From contig CAYXNP010000003.1 of NCBI GenBank assembly GCA_964466575.1, positions 21,543-85,542 on the forward strand: a stretch of 64,000 bases of DNA. Reading direction: 5' to 3'. Below are positions 1 through 64,000 of the stretch, one piece after another. Position 1 is the first letter of the stretch. Every line of letters starts with the position of its first letter. The notes beneath the pieces are model-generated. The model ran no database searches. It was not told the origin of the DNA and saw nothing but the letters and a program-made list of their open reading frames with translations. Position numbers and translations under genes: made by a program. The stretch comes from Candidatus Woesearchaeota archaeon. Lineage in GTDB: Archaea; Nanobdellota; Nanobdellia; Pacearchaeales; GW2011-AR1.

Positions 1-1
1 C

Positions 2-259
2 ATTAATAGGATCATCTTTTTCATACCCACGAAATTCTGGACAACCAACACGATCAAATACAGCAAGGTGTCTGCTTGATAACCAACCTTTCTTTTGAGA
101 TATTAAATATACCCAGTTATATTTTATTCTTTCTTTCCCTAAACTGACTTTTCCTGTACTTCCAAGATTTTCATTTAGTTCATGAACGAGATCCTCCAAC
201 ATCTCTCTGTGCCTTTGAATAGTTTCACAATTGGATTTTACAACTTTTACTTCAACCAT
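2..259 (-). CDS. hypothetical protein, truncated by window start (visible N-terminus MVEVKVVKSNCETIQRHREMLEDL...)
   Basis: Hand translation of the minus strand from ATG 259-257 stays open to the window edge. It is absent from the ORF track because it has no stop. Confidence 0.4.
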   Translation of the reverse strand, partial: MVEVKVVKSNCETIQRHREMLEDLVHELNENLGSTGKVSLGKERIKYNWVYLISQKKGWLSSRHLAVFDRVGCPEFRGYEKDDPIN

Positions 260-480
260 ATCTTTTTATAGAAAACTAAGCTATTTAAATGTTTAATTTG
301 TTACTACTTTAAAATTAATAATAGGTTCTTCCTAACTTAATGACTTAAATTTAGGAAATCTCAGGGAGCGTTTAACCAATAAATTCTAAGAAAAATTGTT
401 AAAAATATACTAAAAAACACGAAATGGATTTTCGTCGATAAAACGAAAAAACTATGTGCAATTATTAACCTTAGGTAACA

Positions 481-552
481 CGCCCCCACGAGGAATTGAA
501 CCTCGATTATGCGGACCGCAACCACATGTTCTATCCATTAAACTAAAGGGGC
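481..552 (-). tRNA. tRNA-Arg (anticodon GCG)
   Basis: The reverse complement folds as a cloverleaf: acceptor GCCCCTT/TGGGGGC, T-arm CGAGG-TTCAATT-CCTCG, anticodon loop TTGCGGT. One acceptor mismatch. Confidence 0.75.
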
Positions 553-585
553 TATATATAATAGGAGAAAGAAGTTTTTAAGTTT

Positions 586-1185
586 TTAAATTTCATCTAT
601 CATTGAAATCGCGTCGTGAATTGATTTGTAATCGCAAATGTCTTCTGGAGAGAACCAGTGTTGGATTTCGTGCTCGGCTTCTTCAGCGTTGCCTGAAGCA
701 TGAATTAAATTTTTGACAGCGCGTTTTTTCATGTTTGCTAAATCAGGCGAGTCGATTGAAAAGTCTCCGCGAATTGTTCCTGGCTCTGCGAATGCAGGGA
801 CCGTTGAGCCGATAATTTTTCTAACCATTTTTATTGCATGCAATCCCTCGACGACAATTTTTACTATTGGGCCAGAAGTCATAAAATTTAAAAGCCATTC
901 CCTAACCATTTTTCCAATTTCATACAAATCTTCTGTTCCATAATCTTCTTTTAATGTCGATTGAATATTAAATTCTTCATAACTTTTTTTTGTGTTTCGT
1001 CCGAGGTTAGTTATCCATTCTTTATCTTTAGGATAATGCGCATCCATTTGTTTTTTCGTCGGCTGAACCATTTGCAGCGCAACAATTTTTAATTCCCGAG
1101 ATTCAAAACGTTTTATCACATCGCCAATCAAACCGCGTTTCACTCCATCAGGTTTAATCAACACCAATGTTCTTTCAGTTTCCAT
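586..1185 (-). CDS. ndk: nucleoside diphosphate kinase
   Basis: ERTLVLIKPDGVKRGLIGDVIKRFE and NLIHASGNAEEAEHEIQHWF motifs. It carries an internal insertion relative to the classical ~150-aa NDK. Confidence 0.85.
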   Translation of the reverse strand: METERTLVLIKPDGVKRGLIGDVIKRFESRELKIVALQMVQPTKKQMDAHYPKDKEWITNLGRNTKKSYEEFNIQSTLKEDYGTEDLYEIGKMVREWLLNFMTSGPIVKIVVEGLHAIKMVRKIIGSTVPAFAEPGTIRGDFSIDSPDLANMKKRAVKNLIHASGNAEEAEHEIQHWFSPEDICDYKSIHDAISMIDEI

Positions 1186-1357
1186 GAAAACTTTTTGAGA
1201 AGGATGTTTATAAAACTTTTTATTTTTAATTTTTAATTGTCGTCGATGAATTTCTTCAAAAGAAGATTATAGATTACAAAAAATGAAAAAAGAATAGGGT
1301 TGTTGGAAAAAAGAAATATTTATAAAGGACAAATCTTTATCTTAAATATTAAAAGGT

Positions 1358-3340
1358 GTGACGATGAATAATAAAGGGGTACAAAAATATGCATTGGTTT
1401 TCGTTGTGTTATTATTAATTATATTTTCTATGTATTTTGTTCTTGGAGATCATACTGTTACTATAACCAATGGGGCAACTAATTTGACAGTGAAAGAAGA
1501 TTTACAACAAATTTTTAATTTCACTATAAATAGTGGAGATAGAAATAATATAACTCAAATTAATATTACTCTTCCAGCAAATTGTACTTTTACTGCTGGT
1601 TCAAATAATACTAATCTTACAACTAATGATACTTCAAGTGTAACAACAATTGGCAATATTTTTACAAATACAAGTGGAAGTGGAGTTTTGAATAGTACAT
1701 TGAGTTGGTCTAATTTTACAGGAGGTGTTATGAATGGAAGTCATATTGCCAAGTTTTGGTTTAATGCAACTTGTACACATCCAGGTAATTACCCTATTAC
1801 TATAACAACTCTTAATGCAACTGGAGTCAATAGAACTAACTTTAATCTTCAAGTTAATGATACTACTTTTCCTGTTTTGAATTATGGTAATGGAACTACT
1901 GCAAATGCATCTAATCAATTTAATAATATTAATGCCTCTCAACCTTCTATTGATGTAAATATAAGTATAAACGAGCTTTTTGTAAATAAAATAACTTTTG
2001 TTTTGTGGAATAGTTCTGGCTTGTTAAATATAACTGTTTTTTCTTTATCAAATAATTATACAAATACAACTATTAATTGGAGTATTCCTTTAGGAATAGG
2101 TTACAATGAGGGATTAACATATTATTATAATGTTACAGTAAATGATACATTTGGAAATGTTGGAAATTTAAGTCTTACTTCAACTAATGTTACAATTAGA
2201 GATAATATTGGACCTCATGTAACATTTGTAAATCCAGTAGGAACTCCGTATAGAAATCATACAGGAACTATTATATTAAATGCAACTATTACTGACAGAT
2301 TCAATAATGTCCAGTTGGTATTATTTAACATTACAAATGCTACAAGTAGAACTGTTTCACTTCTTACAGCAAGTAATAGAAGTGCAACAAATTGGAATGT
2401 TACGCTTCCTTCTGGAAATGGAAGTTTTCCTGATGGAGTTTATAATATTACTGTAATAGTAAATGATACTATAAGTAATGTAAATAATACAGGTGTAGGC
2501 AGGCTTTTTGGACCTTATAGTGTTATTATAGATAATAGCGGACCTTCAGTAACTTTGGCCTCATTGAGTGCAACTACAAGTTCCTTAGGTGTAACTATTA
2601 CAGCAACAGAAACTGTAAGTAGTATTAATGGGGCATGTACTGTAGATAGATCTGGAGCTACTATTACAGGTTCAAGTACAACTACATCTACAACTCAAAA
2701 TATAACTGAAAGTGGATTAGATTGTGGTCATTCTTATGCTTATATTGCAACTTGTACAAATTATGCAGGTAAAGGCGGTTCATCAGCAGCTACTTCATTT
2801 TCTACTTCAGATTGTGGAACATCTGGAGGAAGTAGCGGAGGAGGCGGGGGTGGAGGAAGTGCTACTGTTTGGAGTAGTACATATATTCCTAAAACAGAAG
2901 AATTGCAAAGTGGATATACTCAAAAGTTAGGTGCTAAGGCTAGAATTAAATTAAGCATAAATGATCAAGAGCATTATGTTGGTGTTAAGAGTTTAACTGC
3001 AACTTCTGCTACACTTGAAGTGGCAAGTACACCTGTAACAATGAGTTTGAATGTTGGGGAAGATACTAAAGTTGATGTAACAAATGATGGATATTATGAT
3101 TTATATGCTAAACTACTTTCTATAAAAGATGGTAAAGCAGAAGTAACTGTAAAAACAATTTATGAAAAAGTTCCAGAAGCTCCAGCAGCAGAAGATACTG
3201 GTGAAACTATTCAAGAAGGGCCAATTAGTGATATTGTTGATAAAGGAAAAGCTAATTTAACTTGGTTGTGGGTATTGATAATAGTTGTTGTTGTGGTTGC
3301 GATTGCTTGGATAATTTATGCTAATAAAAAGAGAAGGTAG
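1358..3340 (+). CDS. cell-surface glycoprotein-like protein (N-terminal hydrophobic signal/anchor, C-terminal TM anchor)
   Basis: N-terminal hydrophobic stretch, dozens of N-x-S/T sequons, a GGSSGGGGGGGS linker, and a C-terminal TM helix followed by KKRR. Confidence 0.7.
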   Translation: MTMNNKGVQKYALVFVVLLLIIFSMYFVLGDHTVTITNGATNLTVKEDLQQIFNFTINSGDRNNITQINITLPANCTFTAGSNNTNLTTNDTSSVTTIGNIFTNTSGSGVLNSTLSWSNFTGGVMNGSHIAKFWFNATCTHPGNYPITITTLNATGVNRTNFNLQVNDTTFPVLNYGNGTTANASNQFNNINASQPSIDVNISINELFVNKITFVLWNSSGLLNITVFSLSNNYTNTTINWSIPLGIGYNEGLTYYYNVTVNDTFGNVGNLSLTSTNVTIRDNIGPHVTFVNPVGTPYRNHTGTIILNATITDRFNNVQLVLFNITNATSRTVSLLTASNRSATNWNVTLPSGNGSFPDGVYNITVIVNDTISNVNNTGVGRLFGPYSVIIDNSGPSVTLASLSATTSSLGVTITATETVSSINGACTVDRSGATITGSSTTTSTTQNITESGLDCGHSYAYIATCTNYAGKGGSSAATSFSTSDCGTSGGSSGGGGGGGSATVWSSTYIPKTEELQSGYTQKLGAKARIKLSINDQEHYVGVKSLTATSATLEVASTPVTMSLNVGEDTKVDVTNDGYYDLYAKLLSIKDGKAEVTVKTIYEKVPEAPAAEDTGETIQEGPISDIVDKGKANLTWLWVLIIVVVVVAIAWIIYANKKRR

Positions 3341-3373
3341 TTTTATCTAAATTTTTATATAGTTATTTTTATT

Positions 3374-4765
3374 TTGTTAATTATGGAAATTGATTTAAAT
3401 GAAGTTATGATTGGTGATTTACATTTGCATTCGAAATATTCCAGAGCAACGTCGATTTATTTGAGTTTTGAAAATTTAGTTAAGTGGGCAAAGATTAAGG
3501 GAATTAATTTATTAGGTACTGGAGATTTTACTCATCCTATTTGGTTTGAAGAGATAAAGAAGTTGGAAAATAATGGCAAAGGGATTTATTTCTTTGATGG
3601 TTTTCCTTTTGTTATTACAGGCGAGATTTCGTTTATTTATACGCAGGAAACATACAACAAATCGCGTTTAGATTCAGATTCCCACCACCACTCCCCAACC
3701 AACTCGCGACTTCACTCCACCACCATCGCGCGAGAAACCCCAAACGTGAAATCGCTCGCCCACCCGAGTGATAGGGAATTTACTGAATCTAAACGCTCGT
3801 TAGAAAGAAAAGGCAGGCGTGTTCATTTGAATGTTTTAGTGCCGAATGTTGAAGTTGCAGAGAAGATTAATTCTTATTTGGATACTAAAGGCAGAAGAGA
3901 TTATGACGGCAGGCCGATTTTTAAGATTTCCTGTGAAGAATTCGTTAGAGAGATGAAGAATATTGACGATAAAATTGAAATTATTCCTGCGCATATTTGG
4001 ACGCCCTGGTTTAGTATGTTTGGGAGCAAGTCAGGTTTTGATTCATTTAAGGAATGTTTTGGAGAAATGAGTGAGAAGGTTTATGCGATTGAAACTGGTA
4101 TGAGCAGTGATCCTGAAATGAACTGGCGTATTGGAGAACTGCATAATAAATCAATTGTTAGTTTTTCAGATAGCCATAGTTTTTGGCCGTTTCGTTTAGG
4201 ACGGGAGGCGACTATTTTTAAGAAGTTTGATTCTTATGATGAACTTGTTAGACAAATTAGAAAAAATGATTTTATTGGTACAATAGAAACAGATCCGGCT
4301 TATGGCAAGTATCATTATGATGGCCATAGGAATTGTAGTTTTTCATGTTCTTTTGAGAAAACTAAAAAATTAAATGGGCTTTGTCCAAAATGCGGAAAAC
4401 CATTGGTGATTGGCGTTGATTATCGTGTTGAGGAATTGGCAACTAATAAAATTGGTTTTAGGCCTCAATGTGCAAAACCTTTTTTTAAATTACTTCCTTT
4501 GCATGAAATTATTGTTTTAGCTAGTGGAGGAAGATTAGAAAGTAATTCAACATGGAATATTTATAATGATTTGATTTCAAAATTTGAAAATGAATTTAAT
4601 ATTTTGTTGAAAGTTTCTAAACCAGAATTTTTTAATAAAAATGTCGACGATAAACTTGTTGAATTGATTTTAAAAAATCGTGAAGGAAAGATTTATGTTA
4701 AGCCAGGTTATGATGGAGAGTATGGTGTTGCTGAACTTGGAGAAAAACAGGCGACGCTGGTTTGA
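3374..4765 (+). CDS. endonuclease Q-like PHP-domain nuclease carrying an in-frame repeat insertion
   Basis: GDLHLHSKYSRA, GTGDFTHP, RRVHLNVLVP, PAHIWTPWF, SFSDSHS..RLGRE, DPAYGKYHYDG, CPKCGKPL and GYDGEYG are collinear with archaeal EndoQ. ATG at 3383 is an alternative start. Confidence 0.8.
   Translation: MLIMEIDLNEVMIGDLHLHSKYSRATSIYLSFENLVKWAKIKGINLLGTGDFTHPIWFEEIKKLENNGKGIYFFDGFPFVITGEISFIYTQETYNKSRLDSDSHHHSPTNSRLHSTTIARETPNVKSLAHPSDREFTESKRSLERKGRRVHLNVLVPNVEVAEKINSYLDTKGRRDYDGRPIFKISCEEFVREMKNIDDKIEIIPAHIWTPWFSMFGSKSGFDSFKECFGEMSEKVYAIETGMSSDPEMNWRIGELHNKSIVSFSDSHSFWPFRLGREATIFKKFDSYDELVRQIRKNDFIGTIETDPAYGKYHYDGHRNCSFSCSFEKTKKLNGLCPKCGKPLVIGVDYRVEELATNKIGFRPQCAKPFFKLLPLHEIIVLASGGRLESNSTWNIYNDLISKFENEFNILLKVSKPEFFNKNVDDKLVELILKNREGKIYVKPGYDGEYGVAELGEKQATLV
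3662..3799. mobile_element. MITE-like insertion (family A core 3703-3758) lying in-frame inside the EndoQ-like gene
   Basis: Perfect 14-bp terminal inverted repeats: GCGTTTAGATTCAG (3664-3677) and CTGAATCTAAACGC (3783-3796). The C-tract-rich core is shared with other copies. Length is about 46 codons. Confidence 0.75.
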
Positions 4766-4770
4766 AGAGA

Positions 4771-4974
4771 ATTAGCTCGCTTCGCGAGATTATATGGCTA
4801 CGTATCCGCCTTGCGGCAGGATTTTTCGCTGAGAGGAAAATTAATGCAGAAAGATTTGAATATATTGTGGCTGATTTTATGGACAGGGTAATGAGATAAT
4901 TTATTTGCTTTTTGGAGCTGCTCGCGCCCACGCTTTGTTATTAATATTTAAGATTGTCAAAACGTAAACGCTCG
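4771..4974. repeat. composite repeat: family F module (about 4775-4850) plus family B copy (4921-4974)
   Basis: The F part aligns with 9843-9956. The B part, CTCGCGCCCACGCTTTGTTATTAATA..TTGTCAAAACGTAAACGCTCG, recurs at 12710, 47572 and 62320 (reverse complement). Confidence 0.7.
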
Positions 4975-5084
4975 TCTCTTATTTTGATAAATTTGTAATG
5001 AGCGTCAGAAGTTTTCTTTCCGCATTTTGGGCAATCTGTTTTTAAAGTGTAAGAATTACAATAAGAGCATTTTTTTAATTTCAT
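4941..5084 (-). CDS. nop10: H/ACA RNP protein Nop10 (47 aa, below the ORF-track cutoff)
   Basis: MKLKKCSYCNSYTLKTDCPKCGKKTSDAH.. matches the Nop10 zinc ribbon. Its ATG overlaps the stop of the upstream NUDIX gene (ATGA). The last ~11 codons lie inside repeat family B. Confidence 0.7.
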   Translation of the reverse strand: MKLKKCSYCNSYTLKTDCPKCGKKTSDAHYKFIKIRDERLRFDNLKY

Positions 5085-5503
5085 TTAAGGTTCATAATAT
5101 ATTCTTTGAGTTTTGGATGGAAAGATGTTGTGAAGTGTTTTTGCATTTCCTGCGGTTTTACCCATTTTAGTTCTGTGAAATCTTTTCCAACTTTTGGTTT
5201 ACCACTTGTGGCTTCACATAAATAATAAATTGATAAGAAGTCTTTTTTTTCAGGATATGTTTTTGCAAAGATAGAGCCTAAACTTTTGACATTATATCCT
5301 GTTTTCTGTTTAATTTTTTTTACTAAAGTTTTTTCTAAATCTCCTTTAGCGTCAAGTCTTCCTCCTGGAAATGCCCATGTTAATTTGGGTATGTAAGGGT
5401 CCTTTTTTCGCTTGCCAATTAGAATTTTTCTGGTTTTTGTGTCAAAAATAACTCCTAATAATATAGTAAAATACTTTGCTTTGTTAAGGGTTTTTGATTT
5501 CAT
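5081..5503 (-). CDS. NUDIX hydrolase
   Basis: GGRLDAKGDLEKTLVKKIKQKTG resembles a (degenerate) Nudix box, and the size is typical. Confidence 0.7.
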   Translation of the reverse strand: MKSKTLNKAKYFTILLGVIFDTKTRKILIGKRKKDPYIPKLTWAFPGGRLDAKGDLEKTLVKKIKQKTGYNVKSLGSIFAKTYPEKKDFLSIYYLCEATSGKPKVGKDFTELKWVKPQEMQKHFTTSFHPKLKEYIMNLK

Positions 5504-5572
5504 TTTGACTTTTTTTTGATAAATTTAAGTTTGAAATTTAGTATTTAAGTTTTTCGTATTTTAAATTGGGTT

Positions 5573-6304
5573 TTACCTTTTCCATTTTTCGTTGAACTCT
5601 ATGCCGAGTTTTTTGGCTTTTTTTTCTATATCTTTTATGAGTTCTTGTAATTCATGGTCTGCTTTTTTTAAGTCAGATGATTCTACTTTTAGCGAATATT
5701 TTCCTGCTGCAATATAAATTATATCTGCTTTTTTAGAAGCACCACTAAGTGATTCTTTAATTAATGACAGGCCATTTGATTTAGTTGTTTTTAATGAGAT
5801 TTCCTTTTTTACAATAGATTTCTTTTGTTTTTCTTTGCTAATAATCTCAAGAATTTTTTCTGATTCATTTTTACCGACGATGTTTTCTAATTTTCTTGGA
5901 GAGGACACACCATCTTTAATATCTTTAATAAAATCATAGATGCTTGATGTCTCTTTTATTTTTTTAATTGTTGAATCTGTTTTATCTTTAAGAATTGTTT
6001 TCAATATATTTTCATATCTTTTTTCTTGTTTGTACATATTCATCACTTCTTTTTTTTCTTTGTTTGTAACTCTTCTTAATGAAAGTTCGACGTTTCCTCG
6101 TGATATTCTTAATATTTTGCATACAATTTTCTTTTTTGGAACTACATAATCTCTTAAGTTACGTATACGTCCAGGAGAGATTTCACTAACTACTATAGAA
6201 CCTTCTTTAGATTTTTCACCATTGCTTTCAATGTGTACAAATACTGTAGTTCCTTCTATTCTATCTACTGTGCATAAAACTGTATCGCCTTCTTCTAGTG
6301 TCAT
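5573..6304 (-). CDS. translation initiation factor 2 subunit alpha (aIF2-alpha)
   Basis: N-terminal S1 domain (EGDTVLCTVDRIEGTTVFVHI...VELSLRRV), with length and layout typical of aIF2-alpha. Confidence 0.8.
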   Translation of the reverse strand: MTLEEGDTVLCTVDRIEGTTVFVHIESNGEKSKEGSIVVSEISPGRIRNLRDYVVPKKKIVCKILRISRGNVELSLRRVTNKEKKEVMNMYKQEKRYENILKTILKDKTDSTIKKIKETSSIYDFIKDIKDGVSSPRKLENIVGKNESEKILEIISKEKQKKSIVKKEISLKTTKSNGLSLIKESLSGASKKADIIYIAAGKYSLKVESSDLKKADHELQELIKDIEKKAKKLGIEFNEKWKR

Positions 6305-6374
6305 AGAAATAATTAATTGAATGGGTTTTTAAGAGTTGTGGAAAGGTTTTTAAAACTGAAAATCAAGCAGTGAA

Positions 6375-6563
6375 ATGGAAGAAGTAAGCGATATCCTTGA
6401 AAGATTAGAATCAGATATGGAGAAGTTATCAGGAGATGAAAATGCAACAAAGGCTTATATGACTGCCCTAGATACAATTCAAGAACTCATTAAAGAAGAT
6501 TACGATCCACATTCTATAAGAACTGCTTTAGCAACATATTGTCTTAGGAAATCAAGATCCTAA
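6375..6563 (+). CDS. hypothetical small protein
   Basis: ORF only; no recognisable motif. Confidence 0.3.
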   Translation: MEEVSDILERLESDMEKLSGDENATKAYMTALDTIQELIKEDYDPHSIRTALATYCLRKSRS

Positions 6564-7903
6564 ACTTTAACAACTTCTATTTCTAAATTCTTTTTTAGAA
6601 GATTAATGAAATCTTGTTCTTTTTCTTTATTGATAACTGCGCCCGCTGCAAACTCATGTCCTCCGACTTCTCCGCCTATTTGAATTATTATTGTATTTAG
6701 AATTTCTCTTATGTTTCTTCCGTTTTTACCGACGGTTCTTGCAGAAATTTTGATTTTTTCTGTGTTGTCATTGTAGTGAGCCATTGTGATAATTATTGTG
6801 CCTTCTTCGTATAATGAAGAGTAAGATAAGATGCTGGCTATGGTGCCAATTATTGTTTCTTTGATATTGTCTTTTGCGTTTATTATTACGAAACCTTTTC
6901 CTTCGACTTTATCTGAATTTTCAGAATTTGATACGAATTCTAATCCTGAAATAATTTGTCGTCTGTTTTTAGCGTGCAATGATTCTGCGCGTTTTTTGGC
7001 TTCTGACATTTCCAAACATAATTGTATTGCAGTTTCTGGTTCACCAAGTCTGGAACAAGCATTTATCATTGCGCTTAATTCCCGGGCATCTTCGAGTTTA
7101 TTAAAGAATTTTATGAGAAAGATATCTCCAATTATTTCTTCATGCTTTCTTTTAGGAACTCTTAATAAAATTGCTGTGACGAGTCTTGTCATTTCTGCTT
7201 CATCGAGTTCAATTATACTTTTGTATTTGCCGTTTTTTGGTGTAAGATTAGTTTCTCTTAATAATTCTAATGTGCCTTTTGTATCGCCTGTTATTCCTGG
7301 AATGTATGGGTTTGAAGAAAATTCAAGAACCCTATTTATTGGGCGAGTTGAAGGGTATAATAATAAACCTCTTTTTTTTATTATCTCGTTATCGTCGATG
7401 ATTCTTGAATTTATTTTGTCAACATTTTTCTCAAGACAATCTCCCACCATTCCTAATATTGCTAACTTTGCTATTTCTTTATCATAGTTTTTGTTGTTTA
7501 GGATTTCTTTGCAAAATAAATAAGTTAATCCTGAACTGCTGATTATTTCTTTGTTTTTTAATTGCGGGTTTATTATCTGGACATTTCCTGGAATTTCTTG
7601 AATTATTTCATGATGGTCAATAATGAAGACGTCTTGTTGATTTGATTTTGAAATGCAGTCTAAACTATTAGAAGCCAAGTCTAAGAAAAGAATGATTTTG
7701 TTTTTTGGAAGTTCATTGATTATTTTTTCTTCTAAATTATTTATGATTTTTACTGTGAATTGGATGTCTAATTTTTTTAATGTCTTTATCATTATTACTG
7801 CAGATGTGATGCCATCAGTGTCAAAATGACTTATTATACATACTTCTTTTTTCCTTGCAAGTTCTAAGAAATTATTTACTATTTGTTTAACCTCTTTTTC
7901 CAT
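6560..7903 (-). CDS. RecJ-like DHH/DHHA1 phosphoesterase (archaeal RecJ/GAN-type)
   Basis: ISHFDTDGITS, IIDHHE and GGHEFAAGA motifs. Confidence 0.8.
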   Translation of the reverse strand: MEKEVKQIVNNFLELARKKEVCIISHFDTDGITSAVIMIKTLKKLDIQFTVKIINNLEEKIINELPKNKIILFLDLASNSLDCISKSNQQDVFIIDHHEIIQEIPGNVQIINPQLKNKEIISSSGLTYLFCKEILNNKNYDKEIAKLAILGMVGDCLEKNVDKINSRIIDDNEIIKKRGLLLYPSTRPINRVLEFSSNPYIPGITGDTKGTLELLRETNLTPKNGKYKSIIELDEAEMTRLVTAILLRVPKRKHEEIIGDIFLIKFFNKLEDARELSAMINACSRLGEPETAIQLCLEMSEAKKRAESLHAKNRRQIISGLEFVSNSENSDKVEGKGFVIINAKDNIKETIIGTIASILSYSSLYEEGTIIITMAHYNDNTEKIKISARTVGKNGRNIREILNTIIIQIGGEVGGHEFAAGAVINKEKEQDFINLLKKNLEIEVVKV

Positions 7904-7919
7904 TTTAAAAATTTTGTAA

Positions 7920-8282
7920 TTAGGCTGCGTTATGATATTTTTTGAGTTTTCTTAATTGAGCGAAAACTCTGTCTTTTTCTCTCATTGATTTTTTATCTTG
8001 TTTGTTTTTATCAAAATGAGTTTTAATGCGATTGAGTTTGTCTTCGACGTTTTTTAAATCTGGATTAATATAAGATTTGTTTTCTTTTAAAATTTTAGAT
8101 ATTTTTTTGTCATATTCAGATGGATGAATTCCTTCTTTACGAAGAGCTTCACCGATTTTTTCAGAAGTTAAACCAGATTTTGCTAAGTCAAGGATTTTAT
8201 TTTCGAATATTTTTTGTGTGACTTTCACTGATTTTATTTCTTTTTCCTTTATTTTTTTGGGTGTTTCTGCTTTTTTTGGCAT
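7920..8282 (-). CDS. rps15: 30S ribosomal protein S15 (uS15)
   Basis: GLTSEKIGEALRKEGIHPS and a C-terminal ..LRKLKKYH pattern typical of archaeal S15/S13e. Confidence 0.85.
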   Translation of the reverse strand: MPKKAETPKKIKEKEIKSVKVTQKIFENKILDLAKSGLTSEKIGEALRKEGIHPSEYDKKISKILKENKSYINPDLKNVEDKLNRIKTHFDKNKQDKKSMREKDRVFAQLRKLKKYHNAA

Positions 8283-8327
8283 GTTTTATGGAGTTGGAAT
8301 TGGTTTTTAAAGTTTGTGATACAATAA

Positions 8328-8339
8328 GTTTTAAAAATA
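8328..8339 (+). promoter_or_regulatory. putative BRE/TATA box for tRNA-Gln
   Basis: GTTTTAAAAATA is centred about 27 nt upstream of the tRNA 5' end. Similar (A/C)TTTTAAA(A/C) boxes precede tRNA-Thr and tRNA-Met. Confidence 0.4.
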
Positions 8340-8360
8340 CAAATACGTAGAGTTTGTTAT

Positions 8361-8477
8361 AGCCCCATAGTTTAGTGGTCAAGAATACGGCCCTTTGAAA
8401 GTAAGATGAGGATATTTTTAATTTCTCATTAGGAAAGAAGAAAGGCTGTGACCCCGGTTCGAATCCGGGTGGGGCTA
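8361..8477 (+). tRNA. tRNA-Gln (anticodon TTG) with a 44-nt intron (8399-8442) at the canonical 37/38 position
   Basis: Acceptor AGCCCCA/TGGGGCT, T-arm CCCGG-TTCGAAT-CCGGG. The anticodon stem CGGCC/GGCTG is split by the intron. Confidence 0.8.
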
Positions 8478-8529
8478 TATTATTTTGTATGATATAAATC
8501 TTAATAAATAAACATTCTTTGTTTTTTAG

Positions 8530-9204
8530 ATGATTCAAAGAGACGAGTTTGGAAGAGAGTTTACTATTGTTAATGAGGGAGAGGGTTTTGTTATTGCTCA
8601 TGGCAAAGCTCGGAATTTTACTTATTGTGATGATAAAAGTCCCTTTGGACAAAGAATTTCTATTCCAACATTTTATATTTTTAAACCTCATGAAGGACAT
8701 CCTCTCGAAGTTTCTCATATTGGCGAAGGACAAATAAATGTTTGGCCTCATGAAGAAAGAATATCTGATAATCCAAGAATGCCTGCAAGAGTAGAAGAGG
8801 ATAGAATTTCACATGATCTTGCAACATTTATGTTGGTGCCTTATGCTGTTAAAGATATTGGAAGTAAGACTAAATTGTTTGACACTTTTGAAGATGGATT
8901 TCGTCGCAAGGATGGAAAGGGTCAGCCGGTTTCTTTATTGTATGTTGAACACGGAATGGGTATTAGCAGACAAAGTACTCCTTATGTTTCTCAAGTTTTG
9001 CCAACCCAAGTTACGTATCATTTTTGGAGTTGGCTTGTTGAAAGAAAAGAAATTCATTCATTCAAGGGAAGTTTTCAGGGACAAGATTACGAAGGATTAA
9101 TTTCTATTCCTTACGATAAAGCGAGAAAAACTTTAACTCGTGTTACAAAAACATTAGAAAAGAGGTTTGATCAATCATTAAGACTTGATAGGGAAACTTT
9201 TTAA
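8530..9204 (+). CDS. hypothetical protein
   Basis: Long ORF with coding-like composition and no recognised domain. Confidence 0.5.
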   Translation: MIQRDEFGREFTIVNEGEGFVIAHGKARNFTYCDDKSPFGQRISIPTFYIFKPHEGHPLEVSHIGEGQINVWPHEERISDNPRMPARVEEDRISHDLATFMLVPYAVKDIGSKTKLFDTFEDGFRRKDGKGQPVSLLYVEHGMGISRQSTPYVSQVLPTQVTYHFWSWLVERKEIHSFKGSFQGQDYEGLISIPYDKARKTLTRVTKTLEKRFDQSLRLDRETF

Positions 9205-10013
9205 TATCTTTCTTTATATCTTCCTCTCGATTCTACTTTTCTTAGTTGTTCGAGAACCTTTGGATTTTTATATCCTTTAATAAATTCCTTAAACAAAATT
9301 TCCCAATGTTCGAAATGTTTTGCTTCTAAAGCTTGTTTTAGTAAATGCAAATCAACTGCTTTGTCTTCGAGTTTGTGAGAATGGAATCCGAGGCCGAAAT
9401 CTATGAAAAATATTTTGAAACTTTGGCTCGCTGTCGCTCGCTTATTTGGAATTGTTAATGCCGAAGAATTTTTTATGTAGTGTGATACTTCTGAAGGTGG
9501 TGTTGTGATTGATTGAGGATTATCAACCAAAATCATATTGCTTGTTGTCAAGTCGCCGTGGATAATATTTTCATTGTGGAGTTTAGATATTTCTTTTCCA
9601 AGTTCATTGCATATTTTGATTTGATCTTCTAAAGAAAATTCGTTTAAGTGAGTTGATAGTTTTTTGCCGTCGATGAATTCCAATTTTATTTTAGAATTTT
9701 CAACTTTAATGACTTTTGGAGAATGAATAATTTTGTTTACTTTTTCCAAGAGTTTTGCTTCTGACTTTGTCCGGCGTTTTCTTATTCTTTCGTCGAGGAT
9801 TTGGAGGCGATAGGATTTTGGAATACGGTTTTTTATTATGAATTTGCTCGCTTCGCTCGGAATTGATGGCTCCAAATCGGGCTCCGCCACGATTTTTCGC
9901 TGAGAAGATTTTGAAGCCAAAGATTTTTTAGAGCGGGGCGAGACTTTTTTTTGAGATTGAACTAAAAATATTTTTGCTTCTGCTCCTTGTTGAATTAGTT
10001 TTTGGGCTGACAT
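9201..10013 (-). CDS. bud32: Bud32/KEOPS-type Ser/Thr kinase with two in-frame repeat-derived insertions
   Basis: QQGAEAKIF, IIHGDLTTSNMIL, FIDFGLG, VDLHLLKQALEAKH and VESRGRY. The start is set at MSAQKL (ATG 10013), directly after the stop of the upstream toxin gene. Confidence 0.8.
   Translation of the reverse strand: MSAQKLIQQGAEAKIFLVQSQKKVSPRSKKSLASKSSQRKIVAEPDLEPSIPSEASKFIIKNRIPKSYRLQILDERIRKRRTKSEAKLLEKVNKIIHSPKVIKVENSKIKLEFIDGKKLSTHLNEFSLEDQIKICNELGKEISKLHNENIIHGDLTTSNMILVDNPQSITTPPSEVSHYIKNSSALTIPNKRATASQSFKIFFIDFGLGFHSHKLEDKAVDLHLLKQALEAKHFEHWEILFKEFIKGYKNPKVLEQLRKVESRGRYKERY
9417..9520. repeat. repeat-derived in-frame insertion 2 in bud32 (between NMILVD and KIFFIDFG)
   Basis: About 35 extra codons at a position where Bud32 homologues run continuously. 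It contains the GCTCGCTGTCGCTCGC module. Confidence 0.55.
9843..9956. repeat. family F repeat lying in-frame in bud32 (insertion 1, between the glycine loop and IIKNRIPKSYR)
   Basis: TTTGCTCGCTTCGCTCGGAATTGATGGCTCC..GATTTTTCGCTGAGAAGA aligns with intergenic 4775-4850. Confidence 0.65.
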
Positions 10014-10014
10014 T

Positions 10015-10350
10015 TTAGAAAAATAAATATTTGAGTTTTCTTTCATAATCTTTATGTTTAAACCATTGCAATATTGCCGAGATTAATTCAACTTCATTTT
10101 CGACAGTTATTGTATAAAGAAGCCTCCATCCCTTGGGCAAATCATATTTCCAAAGATTTTTTACATCATATTTTATTATATATTCTCTTGGAATTAATCT
10201 TTTTGGGATTTGGATTCCGAAGAAAGCATTATTTTGTAAATCTTTGATGGCCCTTTTAATTGATTTTTTTATTGGATCGTTATCATCTAATGAATTAAAA
10301 CTTTTTTCTAAATTATCTGAGATAAATTTTACTTTTGAAGGTTTTATCAT
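10015..10350 (-). CDS. RelE/YoeB-like toxin (putative)
   Basis: ..NLWKYDLPKGWRLLYTI...ISAILQWFKHKDYERK pattern typical of RelE/ParE-fold toxins. It overlaps the upstream small ORF by 4 nt. Confidence 0.5.
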   Translation of the reverse strand: MIKPSKVKFISDNLEKSFNSLDDNDPIKKSIKRAIKDLQNNAFFGIQIPKRLIPREYIIKYDVKNLWKYDLPKGWRLLYTITVENEVELISAILQWFKHKDYERKLKYLFF

Positions 10351-10625
10351 AATTTAATCTCCTTTCTTTTTGAAAGTATTTTAGCGAGCTTTGGATTCCA
10401 AATATATCCCAATGTGCCGTTTCTGTCAAAAGCAATTTTATTAATATTTTCTAAATAATCTAGGACAATTAAGTAAGTTTGCCACATCACTTTTTTTGGA
10501 AGTTTTTTCCAGAGTTGTGTTCGATTGAATTCACCAGAATATTCTTCGATAGTTTTTTCTATCATTAATACAGTATCTAGCGTCGGACTTCTAATAAAAG
10601 GATTTTTTGATTGTTGTTTTAACAT
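10347..10625 (-). CDS. putative cognate antitoxin / small DNA-binding protein
   Basis: Called on position only: it overlaps the toxin start. No clear motif. Confidence 0.35.
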   Translation of the reverse strand: MLKQQSKNPFIRSPTLDTVLMIEKTIEEYSGEFNRTQLWKKLPKKVMWQTYLIVLDYLENINKIAFDRNGTLGYIWNPKLAKILSKRKEIKL

Positions 10626-10700
10626 AATTTATAGTATATCAATTGATATATAAATGTTTGGGTCTTGCTTCTGCTCCTTGTTGAATGAGTTTTTGATTTT

Positions 10701-11117
10701 TCATTTTTTATCTCTCCAAATAATAATTAAAGCTAAAGCCAAAATAAGTGATATATCTGAGACTAAACAGTATTTACACCAAGCGTTTAAGACGAACGCC
10801 TGAAGGTAAATGAACCATAAAGAAATAAGTGAACCAGTAATTATTCCGAGGTTTATTATTCTTTTTTTAATTAAGGCTGGATTTTTAATTTGCAGCCATG
10901 TCAGCCCTATTAAAAATGTGAAAATGGCAACGCCATAATGGGAATTTTTAATTCCAAAAGTATATGCATAGTGGGAGTTTTGAACAACATCGCATCCTTT
11001 TCCTGGATCGCAAATTATTGAGGTTGGTGTTAGTGAAATAATTAAAGATGAAATAAATGAAATTCCAAAGAGAAATATTAGGATATAGTATTTGTTAATT
11101 TTAATTTGTTTTGACAT
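10701..11117 (-). CDS. VKOR-family membrane thiol oxidoreductase (putative)
   Basis: Multi-TM protein with loop cysteines CDPGKGCDVVQNSHYAYTFGI and a CKYC motif in a TM helix. Confidence 0.6.
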   Translation of the reverse strand: MSKQIKINKYYILIFLFGISFISSLIISLTPTSIICDPGKGCDVVQNSHYAYTFGIKNSHYGVAIFTFLIGLTWLQIKNPALIKKRIINLGIITGSLISLWFIYLQAFVLNAWCKYCLVSDISLILALALIIIWRDKK

Positions 11118-11124
11118 TTTAGAA

Positions 11125-12516
11125 TTAAATTTTAAACTTTTTTCCTTTACTGAACTTTCTAGCTAGTTTCATCATTTGTTTTTGGTTCATCATACCTGAT
11201 TCTGCGTCGATTGATGCTCCGCTTGAAACCATTTCCTTTAGAAGTTTGTATTGTTTTAATAGTGAACGAATGTCTGAATTGTTGACGCCTGCACCCTGAG
11301 CAACTCTTGTGATTCTTGATGTTCCTGTTTTTTTGTCGTCGAATATTTCAGGGTTTGCTTTTTCTTCAGGCGTCATTGATTTTACTATATGCTCCCATTT
11401 TTTAATTTTAGATTCTTGAGATTCTAGCGCATTTTCGGGAATTTTCGTATTTCCTAATCCGGGAATCATAGACTTTATTTTATCTAAGCCGCCGAGAGAA
11501 CCCATTGTTTTGACTTGTTCGATGACGTCTTCTAAATTTAGTTTGCCTTCTTCTAATCTTTTTTGCATTTCTGCTTGTTTGGTTGAGTCTGAAGTTGCTG
11601 ATTGAACTTTTTCAAGCAAGCTTTGCAAATCGCCCATTCCTAAAAGTCTTGATAAAAAAGAATCCGGGTTAAATGGTTCTAAGTCATTTATTTTTTCTCC
11701 TGTTGTAATAAAATAAACTGGAGCAGATGTTTGTGCGCAGGCAGTTAATGCACCGCCCGCCTTTGCTGTTGAATCCATTCTTGTTATGATGACTCCTGAA
11801 ATGTTAACTGTTTCGTGAAATTCTTCTGCTTGCTGTTTTGCAGCTTGGCCAATGTCTGCCGGCATAATTAGGATTTTTTCTGTTGGATTTATTTGGCGAT
11901 TTAAAGCAGATAATTCTGTTACGAGTTCTTTGTCTAAATTGTGTCGTCCTGCTGTATCGATTAAAATTACGTCGTAATCTTTTAGCTCTTTTTCAAAGCC
12001 TTTCCAAATTTTAATAGGGTCTTTTTCTTTTATATTAATGTAGTAATTTAATTTATTTTTTTCAGCAAGTTGTTTTAATTGTTCTGATGCTGCAGGACGG
12101 TGAACATCCAATCCTACTAATGCGACTTTGTTCCCTCTTTTAGAAAAGTAATTTCCTAATTTAGCAATTGTTGTTGTTTTTCCTGCTCCATATAGGCCAA
12201 GCAAGAGGATTCTATTCTGAGAAGATGTTTGCAGTTGTAATGGTTTTTTTTCTCCGAGGAGGTTTAATAATTCATCATGCAAGACTTTGATAAGATGTTC
12301 TTTTTTTTCTATTCCTTTTATTCTTTCGTCGTAGGCTACTTTTTTTAGTTTGTCGCTTATTTGCTTTACTAATTGGATATTTACATCTGCTTCGATTAAT
12401 GCGCGCTGCAAATCTTTTACGATTGAATCAACGAGATTTTTGTCTAAGAATATGGCGTTCGCTATTTTATCAGTTGCTTTTTTTAATACAGCGCCTAGTT
12501 TTTCTAACATCTTCAT
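11125..12516 (-). CDS. srp54: signal recognition particle protein SRP54
   Basis: GLYGAGKTTT, DTAGR, and a Met-rich C-terminal M domain. Confidence 0.95.
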   Translation of the reverse strand: MKMLEKLGAVLKKATDKIANAIFLDKNLVDSIVKDLQRALIEADVNIQLVKQISDKLKKVAYDERIKGIEKKEHLIKVLHDELLNLLGEKKPLQLQTSSQNRILLLGLYGAGKTTTIAKLGNYFSKRGNKVALVGLDVHRPAASEQLKQLAEKNKLNYYINIKEKDPIKIWKGFEKELKDYDVILIDTAGRHNLDKELVTELSALNRQINPTEKILIMPADIGQAAKQQAEEFHETVNISGVIITRMDSTAKAGGALTACAQTSAPVYFITTGEKINDLEPFNPDSFLSRLLGMGDLQSLLEKVQSATSDSTKQAEMQKRLEEGKLNLEDVIEQVKTMGSLGGLDKIKSMIPGLGNTKIPENALESQESKIKKWEHIVKSMTPEEKANPEIFDDKKTGTSRITRVAQGAGVNNSDIRSLLKQYKLLKEMVSSGASIDAESGMMNQKQMMKLARKFSKGKKFKI

Positions 12517-12622
12517 ACCTGAATTTTTGTATGTTTTGAAGTAAACTTCAAAAGCATCGAAATTTGCTGAATCAAAGATTCAGTTATTATGGGAAGGAAA
12601 GAGAGAGTTATTAAAGTTTTGG

Positions 12623-12872
12623 TGTGAATCAGTATCTCCAAACAGAGAAAAAATAGTTCTATAAATTAATCCTCCAAAGAATACCAATAGAATAAAATTC
12701 ACTCCTCTACTCGCGCCCACGTTTTGTTATTAATATTAAAAATTGTCAAAACATAAACGCTCGCTTAACGCTCGTCGAATTTATATTAATTATTAACAAA
12801 AATCTGCGAATGTAATGAGCAGCAAATTTCTTCCCTTGGAATGACAAAGACTCATCGGAGATACTCGTGAAT
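12623..12872. repeat. repeat block containing family B copy (12710-12763), with short inverted termini AGTATCTCC/GGAGATACT
   Basis: The B core is nearly identical to 4921-4974. 9-bp inverted termini sit at 12631-12639 and 12857-12865. Confidence 0.5.
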
Positions 12873-12908
12873 ATAAATTTATTTAAACAGCTTTTTTTAA
12901 GTTAATGT

Positions 12909-13649
12909 ATGAAATCTGATAAAACTTATGTTGTTTCTAAGGGTTCAAAAAGGGAATTATTGCTACAGGGTGTTGATGAGCATAGTAGGCCTGTTGCTGA
13001 ACCATATCCTTATGTTTATCGTTTTGGAGATGTTGGCATAATTCATTCTTTGTTTGACGAATATTTTAAAGAGTTAATTGAAAAGGGTAAACAGACAAGA
13101 TTACAAATTCGTGAACAATTTGAAGGACTTGGAATTCCATTTGAAAATGAATCTGGTAAAGAAACAATAACAATATGGGATAAAGAAATTATTGCTCCCC
13201 CTGTTAATAGAACTCTTTGTTATCATTGTGATGGCGACGATGTTTTGGTTTTAATGACCCATGGGGATTATGGTCATTTTTTTAGAAGAGAAAAAGTTGA
13301 TTCTTCTTGTGTTTTTGTTCCATTGCATGAGGATGAATTTGAGAGAGTTGATGGAAGTGATTTACCTGCTGTAAAAAAAGAAGTTAGAGAGTTATATAAA
13401 AGTAGAGGTGAACTATTTTATCATGATTTGGAAAAAAGAGTTAGTTTTCAATTTAGAAAACTTCACGAGTTTAATCTTTTTGGAAATCTTTCAAGAATTC
13501 CATTAGAAGTTGCAACAAGAGTTTTTTCAAAAGAACAAATTCAAGGACAAACCCAGTTCCATAGAAAACTTGAGGAATATGCTAGAATTCGCAGACAATC
13601 TTTGGCAAATGCACAGTTTCAGTCTCGTAGAAGTTACACTGCTGTTTAG
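12909..13649 (+). CDS. hypothetical protein
   Basis: Long ORF with no recognised domain. Confidence 0.5.
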   Translation: MKSDKTYVVSKGSKRELLLQGVDEHSRPVAEPYPYVYRFGDVGIIHSLFDEYFKELIEKGKQTRLQIREQFEGLGIPFENESGKETITIWDKEIIAPPVNRTLCYHCDGDDVLVLMTHGDYGHFFRREKVDSSCVFVPLHEDEFERVDGSDLPAVKKEVRELYKSRGELFYHDLEKRVSFQFRKLHEFNLFGNLSRIPLEVATRVFSKEQIQGQTQFHRKLEEYARIRRQSLANAQFQSRRSYTAV

Positions 13650-13662
13650 TGTTAAATTTTGG

Positions 13663-14028
13663 TTAGAACTTAATTTTATTCCTTATTATTTTGTATTGAG
13701 AAATTGCTATTCCGGAAATTCCTATTAAAAATCCGAGTAATAAACCAAATAGGTTGTGATTGTTTGTTACGATTCTTTGAATTGAAATTATTGTTAAAAT
13801 TGCTATTGATAAAATGAAATAAGGAATTTTCCATGATTTGTTTTGGTCTATGAAAAACCATACTATGTAAAGGAGAAAAATTGTCCAAGCAATGTGGGAT
13901 GAAGCGTCGAATAGAATATCTTTTCCAAAAATGAACATTGGAAGGTATTTGAAAATAATTAATCCAATCGCGATTACAATTCCTGCGACGAGGATTTTTT
14001 TAATTTGTTCAACCTCTTTTTTTTGCAT
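13663..14028 (-). CDS. small integral membrane protein
   Basis: Four predicted hydrophobic helices. Confidence 0.5.
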   Translation of the reverse strand: MQKKEVEQIKKILVAGIVIAIGLIIFKYLPMFIFGKDILFDASSHIAWTIFLLYIVWFFIDQNKSWKIPYFILSIAILTIISIQRIVTNNHNLFGLLLGFLIGISGIAISQYKIIRNKIKF

Positions 14029-14133
14029 TTTTGAAATAAATGATTTAAGTTAATAAAGTTTTGGTGGGGGAAGATTTATAGGCACAAATTTTAAAACGAA
14101 ATGTTTAAAAGAATAAATAAAGAACCTTAGCAT

Positions 14134-15159
14134 ATGCCACCTAAGTTAAAAATTGATAGTATAGAATTCGAAGATAATTCACAAAGTTATTTTGTAGATA
14201 GTCCTGACTCTCCATTCTTAGTTTTTGATGGTTCGCTTCAACATGAACAACCTGAAAACTATGATTTGTATACAGATGTTTCCGGAATTAATACACTTGT
14301 TGTTAAAGTAGGTACAAGCATAATAACTCATGATGACTCTAGAAGAACAATATATAATATGAATTGTATTTCAGAAGATTTAACTAGATTAAGAGAAGAA
14401 AGAGGTTTGAATATTCTTTTAGTTACGTCTGGTGCAATTGGGCTGGGAAGAAAAGCGAGATTAAGAAAAGGTGAAAGAATACCTGAAAAAGAAAAAGACA
14501 CGCCCCAACAAAAAAGATTAGACGCTATAGAAGGTCAGTTTTTACTTTATGAGTTATGGAGCCATCATTTTTATCCGCAACAAGTAAGAGAATCTCTTGT
14601 AACACACGATGATATTAAAAGCCCTCAAAAAAACGCAAAATTATTATTAAAATATAAGAAGTGGTTATCCGAAGGTAAAATTCCAATAATAAATGAACAT
14701 GATGTTAAAAGTTTGGAAGAGATAGATATTTTATTGAAAGGAGAGCGAACATTCAGAGATAACGATGGTTTAGCAAGTTTACATGCGCAATTTCTAAAAA
14801 GAGCAGGTTATAATCCTCTTTTACTTCTTTTATCCAACAGCGATGGAATTTATACCGCAGAGTCTTTTAGAAATGGTAATTATGTACCCATAAGAATTGT
14901 TAAGAATTCAGATGGATTAGAAGAACATGCATTGCCTGTAATTTCAGCACGAGGTCGAGGCGGTTTAATTTCAAAAATTGAAGCTGCAAAAGATGCGACA
15001 TCAGAAGGAATTTATACAGTGATAGCAAACGGACAATATTGCAATCACGATTCATCTTATCAAAAAAGAAAGTTAAATTCACGAAGAAGATATAATGTAT
15101 TAGATTCTGTGCTGGATGGAAAAGTTGCTGGAACTAGATTTCTTCCATCAAAGAATTAG
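14134..15159 (+). CDS. glutamate 5-kinase-like amino-acid kinase (no PUA domain, ~55-aa N-terminal extension)
   Basis: LVVKVGTSIIT, LLVTSGAIGLGR, FRDNDGLASL and RGRGGLISKIEAAKDA are collinear with ProB motifs. Confidence 0.6.
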   Translation: MPPKLKIDSIEFEDNSQSYFVDSPDSPFLVFDGSLQHEQPENYDLYTDVSGINTLVVKVGTSIITHDDSRRTIYNMNCISEDLTRLREERGLNILLVTSGAIGLGRKARLRKGERIPEKEKDTPQQKRLDAIEGQFLLYELWSHHFYPQQVRESLVTHDDIKSPQKNAKLLLKYKKWLSEGKIPIINEHDVKSLEEIDILLKGERTFRDNDGLASLHAQFLKRAGYNPLLLLLSNSDGIYTAESFRNGNYVPIRIVKNSDGLEEHALPVISARGRGGLISKIEAAKDATSEGIYTVIANGQYCNHDSSYQKRKLNSRRRYNVLDSVLDGKVAGTRFLPSKN

Positions 15160-15192
15160 GGGAGTAAATAAACTTGTTTATATCTTTTTTAA

Positions 15193-16374
15193 TTATAACC
15201 CCAACCTTTCAATAAATTTTTCTTTATCGAAAACTTCAATGCTTCCATAATCCTGTCCGGTGCCGAGAAAGAGAATTGGTTTTTTTGTAACATAGCCGAC
15301 GCTTAAAGCTGTGCCGCCTTTTTCATCTATGTCTGATTTTGTGAGTATTATGCCGTCGATGCTAATTGAGTAATTGAATGTTTTTGCCTGCTCAATTGCG
15401 TCATTGCCTGTTATTGATTCGCCGACAAATATTTTTAAATCTGGTTTTGAAACTTTTGCCACTTTTTCAATTTCTTTCATCAGGTTTTTTTCAGTGTACA
15501 TTCTTCCTGCTGTGTCAATTAAAACTGCGTCGAGTTTGTGTTTTTTTGCGTATAAAACAGCGTCGAACGCGACTGACGCCGGATCGTGCCCGTATTCATG
15601 CGCAATGACGTGAATGTTTAATTTTTCTCCGTGATGTTTTAATTGTTCAATTGATGCAGCTCTAAAGGTGTCTGCCGCTGCAAGAACAGATGAGATGCCT
15701 TGTTTTTTCAGCAGTTCAGCTATTTTAGCAATAGAAGTTGTTTTTCCAGTGCCATTTACTCCGCAAAATAATATTATGAAAGGTTTTTCTTTTTTTGATT
15801 TGATTTGTTCAGGAACATCTATGGGGTCTATGAGGATTTCTCTTATGATTTCCTTGAGAGCATCTTGAATTTCAAATTCTACTTCTTTACGCAAGAGTTC
15901 TTTGCCAACAATTTTTTCTTTTAATTTTTTTATGATTTTTTCAGCGACTTCTAATGCAACATTATTTTCTAAAAGCAATTCTTCTAATTCTTCTGCATAA
16001 ACATTGAATGTGTTTTCATCAATTTTTATTTTCGCAAAAGTTATCTTTTCTTTGACTCTTTGGAAAATTCCCTTTGTTTCTTCTGGTTCTTCTGCTTTGA
16101 CAATAATTTTTTTTGGCGGTTCTTCTAAGTGCCCTCCCAAATCGCGTCCCACCCTAATGGTTTTACTATCCTCCTTTTCTTTCTTTTTCTCGAGGATTTC
16201 TTTTTTTGTTTCTACTTCTTTTTGTAATTTTTCGAGCCCTTTTTCTTTTTCTTTTACTTCATGAGAAATTGGCTCAATGTGAGAATCTTCTTTCTTTTCT
16301 TCAGCTTCGGCTATTTCTTTCTTTACGAGGTTTTGAGTCCAAGATTTTAACTTTTCTTTTAATTTTGAGAACAT
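15193..16374 (-). CDS. ftsY: SRP receptor FtsY
   Basis: CGVNGTGKTTS, DTAGR and TKSDIDEKGG, with a charged N-terminal A-domain. Confidence 0.95.
   Translation of the reverse strand: MFSKLKEKLKSWTQNLVKKEIAEAEEKKEDSHIEPISHEVKEKEKGLEKLQKEVETKKEILEKKKEKEDSKTIRVGRDLGGHLEEPPKKIIVKAEEPEETKGIFQRVKEKITFAKIKIDENTFNVYAEELEELLLENNVALEVAEKIIKKLKEKIVGKELLRKEVEFEIQDALKEIIREILIDPIDVPEQIKSKKEKPFIILFCGVNGTGKTTSIAKIAELLKKQGISSVLAAADTFRAASIEQLKHHGEKLNIHVIAHEYGHDPASVAFDAVLYAKKHKLDAVLIDTAGRMYTEKNLMKEIEKVAKVSKPDLKIFVGESITGNDAIEQAKTFNYSISIDGIILTKSDIDEKGGTALSVGYVTKKPILFLGTGQDYGSIEVFDKEKFIERLGL
16124..16160. repeat. C-tract repeat core (TCTAAGTGCCCTCCC..CGTCCCACCCTAATGG) inside the ftsY A-domain
   Basis: It matches the cores at 27042-27091, 22186-22215 and 54825-54855, and encodes ..IRVGRDLGGHLE.. 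on the minus strand. Confidence 0.55.
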
Positions 16375-16475
16375 GAAAATTTAAAAGAATAAGGATATAT
16401 AAGTTTATTTATGAAGGCTTCAATCTATTTAGAAGTCTTGAAAGGGTTTATAAATATTAAAATTGTTATTAATCT

Positions 16476-18056
16476 ATGGAAATTAAATCTGACAAATCAG
16501 GGAGAATAAGTTTAGTGACGACTTTAATCGCCTTGGGAATTGTTGTTTTAATGACTGCAAGTATTTTTGCTGAAAGTAAAATTGCTGAAAGAAATAGCGA
16601 TGATGCAGAAACATCTGTTGATAATGTAGTAGATGAAAGTGTTGAAAGAACTTTAACATTGGAACTTGGAGAAACTGAAGATGTTGGAGATTTAGTTTTG
16701 AGATTAGATGAAATTTCTTTATTGAAGAGCGATCCTCCTGTTCGACAAGCGACAATAAGTTATGGTTTGAAACCAGAAGGTGTTGAGAAACCTATTGAAA
16801 CTGTTAAAGTTTTGGAAGGTGAAAAAAGACTTCTTGGAGTAAGAGGATATTTATTTAGTGTTAAGAAAATCTCTGATAAAGAAGTTATTTTATTGGTTGT
16901 TAAAAAGTCAACTGAAGTAATCCCTCCTTCAAACCCAGATGCTGTTCGAGTTTATTTGAATCCTATAAGACAAGTTTCTGATACTGGAAAAGCAAGTTAT
17001 GAAGTTACTGTGAAGGATTTTCATAAAACATGTGTTCCTACAGATAATTCTGTTTGTCCTGCTTTTAATCCAAGATATGAATATAAACTTGAATTTCAAT
17101 CTAGAGCAGGTATTGAAGGAACATTCGAAACAGATACAATTGTTTTAGGTCCAGGAGAAAAGAAATCTGTAAAGTTAGTTGTAGAAGCTGATAGAAAAGG
17201 TAGCCACACTTTTGTTGTTATTGTTGGAAGCAAAGAAGAGCATATTGATGATGCAGTAAAAGGTGTTTTGGTTTATGGAGGTTATATTGACCCAGAACCA
17301 GCAGCTTATTTTATTGGAGATGGTTTTGCTGTTAATAATGATGGAATTCATGGCAAGCTTGTAAAGTTAAGAATTTTGAACCAAAAAGAAGGTCTTAAGG
17401 GAACAATGCATTTTGGAAATAAACCTTATCGTATTGAAGGAGCTCTTTCAGATACAGAATCTTCAGTTATTGAAGGAACTGCTACAGTAAGGGGAATTGA
17501 ATTTACAATATATAGTAAGAATTCTGATGAAAAGGTTGGAAGTTTTACTGGCAATGTGGAAAAGTTTGATAATTTTCTTTTATTGGAAGGTGATTTGACA
17601 ATGGTAGATATTTGTGACAAGACTGACTATTATTGTACTGATGTTGTGGCTTCAAATAAATGGACGTTGACTGCTATTGCAAAGAGAAAGGATTTTATTA
17701 GTGTAGTTGAAGTTGGTTCAGAAGGAGAAAAGTCAGAATCTATTGCTATTGACGAGACTGTTACTGTAACAAAAGAATCTTCTAGTGAATCTTTGTCTGG
17801 AGAAGATACTGAATCTGCTTTGGAAAAATCAAAAGATGATTTGTATATAAGGCCAATAAAAGTTAAGAAAGAAAAGTTTCTTTGGATATTTCCCTCTGGA
17901 AAGAAAGTAGTTGAAGTTGAAATTATTAAAGGCGACAAAGTAATTAAGAAAATTATTAAAGAAGAATCTACTAAACGTATTGAAGGATATGATGTTAGTG
18001 TTGGCTCTTTAGATAATGAAGAAAGCATTGAACTTACAGTTGAAAAAGCTAATTAA
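16476..18056 (+). CDS. secreted/membrane-anchored hypothetical protein
   Basis: N-terminal hydrophobic anchor (ISLVTTLIALGIVVLMTASIFA); the rest looks beta-rich and extracellular. Confidence 0.55.
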   Translation: MEIKSDKSGRISLVTTLIALGIVVLMTASIFAESKIAERNSDDAETSVDNVVDESVERTLTLELGETEDVGDLVLRLDEISLLKSDPPVRQATISYGLKPEGVEKPIETVKVLEGEKRLLGVRGYLFSVKKISDKEVILLVVKKSTEVIPPSNPDAVRVYLNPIRQVSDTGKASYEVTVKDFHKTCVPTDNSVCPAFNPRYEYKLEFQSRAGIEGTFETDTIVLGPGEKKSVKLVVEADRKGSHTFVVIVGSKEEHIDDAVKGVLVYGGYIDPEPAAYFIGDGFAVNNDGIHGKLVKLRILNQKEGLKGTMHFGNKPYRIEGALSDTESSVIEGTATVRGIEFTIYSKNSDEKVGSFTGNVEKFDNFLLLEGDLTMVDICDKTDYYCTDVVASNKWTLTAIAKRKDFISVVEVGSEGEKSESIAIDETVTVTKESSSESLSGEDTESALEKSKDDLYIRPIKVKKEKFLWIFPSGKKVVEVEIIKGDKVIKKIIKEESTKRIEGYDVSVGSLDNEESIELTVEKAN

Positions 18057-18066
18057 TTTTTATTTT

Positions 18067-18420
18067 TGTATAGGTTCATGACTATGTCCTCTTTATGTGT
18101 AAATTTTCTTGCTTCGCAAAGATTAATGGCTTCTACTCGCGCCTTGACTTTGCTATTGATAATTCAAATTGTCAAAGTCAAAACAACTCGGTCAGACTTC
18201 GTCACTGCTCTCGCGACCCCACTCAAACAAAGTTTTGAGGCGCCACTCGTGAAATCGCTCGTCTCCGCTAAGAAATTGTTAATCTATAATTCGGGATATA
18301 TTGTTATCATTTTTCTCGACGGAAAAATCTGGTGAAGCCGATTTTGAAGTCACAATAAATTTTCGAACGAAGTGGGAACTAATTTTTGGTTTAGCCCATG
18401 ACATATGTCATGAACCTACA
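18067..18420. mobile_element. composite MITE-like element with imperfect ~20-bp TIRs; contains family B-like (18136-18190) and family A (18210-18261) modules
   Basis: Left end is TGTATAGGTTCATGACTATGTCC; the reverse complement of the right end is TGTAGGTTCATGACATATGTCA. A related copy lies in inverted orientation at 61981-62456. Confidence 0.7.
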
Positions 18421-18472
18421 CACTCTCTTAATTCATACATATTTTTATAAATCTGAATTGTCTTAATGAATT

Positions 18473-19720
18473 ATGAAAGGGATATTGGTGATACTTGACG
18501 GTTTAGGTGATTTGCCAAACAAACAGCTTAATGATAAAACTCCTTTGGAAATTGCTGAGACTCCTAATTTGGCCTTTTTAGCTAATCGGGGAGAAATGGG
18601 AATTATGTATCCTGTTAGGCTTGGTTTTATTCCAGGAAGTGATGAAGCGATTATTTCAATTTTTAATAATCCGCAGATAAATAGTTCAAGAGGGCAATTG
18701 GAAGCTAGAGGCGCAGGTTTTAAATTGATGAGAGGAGATCTTGCATTAAGAGCTAATTTTGCAACAATTGATTCTTTAGATAAAGGCAATGTGATTGATA
18801 GACGAGCTGGTAGGACTTTAACAAGTTATGAAGCAGAAATTCTTGCTAAAGATTTGAATAAGAAAATTAATTTGCCTGTGAAGTTTGAATTTAAATCTAC
18901 AATTCAGCATCGCGGGGTTTTAGTTTTTAGGGGTGGTTTTTCTGAAATGATTTCAAATAATGAAATTTCTTATTATAATCAGGGAAAATTTAATGAAAGA
19001 AAAAACGTTCCTTTTTCAAGGCCGTTGAATGAAAATGAGAATGCGCAATATACTTCTAATGTAATAAATGAATTTCTTGCCCAGGCTTATACAATACTTG
19101 AGAACCATCCAATTAATTTGGAAAGGAAGAAGAGAGGGTTGATGCCTGCTAATTATATTTTAATTCGCGGGGCAGGAATTGAAATTCCTAAACTTAAATT
19201 TTATAGAAATTGGCTTTCTGTTGCGTATATGCCTTTGGAGATTGGATTTTCTGAGTTGAGCGGCATGGAGACTTTTAAATTTGAATATCCCAAACTTAAA
19301 AAATTAGATGTTTATGCAAATTTATATGATGGGTTGAAACAGGTATGCAATTTTTCAATTAAAATTTTAAAAAAACACTATAAAAATTTTGATTATGCTT
19401 ATATTCATTTTAAGGAGACTGATTTGCCAGGGCATGATAATAAACCTTTTGAGAAAAAGGAAATGTTAGAGTATGTTGATAAAATTTTTTTTAAGTTTTT
19501 GAGAAAGTTTGCTCCTCCAAATGGAATTAAGGTTTGTGTTACAGGCGATCATTCTACTCCTTGTAAACTGAAAGCGCATAGTGCTGACCCTGTTCCTGTT
19601 TTGCTGTATAATGATTCAATACCTAAAGAAAAGAAATTTTGTGAAAAAGATGCTCACAGAGGCACCTTAGGAAGAATGACTGGAAATGAGCTTTTGAAAG
19701 TTATTGGTTTTGATAAGTGA
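18473..19720 (+). CDS. apgM: 2,3-bisphosphoglycerate-independent phosphoglycerate mutase, archaeal type
   Basis: ILVILDGLGD, TDLPGHD and VTGDHSTP motifs. Confidence 0.9.
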   Translation: MKGILVILDGLGDLPNKQLNDKTPLEIAETPNLAFLANRGEMGIMYPVRLGFIPGSDEAIISIFNNPQINSSRGQLEARGAGFKLMRGDLALRANFATIDSLDKGNVIDRRAGRTLTSYEAEILAKDLNKKINLPVKFEFKSTIQHRGVLVFRGGFSEMISNNEISYYNQGKFNERKNVPFSRPLNENENAQYTSNVINEFLAQAYTILENHPINLERKKRGLMPANYILIRGAGIEIPKLKFYRNWLSVAYMPLEIGFSELSGMETFKFEYPKLKKLDVYANLYDGLKQVCNFSIKILKKHYKNFDYAYIHFKETDLPGHDNKPFEKKEMLEYVDKIFFKFLRKFAPPNGIKVCVTGDHSTPCKLKAHSADPVPVLLYNDSIPKEKKFCEKDAHRGTLGRMTGNELLKVIGFDK

Positions 19721-19781
19721 TGTTATATTTGAGCATAGATATTATTAAAAATTCTAAGTATTTCTTTTAATAAGATAATTG

Positions 19782-19956
19782 AAAATGATAACCTACAACG
19801 ATATTTACGAAGCTGCTAAAAAGAACCCATTGGTTCTTTTTGAATCTCCTCGAAACACTGAACGGCGATTTCTAATTGCCTCCGGTGAAATCGCAGCGCA
19901 GCTTCTTATAAATGGAGAATTAAAATGATAACCTACAACGATATTTACGAAGCTGC
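19782..19956 (+). repeat. 35-bp direct duplication of the GINS gene start (19782-19816 and 19922-19956) flanking a 105-bp hairpin-rich insertion
   Basis: AAAATGATAACCTACAACGATATTTACGAAGCTGC occurs twice. The insert carries the GCGATTTC..GAAATCGC and AAGAACC..GGTTCTT inverted repeats. Confidence 0.8.
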
Positions 19957-20479
19957 GAGAAAAGAGCGATATAGCGAGCAGCTTCAGAATCTTCCAAAAA
20001 ATTTTATTTTAGAAGTTGCTGATTATTTTAAAGATAAAAAGGAAATGGCATTAAAAGTGGATGATGTTTTTTCTGATGTTATAATTAAGACAAAGAAGCA
20101 ACTTGAGAATGCGATAACTTTGTTTAAGGAGTTGATGCTGCGAAGAAGAAAGAAATTATTGAATCTTGTGTTGATTGCTTCTGAGACAGGAATTAGCAAG
20201 CAGGATTTTGAAAATATGTTTGCTATTGAGAAAGAGTTGTTTGAAGAATTAATGAAATGCATTGAAGCAAGTGATAAAAAACTTAATGAGAATTTGAGCG
20301 GAAAAAAAGATGCGGATTTGAAAAATGAAATGATTGTTTTTAGTGATGGTGTTGAGGAGTTTGTTGGACTTGATGGAGAGAGAGTTGGACCGTTTGAAAA
20401 AGGGCAGATTGCAAATCTTCCGAGGGAAATTGCGTATATTTTAGTTGCTGACGGCAAGGCGGAAATTGTTGAGGAGTAA
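19925..20479 (+). CDS. GINS subunit (Gins51/Gins15-like), putative
   Basis: N-terminal ..YEAARKERYSEQLQNLPKNFILEVADYF.. and C-terminal B-domain-like ..GQIANLPREIAYILVADGKAEIVE. Confidence 0.55.
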   Translation: MITYNDIYEAARKERYSEQLQNLPKNFILEVADYFKDKKEMALKVDDVFSDVIIKTKKQLENAITLFKELMLRRRKKLLNLVLIASETGISKQDFENMFAIEKELFEELMKCIEASDKKLNENLSGKKDADLKNEMIVFSDGVEEFVGLDGERVGPFEKGQIANLPREIAYILVADGKAEIVEE

Positions 20480-20815
20480 GAAATACTCTATTAATTAGAA
20501 GTTACTTAATTTTAGCAGCAAGATATATTTTTATAATTTAATTTAGCATTCGTTCCAAAGTCACTCGTGTTATCTATTGGCTTGAAGATTCTGTTTCACT
20601 TGAATCTTCTCGCTAAGGAAAATGTTAACGTAAATTTTTTTGAATGTTATTTATCATTATCACTCTTTCAAATTATTATTTTTTGAAACAAACTTTTACT
20701 ATCATCAGTTTATGAATGCCTTTGAGTTAATTTTTATCAAATCACGAACGAAGTGAGTGCTAGATTATTGAATTGAAAACAAAAACCTTATTAACTTCTT
20801 ATTTTTTTAGTAATC

Positions 20816-21019
20816 ATGGTAAATAGTCGATTAGTGTGGGGGTGGGTTTTGATGGCTCTTGGATTAATATTAATTGTAGTTTCGCCGTTGCTTATGTTTA
20901 TTTCATTATTTTATGGAATTCCTATTTTTATTATTGGATTAGTAATATTATTAAATAAAGATGAAGATAAAATAGAGCAAATAAATAATATAAAAAGTAT
21001 AAAAAAATCTAAGAAATAA
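20816..21019 (+). CDS. small membrane protein
   Basis: Two hydrophobic helices; abuts the next gene. Confidence 0.4.
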   Translation: MVNSRLVWGWVLMALGLILIVVSPLLMFISLFYGIPIFIIGLVILLNKDEDKIEQINNIKSIKKSKK

Positions 21020-21020
21020 A

Positions 21021-21344
21021 ATGAAGAAAATTATTGTGACAACTGCGAATGATATTCCAGGAAAACAAATTAAAGAGGTTCTTGGAATTGTGAGAGGAAA
21101 TACTGTAAGAACGAGGAATGTCGGCGTAGATATCGGGGCGTTTTTAAAAAATCTTGTCGGAGGAGAAATTAAAAATTATACTTTGCTGACTAATCAGGCA
21201 AGAGATGAAGCATTTAACAGGATGGTAAATAATGCTATTGAACTTGGAGCAGATGCAATTATTGCAATGAGGTTTACGACTTCAACAGTTATGACAGGAG
21301 CTTCTGAGATGCTGGCTTTTGGAACAGCTGTTAAATTGAAGTGA
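21021..21344 (+). CDS. YbjQ/UPF0145-family protein
   Basis: ..GIVRGNTVRTRNVGVDIGA..LVGGEIKNYT...AIELGADAIIAMRF pattern. Confidence 0.75.
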   Translation: MKKIIVTTANDIPGKQIKEVLGIVRGNTVRTRNVGVDIGAFLKNLVGGEIKNYTLLTNQARDEAFNRMVNNAIELGADAIIAMRFTTSTVMTGASEMLAFGTAVKLK

Positions 21345-21369
21345 AATAATAAATAAAAGATTAAATAAA

Positions 21370-21519
21370 ATGGAAGATAAAGATAAAAACAATTGCATTT
21401 TTCCAAAATGTCCGAAGTGTGGAAAAGGTTATTTATTGCCTTTTTCTTACAAGGAAGATGTTTTTGAAAAATGGAAATGTTCAAATCCTGAATGTGCGTA
21501 TGTGATTGAGAAGAGGTAA
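21370..21519 (+). CDS. small zinc-ribbon protein (49 aa)
   Basis: Hand-translated: CPKCGKG...CSNPEC gives two CxxC pairs. Below the ORF-track cutoff. Confidence 0.35.
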   Translation: MEDKDKNNCIFPKCPKCGKGYLLPFSYKEDVFEKWKCSNPECAYVIEKR

Positions 21520-21537
21520 TTTTGTTAGAAGGAATAA

Positions 21538-21586
21538 GGTGAACTAGATTCAACTTTGAATGATAATTTGTAAATTTAGATTAATA
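21538..21586. repeat. family E repeat (GGTGAACTAGATTCAACTTTGA..GATAAT..TTTAGATTAAT)
   Basis: Related copies occur at 41157-41210, 61089-61140 and 22375-22430. All lie just 3' of genes. Confidence 0.55.
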
Positions 21587-21716
21587 TAATTTTTGGGCGG
21601 ATTTAGAAAAGGTGTAATGCTATACTTAAGAATGGGAATAATTTGTAAATTTAGATTAATTAATTTGAATTTGGATTCAAAGATATATTTTTATATTCAT
21701 TTTTCTTAAATTATAG

Positions 21717-22121
21717 ATGGTATTTGAAATAATTTTAATCTTAGCATTTATTGGGTATTTGCTTTCAGCTTATGCGTTTTATATTGAAAAGAGAAAGGAG
21801 AAAGAAGAACGTTATAAAGCAGTTTGTGATATTGGTGAACATGCTTCTTGTACAAAGGCGTTTACGAGCGCGTATGGAAAAATGTTTGGAATTTCAAATT
21901 CGATTTATGGAATGTTGTTTTATGTTTTGGTTTTTATTTTGGCTTTGTTGAATTTTGGAAATTATATTTTTTATTTGAGTGTTTTAAGTTTTCTTGAAAC
22001 CTTGTATCTTGCATATATTCTTTATTTTAAATTAAAGAATTTTTGTTTGATTTGCCATGGAATTTATTTAATAAATATCTTATTGCTTGTTTTTAGTTGG
22101 AAATTTGCTTTTTGGATTTAA
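21717..22121 (+). CDS. VKOR-family membrane thiol oxidoreductase (putative, second copy)
   Basis: CDIGEHASCTKAFTSAYGKMFGIS loop cysteines and a CLIC motif in a TM helix. Confidence 0.6.
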   Translation: MVFEIILILAFIGYLLSAYAFYIEKRKEKEERYKAVCDIGEHASCTKAFTSAYGKMFGISNSIYGMLFYVLVFILALLNFGNYIFYLSVLSFLETLYLAYILYFKLKNFCLICHGIYLINILLLVFSWKFAFWI

Positions 22122-22137
22122 AGATTTTAATGGAAAG

Positions 22138-22270
22138 GGCTACATTCTATGTTAAATTTTTTTGAGAGATTTTGTTTGTCATCATATGCCCACCCAAACT
22201 GTGTCCCACCCTAATATCAAACAAAATCTCTAATTTATTTGAATTGATTTTTGTAAGAGGGGATGTAGCC
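22138..22270. mobile_element. family D MITE (133 bp), TIR GGCTACAT..ATGTAGCC
   Basis: A near-identical 133-bp copy lies at 54777-54909. The internal long stem GAGAGATTTTGTTTG..CAAACAAAATCTC encloses CCCACCC..CCCACCC. Confidence 0.8.
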
Positions 22271-22273
22271 ATG

Positions 22274-22358
22274 AATTAGCGCTCGCAGGCTCGCGGTGTA
22301 AGGCACCAAGGTTCCTTGACAATCAACCTCCTTTAAATTAGCGCTCGCAGGCTCGCGG
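22274..22358 (+). repeat. two identical 23-bp direct repeats (AATTAGCGCTCGCAGGCTCGCGG) flanking a 39-bp module
   Basis: Copies at 22274-22296 and 22336-22358. The enclosed GTAAGGCACCAAGGTTCC..GACAATCAACCTCC module recurs at about 62131-62205. Confidence 0.7.
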
Positions 22359-22778
22359 ATTTGAAAAGATTAACTAAGATTCAACATAGATAATCATGAT
22401 AATTATTGAGTTTAGGTTATCATAATTTTTTAATAAAAACATATACTTTGTGTTTTTTTAATGTAGTTTTCTTACTGAAGTTTTTTAAGAAAAACTTTCT
22501 TGAGAAAATTTGGAACTCGCAAGCTCGTTCAGCTTAAGACTATTATTAACTAGATTTTGAGTTAATTAGAGTTTATATCAATCATTGATTGGTGCGAGTG
22601 AAAAGAATATAATTAAAAATGAAAAAAGAGGAAGATTATTTTTGTGATAAATGCGGTGAGCCGTTAGAGTACGATTCGTTTTATATTAGATGGGTTTGTG
22701 ATAAATGTGTTAGGCATGATTATTGTTTGAGGAAATGAAAATGGTTTAGAATTAATTATCTTTGTTTTAAGACAACAA

Positions 22779-22788
22779 GTTTTAAAAG
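22779..22788 (+). promoter_or_regulatory. putative TATA box for tRNA-Thr
   Basis: GTTTTAAAAG lies about 30 nt upstream of the tRNA 5' end. Confidence 0.35.
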
Positions 22789-22814
22789 TCAATTATTTCT
22801 TGTTTACAATATAT

Positions 22815-22886
<72 letters not shown>

Positions 22887-22960
22887 TTTATATTATCGAG
22901 CAAAGCGGGATAATCTTGATTCTGGATTTAAAGTCACTTAAACGCTATATCATTATAGAA

Positions 22961-23040
22961 GTCGGGGGCGAGTGATTTCACGAGTGTCGTCTCAAAACTT
23001 TGTTTGAGTGGGGTCGCGAGGTTAAATCCCTCTGCAGGCT
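22961..23040 (+). pseudogene. duplicated 3' fragment of tRNA-Thr, interrupted in the T-loop by a 52-bp family A element (22969-23020)
   Basis: GTCGGGGG + insert + GTTAAATCCCTCTGCAGGCT repeats the 3' end of the intact gene, which lies 74 bp upstream. Confidence 0.8.
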
Positions 23041-23045
23041 TTTTA

Positions 23046-23591
23046 TTATTTTAAAATTTCCAAAACTCTTATCTCACACATAGAAAGAGGATATATTTTT
23101 TTAAGTTTTAGTGAGATTGTTTTTTGAATTTTGTTTTTTATTATGTCGTCGAAAAGTTCTTCTGCGTCTTTGTCTTTGACATATTTTAATAATTCTTCTT
23201 TTGCTTTGTTTCTTAATGCTTTACGAACTGCTCTTGAGACTTTTCTTCTTGTGACGAGAAAAGGTTTAATTTTTAATTTAGCATCTTTGCAATTTGATGT
23301 GAATGAATCTTCAACATAGTTTGTTCCCTTTCTTACCATTCGTTTTAAGTAATATGGCATAAGTCTAAATTGGATCGGATGTGCAATTGCTTTTTGTTTT
23401 TCTCCAGAGCCTTCAATTTTTATATTAAATCGTGCTTCAATGCTTTTACCTTTTAGGATTCTTGTTAAATCAAATTTTATGAATCTTCCTTCGAGTTCTT
23501 CTAAATTAAATGCTTGAGCTTGAGTTTCCTTATTAATTAAAGGTATTTCAACATCGAAAAATCTCTTTCGTTTTTTTGTTATAGTTGCCAT
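23046..23591 (-). CDS. rps3ae: 30S ribosomal protein S3Ae (eS1)
   Basis: KRKRFFDVEIPLI.. N-terminus, with length and charge pattern typical of S3Ae. Confidence 0.8.
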   Translation of the reverse strand: MATITKKRKRFFDVEIPLINKETQAQAFNLEELEGRFIKFDLTRILKGKSIEARFNIKIEGSGEKQKAIAHPIQFRLMPYYLKRMVRKGTNYVEDSFTSNCKDAKLKIKPFLVTRRKVSRAVRKALRNKAKEELLKYVKDKDAEELFDDIIKNKIQKTISLKLKKIYPLSMCEIRVLEILK

Positions 23592-23691
23592 TTAAGATTG
23601 CTCGCTTTCGAAGCGAGGAATATTTAGATTGTGAATATGAAGACACCGAGTTGTGTTGTTAGTGGTTGTTGAGATTATTTTATTTATCATT

Positions 23692-24003
23692 TTATTCTTG
23701 TAAGACCTTTCCTGCCCTTATACCTCTTTTTTGGTATTTAGATTTTTTGCATACGCTGCAGGTATACATGAAATTTGTTTTTTTAGTTGTTTTAGTTTTT
23801 CTTTTATGTTTTGATTGCGCTGGTTTTGAGCCCCATTTTCCTAAATTTCCAATTCCTCTTCCAAGTCCACGCAATCTTGCTCTTGCTTTACTTCCCCGAG
23901 TTAAAGTTCCCCTAGTAAATCCTGTTCCCACTAATTTAATCTTTTGTTCTGTTTTCTTTTTACAGAATGGACAATAACGTTTAGTTGTTTTTGGTTTTTT
24001 CAC
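23692..24003 (-). CDS. rpl44e: 50S ribosomal protein L44e (eL42)
   Basis: RYCPFCKKKTEQK...YTCSVCKKSK zinc-ribbon layout in a highly basic protein. Confidence 0.85.
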   Translation of the reverse strand: MKKPKTTKRYCPFCKKKTEQKIKLVGTGFTRGTLTRGSKARARLRGLGRGIGNLGKWGSKPAQSKHKRKTKTTKKTNFMYTCSVCKKSKYQKRGIRAGKVLQE

Positions 24004-24066
24004 AAAGATGAATGAGAAAAAGGGTTTTTAAAGTTAGTGGATTGATTTAATTTGAATGGTCCTACG

Positions 24067-24198
24067 ACAACTCGGCACTTCGCACACCAACCCCACACTT
24101 ACACCCTTACCACGAAATGCCTCGGAATTTGAACTTTTATCAGAAACATAGAAGTCACGCAGTTCTGAGAATTACAGATTTAACAAAGTTAAATCTGT
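24067..24198. repeat. 132-bp repeat insertion bounded by an 11-bp duplication of the tRNA-Val 3' end (ATGGTCCTACG at 24056-24066 and 24199-24209)
   Basis: The direct repeat was read directly. The insert core CCACACTTACACCCTTACCACGAAATGCCTCGG resembles 47660-47690 and 33480-33510 (reverse complement). Confidence 0.7.
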
Positions 24199-24199
24199 A

Positions 24200-24270
24200 T
24201 GGTCCTACGCAGAATTGAACTGCGGCCATATCCACGTCAAGGATACGTTCTACCATTAAACTATAGGACC
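24200..24270 (-). tRNA. tRNA-Val (anticodon GAC)
   Basis: Reverse complement GGTCCTATAGTTTAATGGTAGAACGTATCCTTGACGTGGATA.. forms a cloverleaf with T-arm CGCAG-TTCAATT-CTGCG. Confidence 0.85.
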
Positions 24271-24275
24271 TATAA

Positions 24276-24494
24276 TTATTCAAATAATTCTTCTGGCGTA
24301 AGATCTGCAGATTTGATTATTTGATTTAATGTGCCTTTTTTGAGAAGATTGTGGTTTGGAACCGTAATTTTTATTATTTTTTCTTGAGTATTTTTTTCTA
24401 ACCGAATATGAGAACCTTTTTGCCTTACAACAACAAAACCAAATTTAGCAAGTTTTTTTATTAATTCTCTTCCAGAAATTTGAGGTAATTTCAT
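24276..24494 (-). CDS. hicA: HicA-family toxin
   Basis: ISGRELIKKLAKFGFVVVRQKGSHIRLEK motif; overlaps hicB by 4 nt. Confidence 0.85.
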   Translation of the reverse strand: MKLPQISGRELIKKLAKFGFVVVRQKGSHIRLEKNTQEKIIKITVPNHNLLKKGTLNQIIKSADLTPEELFE

Positions 24495-24697
24495 ATTATT
24501 ATCTTTTTTAATTCAGCATTTTCTCTATAGATAATTAACTCATTTTCGTCTGCTTCTAAATAAAGTTCCATTGCTTCTTTTATATTTTTCAATGCTTCTT
24601 CTTTTGTTTCGCCTTGCGAAATACATCCAGGTAGAGAGGGAACATAAACTGTAAATCCTCCTTCAGTTTGAGGTTCTAAAACAATTGTTATTTCCAT
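24491..24697 (-). CDS. hicB: HicB-family antitoxin (UPF0150)
   Basis: EGGFTVYVPSLPGCISQGETKEEALKNIKEAMELYLE motif. Confidence 0.85.
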   Translation of the reverse strand: MEITIVLEPQTEGGFTVYVPSLPGCISQGETKEEALKNIKEAMELYLEADENELIIYRENAELKKIII

Positions 24698-24889
24698 GAT
24701 ATAATAATAATGCCTTCCTTTATAAGATTAGTGGTAGATTTTTTTAAAACCATTCTTCTCTTTCTTCTTTAATTCAATATCCTATTTTCTTTTCAATTAC
24801 TAACTTACTTACTAAGTAACTAACTTAATTAATAAGAAACATTTATATATTAAAAATTTCTATGTTATCTATTGAGGTTTTAAAATAAG

Positions 24890-25024
24890 GTGAAGAAATA
24901 TCTGCTTTTGATAGAGGATGAGAAATTGTGGGAGAAGTTTAAAGAGTTGAATAAGAAAGATATTAATTCTGAGATTATTGAGCTTATTAAAAAGAAAATA
25001 AATTTAGAGGAGAGAAAAAAATGA
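24890..25024 (+). CDS. small ribbon-helix-helix-like protein (44 aa, GTG start), first gene of the giant-protein operon
   Basis: Hand-translated VKKYLLLIEDEKLWEKFKELNKKDINSEIIELIKKKI.. (strand-helix-helix pattern). Its stop overlaps the ATG of the next gene (ATGA). Confidence 0.3.
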   Translation: MKKYLLLIEDEKLWEKFKELNKKDINSEIIELIKKKINLEERKK

Positions 25025-26901
25025 TTTCTGAGAATATTAAAAAAGGACAAGTTACAATTTTTATCATTGTTGCGATAATTCTTGTTTTTGCAGTTGTGAT
25101 TTTCTTTTTTTATAGAGAAAGCATTTTCAAAGATAAAGTTCCTGCGACAATAAGTCCTGTTTATAGCAGTTTTTTGGATTGTGTTGAAGAGGATACTTTG
25201 CTTGGAGTAGATATTCTTGGAACACAGGGAGGCTATATTTATGTTAATGAGTTAGAGTTTAGTCCTGGCAGTGCTTATATGCCTTTTTCTTCGCAGTTAG
25301 ATTTTTACGGCAACGCAGTTCCTTATTGGTATTATGTTTCTGGAAATAATATTCAGAAAGAAGAAATTCCTGCAAAATCAGATATGGAAAGAGAGCTGGA
25401 AAGATTTATTGAAGAGCAAATTGTTTTGTGTAATTTAAATTTGTATAAAGAGAACGGATACAAAATTGAGAATGGCGAGCCAAAAGTAGATGTGAAAATT
25501 AATAGCAAGAATATTGAAATTAATTTAGATATGGATTTGAATATTAGGAAGGGAGATGATAAGTATTCTGTTGCTTCGCATAAGAAAACTGTGAAGACAA
25601 ATTTTGGAAAGTTGTATGATATTGCGAGGGATGTTTATGATTATGAACAGGACACTTTGTTTTTGGAGAATTATGGAGTTGATACATTAAGGAATTATGC
25701 GCCTGTTGACGGTGTTGAGTTTTCATGCAAGCCAGAGACGTGGATTGCGTTGAATGTTTCTGAAACTTTGAAAGACGCGATTGAGGCGAACACACAGGCA
25801 TTGCGGGTTAAAGGCAAGTATTATGATTTGTCTAAAGATGGAAATAAATATTTTGTTGTTGACGTTGGCGATGATTTGTCTAAGGATTACAGAGTTAATT
25901 TTATGAATTCAAGATATTGGCCTTATGCGTTTGATGTTTCGCCGACTCAAGGAGATATTTTAATTGCGAATCCTGTTGGGAATCAAGAAGGTTTGGGAAT
26001 TTTGGGTTTTTGTTATGTGCCTTATCATTTTGTTTATGATTTGAAATATCCTGTTTTAGTTCAAGTAATGGATGAATCTGCCGACGAAGTTTTTCAATTC
26101 CCTGTTGCAGTTGTGATTCAAGGCAATAAACCAAGAGAACCTTTAGAAGGAAATGCAGCTGATTTAGGAGATGTTGAGCTTTGCCAGTATGCTAATCAAG
26201 AAGTTGAAGTCAGAACTTATAATACTAATTTAAATTCTGTTGACGCTGATATTTCTTTTAATTGTTTAGGAAGCAGGTGTAATATTGGTGAGACTTTTCA
26301 AGGAAGGCTGACAGAGTATTTTCCTCAATGTGTTAATGGATTTGTTATTGCAAAAGCTGAAGGTTATGAGACTGCGCAGTATTTGGTTTCAACTAATGTC
26401 GAGGATAGTGTGGATATTATTTTAGATAAATTGTATGAAGTTGATATTGATTTGTTAATTGACGGAAGGCCGACAAGCAAGGAAGCGATTATTTCATTTG
26501 CTGGAGATAATAAAGCCAAGACAATTATTTATCCTGAACAGAGAAGTGTTGAGTTGAGTCAGGGGTTGTATGATATTAAAGTTCAGGTTTTTGATGATTC
26601 TATTTTGACAATTGGAGCTACAACAACAAAACAGTGTTATGAAGTTCCTCGCGGTGCTGTTGGAGGATTTTTTGGAATTACAAAAGAAGAATGTGTTGAT
26701 ATTGAATATCCTGAACAAGTTGTTTCACAAGTTTTGATTGGCGGAGGAGAAGTTGAATATTTCATTTTAGAATCTGAATTAATTAACGCAAGAACAATTG
26801 AAATTGATACAGAGAGTTTGATTAAGCCAAATAGTATTGAGGCAATAAACACAAATTATAATTTATTTGAAAATAGAATTTTAGGGGTGAAGTTTAAATG
26901 A
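25021..26901 (+). CDS. secreted protein with an archaeal class III (type IV pilin-like) signal peptide
   Basis: N-terminus MISENIKKGQVTIFIIVAIILVFAVVIFFF has the KKGQ + hydrophobic-helix pattern. The rest has no recognised domain. ATGA overlap with the downstream giant gene. Confidence 0.6.
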   Translation: MISENIKKGQVTIFIIVAIILVFAVVIFFFYRESIFKDKVPATISPVYSSFLDCVEEDTLLGVDILGTQGGYIYVNELEFSPGSAYMPFSSQLDFYGNAVPYWYYVSGNNIQKEEIPAKSDMERELERFIEEQIVLCNLNLYKENGYKIENGEPKVDVKINSKNIEINLDMDLNIRKGDDKYSVASHKKTVKTNFGKLYDIARDVYDYEQDTLFLENYGVDTLRNYAPVDGVEFSCKPETWIALNVSETLKDAIEANTQALRVKGKYYDLSKDGNKYFVVDVGDDLSKDYRVNFMNSRYWPYAFDVSPTQGDILIANPVGNQEGLGILGFCYVPYHFVYDLKYPVLVQVMDESADEVFQFPVAVVIQGNKPREPLEGNAADLGDVELCQYANQEVEVRTYNTNLNSVDADISFNCLGSRCNIGETFQGRLTEYFPQCVNGFVIAKAEGYETAQYLVSTNVEDSVDIILDKLYEVDIDLLIDGRPTSKEAIISFAGDNKAKTIIYPEQRSVELSQGLYDIKVQVFDDSILTIGATTTKQCYEVPRGAVGGFFGITKEECVDIEYPEQVVSQVLIGGGEVEYFILESELINARTIEIDTESLIKPNSIEAINTNYNLFENRILGVKFK

Positions 26902-29900
26902 AATTTTCATTTGCGAAACTTACTAAGGTGCCCGAAACTCGCGACCCCACTCCTTCCCAAATATTTGAGACCCGCCCAAACGTGAAATCGCTTGCCCACC
27001 TATTTGAATCCCTAATACTAAGAAGTCCTGTTCATGATATTTCTAAGTGCCCACCCACCCCTAAATCTTCGTCCCACCCTAAATGGGTGGGTCCTGTTAG
27101 TGGAATTGCTAAGCCTATTAGTTTAACATTCATCTTGTTTTTCTTAATCGGAATTTTTATTTTGAATATAGCTTTAGTAAATTCGCAATATATTCCCCCA
27201 AGTTATCAAGCAGGTTATGGTTATGGAGGTGCGAATGATTATTGGAATTCTGCGAGTTATTCTCAAGCTCAAACTTATAGACCAGGATTAGGAACTAATT
27301 ATCCTTATTATAATTCAAATCAAAATTTGTATAGAGATCCTTATTATGGAGGAGATTATAGTTATAATAATCCTAATAGTAATTATCAATCTAGCAGTAT
27401 TTATTCTAATAGAAATCAATATTATAATTCATATTCAAACATGTATCCGACTTCATCGTATGGGAGAAATCCTTATTTATCGTCGGGATATGGGGGATAT
27501 TATCAGCCTTTTCCTTCGCAAACTTATTTACAAGGACAGGGAATTGATTTGTATAGGAATTTTGACGACGAGCAATGCGGTTTAGGACAGGATTTTTTAA
27601 TTCAGCAGGCGCCGTTTGGATGTTCGCCGAGCGTTGTTAGAAGTGATTTGTTAGAAGAACAAAATGTGCCTGTGTTTTGCCAGCTTGCTGCGACAAAATT
27701 AAATCCTTTGATTGATGTTGATGCGATTTATTCAATGGAATTTCGCCGCGATAAGAATTTTCCTGAAGATGTTGTTGGTGTTGGGTTTCATCCTGCAAGA
27801 GCTGCAGTAAGGCAAACATCTTATCTTGGCAGTTCATCTTCTTATGGAGCTAGTTTTTCCGGCAGAACAGGCAGTTTGCTTAATTCAGCTGTTATGAATA
27901 ATGTTGGCTATGCAGTTGTAGTTTTGAAACAGCAGCCAAATGAAAAAGATATGCCTGATTCGATTTCTGGAAATCTTACTGCTGTTTTAAGGTATGATGT
28001 TAAGAATGCATTTGGTGTTGGGAATGTTGAATTTGCATTGCCGCAAGTTGATGATTTATCATGGAATGAAGATTATAGGAAATATAGTTTTTGGAAAGGC
28101 AGGGGATTTTTGCGGGCCGATTTAGTTGAGCCTGACAGAGCAGTTATTTCAATAATGTCTGACCAGAATTTAAAAATTGATACTGTGAGTTTGACTGTTG
28201 GACAAACTGCTCGAGAAGTTAGAATGCCTGGATTTTATTGTTTTGCAAAAGCAGAAGTTAAGTTAGATAGAATTGGATTTCCTGATACGACTGCCCGATT
28301 AAGGATTGATAATGATTATGTTGATTTAGTCGCTGACCAAAGATTTTTAGATGATAGATGCAGGGTTCAGTTTGTTGAAAAGAATGGCTTGTCTGAATTT
28401 GCGCAGATAAGATGCAGTGAAGACGACGGTGCGACAAGATATTATGAATTTCAGAAAAGTCCGCGAGTTGTTTTAAAAATTAATGATGTGGAGGGAACTT
28501 ACAAAGTTGGAGAGCCATTGTCTTTGTTTGGAACTTCGTATTATGTTGTCAGGGCAATTGAGCAAAACGATGAAAATGGAAAGATTTCAATTGTTTTAGA
28601 TTCTTCTTTGACGCCTTATAATTATAGAAGCTATCCAAGTTTGACGTCGAGTTCGAGTTCGTATTTGTATAATAATAATTTGAGAATTGATTTAGGAGAA
28701 ACATTGGATTTGTCTGATGATAATAAAATTCAATTTTTAAGTTTGTCAGAAGGTGTAAATGAAGACTTTTCTCAAGAAAATGATGTGGATGTTGGTAATT
28801 ATAATTCTGTGTTTAAAGAGAATTATGATAATGCTATTGCTGATTATTCCAGAGTTGCAAGTGATTTTGCGAATGAGCTTATGGAACCAGGTTTTGGCGA
28901 AGCAGGGAAAACTTATGGAGAAGAAGCATTGGAGAGAGCTGCTTACTTGGCAGAGGCGACAGGACAGATATTAACAAGCAAAGAGTTTATTGATAAAATG
29001 AAAGACGAGTATGGTGAATTAGAAAATGAAAATGAGCTTCGGCTTTTGGCAGACGAGTCTTTGTTTTATTCAGAGGAAGAAACAAGCGGTGTTATGATTG
29101 ACGGAAGGTTGCATATTATTACTTTTTTAGGAGCAAGCAAACCGAGGTTAAGTGATTTTAGCGCAAAGTTTTTTGTAAAAAATACTCAAACAAATAAAGT
29201 TGATGATTTTGTTTTAGGAAAAGATGGCAGGCGAGAATTTGATAGAGGAAATAATCGGGATCAAATTATTCTTAGATATTTAGATGAATTTTCTGCTGAT
29301 ATAGATTATATCGGAGAAGAATATATTGATGCTAATTTGAGCAGAAGAAATATTTCAAGAAGGTTTACTGTTTTTAGAGACAGGCCGATTACTATTGGTA
29401 ATGGGAAATACACCCTTTCTGTTGAGAATATTAATTTTAAGAATGTTGCTTATGTAAGAATTGAGCCAAAGTTGGAAGATATTAGGACAGAGGCGAATTT
29501 TAGCATTAATATTGGAATTGAAAAACGGGCGATTAAATTGAGTCCTGAACAAACTGAAAATAGGATTAATAAAGCGAATGAGACGCTTGAAAAGTTGAAT
29601 AAGATTTCTGATGGACTTGGAAAAGTTGTGAAAGGAACAAAGGCAGCGTGTCTTGCTACTGGCGGGTTTTTGATTACAAAGAATTTCCTGCAGAATTTGG
29701 GAGGCAAGCAAATCGCAAGACAGCAAATTATGAGAAGCCAGGGAGGCTGGCAAGAGTTTTGCAGACAGGCAATTGCAGATAATGATGGAAATTATGCAAG
29801 CATGGATGATTGTTTTAATAAAAATGCAGATGCAATTGACGCCGACGTTGAAACACTTAATGGATTTATACAAAAGCAAAACGATGAGATAAAAGCTGCA

Positions 29901-32816
29901 AAAGGAACCCAAGGAGCAAGTATTTTTGGAAATGATTATTATGATAATGATGAATATGTAAAAAATTATCTTCCTGGTGTAAAGAGTGATATAGAAGCTT
30001 ATGGAAAAGATATTGTTGATCCAAATAATCCTGATAGGAAAATTACTTCTGAACGGTTGGCAAGCATATTAGAACAGAAATATGAAAAAGAGGGAGGTTA
30101 TAGTATTGAACAAGCAAGAGATGTCCAATTGTATGCGCGGATTTTGAATTCAGAGGAAGTTTCTGCTGATTCAAGATTATATAAAATGACTCAAAAGAAT
30201 TTATATGATACTGCTGCCTTGATGGATGAGACAACTCAAGGATTAATTGATGCTGATACATTGCAAAATGATTTTGCAAGCAAGGGATTTCCTAATATTA
30301 ATATTCATTCTTATGGCAAAAAGAATTCTGTTACTGGAATTTATAGCGGAGGAACTGTTTTGGGAAGTAATATTAAAGGAGTTGAATTAACTGAAGAAGA
30401 AAAGAAAAAGAGTTTTGCATTTGAGCCATTTTATTATGGGAATGAAAAATATGTTGCGCTTTTAGATGGTTCTGGAGGAAATAGATATAATATTAAAAAT
30501 GTTTACAAATTAGGTGATGTTGGTGCTGGGAATGTGATTAATGTTGCCAGCGCTTCCGACGAGGCTACGCTTAAACAACAGTTTAGAGGATTTGAGAAAT
30601 TTGACGTGAATTCTTATAATAATGTTTACAAAAGTCCTGAAGCAAGATTTTATGAAGCTGAGCCTTACAAAGGATTTCCAGCTGTTGTTCCATTTGATAC
30701 GACAAAAGGATGGTATGCTGCAACTAAGCAGACAATTGCTGCGTTTGGAAGTTTAGGTGCGTTTGATGATTCAGGAAGGATTTCTAGTTTCTGGCTTTGT
30801 AATGTTGGCAGTAATGGGCTGGAAGAATTTAATACTGGTTTTGGCGACGATAATTGTCAGCAGATTAATATTGGAACTAACCAGCCTTATGGAGAAATTT
30901 TAGGATTACCGGTTGGTGAGGCGTCAAGACTTGTTGGAAGAGCAATTAGGGCATTGGAATCTGCTTCGAGTCAAAGGCAGGGCAATGTAAATATAAAATA
31001 TATTTCAATTGAAGGACAGAGAATAAAAGTCGGCAATCCTGCTGCGAATATTCCGCAGATGCAATGCCAGGATTTTATGTCGCCTAAGGATTGTCATTTG
31101 TTGTTTAATGTCTGCGACCCTGTGATTTGTCCGTCGTCAAGGTGCAACCTTGGAGGAAATTATAATGTGCCGAATGTTATTCAATCTGGAATAATTGGAA
31201 GCATCGCATTGTGTTTGCCAAATTATAAGGAGGGAATTGCTGTTCCTGTTTGTTTGAGTGGTGTGAATGCTGGTGTGCAAAGTCTTCAAAGTATTTATCA
31301 AAATTATCATGATTGTCTGAGAGAAAGTTTAGATACTGGAAGACAGACTGGAATTTGCGACGAGATTCATAGTATTTATTTGTGCGATTTCTTCTGGCAG
31401 CAGGCGACGCCGATTGCGAAGATTGGAATTCCAAAATTAATTGGAAGTTTGCTTGGAGAAGGAACCAGAGGAGGAGGAGAATATCTTGGAGTTCAGAGCG
31501 CTTGGGAAGGAGCTTCTAATTCAATGGATTATTTTACAAAGAGTTATGCAGAAAATTCTTACAATGCATTTAAAGTTAGAAGCACTGATGAAGTTGGAAC
31601 TCAAGTTTGCAAGAATTTTGCTTCATTAAGATTTCCTGATGTGATTGATAATTTGATTGAGCCTGATTCGCCGCCGCAATATAACGCGTGGTTTGATGAA
31701 ATTCCTTTGACAACAGCGACGGTTCCTGCAACTTCGCAGTATAAAGTGTTTTATCATATTTTTGGCGGAAAAGATTTTGGAAGTTATTATACTGTTTATT
31801 TGAAATCTGCTTCCGGAACTTCATTTTTTGAAACTCCTGGAAGATTAGTTGTTGCTTCAGGATATATTGACAGAGGTGGTTATGCGTCAGATACTTTGGA
31901 TTTTACTCAGTCTGCGGGATATAGTGAGTTGTGTGTTAGTGTTAATGCGCAGGAAGAGTGCGGGTTCCAGAAAGTTTCGACTTCGTTTGCTTTGGATTAT
32001 TTGAGCAACAAATATCTTAATGAGCAGGCGTCAGCGACGGGAATTATGTCTGAGAGTGAATGTGTTTCTGGAAGTTCTAGTTTGTACTCGTTGGCTCAGC
32101 CGAATTTACAACAAGGTGTTGATGAAGTTATTAATCCTCAACTTTATAATTATGGAATTGTGAGAGTGTGTTCAACTGATAACCCTGGAAATAGAAATGA
32201 TCCAAAGACCGGGACTGATGCTTCAAGATGGCGTGTTGTTGGAAACTGCGACGGAAGTGTTGGAAAAGTTCAGTGTTGGGTTGATACTCGAAGTGTTAAA
32301 GAAAATATTGATATTAAATATTTAGAAAAAGGCGCATTAGATAGTATTGATGCGAATTATATGGATTTCTTAAACGGAACTGAAGGTTTTATGGATCAAG
32401 GAGAAGTTCAATCTCAAATAGAATCAATAGATAAAGGAACACTTAGTGATAATGAAAAGATAAATACTATTACTGATATTTTGGATAAGGTTGTGTTTAG
32501 TCATCAGAAAGCTTATTTGCTGTTGTTAAGAGGAGATGCTTATAAGAATCTTGCAATTCAAGCATATACTGGTATTAAGAGTAAATTAAGAGAGAAAGAT
32601 TCTGTTGTGCCTGTTGAAAATCCAAGGCCAGAAGATAAACCTAATTCTTTGCCTGTTGTTGAAGTGCCTGTAAGTGAGACAGATAAAAAAGATTCGAGTG
32701 AGCAACAAAAGATTGATGAAGAAAATGCGAGAAAGGCAGAAGAGGCAAGGATAAGGGCAGATGAAAAAGAAAGATTGTTGAGAGAAATTAATCAAGGTGT
32801 TGGCGCAGTTGCTTGA
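26898..32816 (+). CDS. giant (1972 aa) membrane-anchored extracellular protein
   Basis: Uninterrupted ORF with a TM helix at aa 74-96, a Tyr/Asn/Ser/Gly low-complexity region at aa 97-215, a Cys-rich region around aa 1380-1560, and a K/E-rich coiled-coil tail. An alternative GTG start at 27087 would exclude the repeat-derived N-terminus. Confidence 0.75.
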   Translation: MKFSFAKLTKVPETRDPTPSQIFETRPNVKSLAHLFESLILRSPVHDISKCPPTPKSSSHPKWVGPVSGIAKPISLTFILFFLIGIFILNIALVNSQYIPPSYQAGYGYGGANDYWNSASYSQAQTYRPGLGTNYPYYNSNQNLYRDPYYGGDYSYNNPNSNYQSSSIYSNRNQYYNSYSNMYPTSSYGRNPYLSSGYGGYYQPFPSQTYLQGQGIDLYRNFDDEQCGLGQDFLIQQAPFGCSPSVVRSDLLEEQNVPVFCQLAATKLNPLIDVDAIYSMEFRRDKNFPEDVVGVGFHPARAAVRQTSYLGSSSSYGASFSGRTGSLLNSAVMNNVGYAVVVLKQQPNEKDMPDSISGNLTAVLRYDVKNAFGVGNVEFALPQVDDLSWNEDYRKYSFWKGRGFLRADLVEPDRAVISIMSDQNLKIDTVSLTVGQTAREVRMPGFYCFAKAEVKLDRIGFPDTTARLRIDNDYVDLVADQRFLDDRCRVQFVEKNGLSEFAQIRCSEDDGATRYYEFQKSPRVVLKINDVEGTYKVGEPLSLFGTSYYVVRAIEQNDENGKISIVLDSSLTPYNYRSYPSLTSSSSSYLYNNNLRIDLGETLDLSDDNKIQFLSLSEGVNEDFSQENDVDVGNYNSVFKENYDNAIADYSRVASDFANELMEPGFGEAGKTYGEEALERAAYLAEATGQILTSKEFIDKMKDEYGELENENELRLLADESLFYSEEETSGVMIDGRLHIITFLGASKPRLSDFSAKFFVKNTQTNKVDDFVLGKDGRREFDRGNNRDQIILRYLDEFSADIDYIGEEYIDANLSRRNISRRFTVFRDRPITIGNGKYTLSVENINFKNVAYVRIEPKLEDIRTEANFSINIGIEKRAIKLSPEQTENRINKANETLEKLNKISDGLGKVVKGTKAACLATGGFLITKNFLQNLGGKQIARQQIMRSQGGWQEFCRQAIADNDGNYASMDDCFNKNADAIDADVETLNGFIQKQNDEIKAAKGTQGASIFGNDYYDNDEYVKNYLPGVKSDIEAYGKDIVDPNNPDRKITSERLASILEQKYEKEGGYSIEQARDVQLYARILNSEEVSADSRLYKMTQKNLYDTAALMDETTQGLIDADTLQNDFASKGFPNINIHSYGKKNSVTGIYSGGTVLGSNIKGVELTEEEKKKSFAFEPFYYGNEKYVALLDGSGGNRYNIKNVYKLGDVGAGNVINVASASDEATLKQQFRGFEKFDVNSYNNVYKSPEARFYEAEPYKGFPAVVPFDTTKGWYAATKQTIAAFGSLGAFDDSGRISSFWLCNVGSNGLEEFNTGFGDDNCQQINIGTNQPYGEILGLPVGEASRLVGRAIRALESASSQRQGNVNIKYISIEGQRIKVGNPAANIPQMQCQDFMSPKDCHLLFNVCDPVICPSSRCNLGGNYNVPNVIQSGIIGSIALCLPNYKEGIAVPVCLSGVNAGVQSLQSIYQNYHDCLRESLDTGRQTGICDEIHSIYLCDFFWQQATPIAKIGIPKLIGSLLGEGTRGGGEYLGVQSAWEGASNSMDYFTKSYAENSYNAFKVRSTDEVGTQVCKNFASLRFPDVIDNLIEPDSPPQYNAWFDEIPLTTATVPATSQYKVFYHIFGGKDFGSYYTVYLKSASGTSFFETPGRLVVASGYIDRGGYASDTLDFTQSAGYSELCVSVNAQEECGFQKVSTSFALDYLSNKYLNEQASATGIMSESECVSGSSSLYSLAQPNLQQGVDEVINPQLYNYGIVRVCSTDNPGNRNDPKTGTDASRWRVVGNCDGSVGKVQCWVDTRSVKENIDIKYLEKGALDSIDANYMDFLNGTEGFMDQGEVQSQIESIDKGTLSDNEKINTITDILDKVVFSHQKAYLLLLRGDAYKNLAIQAYTGIKSKLREKDSVVPVENPRPEDKPNSLPVVEVPVSETDKKDSSEQQKIDEENARKAEEARIRADEKERLLREINQGVGAVA
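26925..27091 (+). repeat. family A-long element (26925-27017) plus C-tract core (27042-27091) at the 5' end of the giant ORF
   Basis: The 93-nt block differs at 6 positions (manual alignment) from 48542-48634 inside GlyRS, and is read in the same frame. Confidence 0.8.
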
Positions 32817-32837
32817 TTCTAAATAAAATTAGCGGCC

Positions 32838-33062
32838 CGCTCCAAAGTCGCTCGCGTTATTTATTGCAGCTCGCGACCTCACTCGAACAAAGTTTTGAGG
32901 CAACACTCGTGAAATCGCTCATCAAAACCGACTTTGTCAAGTTCTTCGCTTAAAGAAATTATGAACCCAAAAATTCTGAAATATTTTGTTATCAGGTTTT
33001 CTCGATGAATAATCGTGTCAAAAGGTCGATTATAAGTTAATAATTCTCGCGACTTTGGAGCG
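32838..33062. mobile_element. MITE-like element with 14-bp TIRs CGCTCCAAAGTCGC/GCGACTTTGGAGCG, carrying a nested family A core (32870-32921)
   Basis: TIRs at 32838-32851 and 33049-33062. Internal modules are shared with 54960-55260 and 18190-18290. Confidence 0.7.
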
Positions 33063-33171
33063 AGCAACTTCACGAGAACTAATTTGAAATATTAATAGCG
33101 AGTGGGGTTAGGAGTAGAGTGATTTTTAGGATTCTAAAGATTTTTATATGAATAATTTCTGGTATTTCTAT

Positions 33172-33314
33172 GCGGGAATGCCGGATGTCGCTTATATACT
33201 TAAGCTCGTCCATCACCCCAAATATTGAAGCGGGAATGCCGGAGAACTCGCGACCTCACTCGAACAAAGTTTTGAGGCGAGACTCGTGAAATCGCTCGGG
33301 TCAAACGGGCGAAG
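33172..33314 (+). pseudogene. two partial 5' copies of tRNA-Leu, the second split in the D-loop by a family A element (33247-33298)
   Basis: GCGGGAATGCCGGA occurs at 33172. GCGGGAATGCCGGAG + insert + GGTCAAACGGGCGAAG occurs at 33230-33314. Both are compared with the intact gene at 33337. Confidence 0.8.
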
Positions 33315-33336
33315 AAGTTTTCTCATTCACCGAATG

Positions 33337-33421
33337 CGGGAATGCCGGAGTGGTCAAACGGGCGAGGTTTAGGACCTCGTGTGCTTAGTGCCTACCTAGG
33401 TTCGAATCCTAGTTCCCGCAT
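33337..33421 (+). tRNA. tRNA-Leu (anticodon TAG), long variable arm
   Basis: Acceptor GCGGGAA/TTCCCGC, anticodon arm CGAGG-TTTAGGA-CCTCG, T-arm CTAGG-TTCGAAT-CCTAG. Confidence 0.85.
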
Positions 33422-33479
33422 CATGCAATCAGAGATTGCATTAATTAAATTGGGATGAGAACCGACGGTTCGACGAGCA

Positions 33480-33685
33480 ATTTCGTGTTAAGGGCGTAAG
33501 TGGAAAGAGGTGGCGAGTGATTTCGCGAAAGTAAAAATTCAAATATTTATGGGTGTGGCAGTGAGCGGGGTCGCGAGTAGAGATTGCGAGCATCCTAGTT
33601 CCCGCATTACTATTGAACGAAGTGAAATAGTATGTGAATTATAATTCTTAATAGAGGAGTGGGTTAGGGTTTCCTAGTTCTCGCA
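33480..33685. repeat. repeat block with reverse-oriented family A copies and two partial 3' copies of tRNA-Leu (33594-33606, 33673-33685)
   Basis: CGAGTGATTTCGCG..GGGGTCGCGAG at 33514-33577. ATCCTAGTTCCCGCAT and TCCTAGTTCTCGCAT repeat the tRNA 3' end. Confidence 0.7.
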
Positions 33686-33739
33686 TAAACACTTTTCTAA
33701 TGCAATAATCTATAAAAACACTCTAATCAATTTTTAATT

Positions 33740-34060
33740 ATGAGTTTAGATGATAAAACTAAGAAAAGAATCTTTGAAGGAAGTAATGGTAATCGAGAGG
33801 TTACAGTTGTCACGACTAGATTGACTGAAGAAGAGGCAAGAGAAATGTTTCTATATAGGCCATCTAGTAAATATTCTGAATCACGATTTGGAGGAAATAC
33901 ATTAGTAGATGATGCGTGTTTATTATTAAATGAACTTGCTCATAGATGTGAAATGTGCAGAGCCCCTACAAAAAAAGAATATTTGATAGAAAATGTTTGT
34001 CCTGATTGTGACGGTCGTTCAGAGTATAATGGAACTGACCCGAGGGCATCTGTTAGGTAA
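33740..34060 (+). CDS. hypothetical zinc-ribbon protein
   Basis: CEMC...CPDC motif; otherwise an orphan. Confidence 0.45.
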   Translation: MSLDDKTKKRIFEGSNGNREVTVVTTRLTEEEAREMFLYRPSSKYSESRFGGNTLVDDACLLLNELAHRCEMCRAPTKKEYLIENVCPDCDGRSEYNGTDPRASVR

Positions 34061-34174
34061 TTTTAAAGTTAATCAAATTTTGAATTTATTAAGATGATTG
34101 CAGGATTATTTGTTAATGATTTAGGATTATTAGATATTAATATGCGAACAGAGTGAGCAGGTATTATTTTAGAA

Positions 34175-35110
34175 TTATTTTTCTTTTCTCTTATTTTTAT
34201 TTTCAATTTCTTTGATTTTCAATTTGTCTTCTAATTGAAGTTTGTCAATTAGTTCTTTGTAACGATTTCTAATTGTTACTTCTGTGATTCCTGCAATGTC
34301 TGCTACTTCACGCTGCGTCTTTTTTTCGTCATTCATTAGCGCAGCGACGTAAAGTGCGGCTGCTGCGATTCCTGCAGGGCCTCTTCCACTTGTTAGTTCA
34401 ACATCTTCTGCTCTTTTTAAAACTTTGAGAGCATCGTTTTGAGTTTTAGGAGAAAGTTTTAGAACTGAACTGAAACGCGAGATGTAATCTTTTGGAGAAG
34501 ATTGTTTTACAGTTATTCCAAGTTTTCTTATTATGAATCTGTAAGTTCTTCCGATTTCTTTTCTTTCGACGTCGGAAGCAGTTGCCATTTCGTCTAATGT
34601 TCTTGGAATATTATAACTTCGACAAGCCGCATATAAACACGCTGCGATAACTGATTCCATACTTCTGCCACGAACTAGCCCTCTTTGAAGAACGTAATTG
34701 TAAATTCTTGAAGCTTCATCACGAACAACATTTGGAAGATTTAGATAAGAGGCGATTACTCTTAATTCTGCCATTGCTAGTCTTAGATTTCTTTCAATAG
34801 ATGTAGAAACTCTTTCCTGCCATTTTTTTAATCTTAGAAATTTACGGGTTTGGCCAGGTTCTAATTTGTATATATCTGAAATTTCTCCAACATTTGTTAT
34901 AAGTCCTTTGTCAAATTTTTGGATTGACATTGGTGCTCCACCACGGCCTTTTTTTTCTGATTTGTCGAATTTTCCTTGGGGGTCTTGACCTGTGTCCACC
35001 ATTTTTTCTTCCACGACTAGACCACAATCATTACATATTACTTCACCATGATGTTCGTCATAAGTAAGATGTATACTTCCACATTCAGGACATTTTCGTA
35101 TAAAAGCCAT
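34175..35110 (-). CDS. tfb: transcription initiation factor IIB (TFB)
   Basis: N-terminal zinc ribbon CPECGS..VICNDCGLVV, two cyclin-fold repeats, and ..ITEVTIRNRYKEL. Confidence 0.95.
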   Translation of the reverse strand: MAFIRKCPECGSIHLTYDEHHGEVICNDCGLVVEEKMVDTGQDPQGKFDKSEKKGRGGAPMSIQKFDKGLITNVGEISDIYKLEPGQTRKFLRLKKWQERVSTSIERNLRLAMAELRVIASYLNLPNVVRDEASRIYNYVLQRGLVRGRSMESVIAACLYAACRSYNIPRTLDEMATASDVERKEIGRTYRFIIRKLGITVKQSSPKDYISRFSSVLKLSPKTQNDALKVLKRAEDVELTSGRGPAGIAAAALYVAALMNDEKKTQREVADIAGITEVTIRNRYKELIDKLQLEDKLKIKEIENKNKRKEK

Positions 35111-35256
35111 TTTAATTTAGATTTATTTTTACAACTACAAAGTTTAACACAATGGTTTATAAAGTTTTTGTATATATAAACCTTTAGGTTTTTTACGAGG
35201 AGAAATTAAGATTTACTAAAGATAAGGGGTGAAAATGTTAGAAAGTTAATAGAAAA

Positions 35257-35535
35257 TTAATAACCTATGTTTCTTTGAACAATTTTGTAAAATTGTACTG
35301 GAAAGTGTGCAATCATTACACTTCCACTTGGAGGTATATCATTCCCTCTTGAATATGCATCAGCATCTTCAGGTTTTTTCTTTCTTACTTCTTCATTCCA
35401 ATCAGAACCATTTCCTATTGCCAATGAAATTATTCTTGGCATATCTCTTTGTTCAACTTTGATTCTTTTCTTTGTTGATTTTTCAAATGCATCTCCTTCA
35501 GGAGAGACAATAATTTCTTCTAACCCTTCAATCAT
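35257..35535 (-). CDS. hypothetical protein
   Basis: ORF only. Confidence 0.4.
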   Translation of the reverse strand: MIEGLEEIIVSPEGDAFEKSTKKRIKVEQRDMPRIISLAIGNGSDWNEEVRKKKPEDADAYSRGNDIPPSGSVMIAHFPVQFYKIVQRNIGY

Positions 35536-35579
35536 AAAAATATAATTTATTTAAGCTTTTTAAGAATTATTATACTTAA

Positions 35580-35948
35580 TCACTCAATCAAAACACCGTT
35601 AATATTTCCTTCTTGCGTAGGACGATTAGTTATTCTAACTTTTCCCAGTTCTGTTTGAACTATTGCGCCTTTTGTCAAGATATTTTGTCTTGCTAGGAAA
35701 CGATTACTTGGAGTTTCTGTTACATTCTTAATTTCTGTTTTTTTAACTGATGTAGATTTGGAATCGCGGACATTAATTGTTTTTCCCGATAAAAGAACGA
35801 TTTTTTCAGTTTTTCCAAGTCCAGTAAGTTTTTTTCTTTTGTCGTTACCAAGTTTTATAATTCTGGCTTGGCCAGCTCGCTCATATGATTTTTTCTTTCG
35901 CATCTTTGAGGAGTATTTTCCACCTGAAATTTTTCTTCCGAGTTTCAT
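35580..35948 (-). CDS. rps8e: 30S ribosomal protein S8e (eS8)
   Basis: MKLGRKISGGKY.., ..ETPSNRFLARQNILTKGAIVQTELGKVRITNRPTQEGNINGVLI. The start is moved to the internal ATG at 35948. Confidence 0.85.
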   Translation of the reverse strand: MKLGRKISGGKYSSKMRKKKSYERAGQARIIKLGNDKRKKLTGLGKTEKIVLLSGKTINVRDSKSTSVKKTEIKNVTETPSNRFLARQNILTKGAIVQTELGKVRITNRPTQEGNINGVLIE

Positions 35949-36024
35949 ATTTGAAAAGATTGAAAATGGTTTATATAGGTTTTGGTTACAACAATTATTA
36001 TAAAACCAAGAGGAATAAAATTTC

Positions 36025-36231
36025 ATGCCAAGATATCAGATTAGAGTTACTAATGCCAAGGAAGAAGTTGAAAAAAGATTTCCAGTTTTTATAAGAGAAT
36101 ATTCTGTTGCAGTTATTGAAAGTAGTGCTATGCCGACGTATTTGACTTTTTATAGTGAGGATTTAAATGAGGATGAAATTCGTGAGAGGTTGAGTGGTTT
36201 GGAAATTCTTTCTGTTAAGGAAGCAAATTGA
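36025..36231 (+). CDS. hypothetical small protein
   Basis: ORF only. Confidence 0.35.
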   Translation: MPRYQIRVTNAKEEVEKRFPVFIREYSVAVIESSAMPTYLTFYSEDLNEDEIRERLSGLEILSVKEAN

Positions 36232-36260
36232 TTCTTAGAAAAGTTTAAAAGTTATGTTTT

Positions 36261-36683
36261 GTGAAAAATTTAATGGAATTTAATGAATGGTTTAAGGTAA
36301 ATGATTTAGCTTATATGTTTGGTGAAGGTCCGAGGGGAACGACTTATGCTTATGTTAGAGGTAACTTTAAATCATTATCTAATTTTATATATGAATTGAG
36401 CAGAACTTATTGTGTTGCTTTTGCTAATCTTGATAAGTTAGATTATGATGAAAAATTAAGAGAGGTGCTTGAAACAGGGGAGGATAAACATATTGAGCCG
36501 ATTATTACTTTCTCAAATGATCGGATAAGATTAATTAGAAGATTAGATGATGTTCACTTGCCGCCGCAGGGAGGACCTTATTGGGGAAGTGAAAATCATT
36601 TAGAGATTTGGCATCATGAACAGTGTGGTGGAGATTCTCGGGAAGAAATGATTCAGAAAGTTTTGACTGCTGTTAACAAATAA
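36261..36683 (+). CDS. hypothetical protein
   Basis: ORF only; composition rich in W/H/G/R. Confidence 0.45.
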   Translation: MKNLMEFNEWFKVNDLAYMFGEGPRGTTYAYVRGNFKSLSNFIYELSRTYCVAFANLDKLDYDEKLREVLETGEDKHIEPIITFSNDRIRLIRRLDDVHLPPQGGPYWGSENHLEIWHHEQCGGDSREEMIQKVLTAVNK

Positions 36684-36724
36684 TTTTTGCAAAAGTTTAA
36701 AAACTAAATATATTACAGGACTTT

Positions 36725-36976
36725 ATGGTAAACGGAATTGAAAGACCTTTGGATTTGTTGAACAACTCTAAGGGTAAAGAAGTGTTAGTGCATTTGAAAG
36801 GTGACAAGCAGTTTGTTGGCACTCTGCTGGCTTTTGACATCCACATCAACTTGGTGTTGGATAACACTAAGGAAATGCAAAACAATGAAATGAAGAGAAA
36901 TATAGGATTGACTTTTTTAAGAGGCGATACAATTATCTTTATTTCACCAGCTTCTACTTCATCTAAGAAAGAGTAA
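36725..36976 (+). CDS. Sm-like (LSm/SmAP) protein
   Basis: Sm1 motif: PLDLLNNSKGKEVLVHLKGDKQFVGTLLAFDIHINLVLDN. Sm2 motif: FLRGDTIIFISP. Confidence 0.85.
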   Translation: MVNGIERPLDLLNNSKGKEVLVHLKGDKQFVGTLLAFDIHINLVLDNTKEMQNNEMKRNIGLTFLRGDTIIFISPASTSSKKE

Positions 36977-37088
36977 ATTGACTTCTATTTTATTTTAGAA
37001 TGTTACATGTAATTGGAATTGTTGAGAAGAATGGATCATATGTGAAATTGATAAGAAGATATTTAAACTAAGATTTTTACATTTTTTA

Positions 37089-37373
37089 ATGGAAGCTCAA
37101 TTTCATGATGAAAATAAAAGAAGAAGTCTTCACGACGTAGTTAGAGACGAAGTTGAAGAGATTGATGCAGCTGAAAGAGTTGTATTCAAATATGCTTTTC
37201 CTTCTGAGATATATGAAGAGGATAATGGGTTGGCAGCATATATTGCATTATCTTTTGTTGAGATACCTTTTAAAGTTTTTCAAGTTGGAAAGAATTTATA
37301 TTATCATACAAGAGGATTAGAACATCGACACGAATCTAGCAGAGAGCATTTTTCAGCTATTGGAGATTTTTAA
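37089..37373 (+). CDS. hypothetical protein
   Basis: ORF only. Confidence 0.35.
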   Translation: MEAQFHDENKRRSLHDVVRDEVEEIDAAERVVFKYAFPSEIYEEDNGLAAYIALSFVEIPFKVFQVGKNLYYHTRGLEHRHESSREHFSAIGDF

Positions 37374-37421
37374 TTTATCTGTTTACAAGTTTGTAGATTA
37401 ATAAAAGATAGTTATGAGATT

Positions 37422-37757
37422 TTATAATGGTATGTAATATGGAGAGCCGTGTAATTTTGGTTCTTCTTCGCATTTTGGACAATAAGGAACTTCTTCATTT
37501 TTTACATTTCCTGTTCCAGCCCCATGCATTCCTTTAATCCATTCAGAATGGGCTATTCTTCCAGCCATCACTTTAGAACCACATTGAACACATTGCCATC
37601 CATCTTCATTTTTTTTGTAAATAATTTCTTTACCTTTTTTACGTCGGTATGTTATTCCATCTTCTTCAGCTTGTTCTATTTGGACATCATACCAATCAGG
37701 TAGTTGAATAGGATTAAATTCTAATGATTTAACTAACTGAGAATTTTCTTCTGTCAT
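37422..37757 (-). CDS. hypothetical zinc-ribbon protein
   Basis: CVQCGS...CPKCEE. Confidence 0.45.
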   Translation of the reverse strand: MTEENSQLVKSLEFNPIQLPDWYDVQIEQAEEDGITYRRKKGKEIIYKKNEDGWQCVQCGSKVMAGRIAHSEWIKGMHGAGTGNVKNEEVPYCPKCEEEPKLHGSPYYIPL

Positions 37758-37848
37758 TTTGTTAGAAGAGTATTTTATTTTAAAAATATTTATGTATTGG
37801 AATACCTTCTTTCCAAACTTATAAAAACCATTTCTTCTTCTATAATCG

Positions 37849-38139
37849 ATGGATTTTGTTTTTGAAATTATTGATAAAACAGGGAGAGAAATTAGATTAA
37901 TATCAAGGCAGTGGAAACATATATTGGATCATGGGGATGTGGATGTTGAAGATTTAGAAAATGTTAAGGGTGCTTTGACAAGTCCTTCAAGTTTGTTAAT
38001 GCAAAATTTAGATGAAAATAAAGGCAATTACTATTTATACAAAAAAGAAAAGAGAAAATATTTAATGATTGTCGTTAAGTATTTAAATGGAAATGGTTTT
38101 GTCATAACAGCATTTTATGTTAAAAATGTGAAAAAATGA
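37849..38139 (+). CDS. putative toxin-like partner of the DUF2283 protein
   Basis: 4-nt overlap with the downstream DUF2283-like gene, with small size and a layout reminiscent of DUF4258/DUF2283 pairs. Sequence assignment is weak. Confidence 0.3.
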   Translation: MDFVFEIIDKTGREIRLISRQWKHILDHGDVDVEDLENVKGALTSPSSLLMQNLDENKGNYYLYKKEKRKYLMIVVKYLNGNGFVITAFYVKNVKK

Positions 38140-38372
38140 AAAGCAATGTTGAATTTTTTTATGATCCTGAAACAGACCTTTTGGAGATTTTTGTAGGAAA
38201 TCCTATATCACCACCGATTTACGAAGAGATTGCTCCAGATATATTTGAAGGAAGAGATGAAAAAACCGGAGAATTAAAAGGGTATAAGATATTTAATTTA
38301 ACAAAGCAAAAATCATTAAAGAATGTTAAAGTTTCTTTGCCTATTGATGTCAATGCGTTGTCTGGTTCTTGA
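38136..38372 (+). CDS. DUF2283-like protein
   Basis: FYDPETDLLEIFVG...GELKGYKIFNL pattern. Confidence 0.55.
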   Translation: MKSNVEFFYDPETDLLEIFVGNPISPPIYEEIAPDIFEGRDEKTGELKGYKIFNLTKQKSLKNVKVSLPIDVNALSGS

Positions 38373-38561
38373 TTCGAAGAGTTTATGATAGCAGATACTC
38401 TCTCGCAAGCACAGATTAATATTGGCTTCGAAGCCGACTTCGTCAGGCTTCTCCGCGACGACGAGGATAATGTAGAAAATTCTTTAATCATTGGTTCAAT
38501 AAAAAGTGGATGGTATCATTGACTTAGTTAATTTCTTAAAGTCTTGTTTCTTATTCATTTT

Positions 38562-39470
38562 ATGACATCGAGAATTAAATTAACTTTTTTAGGAACGTCG
38601 GACAGCATTCCTACTGCGAAGAGGAATCATCCATCGATATTATTGGATTTTGACGGCGAGCATATGCTTTTTGATTGTGGCGAGGGAACACAGAGGCAGT
38701 TTAGAAAAGCTGAAAGAAATCCTGGTTGTGTTTCGCGGATTTTTATTAGCCACTGGCATGGTGATCATATTCTTGGTTTGCCTGGATTGCTGCAGACTTT
38801 AAGTTTGACAGGACATGAAAAAAATATTCAGATTTATGGGCCGAAAAACACAAAGTATTTTATGAAAAAGATTTTCGAGACATTTGTTTTCGTTGACAAA
38901 TTTCCATTAGAAGTTCATGAAATAGATAAGAAAGGAATTGTTGTTGACGAGAAAGATTTTTATGTTGAAGCAGAGAAAATGGATCATGGCACGCCGACGT
39001 TAGCTTACAAGTTTGTTAAGAAAGGACATTTGAGAATTGATAAGGCAAAGTTAAAGAAAGCGAAAATTCCTAATGGAAAACATTTGAGTGATTTGAAAAA
39101 TGGCAAGGACATAAAAGTTAATGGAAAAATTTACAAAGCAAAAGATTTTACATACGGAGATAAAGATGTTGCTGCTGCGATTGTTATGGACACTAAGTTG
39201 AATGATAAAATTGTGCCTTTCGTAAAGAATTCTGATTTGTTAATTATAGAGTCTTCTTTTTCAGATGAGTTGAAAGATAAAGCATCTAAGCATTTGCATT
39301 TGACTTCGAAACAAGTTGGAGAGATTGCGAAGAAAGCGAATGTTAAGAAATTAATTCTTACACATATTTCAATGAGGTATGAAAATAATATGGATGTTAT
39401 CTTGAATGAAACTAAGAAAGTTTTTAAGAATTCTCATTTGGTTAAGGATTTGGAGAGTGTCGAGGTGTGA
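38562..39470 (+). CDS. rnz: ribonuclease Z (tRNA 3' endonuclease, metallo-beta-lactamase)
   Basis: KLTFLGTSDSIPT, ISHWHGDHILGLPGLL and LTHIS. The start is moved to ATG 38562. Confidence 0.85.
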   Translation: MTSRIKLTFLGTSDSIPTAKRNHPSILLDFDGEHMLFDCGEGTQRQFRKAERNPGCVSRIFISHWHGDHILGLPGLLQTLSLTGHEKNIQIYGPKNTKYFMKKIFETFVFVDKFPLEVHEIDKKGIVVDEKDFYVEAEKMDHGTPTLAYKFVKKGHLRIDKAKLKKAKIPNGKHLSDLKNGKDIKVNGKIYKAKDFTYGDKDVAAAIVMDTKLNDKIVPFVKNSDLLIIESSFSDELKDKASKHLHLTSKQVGEIAKKANVKKLILTHISMRYENNMDVILNETKKVFKNSHLVKDLESVEV

Positions 39471-39591
39471 GAAAATAGCTGCTCGTAAATTCGCAGATTA
39501 ATATTATGTTAATTCTAAAACCAGATAAATTTAGTTATAATTAATTAATTCACGAGCTTGCGAGTGGTATTTAAAAAAAGCGGAGACCGGG

Positions 39592-39678
39592 AAAGTTTGT
39601 TGTCCTACTTACATCAGGGGCGATTTGGAAGATTAGTGAAACAACTCGTCGAACCCGTCGGGTTCTCGTCCTGTATAG
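39592..39678. repeat. 87-bp insertion bounded by an 18-bp duplication of the tRNA-Cys 3' end (AAAAAGCGGAGACCGGGA at 39574-39591 and 39679-39696)
   Basis: The direct repeat was read directly. The insert contains the CGACGGGTTCGACGAG-type inverted motif. Confidence 0.75.
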
Positions 39679-39682
39679 AAAA

Positions 39683-39823
39683 AGCGGAGACCGGGACTCG
39701 AACCCGGGAAAATCTGCTAACTGCAATCAGCCTTGAGCCTATTTCTAGGGAGAGACTGTGAAGGAGAACCGTTAGGTTCTTCTCATCTGCAGGCAGACGC
39801 AGTAGCCGCTGTGCCATCTCCGC
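39683..39823 (-). tRNA. tRNA-Cys (anticodon GCA) with a 68-nt intron (39719-39786) at 37/38
   Basis: Acceptor GCGGAGA/TCTCCGC, T-arm CCGGG-TTCGAGT-CCCGG. The anticodon stem TCTGC/GCAGA is separated by the intron. Confidence 0.75.
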
Positions 39824-39841
39824 ATATTTCTGTTTTGTTCA

Positions 39842-39959
39842 TGGCCCGGACAGGATTTGAACCTGCGACCCCCTGCTCTCTCCAGCTTTCTCTCCGAGGT
39901 CTCTTTTCTAAAGAGAGCTCTAGAAGGCAGGTGCTCTATCCAGGCTGAGCTACCGGACC
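39842..39959 (-). tRNA. tRNA-Arg (anticodon TCT) with a 43-nt intron (39878-39920) at 37/38
   Basis: Acceptor GGTCCGG/CCGGGCC, D-arm GCTC..GAGC, T-arm GCAGG-TTCAAAT-CCTGT. The anticodon stem CCTGC/GCAGG is split by the intron. Confidence 0.8.
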
Positions 39960-40040
39960 ATATTAGAGTTAAGAAATAATTGTATTTAAAATGTTTCTGT
40001 TTACCATAATTCTTTTAAAGTCACTTTATTAGACAAAATC

Positions 40041-41120
40041 ATGCCAATTGATTTACGAACACGAAAATTAGCGCAGGTTGCAGTAAGACATTCTGTATTT
40101 GTAAAACCTGGAGAAAAAGTTATTGTTTCAGGAAATAGCGAAGCAATTCCTTTTCTTGTTGAATTGTATAAGGAAATAATCTTGCAAAAAGCTCATCCGA
40201 TTGTTCGAGTTCATCTTCCAAATGTAAGTGATTTTTTTTATAAATATGCGAATGACGCGCAGATAAATAGATTTCCAGATGAATGGATGGAAACTGTAAA
40301 AAAAGCAGATAAATATATTGGAGTTATTTCCGGCAGTAATACCCGAGAGTTGACAAATGCAAATCCAAAAAAAGTCACTAAGAGGCAAAGTTTGCTGCAT
40401 CCTATTTCTAATTATATATGCAATGAAAAAGATAAAATAAGAAGATGCACAATTGCAAATCCTCTTTCGGAATTTTTAGCACAAGATGCAGAGATGTCTT
40501 TAACAGAATACGAAAATTTTGTTTATCAAGCTTGTTTGCAAGACTGGAAAAAATTAGGAAAACGATTTGACAAAATTTCTAAAACTTTTGAAAAAGGAAA
40601 TAATGTTCATTTAATTGGAGAAGGTATTGATTTGAAATTTTCAATTAAAGGGAAAAATTGCGTTGCTGATAATGGAAATGACAATATGCCTGGTGGAGAG
40701 GTTTTCATGGCGCCGGTTAAAGAGAGTTTAAATGGCTGGATTAAGTTTGATTATCCTGCAATTGAAAATGGAAAAGAAGTTACAGATATTGAATTAAAGT
40801 TTGAAAATGGAAAAGTTGTCGATGCCAAAGCTTCGAAGAATGAGGATTTTTTGAAAGAGATGCTTGCGACAGATGAGAATGCTTCTTATGTCGGCGAATT
40901 TGGGGTTGGCTGCAATCCAAAAATAAATAAATTTACGAAAAATTTGTTGTTTGATGAAAAGATTGGCGGGACAATTCATTTGGCGTTGGGAATGGCGTAC
41001 AAAGAAAATGGCGGTGGAAATGATTCAGCAATTCATTGGGATATTGTTAAGGATATGAGAAAAGCGAAGATAATTTTAGATGGAAAAGTTGTTCAGGAAA
41101 ATGGAAAGTGGAAGATATAG
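40041..41120 (+). CDS. M29-family aminopeptidase (AmpS/PepS-like)
   Basis: NMPGGEVFMAP, YVGEFGVGCNP, GGTIHLALG and IHWDIV motifs. Confidence 0.85.
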   Translation: MPIDLRTRKLAQVAVRHSVFVKPGEKVIVSGNSEAIPFLVELYKEIILQKAHPIVRVHLPNVSDFFYKYANDAQINRFPDEWMETVKKADKYIGVISGSNTRELTNANPKKVTKRQSLLHPISNYICNEKDKIRRCTIANPLSEFLAQDAEMSLTEYENFVYQACLQDWKKLGKRFDKISKTFEKGNNVHLIGEGIDLKFSIKGKNCVADNGNDNMPGGEVFMAPVKESLNGWIKFDYPAIENGKEVTDIELKFENGKVVDAKASKNEDFLKEMLATDENASYVGEFGVGCNPKINKFTKNLLFDEKIGGTIHLALGMAYKENGGGNDSAIHWDIVKDMRKAKIILDGKVVQENGKWKI

Positions 41121-41156
41121 TTTTGCAAAATTCACTTGTGAATTTTGTTAGAGGGA

Positions 41157-41210
41157 AGTGATAATATAGATTCAACTTTGAGCATGATGATAATATTAAT
41201 TTTAGGTTAA
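41157..41210. repeat. family E repeat
   Basis: AGTGATAATATAGATTCAACTTTGAGCATGATGATAAT..TTTAGGTTAA lies just 3' of the aminopeptidase gene. Confidence 0.5.
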
Positions 41211-41235
41211 AGGGGGTGGGGGCTTTCTAAAAGAG

Positions 41236-42003
41236 TTATTTCGCTTTCTTCTTATATCGCCTTTCAATTGCGAGTAGAATCATTGCGCCCAAAACTGCGA
41301 GGACAAAAACGTAAACAAAAAGATTATTTTTTAATGGGGAAAAATTAGATTCTTCATCTGGACGCAATCCGCCAGTAATTCCGGATTGTCGAGAAGTGCT
41401 TTCATCTAAAATTCCTATAACATTCCCTGTCAAAGCTACATTGCTTCGAGATATTTCTGTATCACCATTTCTTATTATTTTTATATCGTAATTGCCGTCA
41501 GGAGCGATTAGTCTGAATGTTAAACTTTTGCCGACGTTTAAATCAATATTTTTGTCGCTTGCTGTGTTGCCAATAATTATTTTTATGTCTTCAACAAATC
41601 TGGTGTTTCCTGTGTTTGTTATTATTAGTTTGTCGCCGTTAAGTTCAAAAGTTGCTGTTTCGCTTTCTTCAATAATGAACTGGGCGGTTGCTTTTGCTTC
41701 TTGGTATGTTGCTGTTATTGTCCAATCCCCTGGAGGAATATTATCGCCTAAGTCAATATCGATAAATTGATTTGAAGCAATTGTTTTCTCGATTTTCTCG
41801 ATTTTTTTTGCGTCTTCAAAAACTAAATTAACTTGGTTATTGAGTGGTTTGTTTTCAGAATCAAACAATGAAACCTTAACATTTATTTTTTCTCCTGGTT
41901 CATATTTTTCCAGAGATGTTTCAATTGAGATTTTTTCTCCTTGAGCTAAGACTAATGGTAATACTAAGATGAATAATAATGCGATTGTTAAGCTCTTTTT
42001 CAT
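41236..42003 (-). CDS. secreted protein with Sec signal and C-terminal TM anchor
   Basis: MKKSLTIALLFILVLPLVLAQG signal and a C-terminal hydrophobic helix followed by RRYKKKAK. Confidence 0.6.
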   Translation of the reverse strand: MKKSLTIALLFILVLPLVLAQGEKISIETSLEKYEPGEKINVKVSLFDSENKPLNNQVNLVFEDAKKIEKIEKTIASNQFIDIDLGDNIPPGDWTITATYQEAKATAQFIIEESETATFELNGDKLIITNTGNTRFVEDIKIIIGNTASDKNIDLNVGKSLTFRLIAPDGNYDIKIIRNGDTEISRSNVALTGNVIGILDESTSRQSGITGGLRPDEESNFSPLKNNLFVYVFVLAVLGAMILLAIERRYKKKAK

Positions 42004-42052
42004 AAAACCTTAAGGGGATTGAGTTATTTAAAGATTTCTTTTTGTTGGCTTT

Positions 42053-42181
42053 GGTGAAACCACTCTTTTTTTGATTTTACTTTGATTTTTTAATTGTCCG
42101 CTAAATTTAGACTTCGTCGAAAACCCACCCTATTTCGACGCTGAATTTCCTAAACAATACTAAAAATCAAAGGGTTTCACC
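42053..42181. mobile_element. MITE-like element, TIR GGTGAAACC..GGTTTCACC, with inner hairpin CGTCGAAA-ACCCACCCTA-TTTCGACG
   Basis: The inverted termini and C-tract loop were read directly. Confidence 0.6.
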
Positions 42182-42257
42182 GAGTCTCTTTTGTTTATTT
42201 TTTATAATTAATTTTATATACTCTTATTTTATTAGTTGAATATTGAAAGGAGGTAAA

Positions 42258-43523
42258 ATGAAAGAATATTTTATTTTATTTTATTTTATTTTTTTGGTAT
42301 TTATTTTAAGTATTTCTTTTATATTCGCTGAAGAAGGAATTGTAGCAAATGATAATTTTGAATCTGGAAACTGGAATGGTGGAGGGGGAGTTATTGGTTG
42401 GAACAGTGGATGGTATCACGCAGGCGATTCTGCAATAAGAAGTGACGGGAATTCTTATGAAGGAAATTATCATTTGCGATTAAGAAAAAATAATGGATAT
42501 GTTGATAGAAGCGCTGATTTATCAAGTATTCAAAATGCAACTTTGTCTTTTTATGCTAAGGTGAATAGCTTTGAAGGAAGCGACTTTGCAGTTTTCTTAG
42601 TGAGTAACAACGGAGTCAATTGGAATACTTTAAAAACATTTACTTTAAGTGATTCAGATAACTCTTACCATTTATATTCTTATGATTTAACCCAATATGG
42701 ATTATCAAGTAATTTCTGGATTGCCGTTGATTCTGAAATGTCTAATACAGGAGATTATCTTTTTATTGATGATATTAGAATAATTTCCGGTAATATTCAA
42801 GAACCACCTACACTAAATATAACTCAATTAACTTGGCATATTCAATATAATCCAACTCCAACTAATCCCTCTGCTGATGTTGATGTCTGGAATTTAGATT
42901 TATTTGATAATAGCAATACAACAATTCAAAATCTAAAAAATCAAGGAGTTTTTGTTATGTGTTATTTTTCTGCTGGTAGCTGGGAAGATTGGCGGGAAGA
43001 TGCTTCATTATTTCCTGAATCATGCAAAGGAAATAGCAATGGCTGGCCAGGAGAAAAATGGATAGACACTAATTGTCCTGAAGTCAGAGAAATTATGAAA
43101 TCAAGAATTGATTTAGGAATAAGCAAAGGGTGTGATGGATTTGACCCAGATAATATGGATGCATATGGAAATAACGGAGGAGGATTTAATTTAACACAAC
43201 AAGATGCAATTAATTACTATCTTTTTTTATCAAATTACACACATAGTCAAGGAAAAAATATTGGATTGAAAAATGCTTTATTAATTATTCCTAATGTTTT
43301 AAATAAAATGGACTGGGCAGTAAATGAACAATGTTTTAGATATAACGAGTGTAATCTTCTTCAGCCAGTTATCAATCAAGGAAAACCTGTTTTTAATGTT
43401 GAATATGGAGGATTATCCAAAGCAAATAAAATTTGTTCTAAAGTAAATGAACTTGGATTTTCTTCACTAATCAAAAAGACATCTTTGGATAGCTTTGAAA
43501 TCGCATGTTCAAGTTACATTTAA
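42258..43523 (+). CDS. secreted GH114-like glycoside hydrolase (endo-alpha-1,4-polygalactosaminidase family) with an N-terminal jelly-roll/CBM-like domain
   Basis: Signal peptide; VWNLDLFD, VMCYFSAGSWEDWR, GCDGFDPDNMDAY, IGLKNA and VFNVEY are collinear with GH114. The start is moved to ATG 42258. Confidence 0.7.
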   Translation: MKEYFILFYFIFLVFILSISFIFAEEGIVANDNFESGNWNGGGGVIGWNSGWYHAGDSAIRSDGNSYEGNYHLRLRKNNGYVDRSADLSSIQNATLSFYAKVNSFEGSDFAVFLVSNNGVNWNTLKTFTLSDSDNSYHLYSYDLTQYGLSSNFWIAVDSEMSNTGDYLFIDDIRIISGNIQEPPTLNITQLTWHIQYNPTPTNPSADVDVWNLDLFDNSNTTIQNLKNQGVFVMCYFSAGSWEDWREDASLFPESCKGNSNGWPGEKWIDTNCPEVREIMKSRIDLGISKGCDGFDPDNMDAYGNNGGGFNLTQQDAINYYLFLSNYTHSQGKNIGLKNALLIIPNVLNKMDWAVNEQCFRYNECNLLQPVINQGKPVFNVEYGGLSKANKICSKVNELGFSSLIKKTSLDSFEIACSSYI

Positions 43524-43575
43524 CTGTATTATTAATTAAAGAAACATTTAAAATTCAAAAAATCTCTATTAGTTT

Positions 43576-46500
43576 ATGAAAAAGAGAGAAGTAGTTTTTA
43601 TATCAGTTATAATTCTATTTATTAGTTTATTAAGTGCTTCAACATTTGAAGATAAATCTCAAAGCAATTTTGATAATGGTTCATATTCTAAAACTTTCTA
43701 CAATTTTTCTATTGGAGCAATACAATTAAATAACTCTCAAGGATTTTTATCTGGAAATTTCACAAGCAGAATTTTTGACGCTGGAAGCGTGGCTTCATGG
43801 AATTTGATTTTTTGGATTCGGGGTGGAAAATATAGATATGAACTTCCAAATAATAATCAAATAGAAGATTCTTTTGGCGGTGCAGATATGAACGGAAATG
43901 TTCTTTTATTTCACCTTAATGAATCAGGCGGGACAATATTTGATTATTCTGGAAAAGGAAATAATGGGACTATAACAGGGGTTATAACTTATAATGCTGC
44001 AGGAAAATTTGGAAAAGGAGTTGATGCAGGAGGGTCTACTGGAAGAATTGCTATTCCAACAACAGGAATTCCTAGCATGGCTTTTAACGATTCAATAACA
44101 ATTGAGTCATGGATAAAATGGGATGGAGAATCAGGAGAAAACTTTAATTTGCAGAATGTTGTAACTGCAGGAAGTTATAGAAAAGCACTTAGAATAACAG
44201 AGCCAGACCATTGGAACGGCGGAAGCCAATTACTTTCTTATTTTACTATTGGAGGAATTGATATTGACCTTTATTCAAGCACAAAAATATCTACAATTAA
44301 TTGGACTCATATAACTACTACCTATAATGGAACTGCATTATCTATTTATATAAATGGAAAATTAGAGACTTTTAACTCAACAATCTCTGGACAAATTGTT
44401 TCTAATGACGATAGCGTTTATATAGGAGCTGAATCTGGGTCAGTTAGTAATTTTGACGGAATCATAGACGAGGTTGCAATTTATAACAGGTCTTTGTCTG
44501 CAGAGGAAATACTAAAAAGATATGAACGAGGGGTTTTACAGCTAAATTTAAGTGTAAGAAGTTGCGATGATGCAGATTGTGTTGGAGAAAGTTTTACAAT
44601 ATTAAATGATACTTCTCCTCAATCACTTAATTTGTCTAATAATACTTATTTTCAATATTTTGTTAGTTTTTCTTCTGAGAATGAAAGCACAAGCCCACAA
44701 TTTTTTAATTTAACTATTGACTATACAATATCAAATGTCGCTCCGTCAGTAACTATATTATCTCCCCCTAATGGAACATTTTTTAATTTTAATACTTCTA
44801 TTCCTTTAAATTTTACTGCGAGCGATTCAGATAATAATTTACATTCTTGCTGGTATACTTTAAACAGTGGAGCAAATAATTTCACTATAAGTAGTTGCAA
44901 TAATTTTACATTTAATTCAAGTGCTGGATTAAAAACAATTTATGTTTATGCAAATGATACTTCTGGAGAGATTTCTAATGACAGCATTAGTTTTACAATA
45001 GACATAACTTATCCTGAAATAAATATTTTATATCCTCAAAATACAAATTATTCTTTAAATGTTGATTCACTGAATTACTCAGTTAGCGACTCATATTTAC
45101 AATCATGCTGGTATTCATTAGATAGCGGAGAAACAAACATAACAACAAATTGTGGAAGCAATATTACTGGATTGTCAAGCAATCAAGGAATTAATATTTG
45201 GAAAGTTTATTCAAATGATTCTGCTGGCAATATAAATTCAAGTAGTGTTACTTTTTTTATTGACTCAATTATTCCATTAATCTCTTATGGTACTGGAACA
45301 GAAGAAAATGGAACAACATTTTCAAGAAGTTATATTTATGTTAATATAAGTGTCACAGAAATAAATGAAGCAAATGTTACTTTTAATTTATATAATTCAA
45401 CTTCTTTAATTAATTCTACTACATTCATTTCATCTCAAAGAACAATTAACTGGACAAATTTAGCAAATGGAATTTATAAATATAATGTTACTATTTATGA
45501 TATTGTTGGTAATAAAAACTCTACAGAAACAAGATTCATAACTTTAGATACAATACCTCCAAATTTAAGCTTAGTAAGTCCTTCACAAGGAAATTATTCT
45601 AATGCAACTCTATTAGTTAATATTTCATCTGATAGTTCTTCAATATGGTTTTTTAATGGAAGCGAAAATATTACTTATTCTTCTTCTGCATATTATGTTT
45701 TTTCTCAAGGTTTTACAATATTAATTGCTTATTCAAATGACTCTGCCGGCAATATAAATTCTACAAATATTTCATTTAATATTGATAGTTTAGCGCCTTC
45801 TTTAGTTATTACAAAACCAATTGATGGTTCAACATTTGGAACAAATTTAAGTTTATCTTTGAATTTTAGTGTCTTCGACAATAACTTACAAAGTTGTTGG
45901 TATAATCTTGATAATGGAATAAATGCAACATTACAGAATTGTCAAAACACTATATTTAATATCTCAAGTGGCTTCCATGTTGTTTATCTTTTTGCTAATG
46001 ATAGTTTTGGAAATCTTGCAACTAATAATAGCTCTTTCAATATTCAAATAGGTGCTCCTTCTATTTCATTAATTTCGCCGGTAGGAGATTATCTTAATAT
46101 CACTCAAAACATAGAACTTATTTATACTGCAAGTGATTCAGATTTAGATAGTTGTGAACTTTGGGGGGATTTCAATGGCACTTTTGAGTTAAATCAAATT
46201 AATTCAAATGTGGTTTCTGGTATTGATAATTATTTTTTCTTAAATATAACAGATGGAATTTATCTTTGGAATATAAAATGTAATGATTCTTTTGGAAATA
46301 ATGCCTTTGCAGAAAATGAAACTTTTTATATTGACACAATAAATCCTTTGTTAACTTTAAGTCAGCCAACAGGAAGTTATTCTTCAAGAAATAATATTCC
46401 AATAGTGTTTAATGCAAGTGATGCAAGTCCTTTGATTTGTTATTACAAAGTTTACAGAGGAATTAATTTAGAAATCCAAACAACTTCAGTTAGTTGTTTG

Positions 46501-47505
46501 AGTGGAAGTTCTGATTTTGACGTTACTCTTGATGCTGATTTTGTTCTGTCTTTCTTTGCTGAAGATCCTTTAGGACATATTAATTATACAAGTTCAAGTT
46601 TTACAGTTTCAACTTCAACTGGAGGAGGATCTTCAGGAGGTGGTGGCGGAGGTGGTGGCGGAGGTGGTTCAACTACAATTATTAAACCTGGAAATGCGAC
46701 GACTATTATTGATTTAAGTGTAGAAAAGATTTCAGATATTGTTGCAGACGCTGGAGATATTAAGAAAGTTACATGGGGTGTTGAAAATATTGGAACTGCT
46801 TTTTTGAATGATTGTAAATTTTTAGCAGGTGGTTTGCAAAAATCATGGATAGATAATGGTGGGCAAAAAGACTTATCTGCAGGAGAGCAATATGATTTTG
46901 TTTTTGATATTAATATTCCAGACGATGCAGAGTCAGGTTCATATAACATTATTTTATCGTTGGTTTGCAAAGAGGTTACAAAAACAACTTCTTTCAAGAT
47001 AGATATTTTAAATAAAGAATTAGGTTTAAAATTGGTTAAAGTTGAAAGAAGTGATAAAGATAAAGTTAGAGTAGTTTATTCTGTCGAAGAACTTTCTGGT
47101 TTAGATCAAAATTTAGAATTTCAATTTATTATTTTTGATTCTAATAATGAGAGGGTTGCTGAAATATCTGAATCCAAAACGATTTCAGCTAATGGGAAAG
47201 AAGAATATGAAACATTAATTCCTATTGACGCGTTATTGAGTGGTGAGCTGAGTCTTTTGGTTAATTTGAACTCTGACACATATTCAACTTTTGTTCAAGA
47301 GAATATTGTTTTGGGAAAATTTAAAACAACTGGATTAACTATTTTTGATAATTTTGGCGGAACTAATACTATTATTAGCATGGTGATAGGTGTTTTATTT
47401 TTAGCATTTGCTGTTGTAATGGTAATTAGGATTTTGAAGTTAAGAAAGAAAGTTATGCCACGGAGAAGAGAGGGATTTGTCAAAAAATTTTTTAAGACTA
47501 GTTGA
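43576..47505 (+). CDS. giant (1309 aa) surface adhesin-like protein: LamG/ConA-like domain, multiple Ig-like repeats, poly-Gly linker, C-terminal TM anchor
   Basis: Sec signal; the LamG signature ..FDGIIDEVAIYNRSLSAEEIL; repeated ~90-aa units containing SCWY(T/S/N)L(N/D)(S/N)G; GGGSSGGGGGGGGGGGS; a C-terminal TM helix plus basic tail. Confidence 0.75.
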   Translation: MKKREVVFISVIILFISLLSASTFEDKSQSNFDNGSYSKTFYNFSIGAIQLNNSQGFLSGNFTSRIFDAGSVASWNLIFWIRGGKYRYELPNNNQIEDSFGGADMNGNVLLFHLNESGGTIFDYSGKGNNGTITGVITYNAAGKFGKGVDAGGSTGRIAIPTTGIPSMAFNDSITIESWIKWDGESGENFNLQNVVTAGSYRKALRITEPDHWNGGSQLLSYFTIGGIDIDLYSSTKISTINWTHITTTYNGTALSIYINGKLETFNSTISGQIVSNDDSVYIGAESGSVSNFDGIIDEVAIYNRSLSAEEILKRYERGVLQLNLSVRSCDDADCVGESFTILNDTSPQSLNLSNNTYFQYFVSFSSENESTSPQFFNLTIDYTISNVAPSVTILSPPNGTFFNFNTSIPLNFTASDSDNNLHSCWYTLNSGANNFTISSCNNFTFNSSAGLKTIYVYANDTSGEISNDSISFTIDITYPEINILYPQNTNYSLNVDSLNYSVSDSYLQSCWYSLDSGETNITTNCGSNITGLSSNQGINIWKVYSNDSAGNINSSSVTFFIDSIIPLISYGTGTEENGTTFSRSYIYVNISVTEINEANVTFNLYNSTSLINSTTFISSQRTINWTNLANGIYKYNVTIYDIVGNKNSTETRFITLDTIPPNLSLVSPSQGNYSNATLLVNISSDSSSIWFFNGSENITYSSSAYYVFSQGFTILIAYSNDSAGNINSTNISFNIDSLAPSLVITKPIDGSTFGTNLSLSLNFSVFDNNLQSCWYNLDNGINATLQNCQNTIFNISSGFHVVYLFANDSFGNLATNNSSFNIQIGAPSISLISPVGDYLNITQNIELIYTASDSDLDSCELWGDFNGTFELNQINSNVVSGIDNYFFLNITDGIYLWNIKCNDSFGNNAFAENETFYIDTINPLLTLSQPTGSYSSRNNIPIVFNASDASPLICYYKVYRGINLEIQTTSVSCLSGSSDFDVTLDADFVLSFFAEDPLGHINYTSSSFTVSTSTGGGSSGGGGGGGGGGGSTTIIKPGNATTIIDLSVEKISDIVADAGDIKKVTWGVENIGTAFLNDCKFLAGGLQKSWIDNGGQKDLSAGEQYDFVFDINIPDDAESGSYNIILSLVCKEVTKTTSFKIDILNKELGLKLVKVERSDKDKVRVVYSVEELSGLDQNLEFQFIIFDSNNERVAEISESKTISANGKEEYETLIPIDALLSGELSLLVNLNSDTYSTFVQENIVLGKFKTTGLTIFDNFGGTNTIISMVIGVLFLAFAVVMVIRILKLRKKVMPRRREGFVKKFFKTS

Positions 47506-47510
47506 ATTAA

Positions 47511-47776
47511 GAGCGTGTCTAAAAAATAGTTTTTTCTAATGACTTATTCCGACGCAATTTCATAGTCCAAATTCGCGCCCACGTTTTGTTATTAATAAGA
47601 ATTTACATCAAAACGTAAACGCTCACCTCCCACTCCCCTACTCGCAACTTCGCCCACCATTTCCACACTTACATCCTTATCACGAAATTGCTCACCACCC
47701 GCCCGAGTAGTTAGTGAATTAATGAAATTGCGCGTCGGTAAATAATCTTATATTTAATGAATTATTAGACATGCTC
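47511..47776. mobile_element. family C MITE (TIR GAGCGTGTCTAA../..TTAGACATGCTC) with nested family B (47572-47624) and A-like (47641-47695) modules
   Basis: The outer TIR and inner TIR (CCGACGCAATTTC / GAAATTGCGCGTCGG) were read directly. A shorter relative lies at 50215-50368. Confidence 0.75.
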
Positions 47777-47842
47777 TTGAATTAATGATATTTATTAAGT
47801 TGATTCTTAAATTATTCTGATTCTTAAATTACAAATGAAAAA

Positions 47843-48298
47843 TTAAAAACCTAATTCTTTTAGTATAATTTCTAGATCGTTTGGTGTTTCTTTTTGATGG
47901 TCTTCTAAAAAATTTGCACTTAATTCTAAAATTTCTGCCAATTCTTTATATTCTCTTCTTTGTTCTTCAGTTAGTGAAGGAGGTTTTATGTTTGGATCGT
48001 AAATTCGTGTTTTTTCTAAAATTTCTGTAAATTTCTTATATTTTGTTTTTAGTTCTTCAGCGAGTTCAGTTTCATCTAAAGTTCTATCATAACTCCTTGA
48101 AGTTTTTCTAAATGTTTTAATTGCTTTTTCAAATGATGCTTCACCTTTGTCCTTTCCAATTGAATATCCTCTGATAAAATCATAATTTCCCCCAAATTTA
48201 AAGGATAAATAATGTGTTCCAGTTAAGAAAGATCCAACAAGGGCTATTAAAAAAATATCGGATGTAAATTTTTTAATTCTGGGAAGATTGTAATTCAT
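47843..48298 (-). CDS. hypothetical membrane-anchored protein
   Basis: One N-terminal hydrophobic helix followed by a charged helical remainder. Confidence 0.45.
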   Translation of the reverse strand: MNYNLPRIKKFTSDIFLIALVGSFLTGTHYLSFKFGGNYDFIRGYSIGKDKGEASFEKAIKTFRKTSRSYDRTLDETELAEELKTKYKKFTEILEKTRIYDPNIKPPSLTEEQRREYKELAEILELSANFLEDHQKETPNDLEIILKELGF

Positions 48299-48370
48299 AA
48301 AAAGTTCTTTAATTGTGACTATATAAAGTTTGTTGCAGAATATTTAAATAATCTTGTAGTGAGTAATTAT

Positions 48371-50158
48371 ATGGCATTTATTGTTAAGAAAAAAATTTCA
48401 GGAAAAGATTATTATTATCTTCGGGAAAGCAAGCGAGAAGGCAAGAAAGTGAAATCTATTTTTTTAGCTTATTTAGGCAAGGATAAGAAAGAGGCTGAGA
48501 AGAAAATGAAAGAGATTTTGGAGAAACGAGAATCAGGCCTTAAAGTGCCCGAAACTCGCGACCCCACTCCTTCCCAAATATTTGAGACCCGTCCAAACGT
48601 GAAATCGCTCGCCCACCCATCTGAATCCCTAAAACATATCGAAGCGGTTGATCAGAAACAATCAAAACCGACAAGAGAAAATATTACAATAGAAGAGCTT
48701 TCAAATTTTTGTAAAAGGAAAGGTTTTGTATTCCGGAGTTCAGATATTTATGGAGGGTATTCTGGGTTTTGGGATTTTGGGCCATTGGGAGTTGAATTGT
48801 TTAATAATATTAAGAATGATTGGTGGAATTTTTTTATTCGGCGACGTGAAGATGTTGTTGGAATTGAAGCTTCGATAATTTCTCATCCAAGAACTTGGAA
48901 AGCGTCTGGGCATATTGAAAATTTTAATGATGTTTTTGTTAAATGCAAGAAATGTGGGAAGACAAATAAGTTAGATGAGAATGAACTTGGAAAGGTTAAG
49001 TGTGATTCGTGCGGCGGCGAATATGAGGGCAAGGGTAAATTTAATTTGATGTTTAAGACAAATGTTGGACCGTCAGGAGTTGGCGAGCAAGATGATTCTG
49101 TTGCGTATCTTAGAGGGGAAACTGCCCAAGGAATGTTCATGGATTTTAAACTTGTTCAACAAACTTCTCGAATGCAATTACCATTTGGAATAGCTCAAAT
49201 TGGAAGATGTTTTAGAAATGAAATTTCTCCGCGAGACTTTTTATTTAGAAGCAGAGAATTTCATATTGGTGAGTTTGAATTTTTTATCCATCCAGATGAA
49301 AAGAAATGCGAGTTGTTAGATAAGAAACATTTAGATGTTAAATTTAGATTTCTTAGCGAGGAGTCTCAAAAATCAGATTCAGCGTCGGAGCTTAAGGAAG
49401 TTACAATTAAAGAAATATTTGATAAAAAAAAGTTAGATGGGTGGCATGCTTATTGGCTGGCAGAGCAGATTATTTGGTTTAAGAAACTTGGGCTTGATGA
49501 GATTAAAATTCGGGAGCATACAAAGGAAGAGTTAAGTCATTATAGTTCAGCTACGTTTGATATTGATTATGAATATCCTTTTGGAAGCAAGGAAGTTGCT
49601 GGAATTGCTAATCGCGGCCAATTTGATTTGATTCAACACCAAAAAGAAAGCAAGGAAAGTTTTGAAATTTTCGACGAGAAAACAAAAAATAAAGTTGTTC
49701 CAAGAGTTATTGAGCCGACTTTTGGAATGGAAAGAGTTTTTCTTGCTTTGTTGACTAAAGCATATACTTTTGATTCTGAACGAGATAATGTTGTTTTGAA
49801 ATTGCCTCCAAGATTGGCGCCAATTAAAGCAGCAGTTTTTCCAATTGTAAAAAAGCCAGAGTTTGAAAAGATTTCAGAAGAAATTGTAAAAGATTTGAAA
49901 AAATATTTTAATGTTGTTTATGATAGAAGCGGAAGTATTGGTAGAAGATATTCGCGGAATGATGAAATTGGAACACCTTATTGTATAACTATCGACGAGA
50001 AATCTGAGACATTAAAATATGTTACAATTAGAAATCGTGATGACACAAAACAGATTAGGGTTAAGATTAAAAATTTGTCAGAGATTTTAAAAAAATTAAT
50101 TAATGACGAAATTGAATTTGAGAAAGCAGGCAAGATAGTGAAGACAAGAGTTAAGTGA
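48371..50158 (+). CDS. glyS: glycyl-tRNA synthetase (archaeal/eukaryotic dimeric type) with a ~105-aa N-terminal extension that includes a repeat insertion
   Basis: RKGFVFRSSDIYGGYSGFWDFGPLGVEL, RGETAQGMF, FRNEISPR and EPTFGMERV, plus an anticodon-binding C-terminus. ATG at 48371 (the ORF track starts at GTG 48359). Confidence 0.9.
   Translation: MAFIVKKKISGKDYYYLRESKREGKKVKSIFLAYLGKDKKEAEKKMKEILEKRESGLKVPETRDPTPSQIFETRPNVKSLAHPSESLKHIEAVDQKQSKPTRENITIEELSNFCKRKGFVFRSSDIYGGYSGFWDFGPLGVELFNNIKNDWWNFFIRRREDVVGIEASIISHPRTWKASGHIENFNDVFVKCKKCGKTNKLDENELGKVKCDSCGGEYEGKGKFNLMFKTNVGPSGVGEQDDSVAYLRGETAQGMFMDFKLVQQTSRMQLPFGIAQIGRCFRNEISPRDFLFRSREFHIGEFEFFIHPDEKKCELLDKKHLDVKFRFLSEESQKSDSASELKEVTIKEIFDKKKLDGWHAYWLAEQIIWFKKLGLDEIKIREHTKEELSHYSSATFDIDYEYPFGSKEVAGIANRGQFDLIQHQKESKESFEIFDEKTKNKVVPRVIEPTFGMERVFLALLTKAYTFDSERDNVVLKLPPRLAPIKAAVFPIVKKPEFEKISEEIVKDLKKYFNVVYDRSGSIGRRYSRNDEIGTPYCITIDEKSETLKYVTIRNRDDTKQIRVKIKNLSEILKKLINDEIEFEKAGKIVKTRVK
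48542..48634 (+). repeat. family A-long element lying in-frame inside the GlyRS N-terminal extension
   Basis: 93 nt with 6 mismatches versus 26925-27017. It encodes KVPETRDPTPSQIFETRPNVKSLAHP in both genes. Confidence 0.85.
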
Positions 50159-50214
50159 TTTACCTTCGATAAAATTATCTTTTTTGTTTTAATTTTATAA
50201 TTAAAAATTTTTCA

Positions 50215-50368
50215 GAGTGTGTCTAAAGAATAATCTTTTTATATATCTTTTTCCGACGTGATTTCGTACTCCCACCTACCATCCCCCAACCACCCACCCA
50301 GATAGTTATTGAATTAACGAAATCACGTCGGTGAATTAAATAATTCTTCTGAATTATTAGACACATTC
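50215..50368. mobile_element. family C MITE (154 bp), TIR GAGTGTGTCTAA../..TTAGACACATTC
   Basis: The inner hairpin CGACGTGATTTCG..CGAAATCACGTCG encloses a C-tract loop, CTCCCACCTACCATCCCCCAACCACCCACCC. Confidence 0.75.
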
Positions 50369-50432
50369 AATTTTTCAAAACATTTTTAAACTAAATTTAC
50401 TTGTTACTATTAACTAAATCAAAGAGGTAAAT

Positions 50433-50567
50433 ATGGCAAAAGCTAAAACACCAAAACAGCTTGCTATTAAGATAAGATCTCTTAAGAAGCAAATTGCTCG
50501 TGCTGAAAAACAGAAAAAGAGAGCATCGTCTTCTAAGAAGAAAGCAAGCAAGAAAAAGAGAAAATAA
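50433..50567 (+). CDS. small highly basic protein (44 aa)
   Basis: Hand-translated MAKAKTPKQLAIKIRSLKKQIARAEKQKKRASSSKKKASKKKRK, preceded by AAAGAGG. Confidence 0.3.
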   Translation: MAKAKTPKQLAIKIRSLKKQIARAEKQKKRASSSKKKASKKKRK

Positions 50568-50633
50568 ATTTAATTTTAATTTTAATTTTTATTTTATAGA
50601 AAGATTTTTTAAGTCTTATTGTTAAGACTTTTT

Positions 50634-50984
50634 ATGAGCGAGTATTGTATTTTTTGTAGGATTTCTAAAGGAGAGATTCATTCTAAGAAGATTTATGAAA
50701 ACGAAAACTTTTTTTCTATTCCAGACGCAAATCCAAAAGTTGAAGGACACTCGTTGGTTATTAGTAAGAAACATTTTGAAACTGTGTTGGATTTGCCTGT
50801 TAGTTTAGGAAGTGAGTTGTTAGATTGCATTAAGAAAACTTCTTTGGAGCTGATGAAAAAATTTGAAGCTAATGGTTTTAATGTAATGCAAAATAATTTT
50901 GAAATTGCTGGACAAGTTGTGAAGCATGTTCATTTTCATATTTTACCGAGAAAAAAGAATGATGGGTTTAAGTCGATTGTTTAG
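50634..50984 (+). CDS. HIT-family (histidine triad) protein
   Basis: CIFCRI.. N-terminus and the HVHFHILPR triad. The start is moved to ATG 50634. Confidence 0.85.
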   Translation: MSEYCIFCRISKGEIHSKKIYENENFFSIPDANPKVEGHSLVISKKHFETVLDLPVSLGSELLDCIKKTSLELMKKFEANGFNVMQNNFEIAGQVVKHVHFHILPRKKNDGFKSIV

Positions 50985-51354
50985 ATTTTTTGCTGATATA
51001 AAAATAAATCAATACTGCGAAAAATATTCCTATAGTGTCTGTCATGAAGTCTCTTATTGAACCGTCTCTTCCTGGAACAAAAATTTGGTGGAATTCGTCG
51101 AGGATTGCGTAAATGATTGAAATTATTAATGCAGAAATGTATGTTTTTGTTGTTAATTTTTTGATTCCCTTAATTGAAGCTAAAATGAAAAACGCGAAAA
51201 GAAAAAACACAACTAAATGATATATTCTTGCAATCCAAGGATTTCCTCCTCCTGTAGATGTTCCTGATAAAGAAGAGAAATGATAAATTTCAATTGCGAT
51301 TAAAATTGTTAATGTGATTGCAAACCACCTTTTTTTTTCAAGTAAGTTAAACAT
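50968..51354 (-). CDS. VanZ-like membrane protein
   Basis: Four TM helices and an ILDEFHQIFVPGRDGSIRDFMTDTIG motif. Confidence 0.65.
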   Translation of the reverse strand: MFNLLEKKRWFAITLTILIAIEIYHFSSLSGTSTGGGNPWIARIYHLVVFFLFAFFILASIKGIKKLTTKTYISALIISIIYAILDEFHQIFVPGRDGSIRDFMTDTIGIFFAVLIYFYISKKSKQST

Positions 51355-51438
51355 TATCTTTTTTATACTGGAAGGTTAATAAAAATTATTGTTGTGGGGA
51401 ATAAATTAGAAAATTATTTATTGGTGTATTTATAAGAA

Positions 51439-51963
51439 TTATCTGGTTGCACTCAATTCTAAAACAGGTTCTTTGGACATTTCTTCGAGCTTTGATTGTA
51501 TCCAACCCGCTCTTGAATTTAAATTATTTATTCTTTCTTTAATTTCTTCTGAAGAGGCTAAATGCAATGTTCTTCTTTGACTAACTTTATTCCAATATTC
51601 TTCAAGAACTTTTTTCCAGTATTCTTTAGTTTCAACAGGAGGATGGTTTTTTCCCATACTCCAATCCCAAGCATATCTCCAACTAGCTGAAGAAGTCATT
51701 CCGCTCTCATAGTGTAATCCTAAATTTCCTCTTCCTACTTCAAAAACAGTACATAAATTACATTCAAAATAACCCCTAGAATTTTCTGGTCTGGTACGTA
51801 AATCAAAATATAATTTTCTTTCTTTCAAATCATTTCCTTCTGAGTCTTTAGGAAATGTTAATAATATTTGGTCTGTTACTCCACCTCTATAATTAAGTTC
51901 AAGAGTTCCGTCCTCTAAAAATCTTCCACCTTCCGGCGATCGTTCTTTTTCAGAATCGTTCAT
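51439..51963 (-). CDS. hypothetical protein
   Basis: Long ORF. The start is set at the internal ATG 51963 because the upstream part of the ORF runs into repeat H (52033-52103). Confidence 0.45.
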   Translation of the reverse strand: MNDSEKERSPEGGRFLEDGTLELNYRGGVTDQILLTFPKDSEGNDLKERKLYFDLRTRPENSRGYFECNLCTVFEVGRGNLGLHYESGMTSSASWRYAWDWSMGKNHPPVETKEYWKKVLEEYWNKVSQRRTLHLASSEEIKERINNLNSRAGWIQSKLEEMSKEPVLELSATR

Positions 51964-52032
51964 TAAGTTTGCATAAGTATAGAGTATATAAAGATTTATT
52001 TTGTTAATTATATTGTTTTCGCGAGGTAGAAT

Positions 52033-52103
52033 TTGCTTCGCTCCGAAGTCACTCAGAGATTGATGGTTCACAAATCCTGCTTGCGCTTGGATTTGTTCGC
52101 TGG
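52033..52103. repeat. family H repeat (GCTCCGAAGTCACTC..ATTGATGGTTCACAAATCCTGCTTGCGCTTGGATTTGTTCG)
   Basis: Aligns with 62951-63011. Confidence 0.6.
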
Positions 52104-52180
52104 AAAGGAAGATAGTTAAGAGATAATTTTAATAAGTTGAAATGAGATGTGGGGTGGGAGGTTTTGTTACAGAGTAAAAA

Positions 52181-52189
52181 CTTTTAAAC
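52181..52189 (+). promoter_or_regulatory. putative TATA box for tRNA-Met
   Basis: CTTTTAAAC is centred about 25 nt upstream of the tRNA 5' end. Confidence 0.35.
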
Positions 52190-52209
52190 CTCTTACTTTT
52201 CTTAATTTT

Positions 52210-52281
52210 GGCTGCATAGCTCAGCGTTAGAGTATCTGTCTCATGAGCAGAGGGTCCCGGGTTAAACTCCCGGTGTAGCCA
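52210..52281 (+). tRNA. tRNA with CAT anticodon (elongator Met or Ile2)
   Basis: Acceptor GGCTGCA/TGTAGCC, anticodon arm TCTGT-CTCATGA-GCAGA, T-arm CCGGG-TTAAACT-CCCGG. Confidence 0.8.
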
Positions 52282-52971
52282 TTAATTACTCTTTGATTGA
52301 ATGAAATTTTGATATTTCTTTTCGTGTTTAGGGTTTACAAATCCAATTTTTTCATGAAAAAGAATTAAATTGTCTATACCATTAAATTGAAATCTATATT
52401 TATCTTGAACATTCCATCTTAATTCTTGTTTTATTCTTTTACATTTATACACATGTCCTTGTAATCCTTCCTCTGATAGAAAATTATATATTTGTTCAAT
52501 TAATTTCTTATGAATAACATGAGCTTCTAATCTTGGATAGAGTTTATTAGGATTTCTTGTTAAAACTAATGAACCATCTGTTGCAAAAAAGCCTTGAATT
52601 ATGAATTTCAATAAATTATCTTTATAAAATTTTTCTGGAATAATTAAGTCTTTTCCTTTCTTTCCTATGGGAAATCCAAAAGAATTTATTTTATTAAATA
52701 AGATTTTATCACAAAAGTTTAATTCAATTGTTCCCTTTTTTGGTCTTTGTTTAATGTTAATATTTTTTCCTCTTAAGGATATTGTTAAAGGTAATACTAT
52801 TTCTTTAAAGAATTCTTGATCATCATAATAATTACAAGTTATTGATATGGCATATCCTATGCTTCCATATTTACTTTTGTAATGAGATAGACACCCATCA
52901 CCCAGCATTATTCCATAAAATAGAGCAAATTTCTCATCGTCGTTAAGTTTTGTTAAGAGATTATTTTCCAC
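52282..52971 (-). CDS. free-standing double-motif LAGLIDADG homing endonuclease
   Basis: Two LAGLIDADG motifs: FALFYGIMLGDGCL and IIQGFFATDGSLV. Its stop codon abuts the 3' end of the tRNA. Confidence 0.8.
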   Translation of the reverse strand: MENNLLTKLNDDEKFALFYGIMLGDGCLSHYKSKYGSIGYAISITCNYYDDQEFFKEIVLPLTISLRGKNINIKQRPKKGTIELNFCDKILFNKINSFGFPIGKKGKDLIIPEKFYKDNLLKFIIQGFFATDGSLVLTRNPNKLYPRLEAHVIHKKLIEQIYNFLSEEGLQGHVYKCKRIKQELRWNVQDKYRFQFNGIDNLILFHEKIGFVNPKHEKKYQNFIQSKSN

Positions 52972-53115
52972 ATTACTATAAACTAAAATAGATTTATTAA
53001 TCTTTTTAATGGGGGAGTGTGGGAGTTAAAATCTCCCCGGAGACATTTATACTATCTTTCAGATTGCATAAATATTTGGGTTTAAATGAGGTTGGAATAA
53101 AAGTATATTTTCATA

Positions 53116-53331
53116 TTACCACATAGATAATAAATCATCTTCCGTTGGTTGTTGGATAACCTTACACTCTTTTATAAATCTCAAATTAATTTTATGCTCT
53201 AAGAAATTACCATGTTCATCTGTTATATAAAGAACTCTTCTTTCATAATCTATAACTCCAAAATAATTTCCAATCCAACCCTCTTCATCAGATAGTTGAA
53301 AAAGCTTTATATTTTCCATATAATTATGCAA
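53116..53331 (-). CDS. hypothetical small protein
   Basis: ORF only. Confidence 0.35.
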   Translation of the reverse strand: MHNYMENIKLFQLSDEEGWIGNYFGVIDYERRVLYITDEHGNFLEHKINLRFIKECKVIQQPTEDDLLSMW

Positions 53332-53469
53332 TAAAAGGACTTTATAAATATTTTTACCGACGGAAGAAATTATTAAATAATTTTTTACATTTATTTTTTT
53401 ATTTGGTTTTATCTAAACAAGTAGTCTATTATAGGAATGTTTTTATAGATAAAAATAATTCTTTTAAAT

Positions 53470-53988
53470 ATGATTAGATATAAGCGAGCAGGAAATGATG
53501 CGTTATTGGTTTTAATTCTTATAGTTATCGTTGGGGGCAGTATATTGTTTGCAACAGGAATTATCAATGTTGATACAAAAAAGATAACTGGAAAAGCTAT
53601 AGATGATATTAATAATGACAAGAAAATTGATGTTGCTAATTCTATTAATAAAAAATACGCCGAAGAAGAAAAATTAAAAGAAGATTTGGGTAAAGAAATG
53701 GTTGATATTACTTATGATCTTTTTCAATGTATTTTAGATTGCCCCTCAGAACAATTTGATGATGATATTATCTCTAAGGTATGTGTAGAAAGTTGTGAAA
53801 GTTATAGTGGAGAAGAAGGATTAAAAATCTTAAATAAATATAAACTTTCTGAAGAAAAATATAACAATCTTTTGGAGGATTTCCCGAATGAAAAAGAGGT
53901 AATTTACAAATCCTTATTAATATGTATGGATCAGTGTGATGAGCGTAATGGATGGAGAAGAAGTTGTATGGTTGGGTGTTTGGAATAA
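53470..53988 (+). CDS. Cys-rich secreted/anchored hypothetical protein
   Basis: N-terminal RAGNDALLVLILIVIVGG hydrophobic segment (possibly class III signal-like) and 8 Cys in the C-terminal half. Confidence 0.45.
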   Translation: MIRYKRAGNDALLVLILIVIVGGSILFATGIINVDTKKITGKAIDDINNDKKIDVANSINKKYAEEEKLKEDLGKEMVDITYDLFQCILDCPSEQFDDDIISKVCVESCESYSGEEGLKILNKYKLSEEKYNNLLEDFPNEKEVIYKSLLICMDQCDERNGWRRSCMVGCLE

Positions 53989-54159
53989 CTAAAAAAGGTA
54001 TATAGTAATAAATCCCAAAACAATCTAATTTTAAATGATAAACTAGTGAAAAGAGGCTAATCACCTAAAAGATATATTCCTCCACTAAAAATAGCAAATC
54101 CAATTTAAAAGTTTTGAGGTTTTAGTTAATCTTAAAAACATCTTTATCTTATTTAATTT

Positions 54160-54378
54160 ATGGTTGCAGAAGATTTAACCCTCATAATTCCAGCAGAATT
54201 AATTAGTAAAGCAGGAATATTAATTACTATTTTACAAGCCTTAGGGATCTTTGTCATTTTTTATATAATTTTCAGCATAATATCTATTATAATTGATAGA
54301 AAAAGAAAAAAAGAACTTATGGAGATGAATGAACACCTAATAGAAATAAAAGAGATTTTAAGAAGACAAAAAAGATAA
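54160..54378 (+). CDS. small membrane protein
   Basis: One long hydrophobic helix followed by a basic tail. Confidence 0.4.
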   Translation: MVAEDLTLIIPAELISKAGILITILQALGIFVIFYIIFSIISIIIDRKRKKELMEMNEHLIEIKEILRRQKR

Positions 54379-54389
54379 AATTAATTATT

Positions 54390-54557
54390 TATTCTAGAAA
54401 TAATCCTGTTGTATTTTCTGCCCAAACTTCTAATTGTCCAAACGTATTTTCTGTTGAACTCTCACTGAGGTCGTATACCTTATCTATTGGTTTATCATGA
54501 TATTCTCTTGGTTTGTTAGGATTTTCGTCAATTGGTGGTTTTTTTGGTTGATACATT
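54390..54557 (-). CDS. small hypothetical protein (55 aa)
   Basis: Hand-translated MYQPKKPPIDENPNKPREYHDKPIDKVYDL.., preceded by a strong AAGGAGG. Below the ORF-track cutoff. Confidence 0.4.
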
Positions 54558-54776
54558 TTTCCTCCTTACATTTTTATGTATTAAAGGCTAGGTTAATTAG
54601 GGCTTAGAATTCTTTTATTGTTTGATGAATAAAATGTGATAGAATTAAAAGCCCAGTATGTTAATACTTGGCTTTTGAAATCACAGATACGAATTTCTTA
54701 TAGGAACTAAAACTCATATGTGATTTACTCATGTTTTTTAGAAGAGGTTGGAGTTTAAATAATTTTTGGAAATGCA

Positions 54777-54909
54777 GGCTACATCCCAAATTAAGTTTTC
54801 TTGAGAGATTTTGTTTGTTATCATATGCCCACCCAAACTGCGTCCCACCCTAATACCAAACAAAATATCTGATTTAATTAAATTGATTTTTGTAATGTGG
54901 GATGTAGCC
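54777..54909. mobile_element. family D MITE (133 bp), second copy
   Basis: Same length, TIRs and core as 22138-22270. Confidence 0.8.
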
Positions 54910-54959
54910 GGAAATGCAATGTTCAATATACAACTTAACATTTGCGTTTGTTTCACTCG

Positions 54960-55260
54960 CGATATCATTAGCGGCTCGCGACCCCACTCGAACAAATTTT
55001 TGAGGCGACACTCATGAAATCGCTTGTCAAAACTGACTTCGTCAATGAAAACCACCAGCGGGTTTCTCAATTCGCAAGCCCACTCGCTTTTGGTTTTGAG
55101 GCGAAGCTCGTGAACATTGCTCACACTTCCTGCAACCAGACTTCGTCAAGTTTTTCGCTCAAAGAAATTGTTAATGTTAAAAACATCTTGAGTGTTGAGG
55201 ATTATTATTTTTGTGATTCACGAACGTTAGTGAGTGCTAATGTTAAATTGAAAGTTGACT
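54960..55260. repeat. mosaic repeat block: family A core (54975-55026), a degenerate A-like copy (about 55070-55125), a GACTTCGTCAAG..AAAGAAATTGTTAATG module and a CACGAACG..AGTGAGTGCTA module
   Basis: The modules recur at 32870-32960, 18190-18290, 38420-38470 and 20740-20770. Confidence 0.65.
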
Positions 55261-55278
55261 TAATAGAAAACTAAAGAA

Positions 55279-55456
55279 TCATTTGCTCAAAGTAATTTCT
55301 ATTGTAGAAACATTAACTTTTATTTTTTTTTGTTCTCGAATTCTTCGCTGTTAATTTTAATATCTTTTATTTTAAGGTTTTCTTTTTCAAGAAATCTTTT
55401 TCTAGCAACTTCTGCGACATCAACTGCACGAGTTATAAATTAAATTGTTTTACCTC
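55279..55456 (-). pseudogene. Alba (Sso10b-like) chromatin protein remnant: C-terminal half only, with in-frame stops and a frameshift in an A9 run
   Basis: The minus strand reads GKTI*FITRAVDVAEVARKRFLEKENLKIKDIKINSEEFENKKK*. A 1-nt frame change at the A9 run (55323-55331) restores ..IKVNVSTIEITLSK*. There is no room for the N-terminal half before S17e. Confidence 0.45.
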
Positions 55457-55502
55457 ACAGCTTGCTGTGGCTGGGTCGTTGATTTAGTCACTGAGTTCAA
55501 AA

Positions 55503-55682
55503 TTATTTTTTTTGTTTGTTGACTCTAGTTACATGACCAGCGATTTGATTTCTTAGTTTCTTGCTAGGCATTGTACGTCCAAGTATTATTTTGTTTTTCT
55601 CAAAATTATCATTAAATTCAATACCTTTCTCCGCAAGGATTTTTGCTGTTCTCTTAACGAGCTTTGATTTTATTTTTCCCAT
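55503..55682 (-). CDS. rps17e: 30S ribosomal protein S17e (59 aa, below the ORF-track cutoff)
   Basis: Hand-translated MGKIKSKLVKRTAKILAEKGIEFNDNFEKNKIILGRTMPSKKLRNQIAGHVTRV.. matches the eS17 pattern. Confidence 0.8.
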   Translation of the reverse strand: MGKIKSKLVKRTAKILAEKGIEFNDNFEKNKIILGRTMPSKKLRNQIAGHVTRVNKQKK

Positions 55683-55695
55683 AATTTTACCTAGA

Positions 55696-56676
55696 TTATA
55701 TCTTTAAAAATTTAACTATATTCAAATATTTAGTCAAATACGTTTCAGCTTTTTTATCAAGATTTCCATTTGAAATTAATAGGATCATTTTTCTGTTGGA
55801 TTGGCTTTTTTGTACAGCCATTGTTAAGTCGTTTTCAGTAACTTTCTTTTTGTCTTTAGCTATGACATAGAGTTCTATTTTTCCCAAATCAGAATTAATT
55901 CTTGCAAGACCTTCGAATTCTTTCTTTTTGAAAGATATTTCTTCGAGGAGTTCAATGTCTTTTGTTTCTAAGAACCTTAATATTTTTAATATGAATAATG
56001 ATTTTTGTTTTGGTTCTTTTTCCGGTGGGGGTTTTATGGTTATTAGGGGTTTTGGTTGGGCAGATGGAATAGGGGGTTTTGGTGATATCGCTTCTTTTTT
56101 TTGGGAAATTATTTTAAGTTGTTCTTCTGAAGGTTTGGCAACTTGAGTTTTCACTTCAATTTCTTTTTCTTTGAGTGGTTGTTGAATTATTGGGGGTTTA
56201 GTTTCAACTTCTTTCTCAATTTTTTCTTCTCTTTTTTTTGGTTTTTCAAAAAGTTGGATTACTTCTTGTTCTGAGACGGATAGATATCTCCAAAAAATAT
56301 CATTGTTATTTTTGAATGGAATTGCAAAATCGCGGAGTGCTCTTAATGCGACGCGGATTGCTGGTTGTTGTTCAGAATCTTTTAGGACTTTTTCTTTTCT
56401 TAGGAGTTCAAATGCCTCTCTTTCTTTTGAACCAAGATATTGTGAATACTTTTCAAGTTGATATTCGTGTCCTGGAACAAAATAAACCGGTGAACCTCCA
56501 ACTTTCATCGACGAGATCTTTATTTTTCTGTCAGAATATAATTCAGATAAGAAAGCTGAGGTGAATAACATGCTTAGGTTTATTTCTTTTGCGACATGGA
56601 CTGGGAGTGAAGGGCCCCTGCGTTTTAGAATGTAATATATTTTTTCTTTTAATAAAGAAGTGTCTTGTTGTGGCAT
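55696..56676 (-). CDS. tandem winged-helix protein with a Pro/Lys-rich linker and a C-terminal restriction-endonuclease-like (Mrr-cat-like) module; function unknown
   Basis: Two wHTH-like segments (aa 10-70 and 85-125). The C-terminus ..DLGKIELYVIAKDKKKVTENDLTMAVQKSQ..KMILLISNGNLDKKAETY resembles PD-(D/E)xK tails. Weak assignment. Confidence 0.55.
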   Translation of the reverse strand: MPQQDTSLLKEKIYYILKRRGPSLPVHVAKEINLSMLFTSAFLSELYSDRKIKISSMKVGGSPVYFVPGHEYQLEKYSQYLGSKEREAFELLRKEKVLKDSEQQPAIRVALRALRDFAIPFKNNNDIFWRYLSVSEQEVIQLFEKPKKREEKIEKEVETKPPIIQQPLKEKEIEVKTQVAKPSEEQLKIISQKKEAISPKPPIPSAQPKPLITIKPPPEKEPKQKSLFILKILRFLETKDIELLEEISFKKKEFEGLARINSDLGKIELYVIAKDKKKVTENDLTMAVQKSQSNRKMILLISNGNLDKKAETYLTKYLNIVKFLKI

Positions 56677-56856
56677 TAAAGAATAAAAAGGCGGGGAGTT
56701 ATAAATTTTGTTGTGGGGAAGATTGGAACTCGCAAGCTCGTTCTTATTAATAGGAGATGAAGGTTAATGTGAAGAGATTTAATTATAATTATTGAAGTGA
56801 TAAATGTTGAATCTGAATTAACTTTATTTTATGGCGAGTTTTAGACGAGCGTAATT

Positions 56857-57378
56857 TCAAGTTCTAACCCAATCAACTTCATAATAAGTTATTGAACCTT
56901 CTTCGTCGAGGATTGCGAGGAGAAGTTTCTTTTTTGTTGAATGTGCGACTCGATTTTTCGCTGAGAATTCGTGCCAGGATTGTTTGTTGTTTTCGTGGTC
57001 GACAAAACAAACCCATTTTGCGTGTTCATTTCCAGGACGTTTGCCTTTATTGTAAATCCTGAAATCCGCGCCGAATTTTAAGGCGGTTTTAACTATGTAG
57101 CCTTTTTCGCGAAGGTCCTTGAAGACAGGATATTTTAAAGGAAATTTTTTATCAATTCTTTTAAGTTTATTCATTAATTCTTTTTGTGATATTTGCTTGT
57201 TTCTTGAATCTAATACTTCAAGTTTTCCATTTTCTGTTAAGAACATTGTTTCAGATAAAGAGTAAATGATTTTGTCTCCTTTTTTTTCGCCGAACGCACT
57301 TTTTGTTAAAAGAGAGTGGGCGTTGCTATCATTGCTTGTAATGCTTTTTCCGACAAGGTATGCTTGTATTTTTTCCAT
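56857..57378 (-). CDS. endA: tRNA-splicing endonuclease (EndA)
   Basis: YPVFKDLREKGYIVKTALKFGADFRIYNKG...HAKW motif. The start is moved to ATG 57378. Confidence 0.85.
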   Translation of the reverse strand: MEKIQAYLVGKSITSNDSNAHSLLTKSAFGEKKGDKIIYSLSETMFLTENGKLEVLDSRNKQISQKELMNKLKRIDKKFPLKYPVFKDLREKGYIVKTALKFGADFRIYNKGKRPGNEHAKWVCFVDHENNKQSWHEFSAKNRVAHSTKKKLLLAILDEEGSITYYEVDWVRT

Positions 57379-57677
57379 TATTTGTATTTTTACATCAAGA
57401 TGCAGAAGCATCGATGTTTGCCAAACTTCGTTTAATTATAAATTAAGGAAAGAAAGATATTTAAAGTTTGACTTATATCTATTTGAGTAAAATGAATACT
57501 AACAATAATAAATTTTATATGGAATTTAACAAGTTGTTAGTTGGGATTCTCTCCTGCAAGATTTTGCAATAATTTTTGTCTGACCTTGCGTTATTAATTT
57601 TTAAGTAAGGTTGGACTCATTATTGACTATGTCGTCGGTTAGAGAATTCTATATAAAATTGTAAGGAGGAAAATAAA

Positions 57678-57911
57678 ATGGAAAAAACTGAAGGAAAAGA
57701 AACTTTAATTAGCGTTAGACGTCTTGAGACATGGGATGGATGCACGGACGAATTTGACGAAGGGGTTTATCATATTGGAGAACCAGTTGGAAGAGAAGTT
57801 GGAATTGTCGGTGTTTTGAATTTGTCTTGTCAATACAATGGAAGATTAGATATGCCTGTTGATGTTAAAAAAGATATTGAAAATTTTAAAAGTTACATAA
57901 ATAGACTTTAG
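57678..57911 (+). CDS. hypothetical small protein
   Basis: ORF preceded by AAGGAGG. Confidence 0.45.
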   Translation: MEKTEGKETLISVRRLETWDGCTDEFDEGVYHIGEPVGREVGIVGVLNLSCQYNGRLDMPVDVKKDIENFKSYINRL

Positions 57912-57960
57912 TTGGGGTTTGGTATATTTTTTAAATCTTATTTACTTGGAAGTATAGAAG

Positions 57961-60900
57961 ATGAAAAAAGCAAAGAAAGTTGTAAATGTAAAAGGAAAAG
58001 AAGATAAATTAGATTTTTCTAAAATTGAATCGAAATGGCAGAAGTCTTGGGAAGCTAAAAAAGTGTTTGAAGTGAAAGAATCTTCGAAGAAGAAATTTTA
58101 TATTTTGGATATGTTTCCTTATCCTTCTGGAGCGGGTTTGCATATGGGGCACGCTTTTGTTTTTTCGCTTGGAGATATTTATGCGAGATTCAAGAGGCTT
58201 CAAGGTTACAATGTTCTTTATCCGATTGGTTACGATTCTTTAGGTTTGCCTGCAGAGAATGCTGCAATAAAATCTAAAACTCCTCCGAAAAAGTATACAG
58301 AGGATTCTATAAAGAATTTTATGAAACAACAGAAAGCAATGGGGTGGAGTTATGATTGGAGCAGATTAGTGAATACCAGCGACGCTGAATATTATAAATG
58401 GGACCAATGGATTTTCTTGAAAATGCTGGAGAAAGGAATTGCTTATAGAAAAAAATCTGCGGTGAATTATTGCAGGAAGTGCGACACGGTTTTGGCGAAC
58501 GAGCAGGTTATTAATGGAAAGTGCTGGCGTCATGAAGATGTTAATGTTGAAATTAAACATCTTGAGCAGTGGTTTTTTAAGATTACAGATTATGCTGAGG
58601 AATTGTTAGATGGTTTGAATAAAATTGATTGGCCTGAGAAAGCTAAGAAGCTGCAAAAGAATTGGATTGGAAAATCTTACGGAACGGAAGTTGACTTTGA
58701 GATTGAAAATAATGGGAAGGAGAACAAGATTTCAAATGTTGTGATTGTCCATGGATGTCCCTCTAATGTAGAGAAGGCGATGAATGAAAAAACGAGAACT
58801 TATGATAAACATTGGATGCCTTGGCTGAAAAGAGAATTAGGTAAAAATGGAATTAAAACAGAAATTCCTTTAATGCAAACCCCTTGGAAACCTAATTATT
58901 TTGAATGGAAAAAAGAATTTGACAAATTAAATATAAATGAAAATACCATTTTGATTGGACATAGTTGTGGTGGAGCTTTTTTAGTGAGGTGGCTTGATGA
59001 AACAAAGAAAAGAATTAAGAAATTGATTTTAGTTTCTCCTGGGAAATCTGGAAGGGAAGGTAGAAAAGTTTTAACAGATTTTTATGGAAATAAAACTATA
59101 CATGGAATTGAGAGATTTGTGAAAGAACAAATAGTTGTTTATATTTCCGACGATGATATCCCTTATCATATTCCAAGTGCTTATGAATATCAAAAAGAAT
59201 TGAATGCAAGAGTTGTTCGTTTTGACAAGGGATATGGACATTTCACTATTGAAGGCATGGGGACTGAAGAATTTCCAGAATTGCTTGATGAAGTTTTAGG
59301 AAAAAAATCTTGGCCGATATTTACAACTCGCATCGATACAATTTATGGGGTTACTTTTATGGTTGTAAGCGCTCAGCATTCAAATTTGATGGAGATTGTA
59401 ACTGACAGACAGAAGAAAGAAGTTGAAAAGTTTTTAAAAAAAATTAAATCTGTTTCTGAAAAAGAAATGGATGAGCTTGAGAAAGAAGGAGTTTTTACTG
59501 GAAGCTACGCGATAAATCCTTTGACAAAAGACAAAGTTCCGATTTATGCGGGGAATTTTGTCGTCGCTGATTATGGCTCTGGAATGGTTATGGCTGTGCC
59601 TGGCCACGACCAAAGAGATTATGAGTTTGCTGTAAAATATAATTTACCTATTAAAAAAGTTATTGAGCCGCTTGATAGAGAATTCAATTTGAAAGATGAA
59701 GGAAGAGCGTTTGAAGGAAAAGGACGTTTGATTAATTCAAGGACATATAATAATCTGGACAGCGAAAACGCGAAAGAAAATATTACAAAAGATTTGCAAA
59801 AGAAAAGGATTGGCAGGAAGCAGATTCAGTTTCGGTTGAAGGATTGGCTTGTGTCGAGGCAGAGATATTGGGGGACGCCGATTCCAATTATTTATTGTGA
59901 TAAGTGCGGTATTGTCGCTGTTTCTGAAAAAGAGCTGCCTGTTAAACTTCCAGAAAAAGTAAAATTTGGCAAAGGGAATCCGATTGCGACTTCAAAATCT
60001 TTTGTTGAAGTTAAATGTCCAAAGTGTCATGGAAAGGCCAGAAGGGAAACAGATACGATGGACACTTTTGTTAATTCGTCTTGGTATTATTTGCGTTATG
60101 CAGATTCCAAAAATAAAAATAAAATCTTCGACGAGAAGAAAGCGAATTATTGGTGTCCAATTGACCAGTATATTGGCGGGCCAGAACATGTTACAATGCA
60201 TTTGATTTATATTAGGTTTTATACAAAGTTTTTGCGAGATCTCGGACTTTTAAAGTTTGACGAGCCTGCTTTGAAATATTTTACGCAAGGTTTAGTTTAT
60301 GGTTCAGACGGAGAAAAAATGTCAAAGTCTAAAGGAAATATTGTTGAACCTCTTGATATGATTAAGAAATATGGGGCTGATACCTTGAGATTGGCGCTCA
60401 TATCATTAGCATCGCCGGATAAGAATTTTTCTTGGGATGAAAAAATTGTTATAGGAAGCAATAAATTTTTGATTAATGTTTTTAATTATTTTTCAAAAGT
60501 TGAAAATGGAAAAACTTCTAAGAAAATTGAGAGCAAGTTGAATAAAGCAATAAAAGAAATTACTGATGATGTTGAAAATTTTAGGCATTATCTTGCGATT
60601 ATTAAAATAAAGCAATTGTTTAGTTATTTAGTTGATGAAAAAATCAGTAAAGACGATGCAGGCAAGTTTTTGAAACTTTTGCATATTTATTGCCCATTTA
60701 TTACAGAAGAGCTTTGGCATAATTTAGGTAATAAATCATTTATTAGTTTAGAGATTTGGCCAATTTGCGACGAGAAAAAGATAGATGAGAAACTTGAAAG
60801 ACAGGAGGAACAAATTGATAATTTAATTAGAGATGTGAATAATATTCTGAAGATTCTTGAGTCTAAGGGAGAAAAGAAAAATAGCGTTAAGGTTTTTGCG

Positions 60901-61053
60901 ATTCCGAATGAAGTTGATTTGTATAAGAGCGAAATCGAAATAATAAAAAAAAGAGTTAGTTTGGATGTTGAAGTTTTAGATGTTAAGGATGCGAAGAAGA
61001 TTGGCAAAGTGATTAAGGCGAAGCCGGGCAAGCCAGGAATTTATTTGGAGTGA
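57961..61053 (+). CDS. leuS: leucyl-tRNA synthetase (bacterial type) carrying an inserted alpha/beta serine-hydrolase domain
   Basis: HMGH, WIGKSYGTEVDF, TTRIDTIYGVTF, AVPGHDQRDYEF, RQRYWGTPIP and KMSKSKGN are collinear with bacterial LeuRS. Confidence 0.95.
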   Translation: MKKAKKVVNVKGKEDKLDFSKIESKWQKSWEAKKVFEVKESSKKKFYILDMFPYPSGAGLHMGHAFVFSLGDIYARFKRLQGYNVLYPIGYDSLGLPAENAAIKSKTPPKKYTEDSIKNFMKQQKAMGWSYDWSRLVNTSDAEYYKWDQWIFLKMLEKGIAYRKKSAVNYCRKCDTVLANEQVINGKCWRHEDVNVEIKHLEQWFFKITDYAEELLDGLNKIDWPEKAKKLQKNWIGKSYGTEVDFEIENNGKENKISNVVIVHGCPSNVEKAMNEKTRTYDKHWMPWLKRELGKNGIKTEIPLMQTPWKPNYFEWKKEFDKLNINENTILIGHSCGGAFLVRWLDETKKRIKKLILVSPGKSGREGRKVLTDFYGNKTIHGIERFVKEQIVVYISDDDIPYHIPSAYEYQKELNARVVRFDKGYGHFTIEGMGTEEFPELLDEVLGKKSWPIFTTRIDTIYGVTFMVVSAQHSNLMEIVTDRQKKEVEKFLKKIKSVSEKEMDELEKEGVFTGSYAINPLTKDKVPIYAGNFVVADYGSGMVMAVPGHDQRDYEFAVKYNLPIKKVIEPLDREFNLKDEGRAFEGKGRLINSRTYNNLDSENAKENITKDLQKKRIGRKQIQFRLKDWLVSRQRYWGTPIPIIYCDKCGIVAVSEKELPVKLPEKVKFGKGNPIATSKSFVEVKCPKCHGKARRETDTMDTFVNSSWYYLRYADSKNKNKIFDEKKANYWCPIDQYIGGPEHVTMHLIYIRFYTKFLRDLGLLKFDEPALKYFTQGLVYGSDGEKMSKSKGNIVEPLDMIKKYGADTLRLALISLASPDKNFSWDEKIVIGSNKFLINVFNYFSKVENGKTSKKIESKLNKAIKEITDDVENFRHYLAIIKIKQLFSYLVDEKISKDDAGKFLKLLHIYCPFITEELWHNLGNKSFISLEIWPICDEKKIDEKLERQEEQIDNLIRDVNNILKILESKGEKKNSVKVFAIPNEVDLYKSEIEIIKKRVSLDVEVLDVKDAKKIGKVIKAKPGKPGIYLE
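58735..59310 (+). other. RBBP9/YdeN-type serine-hydrolase domain inserted in-frame in LeuRS (about aa 259-450)
   Basis: VVIVHG, HWMPWLKREL, GHSCGG (GxSxG), LILVSPG, ISDDDIPY and GYGHF appear in the order typical of this family. Boundaries are approximate. Confidence 0.7.
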
Positions 61054-61088
61054 AACACCATTGGTTGCTTTCGCAACTTAGGAAAAAG

Positions 61089-61140
61089 AGTGAACTAGAT
61101 TTAATATTGATAATCGTGATAAGTGCCGAATTTAGATTAA
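61089..61140. repeat. family E repeat
   Basis: AGTGAACTAGATTTAATATTGATAATCGTGATAAG..AATTTAGATTAA lies just 3' of leuS. Confidence 0.5.
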
Positions 61141-61178
61141 CCTAATTTTTTAGGAGGGATTTTATTTGGAATGAATTT

Positions 61179-61309
61179 GCTCGCAAGTTCGTTATTCCCA
61201 CCGCCGCTCCCCCAACTCACGACCCCACTCATCCTCCATCGCTCACCCCCAAACGTGAAGTCGCTCGCCACCCACCCGAACGTTAGTTAATAAAACGAAC
61301 ATTGCTCGC
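61179..61309. mobile_element. MITE-like element with TIR GCAAGTTCGTT/AACGAACATTGC and a C-tract-rich family A-like core (61216-61267)
   Basis: The termini and core (CTCACGACCCCACTC..CGTGAAGTCGCTCG followed by CCACCCACCC) were read directly. Confidence 0.6.
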
Positions 61310-61353
61310 TTTTTTAGCAACAATTCTTAAAAACTATTCATCTATCGAATTTT

Positions 61354-61971
61354 ATGAATTTATTATCAAGATTGGCGTTAACTGGAATTGCTTCTTTAGT
61401 TTTATGTGGTGGAGGTTCTGAAGCAAAATCTAATGTTGATGAAGCGTTTAATAAGGATTATCTTAAAGAAGTTTTTTCAAATCCTATAGAAATTCCAAGA
61501 GATTATAGAAGAAAACTTGGAGATAATTGGCAGGAGCAAATTCTTGGAGAAGGTTTTGATTCCCCTTATCAGATAGAAATTCAGGAAGCTACAAAAGAAA
61601 ATTATTTTGGAGGAAGTGAAAATGGTCTACAATATCAAGTTCCGAGGAAAGATGGAAATTCTGTAAGGATTCAATTTAAAATAAATTATATGGGAGCTTT
61701 AACGCCGGATGAAATGAAGAAATTTATGGAGCATTTACAGAACCTTCAGAGATTAAATAAAGAAACTTTAAGAAAACTAATTGAAGAAAGTGATAGAGAC
61801 GCTTATAGGAATTTTGGAAGCATTCCTTTGGAGAGGGGAGATTTATATGGGAGAGTTTTGAGACCCAGCACAGGAGAAAATAAAACTGAAATTGATGTTT
61901 GGAAAGATTTTTGGGATAATGCTTTTAAAAATTTAAATAAACCGGAAGTTATTGATTTGAGAGGAAGATAG
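61354..61971 (+). CDS. secreted (lipoprotein-like signal) hypothetical protein
   Basis: N-terminal LTGIASLVLCGGGSEA. No recognised domain. Confidence 0.5.
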   Translation: MNLLSRLALTGIASLVLCGGGSEAKSNVDEAFNKDYLKEVFSNPIEIPRDYRRKLGDNWQEQILGEGFDSPYQIEIQEATKENYFGGSENGLQYQVPRKDGNSVRIQFKINYMGALTPDEMKKFMEHLQNLQRLNKETLRKLIEESDRDAYRNFGSIPLERGDLYGRVLRPSTGENKTEIDVWKDFWDNAFKNLNKPEVIDLRGR

Positions 61972-61980
61972 GGAATAGTG

Positions 61981-62456
61981 TGTAAGCAACTGAAATATGT
62001 TAATAGCTAACCGAAGAATTACTTCAACTCGCGCCCACACTCGAACTCATTATTCTTCAAAATTGTCTACTCGTGTAAACTCTTGCACTTCGTTCGAAAA
62101 TTAATTACGACTTCAAATCTGTAAGGCACTGGGGGCACCAAGGTTCCCCTTACACTAACCTCTCCTTTGAGTTAGCTTGACAATCAACCTCCATTAAACT
62201 TGCAGGATTTTCCGCCGAGAAAAGATGATAACAACATCTAATCTAAGGGAAAGTGTGTGAGAGAAAACCGCAGGTTGTCTTCATTCTTGATTAACAATTT
62301 CTTAGTGAAGAGCCTAAGCCGAGCGTTTACGTTTTGACCAATAGATAAATAATAACAAAACGTGGGCGCGAGTTGAAGCAAGGCTCGAAGCAATTAATTT
62401 TTGCGAAGCAAGAAAATTTACACATAAAAAAGGGGACATATGTCATGGTCTTATAC
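61981..62456. mobile_element. 476-bp composite repeat element flanked by a perfect 16-bp direct repeat (AAGATAGGGAATAGTG at 61965-61980 and 62457-62472)
   Basis: The duplication was read directly. The element contains a B-like module (62028-), the 22297-22335-type module, a B copy (62320-62372, reverse complement) and a right end homologous to the 18067 TIR. Confidence 0.8.
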
Positions 62457-62507
62457 AAGATAGGGAATAGTGGAAAGGTTTTTAATATAGTTCTTTGATG
62501 TTACCTG

Positions 62508-62909
62508 ATGAAATATAAAATTACGAGAAAAAAGGCAAGACATCTTGGTGCTATCAATCATACTAGGTCACAAGCTAATTGGGTGAGGGTTCATGAGTGG
62601 TTGATGGGAACACAGGAAGGGCACAAGGTTGGGTATGAAAAGGCATTTTATGATTATTATTATGGGAATGACAATCATCTAAATGGTGGAGGGCCCTCTG
62701 CTGAATTTAGAGACCATGTTTCTGAAAGGGGTTTAACTTGGGAACAAGAGCATAATGTTTGGTATTATTATACTCGATTAGAGCCTGCGTTAAGATTGGA
62801 ATATTTGAGAACAGGGCAAGAAAGATGGGCATTTACTAAAATTGAAAAATGGGCATCAGAAGGTTTGTTGAAATATAGGCCTCTACCAGAATTTGGGATG
62901 ACTTTTTGA
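62508..62909 (+). CDS. hypothetical protein
   Basis: ORF only; W/Y/H/G-rich. Confidence 0.45.
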   Translation: MKYKITRKKARHLGAINHTRSQANWVRVHEWLMGTQEGHKVGYEKAFYDYYYGNDNHLNGGGPSAEFRDHVSERGLTWEQEHNVWYYYTRLEPALRLEYLRTGQERWAFTKIEKWASEGLLKYRPLPEFGMTF

Positions 62910-62950
62910 TTTTGGATATAATAAGTCCATCTAGGATCTTAACATCTTTA

Positions 62951-63011
62951 TAATTAATTTGCCTGCTCCAAAGTCGCAAGTTATTGATGCTCATAAATCC
63001 CGCTTCGCTTG
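62951..63011. repeat. family H repeat, second copy
   Basis: Aligns with 52033-52103. Confidence 0.6.
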
Positions 63012-63160
63012 GATTTCTTCGTAAAAACGGTTTAAGACGAAAATCCTGACAGGGTCGGATTTGAGTTATTTATTCATGAGCCTGTGAATGCAAATGTTAA
63101 GTTAGCAATTTGACTTTACAGAATATAAATCTTTAAATAATCTTATTTCTATTTGTTGAT

Positions 63161-63409
63161 ATGGGAAGTTCAGTTGAAGAAATTGTTATTGGAGATTTAT
63201 TTCCTGAGTTGAAAGCTCCTAAAATTAAAGATTTTGGAATTCATATTGATTCATTAGCAGATGATGTCGCATCTGAATTAAAATATGCATTTCGTAATTA
63301 TCTTACTGGCACCGCTATAAATCATGCATCTGATGAGGGTAGAGATGTGGTGTGTGTTGATGATATAAATTGGGCGTATAGACAACTTGTTCCTGAAAAG
63401 AGAGATTGA
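63161..63409 (+). CDS. small hypothetical protein, possibly histone-fold-like
   Basis: ..DDVASELKYAFRNYLTGTAINHASDEGRDVVCVDDINWAYRQL loosely fits the histone-fold helix2-loop-helix3 pattern. Weak. Confidence 0.3.
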   Translation: MGSSVEEIVIGDLFPELKAPKIKDFGIHIDSLADDVASELKYAFRNYLTGTAINHASDEGRDVVCVDDINWAYRQLVPEKRD

Positions 63410-64000
63410 TTATTCTACTATTCCTTTTATTCTTCTCACGCCAGCAGCGACAGATTCTTCTTTTGTTATTTTGAATTTACCGATTTCACTTGTGTTTGAG
63501 ACATGAGGGCCTGTGCATATTTCTTTGCTGAAATTACCGACGCTGAAAACAGTAACTTTGTTTGGATATTTGCTTCCGAATTCTGCTTGCGCGCCTGATT
63601 TGAGAGCTTCTTTTAATGAGAGCTCTTCTGATGTGACAGGAAGTGCTTGTTTTATTTTTTCATTGACAAGAGTTTCAATTTTATTTTTTTCTTCGTCGGT
63701 AAGTTTTCTGTCAAAGTTAAAATCGAAACGCAATCTTTCAGGAGTTATGTTAGAGCCTTTTTGCTTGACTTGTGGGCCGAGAACTTTTCTTAGAGATTCA
63801 TTAAGAAGATGAGTCGCTGTGTGGAGTTTTTTTGTTTTTTCGCTGTTATCTGATAAACCGGATTTGAATCTTCCAGCAGAAGATGTTTGTGAAAGTTTTT
63901 GATGATTATTAAGTTCATTTCTAAAATCGTGGTGGTTTACTAAGAATCCCTTTATTATCGCAAGTTCATCTATCATTTCAAGTGGGAAGCCATATGATTG
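63410..64000 (-). CDS. alaS: alanyl-tRNA synthetase, C-terminal part (editing domain); continues beyond the window end
   Basis: HTATHLLNESLRKVLGPQVKQKGSNITPERLRFDF, GAQAEFGSKYP, FSKEICTGPHV and GVRRIKGI. The frame stays open to position 64000. Confidence 0.85.
   Translation of the reverse strand, partial: QSYGFPLEMIDELAIIKGFLVNHHDFRNELNNHQKLSQTSSAGRFKSGLSDNSEKTKKLHTATHLLNESLRKVLGPQVKQKGSNITPERLRFDFNFDRKLTDEEKNKIETLVNEKIKQALPVTSEELSLKEALKSGAQAEFGSKYPNKVTVFSVGNFSKEICTGPHVSNTSEIGKFKITKEESVAAGVRRIKGIVE

Follow-up and report, generated by a model that had tools for sequence, protein, structure and literature searches.

The tRNA-Leu(TAG) gene of the window (the whole stretch of 64,000 nucleotides analysed here) is surrounded by nested partial copies of its own two ends. 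We give an even chance to the reading that at least five successive insertions of miniature non-coding tRNA-associated elements, found throughout the lineage, produced this nest, with an intact gene rebuilt each time. The reading draws on the architecture of the locus, its recurrence at other tRNA genes, the strand rule of the hairpin module, the position of the promoter-like box and the decay of the outer copies, all of which are observed directly. As regards novelty, this is a variant of known processes, namely, tRNA att-site duplication and tRNA intron transposition.

Structure of the tRNA-Leu(TAG) locus

The intact tRNA-Leu(TAG) gene was called by ARAGORN and Rfam (RF00005, 57.5 bits) at 33336–33420 on the plus strand. 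It is a class II tRNA without an intron; an earlier note had recognised the gene, but placed it one base off, at 33337–33421. Two copies of its first 14–31 nucleotides precede the gene and two copies of its last 15–16 nucleotides follow it, all four in the direct orientation, and the order along the locus is F5a, F5b, tRNA, F3a, F3b. The sequence GCGGGAATGCCGGA occurs exactly at 33172, 33230 and 33336 and nowhere else in the 64 kb at up to two mismatches; its chance expectation is 0.09, and three copies were reached in none of 100 shuffles. At the other end, TCCTAGTTCCCGCA is found exactly at 33407 and 33593 and with one mismatch at 33672 (chance expectation 0.15, matched by none of 100 shuffles). 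With the flanks included, the repeats extend to ATGCGGGAATGCCGGA and ATCCTAGTTCCCGCAT, 16 nt each. The two upstream and two downstream fragments proposed earlier are true partial copies, beyond chance at both ends.

The distal part of the upstream region starts with a TATA-like box, TTTTTATAT, seen in the sequence at 33141–33149 (plus strand) about 22 nt 5' of the outermost 5' fragment; it is presumed to be the promoter of the whole unit. F5a (33170–33185, plus) consists of AT and tRNA positions 1–14, identical at 16 of 16 positions, and is presumably the original gene start. The filler of this older 5' layer (33186–33229, plus) is, by alignment, homologous to the 5' insert at the tRNA-Leu(TAG) gene of the relative L008 (identity at about 27 of 39 positions), and no hairpin is detectable in the layer. 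F5b begins with an exact copy of tRNA positions 1–15 (33230–33244, plus) and, after an insert of 54 nt (33245–33298), resumes as GGTCAAACGGGCGAAG at 33299–33314 (plus), which corresponds to tRNA positions 17–32 with one mismatch. As had been suggested, the interruption lies in the D-loop and is caused by a family-A element: the alignment and the covariance model R1 (46.3 bits, E 7e-11) place a core hairpin at 33246–33298 on the minus strand. The spacer AAGTTTTCTCATTCACCGAAT between F5b and the gene (33315–33335, plus) has no TATA-like box in its sequence. Its AGTTTTC motif is able to pair with GAGAACT at the junction of F5b and the core, and the same motif is retained in L041, L080 and L088.

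Downstream of the gene, sequence comparison identifies a trailing hairpin, ATGCAATC-AGA-GATTGCAT (33423–33441, plus), also found in 3' elements that belong to Leu isoacceptors of L041, L116, L125 and L143. It is followed by the B hairpin, GGGATGAGAACC-GAC-GGTTCGA (33452–33473, plus), the 3' arm of which is a copy of the T-loop start. The outer core hairpin, in the sense orientation, spans 33474–33591 (plus) in two parts, 33474–33513 and 33579–33591; it is about 87% identical to the core of L128 when the nested copy is removed, and it interrupts the T-loop of the 3' partial copy between positions 58 and 59. The nested second core occupies 33514–33578 on the same strand (R1 39.6 bits, E 6e-9). 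Then comes F3a, ATCCTAGTTCCCGCAT (33592–33607, plus), covering tRNA position 59 to the discriminator plus T, with 16 of 16 positions identical. The sequence next to it contains a second post-tRNA hairpin, ACTATT-GAACGAAGTGA-AATAGT (33609–33631, plus); hairpins of the same type follow the window tRNA-Thr and the tRNA-Gln genes of L097, L100 and L136. The older 3' layer holds a degenerate remnant of the 3' half of a core (33632–33670, plus), which scores under the R1 threshold; its segment 33637–33668 is 72% identical to 33081–33112, the 3' half of the core at 33061–33115. The outermost 3' fragment, F3b, TTCCTAGTTCTCGCAT (33671–33686, plus; 14 of 16 positions identical), is presumably the original gene end.

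Reverse-oriented A-type modules had been placed between the two 3' fragments. Such a module does exist, but its place is between the tRNA and F3a, at 33514–33578, and only the degenerate 3' half at 33637–33668 separates the fragments themselves. The count of at least four insertion and duplication layers stands, and the hairpin module nested in another one at 33514–33578 adds a fifth event. Two further modules are situated upstream of the promoter, a family-A core at 32869–32921 (minus, R1 49.6 bits) with no tRNA fragment attached and a core-like hairpin at 33061–33115 (plus, R1 33.8 bits) just 5' of the promoter. Searches for a third, degenerate 3' fragment past the ORF at 33740–34060 and for an inverted ancestral tRNA relic within 33687–34200 yielded alignment scores under those of shuffled controls.

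The outer copies are decayed: F3b of the window has two mismatches, and L093, L102 and L108 lack one nucleotide at a point where L100 is perfect. By sequence, the outermost tRNA-end copies appear to be relics. A TATA-like box at −38..−16 is present before 14 out of 18 outer 5' fragments, as opposed to four out of the 18 intact tRNAs behind them, the background frequency being 24/260. At the window tRNA-Leu, a promoter-like box is seen only before the outermost 5' copy. The 5' insertions seem to have separated tRNA-Leu from its TATA-like box, left ahead of the outermost fragment, and the gene would then be transcribed from the old promoter via a 164-nt leader, to be trimmed afterwards. The locus is absent from three tiny SOLiD metatranscriptomes, the only ones existing. 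The claim that each event left a functional copy holds in that an intact tRNA has been kept, but it misses a hidden cost, the severing of the gene from the TATA-like box.

The ORF at 33740–34060 (plus), encoding a Zn-ribbon-like protein of 106 amino acids, adjoins the nest outside the last repeat. Although the ORF is indeed there, it is no orphan, as had been thought: 46 hits were obtained in DPANN MAGs, one being the ORF itself and the other 45 homologues with 56–78% identity to the query. The family occurs in variable contexts in DPANN genomes and is absent from 80 syntenic TFB loci.

The family-A hairpin and its recurrence at other tRNA genes

The family-A module is a hairpin of about 55 nt. 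In F5b, F3a and the degenerate F3b, three out of four layers, it interrupts the loop portion of the partial copy. In its stem, 99.7% of cells are paired across 36 sequences, with covariation of the RNA type and compensatory changes at five out of nine pairs; none of 500 shuffles reached these values, and in slid controls only 31–48% of cells are paired. Hence the stem is under structural selection. Many of its pairs are G.U, which points to a strand-specific fold. The tandem G.A pairs at the feet of the hairpin are suggestive of a K-turn. Rfam has no family for the leader, the trailer or the hairpin, at gathering or relaxed thresholds. A C/D-box sRNA and an integron attC site were ruled out from the sequence, which has no CUGA boxes and no R'/R'' boxes, respectively. 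A TnpB-type guide RNA has an attractive geometry, a scaffold with a 16-nt "guide" formed by the 3' fragment near a TTCGA-like motif, but it was ruled out as well: the scaffold is of insufficient size, a constant target motif is lacking and the search for TnpB was negative.

The family-A copies of the window score 44–50 bits against the covariance model, which yields 16 hits in the 64-kb window, compared to five in 776 kb of relatives. Many of these 16 copies are far from tRNAs; the family-A copies of the window lie in partial gene copies or intergenic DNA, not in complete tRNA genes. One copy nested in another and 16 copies in 64 kb mean that the hairpin itself is mobile. The flanks of cores outside tRNAs have neither a common target motif nor a common flanking duplication, and the left flanks of the cores vary (TTCGA, TTTGA, GGTGG, GGGGG, GGAGA, ATTC). 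At tRNA genes the orientation is strict: every 3' core is sense and lies in the T-loop, whereas the 5' cores, in the D-loop, are antisense. Among the 5' inserts, those of the window, L088 and L104 match the model on the antisense strand, and those of L041 and L080 show the core termini and the hairpin only as the reverse complement.

In relatives, the same model finds introns. The intron of tRNA-Gln in L135 (Rfam tRNA score 50.8 bits) matches it end to end, the hit ends coinciding with the exon–intron junctions, and both junctions are in bulges about 4 bp apart. The tRNA-Leu intron of L017 also matches end to end, with the hit ends within 1–2 nt of the junctions, and forms a near bulge-helix-bulge with three out of four central pairs, as assessed by folding and manual re-pairing. 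As judged by sequence, the family-A module and these anticodon-loop bulge-helix-bulge introns are one sequence family. The loop placement, the fixed orientation and the intron homology imply that the family-A repeats interleaved at tRNA-Leu are not unrelated passengers. For the window copies in the T-loop or D-loop, no bulge-helix-bulge motif could be constructed. The gene for EndA is found in the window at 56857–57411.

Three more tRNA genes of the window have the same architecture. Downstream of tRNA-Thr (22815–22886), the nest at 22961–23040 (plus) consists of the T-stem copy GTCGGGGG, a sense core at 22969–23020 and then GTTAAATCCCTCTGCAGGCT. The nest of tRNA-Val (24200–24270, minus) at 24057–24135 (minus) has the T-loop copy AGTTCAAATTC, a core at 24070–24124 and then TGTCGTAGGACCA. 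That of tRNA-Cys (39683–39823, minus) at 39575–39667 (minus) contains a B hairpin at 39645–39667 and a decayed core, followed by the 3' copy TCCCGGTCTCCGCTTTTT at 39575–39592. The source of the window is a tiny groundwater archaeon; an organelle origin is rejected, as the window has genes for TFB, for S8e and S3Ae ribosomal proteins and for EndA, together with intron-bearing tRNAs, and the relatives of its TFB are from MAGs of Pacearchaeota, Woesearchaeota and Nanoarchaeota. The architecture is seen at about two dozen of 202 tRNAs in 80 related genomes, the copies always being direct, with the 5' copies upstream and the 3' copies downstream. Dozens of tRNA genes, covering many specificities, are decorated alike in related contigs of the DPANN (Pacearchaeota-like) type. 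Hence, out of the suggestion that one gene is an insertion hot spot, the nested true copies around a functional tRNA remain, but the restriction to tRNA-Leu does not.

A scan with the B hairpin produced 64 metagenome loci, all with GC content of 27–39% and each with the motif behind the 3' end of a tRNA; the selection pattern contained the start of the core, so the presence of the core there is by construction. The last 13–18 nt of the same tRNA recur 41–184 nt later (mostly at about 55 nt), unless the contig ends first. According to ARAGORN, these loci cover at least ten amino-acid specificities. The tRNA-Leu(TAG) genes in L004, L023, L041, L053, L069 and L075 have gene-bearing or non-coding inserts between 3'-end repeats, and tandem arrays are found in L113 (three units), L116 (two), L104 (two), L125 (three) and L118 (three). 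The mismatched 3' copies in L088, L096, L097 and L131 carry the commonest variant of other elements, and L109 is chimeric; it may be, from these sequences, that the tRNA segment travels with the element. In L026, tRNA-Leu is bare, with flanks too diverged to align.

Origin of the nest

In the proposed scheme, the element would have three parts: a copy of a tRNA end, either the last 13–27 nt from the T-arm on or the first 13–31 nt through the D-arm; the hairpin of about 55 nt within the loop part of this copy, with the sense orientation in T-loop copies and the antisense orientation in D-loop copies; and a short spacer, often a hairpin. All but one of the layers show such a unit: F5b, F3a and, in degenerate form, F3b. 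It would recombine with the chromosomal gene in the Campbell fashion within the terminal 13–16 nt, restoring the intact tRNA on the inner side and displacing the previous gene end outward, together with the promoter in the case of the 5' end or the downstream flank in the case of the 3' end. Repetition on both sides would give the order F5a, F5b, tRNA, F3a, F3b with the outermost copies being the oldest. We infer a circular or free intermediate, a crossover in the terminal repeat and a recombinase acting in trans.

The Pfam scan found no integrase, transposase, Cas1 or reverse transcriptase among 35 ORFs of the window, and no such enzyme in the gene-bearing inserts of L023, L004 and L097. A search of 150 loci for distant tRNA-end repeats with integrases yielded only cargo without recombinases. 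No free or circular form and no empty-versus-filled polymorphism were seen, the assemblies of the population all being identical, and in viral contigs the B-hairpin and family-A patterns gave chance hits in high-GC coding DNA or none. The inserts are of 44–186 nt and contain no ORF; units of 80–190 bp would be unusually small as substrates of site-specific recombination. Moreover, the T-loop insert junctions vary (after position 53, 58, 61 or 62), as does the length of the tRNA-end repeat (12–30 nt, mode 15 nt), and this variability fits a single sequence-specific recombinase poorly.

A second reading, less likely than not, concerns the hairpin itself. The family-A hairpin might be an archaeal bulge-helix-bulge tRNA intron in a form mobile at the DNA level. 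It would target the three loops of tRNA genes, the D-loop on the antisense strand and the other two (anticodon loop and T-loop) on the sense strand, which amounts to the 3'-proximal loop of either strand's cloverleaf. Landing in the anticodon loop would create an ordinary intron, whereas landing in the D- or T-loop would be survivable only if the gene end were rebuilt, leaving nested partial copies.

It is rather unlikely, though worth weighing, that the nest arose in two independent steps. Plasmids, viruses or gene cassettes entering by integrase-type insertion would have duplicated, as an att site, either the stretch from the T-loop to the 3' end of the tRNA or its 5' end, most of the inserted DNA being lost afterwards, and the hairpin would then have been inserted into the dead loop copies; it would prefer tRNA loops, and hits to live genes would be lethal except at the spliceable position in the anticodon loop. 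Hairpin-free repeats from the T-loop to the 3' end, starting at T-arm positions 52–58, do flank inserts of 34 nt to 3.5 kb, some with genes (L069, L075, L057, L063, L023, L004, L097), and their existence means that the duplication and the hairpin insertion may be separate steps. The hairpin does move independently, as demonstrated by the nested copy at 33514–33578 and by the window copies distant from tRNAs; the units of L125 have a common fragment, spacer and B hairpin but differing cores, and at the D-loop site of tRNA-Leu the core, between identical flanks, belongs to different subfamilies in the window, L041 and L080. Against this, 3' units on many unrelated tRNAs are remarkably uniform in size and in the order of their parts (hairpin, B hairpin, core, fragment), a B hairpin followed by an uninterrupted T-loop was not found in the loci examined, a small and biased sample, and the flanks of non-tRNA cores have no common target motif that would explain the strong loop targeting.

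RNA-mediated overwriting is improbable. Here the cDNA of a mature, spliced tRNA, or an intron-free allele, would have recombined into the central part of an ancestral gene with intron-like D- and T-loop inserts, the intron-bearing ends remaining outside as shells. This would account for intron-family modules being present in the outer copies and missing from the inner gene, and it is consistent with copy boundaries within 1–2 nt of the mature tRNA ends and with the family-A module being a true intron in relatives. However, the 5' modules are antisense, which makes splicing from a sense transcript impossible, and the duplications sometimes extend 5–17 nt beyond the tRNA end (L100, L087, L130). 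Two layers per side and tandem arrays would require repeated events, and no reverse transcriptase is seen in the window.

Another possibility is a processing stem around the tRNA, similar to that of rRNA and formed by the mirror-oriented cores. The stronger version of it, in which the locus is a functional pre-tRNA where the antisense leader core pairs with the sense trailer core in a long processing stem, similar to archaeal rRNA operons or to leader pairing of split tRNAs, and the fragments serve as a processing or quality-control signal, is very unlikely. The predicted duplex of the leader core (33245–33298) and the trailer core (33514–33578) has −54 kcal/mol, compared with −24.6 ± 4.2 in shuffles and a sum of about −31 for the two hairpins taken separately; leader–trailer pairs are present in the centroid fold of the whole unit, which is uninformative overall, the stem of the hairpin is conserved by selection, and complementarity of the leader and trailer follows automatically from the fixed mirror orientation. 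Against this reading, most tRNAs are decorated on one side only, the two sides of L041 carry different core subfamilies, and deletions and mismatches are tolerated in the 3' fragments. The decoration of the orthologous tRNA-Leu locus is patchy in 80 species (e.g. L026 has none), and the fragments lack the anticodon arm and are unable to complete a tRNA.

The chance of an assembly or chimera artefact at this repeat-rich site, where short-read unitigs do end at repeats, is negligible: every junction is covered by overlapping unitigs, unitig-like contigs from three groundwater samples tile 32800–34200 with zero differences, two independent assemblies (L149, L151) span the whole locus at 100% identity, two more (L150, L152), starting inside it, are identical where they cover it, and the same architecture exists in unrelated assemblies of other organisms. 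The ORF at 33740–34060 is carried by four independently assembled contigs with no difference from the window. The arrangement is real; strain variation, which the earlier note proposed to look for in the flanking orphan genes, is not seen at this locus among the assemblies of the population.

How archaeal tRNA genes gain introns at odd positions and become split is an open question, and the main proposals, mobile-element integration and intron transposition, rest on few loci from thermophiles. Here one sequence family has three roles, an anticodon-loop intron, an insert in dead D- and T-loop copies and a dispersed repeat. Its presence on many tRNAs, the strict orientation and the selected stem make it possible to test, within a single lineage of ultrasmall archaea, how intron mobility, tRNA-gene integration and gene fragmentation are linked. 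If the mobile-intron reading is true, it would provide a direct, observable mechanism of tRNA intron gain and the first step toward split tRNA genes. In practical terms, such partial copies can confuse the annotation of tRNAs and the prediction of genome islands in DPANN genomes, and the long leaders of the affected tRNAs bear on the need for RNase P in reduced organisms.

Comparison with known systems

Family A resembles MITEs in being a short non-coding unit dispersed in many copies (16 hits of the model in the 64-kb window); it differs from them in having a strand-specific fold rather than terminal inverted repeats and no target duplication of a fixed length. Single-strand transposons of the IS200/IS605 type also have a strand-specific hairpin whose stem contains G.T/G.U pairs, but family A has no single conserved target of 4–5 nt, its left flanks being variable, and no TnpA or TnpB domain was found in the scanned ORFs of the 64-kb window.

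Casposons generate target duplications of 14–15 bp at tRNA 3' ends. The elements described here likewise target the 3' end, with a similar duplication length (mode 15 nt), and form tandem arrays with a common repeat. Unlike casposons, they have duplications varying from 12 to 30 nt, a length of about 100 nt, no casposon-type terminal inverted repeats and insertions at the 5' end as well; Cas1 and polymerase genes of the casposon type are absent from the 35 scanned window ORFs.

The split tRNA genes of Nanoarchaeum equitans have complementary leader sequences (PMC3218864). The broad lineage is related, and in both cases tRNA end pieces adjoin mutually complementary GC-rich sequences. In the nest, however, an intact gene lies between the pieces, and the latter (positions 1–32 and about 50–76) lack the anticodon arm.

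One family of short hairpins at the D-loop, anticodon loop and T-loop of different tRNAs, implying mobility, is a feature shared with tRNA introns of the Thermoproteales. Transposition of these introns was reportedly described by Fujishima et al. in 2010. It has been reviewed in PMC4090602 and PMC4033280. The Thermoproteales introns are spliced and reside in functional genes, whereas here this applies only to the anticodon-loop copies of L017 and L135; the window copies are in partial genes or intergenic DNA, with an antisense orientation on the 5' side.

[quoted passage not shown] Archaeal viruses and plasmids enter tRNA genes by means of SSV1-type and pNOB8-type integrases, with an att duplication from the T-loop to the 3' end (summarised in PMC3293823 and PMC8371274). 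In contrast, the inserts in our case are of 44–190 nt and non-coding, with no integrase in or near them, and the repeats are of 12–30 nt rather than about 44 nt; one element family is behind many tRNA specificities, each with the matching tRNA end, and the hairpin module breaks the loop part of the outer copy.

In Caldiarchaeum subterraneum, tRNA-Thr has acquired a 5' tRNA fragment and an intron via an integrating element (Sugahara et al. 2012, PMC3293823). The insert there is 1.8 kb long and has a recombinase, the intron ends up in the functional gene, and integration of this type has been put forward as a path towards disrupted and split tRNA genes (PMC3293823). The same-strand 5' fragment upstream of an intact tRNA and the intron-like sequence inside the att region are common to both systems. 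The tRNA-Leu nest differs from Caldiarchaeum in that the inserts are tiny, the intron-like module is in the dead outer copy, and the phenomenon is lineage-wide and two-sided.

The tRNA-Leu(TAG) locus and its neighbours

The intact tRNA-Leu(TAG) gene occupies positions 33336–33420 (Rfam, 57.5 bits). Its first 14 nt are repeated exactly at 33172 and 33230, and its last 14 nt at 33593 (exactly) and 33672 (one mismatch); neither end is matched anywhere else in the window, and three matches to either end were reached in none of the shuffled controls. The second 5' copy resumes at 33299–33314 with tRNA positions 17–32, after a 54-nt insert, and the outermost 3' copy has two mismatches. All fragments named in an earlier note on this DNA are present, and the assemblies agree with their arrangement: contigs of three samples tile the region with zero differences, two independent assemblies are identical across the entire locus, and another two, which are shorter, are identical where they cover it. 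The nest of partial copies is real and fixed in the population.

The earlier note interpreted the locus as an insertion hot spot with at least four independent events. The observation stands, the interpretation only in part: partial copies do lie on both sides, with at least five events including a module nested within another, but they are not peculiar to tRNA-Leu, since tRNA-Thr, tRNA-Val, tRNA-Cys and relatives are alike. The nest is the window's richest instance of lineage-wide miniature elements at tRNA genes, built around an intron-like hairpin. A 27-nt inverted repeat (32835–32861 and 33039–33065, 81% complementary) flanks about 230 bp holding a copy of this hairpin (family A), which suggests a composite repeat just 5' of the tRNA-Leu promoter. 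The 1972-aa ORF 26898–32816 (+), stopping just 5' of the repeat-rich region, and the adjoining 626-aa ORF 25021–26901 (+) have no Pfam match.

Beyond the last tRNA repeat, ORF 33740–34060 encodes a 106-aa protein with two CxxC pairs. It had been taken for an orphan, which is refuted by 45 homologues besides itself (56–78% identity) in DPANN genomes. The neighbours of this family vary between genomes, the gene is missing from all 80 syntenic loci of relatives containing the archaeal TFB gene, and no tRNA repeat was found 3' of it. The gene is accessory and its location varies, and only adjacency connects it with the nest.

The source organism is a DPANN archaeon. The 64-kb window (G+C 29–38%) encodes TFB (34175–35110, minus), tRNA splicing endonuclease (56857–57411, minus), ribosomal proteins S8e and S3Ae, SRP54, FtsY, tRNase Z and eight tRNAs, three with long introns. 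The closest TFB genes (85–95% amino-acid identity) are in metagenome-assembled genomes labelled Pacearchaeota, Woesearchaeota or Nanoarchaeota, and the window sequence was found again in groundwater metagenomes. Three contigs (L017, DATJPO010000053.1; L038; L040) are labelled Omnitrophota, Patescibacteria or Bacillota, yet have archaeal TFB about 90% identical to that of the window, L017 additionally bearing archaeal tRNAs with introns; they are probably mis-binned. Leucyl-tRNA synthetase (57961–61053, +) has a serine-hydrolase/alpha-beta-hydrolase domain inserted at about residues 282–440. The end of ORF 52282–52971 (−), with a LAGLIDADG-like domain, coincides exactly with that of tRNA-Met (52209–52282, +), and this ORF may be a homing-endonuclease relic. 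Another repeat family, unrelated to the hairpin, is represented by 163-nt copies at 22112–22270 and 54748–54909 (84.7% identical).

Partial copies at other tRNA genes

The window's tRNA-Thr has GTCGGGGG, a family-A copy and GTTAAATCCCTCTGCAGGCT behind it: a repetition of its own T-stem-to-3'-end, split by the family-A copy; tRNA-Val and tRNA-Cys have a similar layout. In the 80 related genomes, where tRNA-Leu(TAG) adjoins TFB nearly throughout, partial end copies lie near about two dozen of 202 tRNAs. They are always in direct orientation, those of the 5' end upstream and those of the 3' end downstream. The relative orientation of tRNA-Leu(TAG) and TFB is flipped in the window (33336–35110) and five relatives (L026, L077, L049, L080, L002).

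A short hairpin, GAGAACC-loop-GGTTCGACGAG (B hairpin), lies behind tRNA-Leu and tRNA-Cys. Scanning metagenome contigs with it, using a pattern that already contained the core (family-A) start, yielded 64 loci, all of low G+C. In all of them B is behind the 3' end of some tRNA, with many specificities represented, and the last 13–18 nt of the same tRNA are repeated 41–184 nt further on, in most cases at about 55 nt, except where the contig stops sooner. The long intron of tRNA-Cys (39683–39823, −) opens with a B-like hairpin, GAUGAGAAGAACCUAACGGUUCUC. Directly behind tRNA 3' ends or copies of them, at 22893–22917 and 33609–33631 and in three other contigs (L097, L100, L136), are small hairpins whose loop, GAGCAAAGCGA or GAACGAAGTGA, is conserved.

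A 3' layer consists of the intact tRNA, often a small hairpin, a copy of the T-arm start, the hairpin module of about 55 nt, and the T-arm remainder with the acceptor strand, extending to the discriminator plus T. The T-arm-start copy frequently pairs with an upstream complement, forming the B hairpin. A 5' layer consists of a TATA-like box, tRNA positions 1 to 13–21, an insert, the D-arm remainder, a short spacer and the intact tRNA. The box precedes 14 of 18 outer 5' copies and 4 of the 18 intact genes behind them (undecorated tRNAs, 141/260; background, 24/260), and therefore the outer copy is presumably the original gene start. Transcription of the live tRNA-Leu would have to begin at about 33171 and run through a 164-nt leader.

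The hairpin module and tRNA introns

We aligned the five family-A copies of the window with 31 modules taken from metagenome loci. The ends are conserved (CGAGC ... GCGAGC/T), with a 9-bp stem in which 99.7% of cells are paired, compensatory changes occur at five of the nine pairs, and G.U pairs are abundant; neither shuffles nor slid registers come near these values. Together, this indicates a strand-specific fold kept by selection.

The covariance model built from this alignment has 16 matches in the window versus only five in 776 kb of relatives: the hairpin is expanded in this genome. It identifies the D-loop insert (33246–33298, minus) and a module at 33514–33578 (plus) nested within another (33474–33513 and 33579–33591). 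Without the nested copy, the outer module shares about 87% identity with one from an unrelated contig; the nesting is the fifth event. All 3'-side modules are sense relative to the tRNA, and 5'-side ones are antisense, by the model in the window, L088 and L104, and by termini and fold in L041 and L080. Antisense cores (26937–26994, 48554–48611 and 3702–3758, all minus) are also located inside three long ORFs, at the predicted 5' end of each; one of these ORFs encodes a class II aminoacyl-tRNA synthetase. Their true start codons may be located further 3', or coding sequence may tolerate the element. A 95-nt block, 26924–27018, is repeated at 48541–48635 (93.7% identity).

Full-length model matches cover the anticodon-loop introns of complete tRNAs in two relatives. 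In L135 tRNA-Gln(CTG) (Rfam, 50.8 bits; 60-nt insert) the match ends are the exact intron ends; in L017 tRNA-Leu(TAG), which is beside TFB and orthologous to the gene in the window, a 56-nt match corresponds to a 57-nt intron, the ends agreeing within 1–2 nt. Folding places both L135 junctions in bulges, one re-pairing producing the canonical helix-bulge-helix-bulge-helix motif; L017 comes close to this motif. These matches indicate that family A belongs to one family with true archaeal tRNA introns. At the D-loop and T-loop copies of the window the motif could not be drawn, and the 5' modules are antisense; the D-loop and T-loop copies are probably not spliced.

Origin of the elements

We propose Campbell-type recombination between a tRNA gene and a small unit (tRNA end segment, core in its loop, spacer), with the crossover within the terminal 13–16 nt. 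This would yield both architectures, the promoter position, and a nesting order with the outermost copies oldest. Travel of the tRNA segment with the element fits the sequences, because several mismatched 3' copies are the commonest variant among other elements, L109 is chimeric, and tandem arrays exist.

However, neither the 35 scanned ORFs of the window nor gene-bearing inserts from relatives yielded a recombinase, viral contigs and assemblies of the population showed neither a free form nor an empty site, junction positions and repeat lengths vary, and some 3' repeats lack the hairpin and enclose 34 nt to 3.5 kb of inserted DNA. Therefore the main rival is a two-step history, att-type duplication followed by entry of the hairpin into the dead loop. 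Against it, a B hairpin without a core is absent from the loci examined, but the metagenome set was chosen by a pattern including the core start. Gene-bearing inserts bordered by tRNA 3'-end repeats and lacking an integrase include, at tRNA-Gln, a 3.5-kb insert encoding a P-type cation ATPase (L097, 2440–6006) and, at tRNA-Leu, a two-gene cassette of 1.2 kb whose orientation in L023 (7159–8400) is opposite to that in L004 (3866–5135).

A functional role, in which the core in the leader of tRNA-Leu could pair with that in the trailer as a duplex (computed −54 kcal/mol), has low probability. A split-gene or obligatory processing role of the fragments is disfavoured by the sequences: the 3' copies of L093, L102 and L108 have deletions or mismatches where L100 is perfect, the orthologous tRNA-Leu locus is decorated in some species and not in others (L026 is bare), and the partial copies have no anticodon arm.

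The nest and its element family provide a concrete test system for tRNA intron movement and tRNA gene fragmentation. We found no description of such tRNA-associated miniature elements in the searchable literature; the class varies known kinds and is no new category. The Campbell-type model echoes the comparable mechanism proposed for the tRNA-Thr locus of Caldiarchaeum (PMC3293823).

Follow-up and report, generated by a model that had tools for sequence, protein, structure and literature searches.

The window, by which we mean the whole 64,000-nt stretch of DNA that was analyzed, contains a GlyRS gene, an endonuclease Q (EndoQ) gene and a giant ORF, each of which carries an in-frame copy of a short repeat. 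The center of the repeat is a hairpin termed the E core, which is nested in another repeat in all three genes. The three genes and the repeats that they contain are as follows.

48371..50158, plus strand: GlyRS gene (ORF 48359/48371-50158), with the N-domain at ~48371-48535, a variable linker and the catalytic core from ~48680
48542..48634, plus strand: composite copy (carrier repeat and E core) in the GlyRS linker, encoding KVPETRDPTPSQIFETRPNVKSLAHPSESLK
48555..48611, plus strand: E core of the GlyRS copy, with 5' box CTCGCGACCCCACTC and 3' box CGTGAAATCGCTCG
26898..32816, plus strand: giant ORF, 1972 aa
26925..27017, plus strand: second composite copy, codons 10-40 of the 1972-aa ORF
26938..26994, plus strand: E core of the giant-ORF copy
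27044..27090, plus strand: further C-rich repeat at the giant-ORF N-terminus, family D16 (as at 16130, 22187 and 54826), read through in frame
3383..4765, plus strand: endonuclease Q gene
3651..3809, plus strand: nested insertion in EndoQ, 159 nt or 53 codons, with the outer hairpin ATCGCG-TTTAGATTCAG...CTGAATCTAAA-CGCTCG around an inner E core
3703..3758, plus strand: E core within the EndoQ insertion (..ETPNVKSLAHPS..)

The 93-nt block and its shared frame

The copies at 48542-48634 and 26925-27017 align without gaps and differ at 6 of 93 positions, and in the frame of the enclosing ORF both encode KVPETRDPTPSQIFETRPNVKSLAH followed by P or L, exactly as a sequence-only reading of this DNA had claimed. 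The aligned pair extends to 95 nt (family D6), and the likeness ends at most 1-2 nt beyond either edge of the block. The EndoQ ORF reads ..ARETPNVKSLAHPSD.. over 3703-3770, which bears out the further claim that this copy uses the same frame as the 93-nt block over the 3' box, and it has ..TPNVKSLAHPS in common with the block peptide. The likeness among the copies is beyond chance, given that the 17-mer CCAAACGTGAAATCGCT, when up to 3 mismatches are allowed, occurs 6 times, compared with an expectation of 0.15. Predicted tryptic peptides that touch the inserts are ESGLKVPETR, DPTPSQIFETRPNVK and SLAHPSESLK for GlyRS and ETPNVK and SLAHPSDR for EndoQ.

Does the common frame carry information? 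The sequence-only reading had treated it as meaningful and had pointed to a stop in one of the other frames. That stop is present (ACG TGA), but the observation was understated, as the second alternative sense frame is also closed (ATT TGA). The common sense frame is forced because both of the other sense frames carry TGA. Thus, the frame is indeed shared, but its sharing is uninformative, since only one sense frame of the block is open.

Genic copies and their host proteins

The GlyRS element sits in the variable linker between the conserved N-terminal domain and the catalytic core. N-domain, linker and core are fused in one ORF in more than 20 GlyRS relatives, which places the element within a real coding region, as had been proposed. 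An alignment with 13 relatives, which are devoid of the insert, reveals ~30 extra linker residues at the element. Both junctions of this copy are backed independently by a 99.56% identical contig (L076) and by contigs from four groundwater runs; no RNA run contained the locus. In L076, 13 nt are also deleted 21 nt downstream of the element, which puts the N-terminal part and the GlyRS core in different frames, and the intact version is supported by four other runs. Either the L076 contig is wrong or represents a pseudogene, or else the N-terminal extension is dispensable.

In P. furiosus numbering, the EndoQ insertion lies between positions 77 and 81. It is missing from ten homologues, and one of them (P0029), which is 96% identical, is short of exactly 53 codons, confirming that this element also lies within a real coding region. 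Furthermore, the entire 159-nt insert is absent from a ~97% identical contig (L077). In the AlphaFold model, the insert occupies a beta-hairpin turn between strands 74-87 and 144-153 with a mean pLDDT of 26-31, and the GlyRS linker stretch has a pLDDT of 40-48 and no secondary structure. Both inserts are predicted from these models to be disordered and to occupy surface or permissive sites of the host protein.

No Pfam family matches the giant ORF, whose ATG shares bases with the stop codon of the preceding ORF (ATGA). In the giant ORF of a relative (P0150), the carrier repeat is present but the E core is missing, and start and frame are kept across this net difference of 60 nt. An alternative in-frame GTG is found near 27087, at the end of the 27044-27090 repeat and just upstream of a hydrophobic (signal-anchor-like) stretch. 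The repeat is likely to be translated in the giant ORF, with an internal GTG start downstream of the repeats as the alternative; the earlier claim of translation at this locus is retained as likely only.

Elsewhere, Cbf5, aIF5B, PheRS-beta and a MiaB-like enzyme contain E copies in frame, in both orientations; the host proteins were confirmed by Pfam or PDB searches. In the genic census, each of the 13 E copies, which belong to 6 independent genes, keeps the reading frame and is devoid of stops, and out-of-frame copies are absent, where a genic copy was defined by at least 90 open codons on both sides, such that long-flanked out-of-frame interruptions are detectable and copies that wrecked a gene past recognition are missed. 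This distribution agrees with the earlier suggestion that genic copies are filtered for an open, tolerated frame. The genic units are 159, 57, 54 and 48 nt in length, plus the net 60 nt of the giant ORF, and all are multiples of 3. When E is read in other frames or antisense in other genes, unrelated peptides result (RAISRE.., DERFHE.. and PSDFTN..). The constant maintenance of the frame in both orientations argues for translation and against splicing.

An alternative explanation, which we regard as unlikely, is that the element lies outside the translated region of GlyRS and of the giant ORF. On this view, the true starts would be located downstream, and the length of the ORFs would be an artefact of reading through C-rich repeats. 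Such repeats are stop-poor, and both the GTG near 27087 ahead of the signal-anchor-like stretch and the L076 frameshift between the element and the GlyRS core are consistent with this explanation. However, the stretch of GlyRS from the element to the conserved core motif contains no ATG, GTG or TTG in frame, and the N-domain of GlyRS is fused to the enzyme throughout the relatives mentioned above. A downstream start is also at odds with the ATGA overlap of the giant ORF and with the frame kept across the P0150 indel, and it is inapplicable to EndoQ, Cbf5, aIF5B, PheRS-beta and the MiaB-like enzyme, in which the insert is internal.

The E core, its mobility and its association with tRNA genes

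The E core is a GC-rich hairpin of 52-57 nt with the organization CTCGCGACCCCACTC-N17-36-CGTGAAATCGCTCG, in which the boxes are near-invariant and the middles range from 17 to 36 nt. The GlyRS and giant-ORF blocks are composites of the E core and a C-rich carrier repeat, and the EndoQ core is nested in another hairpin element. The window harbors at least 11 E cores plus degenerate ones, establishing the element as a repeat family in line with the earlier view, and intergenic copies far outnumber genic ones. Eight copies lie on the plus strand and three on the minus strand, and the GC skew is uniformly positive. Tandem units abut with one base between them, and the other copies are dispersed. 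The copies outside the three genes and the related hairpin elements are listed below.

18210..18261, plus strand: intergenic E core, subfamily B
32870..32921, plus strand: intergenic E core
33247..33298, plus strand: E core splitting a tRNA-Leu 5' fragment (positions 1-15 before and 17-32 after E), just upstream of the intact tRNA-Leu
54975..55026, plus strand: intergenic E core, with a degenerate copy next to it at 55071-55114
61216..61267, plus strand: intergenic E core, A-like, downstream of LeuRS
22969..23020, minus strand: E core antisense to tRNA-Thr, 83 nt downstream, splitting a duplicated tRNA-Thr 3' fragment (22963-22970 and 23021-23043)
33061..33114, minus strand: degenerate E core
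33514..33577, minus strand: E core antisense to tRNA-Leu and located downstream of it; a duplicated 3' end of tRNA-Leu follows at 33594-33607; partial box at 33474-33487
4919..4976, plus strand: related hairpin element (family D4) with termini CTCGCG...CGCTCG, as in the outer EndoQ element, and different arms
starts at 12710, ~18136 and 47572, plus strand, and 62320-62372, minus strand: other copies of the 4919-type element

In total, 94 distinct E cores were collected from the window, from 12 DPANN reference genomes and from 63 stretches of metagenome sequence, and a hairpin is predicted for every one of them. The boxes pair over 13 nt, of which 8 positions are Watson-Crick and all 13 are paired on one strand when wobble and tandem G.A pairs are counted. 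On the antisense strand, the C.A and pyrimidine-pyrimidine mismatches of the sense strand become G.U wobbles and tandem G.A pairs, and in 92 of the 94 copies it is the antisense strand that clearly forms the better RNA hairpin. A scan for a wider superfamily by arm complementarity was too strict (6 copies recovered) and was left out of the results.

The element is without an Rfam family, as searches of the window at gathering thresholds and of 32800-33700 at E-values up to 5 returned tRNAs only. C/D-box, H/ACA and K-turn readings of the boxes were rejected by eye, given that they contain no C/D boxes, no ACA and no 3-nt bulge beside the G.A pairs. A CRISPR array was also dismissed, as the copies are dispersed or directly abutting and are not regularly spaced repeats with unique spacers. 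The E pattern had no match among IMG/VR viral contigs, and no description of the family was found in literature searches on DPANN/archaeal in-frame repeats, MITEs and mobile BHB elements.

Individual copies are polymorphic between close relatives. Strains that are 96-99% identical differ by the loss or absence of individual copies; L077 is also devoid of the 58-nt element at 4919-4976, where its site reads ATT, and L073 and L041 (95-97% identical) exhibit further repeat indels relative to the window. Cbf5 contains one copy in L004 and two in L025, and aIF5B contains one, two or three (L032, L070 and L046, respectively). These comparisons show that gain, loss and tandem duplication of copies take place within the time over which strains diverge. 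No consistent target-site duplication was observed in three filled/empty comparisons (the EndoQ 159 nt, 4919-4976 and E in its carrier), in which 1-3 host bases are replaced. The scanned window ORFs include no transposase or integrase, and no parent IS was seen in the window.

Inserts tend to occupy the loops of hairpins that were already in place, among them those of other repeats as well as the D and T loops in fragments of tRNA genes. E is located stereotypically downstream of tRNA genes, beside duplicated tRNA 3' ends, and interrupts tRNA fragments at positions 15/16, 53/54 and 58/59, which are sites of non-canonical tRNA introns. The arrangement of tRNA-Leu fragment and E at 33247-33298 is found again in L018. 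On the antisense strand, E directly follows GGTTCGA in at least five loci (four from reference genomes or metagenomes and the window tRNA-Leu); some copies follow near variants of this motif and others follow different sequences. The tRNA pieces that carry E are non-functional fragments adjoining intact genes. Split or trans-spliced tRNA halves, as in Nanoarchaeum, were rejected because the pieces beside E cannot form a T arm and adjoin intact genes. A tRNA-integrating virus or plasmid was rejected as well, given that no integrase lies near tRNA-Thr or tRNA-Leu (the neighbors are S3Ae and TFB) and that IMG/VR yielded no match.

The association with tRNA-like sequences raises a second alternative, in which the genic copies would be cut from the mRNA like introns and the peptide would never be made. 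The tRNA splicing endonuclease could, for instance, act at a bulge-helix-bulge (BHB), as it does in crenarchaeal cbf5. In favor of this alternative are the intron-containing tRNAs (8361-8477, 39683-39823 and 39842-39959) and the EndA gene (56857-57411) of the organism, the hairpin that the element forms and the interruption of tRNA fragments by E at the positions given above. Cbf5, which is among the host genes elsewhere, is the sole archaeal protein gene known to contain BHB introns (PMC2738675). However, an explicit search for a BHB (3-nt bulge, 4 bp, 3-nt bulge) at the mapped EndoQ and GlyRS boundaries found none, and Cbf5 provides only weak candidates, whose excision would take out 59 or 61 nt and shift the frame. 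The crenarchaeal intron falls at the catalytic Asp codon (PMC2738675), and E interrupts Cbf5 at a different site. Moreover, all six interrupted genes are in frame and stop-free, which splicing does not need, E is found in genes in both orientations, and the tRNA pieces that bear E are fragments beside intact genes. We thus consider excision from mRNA quite improbable.

A probable mobile repeat with putative passenger peptides

We propose that the 93-nt block probably represents a mobile repeat, small and non-autonomous, of a DPANN groundwater archaeon (Pace-/Woesearchaeota-like) and that its genic copies are read as an in-frame, disordered passenger peptide. Most copies are intergenic, and those landing in genes would be filtered. 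The pattern of surviving copies suggests that a genic copy may persist only if it adds whole codons, introduces no stop into the reading frame and occupies a place that tolerates it, such as a linker between domains or a turn at the protein surface. Because the block has one open sense frame, surviving sense copies would all give the same peptide. This peptide, presumably translated, would be a Pro/Ser/Thr/Glu-rich disordered passenger with no function of its own.

Could the shared peptide instead have been co-opted as a functional module, such as an epitope, a localization signal or an interaction tag? The sequence-only reading had put forward a common epitope or interaction tag, and PNVKSLAHP is indeed common to three ORFs of one genome, with two copies that are 94% identical. 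However, this identity is that of recent DNA copying, and the boxes are conserved as DNA whatever the frame or strand, such that the peptide itself varies with both. The insert is absent from 96-97% identical strains, and intergenic copies predominate. A search with the 31-aa peptide against 1.84 billion representative proteins produced no real match and one spurious match, which speaks against a shared tag. Structure prediction, also suggested earlier as a check, supports disorder at surface or linker sites but not a tag role. A functional module is therefore very doubtful. We give the least credence to the idea that the repeats caused chimeric joins when the genome was assembled from a metagenome: contigs built from the short reads of public runs do end inside the element, but the independently assembled L076 has it at the same place, each junction is crossed by contigs from four runs, and in-frame copies in the same gene recur across assemblies (L004/L025 and L023/L032/L046/L070).

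The proposed mobile repeat most closely recalls the Rickettsia palindromic elements (RPEs), which are short non-coding repeats that form hairpins, occur in multiple copies and are found in frame in many unrelated housekeeping genes, with a fixed open frame, structurally permissive sites and presence/absence between relatives (PMC10969869). E is likewise a short multi-copy hairpin repeat in frame in unrelated conserved genes, with empty-site orthologues (P0029 and L077 for EndoQ, P0150 for the giant ORF and the 13 GlyRS relatives) and predicted permissive sites. However, E resides in archaea (DPANN) rather than alpha-proteobacteria and has a core of ~55 nt rather than ~150 bp. Unlike RPEs, E uses both orientations and several frames, nests in other repeats and forms tandem arrays, and it combines near-invariant boxes across very divergent genomes with a strong tRNA 3'-end association. 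By analogy, E may be assigned to an RPE-like functional class; membership in the RPE sequence families is not claimed because the hosts belong to different domains of life, and sequence relatedness would be unexpected.

Other known systems share part of these features. Classical prokaryotic MITEs have terminal inverted repeats (TIRs) and a target-site duplication (TSD) and are mobilized in trans by an IS transposase. E resembles them in being small, non-autonomous, multi-copy and strain-polymorphic, but its boxes are imperfectly inverted (8/13 Watson-Crick, or 13/13 on one strand with wobble and tandem G.A pairs), and it has no consistent TSD and no parent IS or transposase in the window. A true MITE with an 11-nt TIR and a 9-bp TSD is present in the relative L073, with an E core in its center. 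REP/BIME, REPIN and IS200/IS605-derived families, described mainly in bacteria, are similar to E in their hairpin units, conserved feet, variable loops, mosaic and tandem arrays, lack of a TSD and strand bias, and E follows the same short motif (TTCGA) in several loci. In contrast, no RAYT, TnpA or other Y1 (HUH) transposase gene was found in the 64-kb window and 8-kb loci, and the target motif of E is not constant across all copies. Archaeal BHB introns of tRNA, rRNA and cbf5 mRNA are comparable as short structured inserts in tRNA-like sequences and Cbf5 of an organism with EndA, whereas E is without the BHB motif, obeys frame and stop constraints, occurs in both orientations and resides in tRNA fragments.

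The conservation of the E boxes across very divergent genomes, the antisense hairpin bias and the stereotyped tRNA link suggest a conserved cis function beyond a 'selfish' reading. We tentatively raise the possibility that E is the cis module of an undescribed DPANN-wide mobile or recombination system that targets tRNA 3' ends or loops. The functional strand might be the antisense strand, with a 10-bp helix bracketed by tandem G.A pairs, and structure- or RNA-guided integration might generate the 10-34 bp tRNA 3'-end duplications, with protein-gene copies as collateral off-target insertions. The tRNA-linked arrangement of E hints at a novel mobilization machinery.

Judged by analogy, E is probably an archaeal counterpart of RPEs and not a shared functional tag. 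For annotators, the signature CTCGCGACCYCACTC...CGTGAAATCGCTCG accounts for unexpected insertions, extended N-termini and contig breaks in metagenome-assembled DPANN genomes. Natural alleles with 0, 1, 2 or 3 copies (EndoQ, Cbf5 and aIF5B) provide ready tests of the tolerance of essential enzymes to disordered inserts. The ultra-small DPANN genomes, which are usually seen as streamlined, carry an active miniature-repeat family that, like the RPEs of Rickettsia, would remodel essential translation and repair proteins in frame.

Hairpin core and shared block

The repeat considered here, E, has a 52-57 nt hairpin core that consists of a 5' box (CTCGCGACC(C/T)CACTC), a variable middle and a 3' box (CGTGAAATCGCTCG). 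The window contains the following elements, together with degenerate E copies.

Positions of E cores and related repeats in the window
Plus strand, E cores (8): 3703, 18210, 26938, 32870, 33247, 48555, 54975, 61216
Minus strand, E cores (3): 22969, 33061, 33514
Related hairpin elements, examples: 4921-4974; outer element of the EndoQ insert
Other copies of the C-rich carrier repeat: 16130, 22187, 54826, 27044-27090

Exact matches to the E pattern were found in 12 species-representative DPANN genomes (Woese-, Pace- and Nanoarchaeota) and 63 metagenome stretches, and none in the viral contigs searched; Rfam holds no family matching the element. Across 94 distinct copies, the boxes are near-invariant and the middles span 17-36 nt. 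The boxes pair with each other, and the sense-strand helix is broken by C.A and pyrimidine mismatches; in their place the complementary strand has G.U wobbles and tandem G.A pairs (C-GA-[GCGAUUUCAC/GUGGGGUCGC]-GA-G). RNA folding predicts the complementary strand to be more stable in 92 of the 94 copies (mean -15.6 versus -9.3 kcal/mol). In related families of the window, the terminal hexamers (CTCGCG...CGCTCG) are kept and the arms differ yet stay complementary, indicating that the hairpin is conserved rather than the arm sequence.

The GlyRS ORF (48371-50158) and a giant 1972-aa ORF (26898-32816) share a 93-nt block (48542-48634 and 26925-27017, respectively). The two copies differ at 6 of 93 positions in a gap-free alignment, as a sequence-only reading of the window had reported, and their similarity stops 1-2 bases beyond either end (a 95-nt pair). 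Both ORFs translate the block to KVPETRDPTPSQIFETRPNVKSLAH, followed by P or L, and the EndoQ (endonuclease Q) ORF (3383-4765) translates 3703-3770 as ..ARETPNVKSLAHPSD.., so the three ORFs do share a frame and a peptide over the 3' part, as that reading claimed. Stops are indeed present outside this frame; they close both remaining sense frames of the block (ACG TGA in one and ATT TGA in the other) and not just the one originally described. Any sense copy within an ORF therefore has to be read in this one frame. A window scan with the shared 17-mer CCAAACGTGAAATCGCT yielded six matches at three or fewer mismatches, against 0.15 expected.

At the giant ORF, the related protein P0150 reads MKFSFAKLTKVP-T-HPFESLI.., in which the block flanks are kept and the E core is missing. 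Thus, judged from this alignment, the 93-nt block is a composite of an E core nested within a C-rich carrier repeat. The EndoQ insert is also nested, with an outer hairpin (ATCGCG-TTTAGATTCAG ... CTGAATCTAAA-CGCTCG) that encloses an inner E core.

Copies inside genes

The alignment of EndoQ with the P. furiosus enzyme covers window-protein residues 8-82 and 145-454, and the 53-residue insert is missing from ten homologues, including P0029 at 96% identity. In the AlphaFold model, strands 74-87 and 144-153 are joined by a turn that holds the insert (pLDDT 26-31). The closest EndoQ proteins carry Pacearchaeota or Nanoarchaeota labels. Two DPANN EndoQ proteins, P0045 and P0058, contain distinct Ser/Thr/Glu-rich inserts of ~16 residues (SQEAEPLAS..SSTSSQR and GQEIKSLDT..NSTSKIR, respectively) at exactly the same hairpin turn, which appears from these sequences to be a recurrent insertion spot.

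GlyRS opens with a domain of ~55 residues (MAFIVKKKISGKDYYYL..AYLGK..), and more than 20 relatives have this domain fused to the GlyRS core. The Lys/Glu-rich linker varies in length among relatives and is ~30 residues longer in the window protein, where alignment identifies the surplus as the element. Past the element, no in-frame start codon precedes the conserved core motif; together with the fusion, this places the element inside the coding region. AlphaFold models the N-terminal domain as three strands and a helix (pLDDT 87-90) and the element without secondary structure (pLDDT 40-48). The domain itself (48371-48535, ~55 residues, MAFIVKKKI.GKDYYYL..S.REGKKVKS..AYLGK) has no Pfam match, is conserved in more than 20 DPANN relatives and is joined to a non-GlyRS protein in P0028. 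A 13-nt deletion in groundwater contig L076 (99.56% identical; 3541-3560), corresponding to window 48658-48670 and located 21 nt past the element, breaks the frame between the N-terminal extension with its element and the catalytic core; it was not seen in contigs of four other runs.

The ATG of the giant ORF overlaps the stop of the upstream ORF, and P0150 has the same start and frame despite a net 60-nt indel. Because an in-frame GTG at ~27087, directly upstream of a hydrophobic segment, offers an alternative start, translation of the giant-ORF copy is predicted only as likely.

A screen of all E copies in the collected loci kept those flanked on each side by 90 or more open codons. All 13 copies that passed, from six independent genes, are in frame and stop-free, and no out-of-frame copy was found under this screen.

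Host genes of E copies
Sense orientation: EndoQ and GlyRS (window); Cbf5/TruB of archaeon GW2011_AR19
Antisense orientation: aIF5B/IF-2; PheRS-beta (L045); MiaB-like radical-SAM enzyme (L055)

The Cbf5/TruB insert lies between ..DDLGKEL and GIGAHMLELRR and comprises 57-nt units, one in L004 and two in L025. The aIF5B/IF-2 insert follows NKIDNISGW and contains one (L023/L032), two (L070) or three (L046) units of 54 and 48 nt. Antisense genic copies use all three frames (RAISRE.., DERFHE.., PSDFTN..).

If the inserts were instead removed from the RNA, their length and stops would be unconstrained, and six of six in frame would have a probability of ~0.001. An explicit search of the EndoQ and GlyRS boundaries detected no bulge-helix-bulge motif, and the Cbf5 search returned only weak candidates, all of them frame-breaking. 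The crenarchaeal cbf5 intron is located at the catalytic Asp codon (PMC2738675), a site different from that of E in Cbf5/TruB of GW2011_AR19. None of the RNA runs searched contained the locus. We infer that the genic E inserts are translated.

It had been suggested that the shared peptide could act as a common epitope or interaction tag. Nothing in our analysis supports such a role: a search of 1.84 billion representative proteins with the 31-residue peptide gave no real match, the E inserts are strain-specific and predicted to be disordered, and the family is conserved as DNA, whatever the frame or strand.

Mobility and host genome

Two pieces of the window are missing from contig L077, which is ~97% identical to window 3243-6047: a stretch of exactly 159 nt in EndoQ (3651-3809) and the 58-nt element 4919-4976. 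Further repeat indels separate window 14.7-23.2 kb from contigs L073 and L041 (95-97% identity): both contigs are without the 141-nt MITE 22131-22271 (L073 at 95% identity) and possess an additional tandem hairpin unit at window ~18185. L073 also carries a 204-nt classical MITE (6556-6759; TIR GCTCTGTTGAA, 9-bp target duplication TATGAAGGC) built around a central E core; window ~16410-16418 is the empty site of this MITE. At three resolved E-type junctions, no consistent target duplication was found, and 1-3 host bases are replaced. Judged from these strain differences, the E-type repeat is mobile.

The MITEs of 133-141 nt at 22131-22271 and 54777-54909 have the TIR GGCTACAT, an inner inverted repeat GAGAGATTTTGTTTG and a C-rich repeat centre (TGCCCACCCAAACTG.GTCCCACCCTAAT). 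L073 has an 842-nt insert at window ~15190. At the Gins51 start, a 41-nt segment occurs twice (19782-19822 and 19922-19962, 140 nt apart, 95% identical). Here L073 and L041 align to the window in overlapping BLAST segments, which suggests a ~140-nt tandem duplication in the window that is missing in relatives.

The window host is a DPANN archaeon: the window (32% G+C) carries archaeal housekeeping genes (TFB, S3Ae, S8e, Gins51, EndA, EndoQ, GlyRS, LeuRS), and near-identical contigs come from groundwater metagenomes. GC skew is positive along the whole length, and the hairpin repeats are distributed unevenly between the strands, independently of gene orientation (E cores, 8 plus/3 minus; CTCGCG...AAACGCTCG family, 4 plus/1 minus). 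Three tRNA genes (8361-8477, plus; 39683-39823 and 39842-39959, minus) contain introns of 45-70 nt unrelated to E, and a single alpha-type tRNA splicing endonuclease is encoded at 56857-57411 (minus). In the LeuRS ORF (57961-61053, 1030 aa), an inserted Ser_hydrolase/alpha-beta-hydrolase domain (residues ~282-440) separates the catalytic domain from the editing domain.

Link to tRNA genes and known systems

Of the 94 E copies, 24 have a tRNA gene no more than 250 nt away, and 19 of these 24 are downstream of and antisense to the tRNA (Thr, Leu, Lys, Gly, Gln, Asp, Asn, Cys, Tyr, Ser or Met, in many genomes). The order is stereotyped: an intact tRNA gene, 20-100 nt, the antisense E hairpin and a duplicate of the same tRNA's 3' end (10-26 nt, often with a few trailer bases). 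All 15 arrangements examined closely have this duplicate and, before E, a T-arm piece or a small hairpin (GAGAACC-N3-4-GGTTCGA).

Stereotyped tRNA-E arrangements
Window: 22815-23043; 33172-33686
Other loci: L001, L003, L005, L006, L008, L011, L012, L018, L027, L031, L034, L059, L061, L062, L064, L065, L073

In two mirror cases (window 33247 and L018), E lies upstream of tRNA-Leu in the same orientation, inside a copy of the first 32 bases of the tRNA at D-loop position 15/16. The window tRNA-Leu has both arrangements and additional 5' and 3' fragments. The inner helix (CACGARUGC...GCAAYGAGUG) of tRNA-linked copies is conserved across distant genomes. This architecture suggests either the footprint of a targeting mechanism or a cis function for which the antisense hairpin is conserved; it may have arisen from long target duplications, miniature integrative elements or hairpin-loop insertion.

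Rickettsia palindromic elements, which are in-frame hairpin repeats in many housekeeping genes (PMC10969869), are functionally the closest known case by analogy. Both are hairpin repeats found in frame in housekeeping genes; E differs in domain of life and size, in that both strands and several frames are used, in its nesting and tandem arrays, in lacking target duplications, in the extreme conservation of its boxes and in the tRNA link. We found no description of the E family in the literature on archaeal or DPANN in-frame repeats, MITEs and mobile BHB elements. The tRNA-linked architecture could also be the product of a new mobilisation system; the family would then be of greater interest.

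Follow-up and report, generated by a model that had tools for sequence, protein, structure and literature searches.

A whole YdeN/RBBP9-family serine hydrolase nested in the CP1 editing domain of an archaeal leucyl-tRNA synthetase

The leucyl-tRNA synthetase (LeuRS) encoded in the window, by which we mean the whole 64-kb stretch of DNA from a Candidatus Woesearchaeota archaeon that was analysed, carries inside its CP1 editing domain an alpha/beta serine hydrolase that, as judged from its sequence, is complete, retains its catalytic residues and is made with LeuRS as one protein. Among related archaea and bacteria with tiny cells, the hydrolase and LeuRS genes have been joined many separate times, and the repeated joining of the same two genes suggests that their products probably cooperate in a way that is as yet undescribed. 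To our knowledge, synthetases proofread with a closed repertoire of few editing folds, and a literature search of open-access papers found no published description of this LeuRS-hydrolase architecture. Nor does NCBIfam hold a curated family for it, some members being named just 'class I tRNA ligase family protein'.

The host enzyme is a bacterial-type LeuRS with an intact editing domain

The leuS open reading frame (57961-61053, plus strand) runs for 1030 aa with 0 stops. In a whole-protein profile search it matched TIGR00396, the bacterial leuS model, at 861.4 bits against a cutoff of 548.4, the match falling into two stretches with the insert between them, and a structure-sequence comparison found it collinear with T. 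thermophilus LeuRS (1h3n). This bears out the initial annotation, which had read the gene as a bacterial-type LeuRS from a quoted series of motifs, all of which are present and in order. These include the HMGH version of the HIGH signature (aa 61-64; 58141-58152, plus strand), whose residues H61, G63 and H64 are conserved in relatives both with and without the insert, and the KMSKS signature (aa 786-790; 60316-60330, plus strand), also conserved across relatives. The comparison with 1h3n revealed no leucine-specific domain, T. thermophilus residues 580-636 being without counterpart and the protein passing directly from aa 781 to aa 786. This domain, located before KMSKS, occurs in many, not all, bacterial LeuRS and is an accessory, non-defining feature. 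The neighbouring gene, divergent from leuS and conserved beside it in neighbourhood comparisons, encodes the tRNA-splicing endonuclease EndA (56857-57411, minus strand).

The CP1 editing domain occupies its bacterial position (PF13603, 202.7 bits) and is complete downstream of the insert, as had been claimed. Alignment of relatives places the conserved Asp553 in the editing motif AVPGHDQRDYEF (59593-59628, plus strand), and H549, D550, R552 and D553 are kept in 59-60 of 60 insert-bearing and in 59 of 59 insert-less relatives. The TTRxDT core of the Thr-rich peptide is similarly conserved with and without the insert, and both TTRIDT and HDQRD are present in the LeuRS of the window. Taken across the CP1 motifs, HIGH and KMSKS, conservation is equal in insert-bearing and insert-less enzymes. 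The idea that the hydrolase substitutes for a degenerate CP1 was rejected, the editing residues being intact whether or not the insert is there; as far as these residues can tell, the hydrolase is an addition to LeuRS editing, not a replacement for it.

The insert is a complete hydrolase with an apparently intact triad

The inserted domain (aa 259-450; 58735-59310, plus strand) was identified by profile, alignment, AF2 modelling and Foldseek as a whole YdeN/RBBP9-family enzyme. It matches the PF06821 Ser_hydrolase model at 47.4 bits when excised and at 42.6 bits within the full protein (cutoff 22), so that a profile search of the region returns a significant serine-hydrolase match, and it is matched by B. 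subtilis YdeN (1uxo) at E=7e-12 and by RBBP9 at E about 3e-3. The AF2 model of the excised insert has a pLDDT of 87.6 and a pTM of 0.87, and its nearest PDB folds are RBBP9 and YdeN, at TM 0.76-0.84 and a sequence identity of 23-26% (1uxo, TM 0.82/0.84, rmsd 2.7; 2qs9, TM 0.76/0.80). The family assignment of the initial annotation is thus upheld by profile, pairwise and structural comparison alike. Only alpha/beta-hydrolase families were matched in Pfam and NCBIfam, with no homology to CP1, YbaK/INS, AlaX or DTD. Free-standing homologues of 188-193 aa align with the insert from their residue 2 through to the C terminus, an end-to-end match that points to the insertion of a whole gene.

Three elements make up the predicted active site. 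The nucleophile elbow GHSCGG (58957-58974, plus strand) contains Ser335 (codon at nt 58963-58965), which aligns with the nucleophile of YdeN and RBBP9 and is Ser in 60/60 embedded and 120/120 free-standing homologues. The acidic member lies in a DDD run, Asp397-399 (59149-59157, plus strand), where Asp398/399 align with the DD of YdeN, and 58 of 60 embedded and 117 of 120 free copies have D or E at the third position. The catalytic His427 (59239-59241, plus strand), within GYGHFT, is invariant in the same 60 and 120 sequences. The proposed Ser335-Asp398/399-His427 triad, in the order typical of PF06821, was already suspected in the initial annotation and, on alignment with YdeN and with its residues near-invariant across 180 homologues, is predicted to be intact; the embedded domain is apparently an active small esterase-type enzyme. 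The position of RBBP9 Tyr99, which contacts the alpha-amine, is occupied by Gly in the insert, and the alignment stops before Glu108. These two pocket residues mark the activity of RBBP9 rather than the PF06821 family.

With YdeN (1uxo), human RBBP9 (2qs9/7oex) and the esterase ML-005 the insert shares the PF06821 domain, the fold, the order of the triad, a length of about 190 aa and the lack of a lid. All of these characterised members are free-standing, whereas the copy in the window is embedded, and the search of open-access literature found no known link between them and tRNA synthetases. ML-005, a relative of YdeN, is a short-chain esterase whose triad was proven by mutagenesis (PMC6119806), and RBBP9, a serine aminopeptidase dependent on a free alpha-amine, forms an aminoacyl-enzyme and cleaves N-terminal hydrophobic or aromatic residues (PMC8866121).

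The hydrolase sits at the tip of the first CP1 hairpin

It is virtually certain that the first CP1 beta-hairpin carries the whole hydrolase at its tip, where the insert takes the place of the 4-residue turn. Four residues lie between the insert and the Thr-rich editing peptide. In insert-less close relatives GTEIDFEINGKNWPIFTTRPDT spans the site, which identifies the extra ~192 aa as a clean insertion at the hairpin turn, mapping between E240 and I243 of T. thermophilus LeuRS. The first reading of the locus, that a hydrolase had been inserted in frame next to the CP1 editing site, therefore stands, with the correction that the point of insertion falls within CP1, rather than strictly at its entry, between positions ~21 and 22 of the Pfam CP1 model. 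On the N-terminal side, the outgoing strand of the hairpin and a flexible linker form aa 241-258, GTEVDFEIENNGKENKIS (58681-58734, plus strand), as delineated from the insert-less alignment and from AF2, which models the strand at 238-249 and falls to pLDDT <50 at 252-254. On the other side, the return strand and the Thr-rich editing peptide WPIFTTRIDT (aa 451-460; 59311-59340, plus strand) align with 1h3n such that W451 corresponds to T. thermophilus I243 and T455/T456 to T247/T248, the AF2 return strand covering 450-455. The C-terminal helix of the hydrolase is thereby followed, after about 3 residues, by the very strand that bears the Thr-rich editing peptide.

A second CP1 loop, 'site 2' (aa 565-588; 59653-59724, plus strand), is short and unoccupied in the window. 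Comparison with relatives shows it to be a second insertion hot spot, filled by NUDIX, nucleotidyltransferase or unknown domains of ~100 aa, or by the same hydrolase. In relatives the same CP1 loops harbour unrelated domains (NUDIX, nucleotidyltransferase, HAD-like and unknown), which fits structural permissiveness of these loops. Some loci have NUDIX and HIT genes a few kb away from leuS, and neighbours may simply supply the inserts.

Several artefactual or removable origins for the insert were considered and rejected. Chimeric assembly, a worry raised at the outset, is ruled out by 17 contigs in independent assemblies (ENA and JGI) that encode an identical LeuRS protein, together with dozens of diverged homologues under purifying selection. 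As had been noted from the sequence, the insert lacks intein boundaries, stops and flanking repeats: the junctions ..KIS|NVVIVHG.. and ..LGKKS|WPIF.. have no Cys/Ser/Thr...His-Asn boundary, and their type is not conserved across 60 homologues. An archaeal bulge-helix-bulge (BHB) intron was similarly dismissed, the junctions cofolding no better than shuffles (z = -0.36, +1.26 and +0.42), and a transposon or insertion sequence would be at odds with the absence of terminal repeats, direct repeats or target-site duplication at 58735 or 59310. The reading frame is kept in 60 or more diverged homologues despite the variable length of the insert, and in a full-length AF2 model both domains fold with the hairpin preserved.

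Hydrolase and LeuRS have been joined repeatedly

A search with the insert only had suggested a unique insertion, the best 120 matches being free-standing proteins of ~190 aa with the window's own LeuRS missing from among them; this was overturned by a full-length search, a search of representatives and a genome scan. In the full-length search, the insert is present in about half of the nearest 120 LeuRS clusters, from DPANN archaea, and LeuRS of CPR bacteria also carry the hydrolase, which is found at no fewer than 5 distinct LeuRS positions across lineages. The proposed survey of orthologues thus revealed an insertion that recurs across both DPANN and CPR, at several sites and also as an adjacent gene. 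When species-representative genomes were scanned for the hydrolase alone, 28 of the best 80 loci were linked to LeuRS (22 embedded and 6 directly beside leuS), and none of these 80 had the hydrolase embedded in another host protein. Homologue searches did recover occasional other hosts, namely UvrB, a GT2 glycosyltransferase, EngA and YdjC, in addition to one ValRS fragment that contains the same domain.

Other copies are genes of their own directly beside leuS. In sister lineages a hydrolase gene separates EndA from leuS or follows shortly after leuS; for two of the leuS-adjacent genes the leuS stop overlaps the hydrolase start (ATGA), and one adjacent gene accompanies an archaeal-type LeuRS of different architecture. 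The leuS-adjacent and LeuRS-embedded hydrolases are mutual nearest relatives. Some free-standing homologues lie away from leuS, in sugar-phosphate clusters (GAPDH-PGK, Rpe, RpiB, transketolase), and no second copy of the hydrolase was found within the 64-kb window. Elsewhere, one genome contains an embedded and a free copy together.

The embedded hydrolase has a dN/dS of about 0.11-0.13, similar to that of the rest of LeuRS, and is therefore under purifying selection. Comparison with the sister strain L010 shows that the hydrolase and most of CP1 form a mosaic tract (58646-59800, plus strand) that is 47-88% identical in nucleotide sequence between the two, against 97-100% in the flanks, with dS at 1.58 in the hydrolase versus 0.27 elsewhere in the gene. 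Recombination has swapped the cassette, sometimes together with CP1, among lineages. A shared vertical history of insert and host was rejected: pairwise identities of the insert and of the LeuRS body correlate at r=0.14, the boundaries of the L010 tract are sharp and dS is decoupled in both directions. Embedded copies are often nearer to free-standing genes than to other embedded copies, and a comparison of embedded with free hydrolases found no signature residues beyond the linkers, which together give no sign that a new specificity arose after embedding.

A possible accessory role in LeuRS quality control

That the hydrolase is functionally coupled to LeuRS is, in our view, likely. Its repeated and LeuRS-specific association favours a LeuRS-related role over pure moonlighting, a preference that does not itself single out a substrate. 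The best overall explanation, to which we would give about an even chance, is a LeuRS-tethered hydrolase of aminoacyl-linked substrates. The neighbouring gene would be the source of the embedded copies, relocated repeatedly into LeuRS, where its product would act as an accessory enzyme cleaving a small aminoacyl-linked substrate made or handled by the synthetase and so would provide, by serine-hydrolase chemistry, a second hydrolytic clean-up site beside CP1. The ester at the 3' end of mis-acylated tRNA-Leu, or a released non-cognate aminoacyl-adenylate or ester, is suggested only tentatively as the substrate. We infer an argument from geometry for a LeuRS role, in that internal insertions in and around CP1 predominate even though end-to-end fusion would be easiest for adjacent genes. 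The replacement of the RBBP9 alpha-amine contact by Gly speaks against this reading.

There are partial precedents for such an arrangement. CP1 of the class Ia synthetases (LeuRS, IleRS and ValRS) is likewise a hydrolytic domain inserted in a synthetase and positioned for the tRNA 3' end. It differs from the hydrolase of the window, which is nested in CP1 itself beside the Thr-rich peptide, and its fold and chemistry are unrelated to those of the alpha/beta hydrolase with its covalent Ser-His-Asp mechanism; we know of no Ser-His-Asp triad in CP1. A recent catalogue lists CP1 as an insert-only module that is never a host (PMC13114784), whereas here it is the host. Like the embedded or adjacent hydrolase, the editing modules ProRS INS/YbaK, AlaX, ThrRS N2 and D-Tyr-tRNA deacylase are found fused or separate across lineages, but the Pfam and NCBIfam scans show them no homology with the insert, whose activity on aminoacyl-tRNA is only putative. 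In the IleRS plus N-acetyltransferase architecture (NF040702), a class Ia synthetase also has an extra, unrelated small-molecule enzyme in a distinct arrangement, the added domain there being a GNAT rather than a serine hydrolase.

The sugar-phosphate-cluster copies, the occasional UvrB, GT2, EngA and YdjC hosts and the permissive CP1 loops weigh against a LeuRS-tethered role, and gene proximity alone could bias rearrangements towards leuS. They would fit an independent housekeeping esterase hitch-hiking in LeuRS, a neighbour captured by local rearrangement in a streamlined genome, for which fusion secures co-expression only and has no link to leucylation or editing. The lack of embedded-specific residues, the intermixing and swapping of embedded and free copies and the NUDIX and HIT genes near leuS point the same way. 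We nevertheless regard this as unlikely, as all 22 embedded copies among the best 80 loci of an unbiased scan are in LeuRS, at least 5 independent LeuRS sites are used, adjacent genes show stop/start overlap and are also seen beside a non-orthologous archaeal-type LeuRS, one ValRS fragment has the domain as well, and internal sites around CP1 are preferred over simpler terminal fusion.

Somewhat less probable again is a role in amino-acid supply, with an RBBP9-like aminopeptidase or esterase freeing leucine or other hydrophobic residues at LeuRS and aiding the charging of tRNA-Leu in auxotrophic DPANN and CPR symbionts. DPANN and CPR organisms, the lineages that host the hydrolase, are generally amino-acid auxotrophs. 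The linkage singles out LeuRS and ValRS, and RBBP9 itself removes hydrophobic and aromatic N-terminal residues from substrates with a free alpha-amine (PMC8866121), yet its substrate-contacting Tyr99 is not conserved in the insert, the YdeN relative behaves as a short-chain esterase and not a peptidase (PMC6119806), and placement in or around CP1 would be unneeded where a terminal fusion or plain operon would suffice.

Self-protection, in which the hydrolase and the NUDIX, nucleotidyltransferase and HAD-like cassettes of relatives inactivate natural LeuRS inhibitors (aminoacyl-adenylate mimics or editing-site binders) on site, is improbable. The inserted domains belong to enzyme families that typically modify small molecules or detoxify, and an often-exchanged mosaic of cassette and CP1 is a pattern common at conflict loci, with NF040702 offering an analogy only, behind which stands MccE-type resistance. 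The case is entirely circumstantial, no inhibitor is known for the host organisms, and a dN/dS of about 0.1 speaks against diversifying selection within the domain. Finally, that the insert is a chimera, intein, BHB intron or transposon absent from the mature enzyme is effectively refuted: the adjoining EndA splicing endonuclease gene and the complete, ORF-sized nature of the insert would suit it, but they are countered by the 17 contigs, the frame kept in 60 or more homologues at a dN/dS of about 0.1, the lack of intein boundary, cofold signal or repeats, and the AF2 folding of both domains.

Implications for synthetase evolution in CPR and DPANN lineages

A broader and more speculative reading, which we think doubtful though worth stating, is that CPR and DPANN lineages have convergently added a Ser-His-Asp hydrolase to class Ia synthetases, among them LeuRS of both the bacterial and the archaeal type and, occasionally, ValRS. 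The hydrolase would then form a third site of proofreading or clean-up, with a new mechanism, and CP1 would serve as a docking platform for swappable cassettes (hydrolase, NUDIX, nucleotidyltransferase and others) that process the aminoacyl and nucleotide by-products of the synthetase. If an alpha/beta serine hydrolase has been repeatedly recruited to LeuRS, whether nested in CP1, placed at other LeuRS positions or set next to leuS such that stop and start codons overlap, it would amount to an accessory module of a new type serving an enzyme central to translation. CP1, catalogued as never hosting (PMC13114784), can host whole enzymes at two loops, and the locus is a blueprint from nature for engineering synthetases by domain insertion. 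Should the hydrolase prove unrelated to leucylation, it would still be a clear case of cassette-like domain insertion and exchange in an essential gene. The joining of the hydrolase to LeuRS is found in the two radiations whose genomes are the most reduced, and it provides a directly testable hypothesis for what a hydrolase family common throughout CPR and DPANN does.

Identity of the insert

The leuS product of the window is encoded by one uninterrupted open reading frame of 1030 aa (57961..61053, + strand), in-frame and stop-free as the initial annotation had it, and its bacterial type, also proposed there, is borne out by TIGR00396, the bacterial leuS model, whose score is 861 bits (cutoff 548) over two matched stretches, the break between them being the insert. 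Pfam recognises a class I catalytic domain, the PF13603 editing domain (CP1; 202.7 bits) and an anticodon-binding domain, and located between LeuRS domains is PF06821 (Ser_hydrolase), with 42.6 bits in the full protein and 47.4 bits when nucleotides 58735-59310 are searched alone (cutoff 22). This originally annotated interval corresponds exactly to aa 259-450, and the claims that it encodes an RBBP9/YdeN-type hydrolase with a Ser-Asp-His triad agree with what we find: searched by itself, the excised insert retrieves Bacillus subtilis YdeN (1uxo, E=7e-12) and human RBBP9 (E about 3e-3), and its nucleophile elbow, acidic DD and GHF histidine line up with theirs. An AF2 model of the insert alone (pLDDT 87.6, pTM 0.87) has RBBP9 and YdeN as its nearest PDB structures (TM 0.76-0.84, rmsd 2.7-3.2 A), and GC content is continuous across the insert and its surroundings.

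Two further features of the host enzyme were observed. The leucine-specific domain is absent, Thermus thermophilus residues 580-636 being unmatched ahead of KMSKS (60301-60330, aa 781-790), and the C terminus, ..KAKPGKPGIYLE, is similar to the end (..ARPGKVGVLVE) of the archaeal-type LeuRS of the woesearchaeal locus L064, a likeness from which the window enzyme may have an archaeal-style C-terminal domain.

Groundwater metagenomes from ENA and JGI, assembled independently, contain 17 contigs that encode the identical 1030-aa protein, a finding that rules out an assembly artefact. A search at the boundaries found no repeats at the insert ends, and the junction residues are unlike intein ends and of a type not conserved across homologues, both in line with the annotation; a removable intron is likewise rejected, as junction pairing is no better than in shuffled sequence (z -0.36, +1.26, +0.42). 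The reading frame is kept in 60 diverged homologues, with inserts of 185-203 aa. DPANN archaea and CPR bacteria also have free-standing homologues, 188-193 aa long and with identities to the insert reaching 67-68%, which align with it from residue 2 (M-N-C-I-I-V-H-G...) to the C terminus (...PELLKEIL). To judge from these alignments, the insert is a whole gene.

Position beside the editing peptide

Insert-less close relatives read GTEIDFEINGKNWPIFTTRPDT where the window LeuRS reads GTEVDFEIENNGKENKIS, 192 aa and WPIFTTRIDT; a four-residue beta-hairpin turn has therefore been replaced by the insert. Aligned with T. thermophilus LeuRS, the sequence is interrupted between E240 and I243; W451 pairs with I243 and T455/T456 with T247/T248, and four residues therefore separate the hydrolase C terminus from the Thr-rich editing peptide downstream. 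The initial placement at the entry to CP1 thus holds in that the insert adjoins the editing peptide, but strictly the site is inside the Pfam CP1 model, between model positions ~21 and 22. What the LeuRS literature calls the 'CP1 hairpin', which bears zinc (PMC4138327), is a different element from the hairpin concerned here, the first of CP1. In the full-length AF2 model (pLDDT 84.7, pTM 0.72) the hydrolase is a separately folded domain and both hairpin strands (238-249 and 450-455) are retained; the N-terminal linker is predicted to be floppy (pLDDT below 50 at 252-254) and the C-terminal linker nearly absent, helix 439-446 leading directly to strand 450-455. Between the hydrolase and the editing peptide there are just a few residues.

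Conservation and selection

The same insertion recurs among orthologues: among the 120 clusters of LeuRS closest to the window protein, 60 carry an insert of >150 aa at this site, 59 of them of PF06821 type, the exception (P0151) being a weak HAD-like domain. Embedded copies retain the serine and the histidine in 60/60 cases, the acid (D or E) in 58/60 and the oxyanion-region HG in 59-60/60, and dN/dS values, taken from unsaturated pairs, are 0.11 and 0.13 for the embedded hydrolase and 0.16 and 0.07 for the rest of LeuRS. At the level of sequence, then, the hydrolase is complete, with intact catalytic residues and under purifying selection. The CP1 motifs TTRxDT and HDxRD, together with HIGH and KMSKS, are equally conserved with and without the insert; the downstream editing domain is complete, as first described, and the hydrolase is therefore an addition to LeuRS, its substitution for a decayed editing site being rejected.

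Exchange of cassettes

Compared with the homologue P0122, the LeuRS body is 99% identical, CP1 84% and the hydrolase 52%. At the DNA level, 58646-59800 is 47-88% identical to the sister-strain locus L010, with both flanks at 97-100%, and dS for this pair is 1.58 in the hydrolase and 0.27 in the rest of the gene; L018 and L027 differ in the opposite direction (0.55 and 1.72). Across all pairs, insert and body identity are essentially uncorrelated (r=0.14), and many embedded copies are nearer to free-standing genes than to other embedded copies. No core residues separating embedded from free copies were found. The mosaic tract comprises the hydrolase and most of CP1 (L010 counterpart approximately 5978-7130), and a lesser patch lies at 58106-58375 (84-93% identity).

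In relatives this hairpin is also occupied by a YdeN domain of a second subtype, by the two subtypes in tandem or by a weak HAD-like domain, and a second CP1 loop (site 2) holds NUDIX, nucleotidyltransferase (PF14907/PF10706), hydrolase or ~100-aa Pfam-less domains. Site 2, between IPVKVVI and AYTGxGxL, is empty in the window (59653-59724) and a hot spot in relatives (P0134, P0137, P0150, P0185, P0193, P0197, P0138, P0170, P0235, P0151, P0226); NUDIX is its commonest insert, and several Pfam-less domains there have a common G-x-WY-x-S-x-G-like motif. The conserved locus also has NUDIX and HIT-family genes, 3-5 kb ahead of leuS (L098 1-843; L010 334-684), and by-products of synthetases (ApnA, aminoacyl-AMP) are substrates of the two families. 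A 2026 domain-insertion survey classes PF13603 as a module that only inserts and counts no event with it as host (PMC13114784); insert-bearing LeuRS contradict this.

Coupling to LeuRS

A junction-spanning query that included LeuRS flanks, searched against 1.84 billion representative proteins, returned many 50%-identity clusters with a hydrolase at the same hairpin, some just 30-40% identical to the window insert. Other positions were just before CP1 (~199-206 in the reference P0154), at site 2 (358-372, same numbering), after CP1 and near the C-terminal region. Because those flanks bias the search, a hydrolase-only alignment was run against one genome per GTDB species, giving >433 relatives in Woese-, Pace- and Nanoarchaeota and many Patescibacteria. 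Among the best 80 of these loci, the hydrolase is embedded in LeuRS at the hairpin in 17, at site 2 in three and after CP1 in two, and in no other protein; it is a separate gene adjoining a bacterial-type leuS in five, precedes an archaeal-type LeuRS (TIGR00395, 845 bits) by 120 nt in one, is free-standing with LeuRS absent within 3 kb in 50, and has a C-terminal extension of ~130 aa in two. Rare other hosts are a ValRS fragment, UvrB, a GT2 glycosyltransferase, EngA and YdjC (P0313, P0265, P0253, P0292, P0309), and NUDIX fusions; in EngA the hydrolase sits between the two GTPase domains, and the YdjC case is a fusion.

The hydrolase start overlaps the leuS stop (..GAATGAAA..) at L022 and L074, 2-3 nt separate the genes at L023 and L052, and at L042 the order is EndA (tRNA-splicing endonuclease), hydrolase, leuS. 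P0003 (L011, L012), which among free-standing genes resembles the window insert most, adjoins an EndA gene 71% identical in nucleotides to that of the window. Within a conserved frame (S17e, orf326, EndA, divergently a small ORF, leuS and, further on, an AlaRS-like gene), the hydrolase of sister lineages precedes leuS, follows it or lies within it, or is missing altogether. Adjacent and embedded copies are mutual nearest relatives, with a nearest-neighbour assortativity of 0.81 against 0.33 when permuted (reached in 0/2000 permutations), a measure partly confounded by taxonomy. The hydrolase is repeatedly and specifically coupled to LeuRS, and L064 (hydrolase 3001-3558, archaeal-type LeuRS 3678-6518) extends this linkage to a second LeuRS architecture.

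Both independent EndA-hydrolase contigs stop 15 nt past the hydrolase stop codon (L011 2264-2279, L012 1001-1016), which suggests an assembly-graph branch there, through strain variation or a repeat. Free-standing homologues at L013 (2881-3444 and 8001-8576, two paralogues on one contig) and L014 (8001-8567) lie amid GAPDH-PGK, ribulose-phosphate epimerase, RpiB and transketolase genes, a setting that hints at a role unrelated to LeuRS for some family members.

Elsewhere in the window, Rfam tRNA matches of 117-141 nt at 8361-8477, 39683-39823 and 39842-39959, two of them in tandem and all uncalled by ARAGORN, are probably intron-containing tRNA genes, in agreement with the EndA gene at 56857-57411. 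Immediately upstream of leuS is an ORF of 77 aa (57678-57911, +) for which no Pfam match is on record, and ORFs of 77-102 aa hold this position in two of three insert-less loci examined (L096, L098). A 229-aa ORF (52282-52971, -) with a faint LAGLIDADG_3 match abuts a tRNA-Met gene (52209-52282). The AlaRS-like gene (63410-63976, -; L001 11450-13294), with PF01411 and a tRNA_SAD editing domain, is short for AlaRS at just ~562-614 aa.

A possible proofreading module

RBBP9, a serine aminopeptidase, acts only where the alpha-amine is free and forms an aminoacyl-enzyme (PMC8866121), and ML-005, a relative of the lidless YdeN, is a short-chain esterase with its triad verified by mutagenesis (PMC6119806). 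We propose that the inserted domain would hydrolyse an aminoacyl-linked substrate arising at LeuRS, candidates being tRNA-Leu that carries a wrong amino acid, or a non-cognate adenylate or ester once released, and might thereby serve as an additional clean-up site of the enzyme. That it is an independent, hitch-hiking esterase is unlikely, a function in leucine supply is quite improbable, and inhibitor detoxification we hold to be very improbable indeed.

A full-text search of the open-access literature found no description of this architecture, in line with the earlier statement that no described case was known, and NCBIfam has no model for it; such sequences are abundant in public data, some annotated merely as 'class I tRNA ligase family protein'. 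We class the LeuRS-hydrolase with the known synthetases that carry additional domains, hydrolytic or otherwise enzymatic, and there is a realistic chance that the hydrolase is a mechanistically new proofreading module. Norvaline is the chief physiological target of LeuRS editing and accumulates under oxygen limitation, an accumulation that would bear on these anaerobic groundwater organisms.
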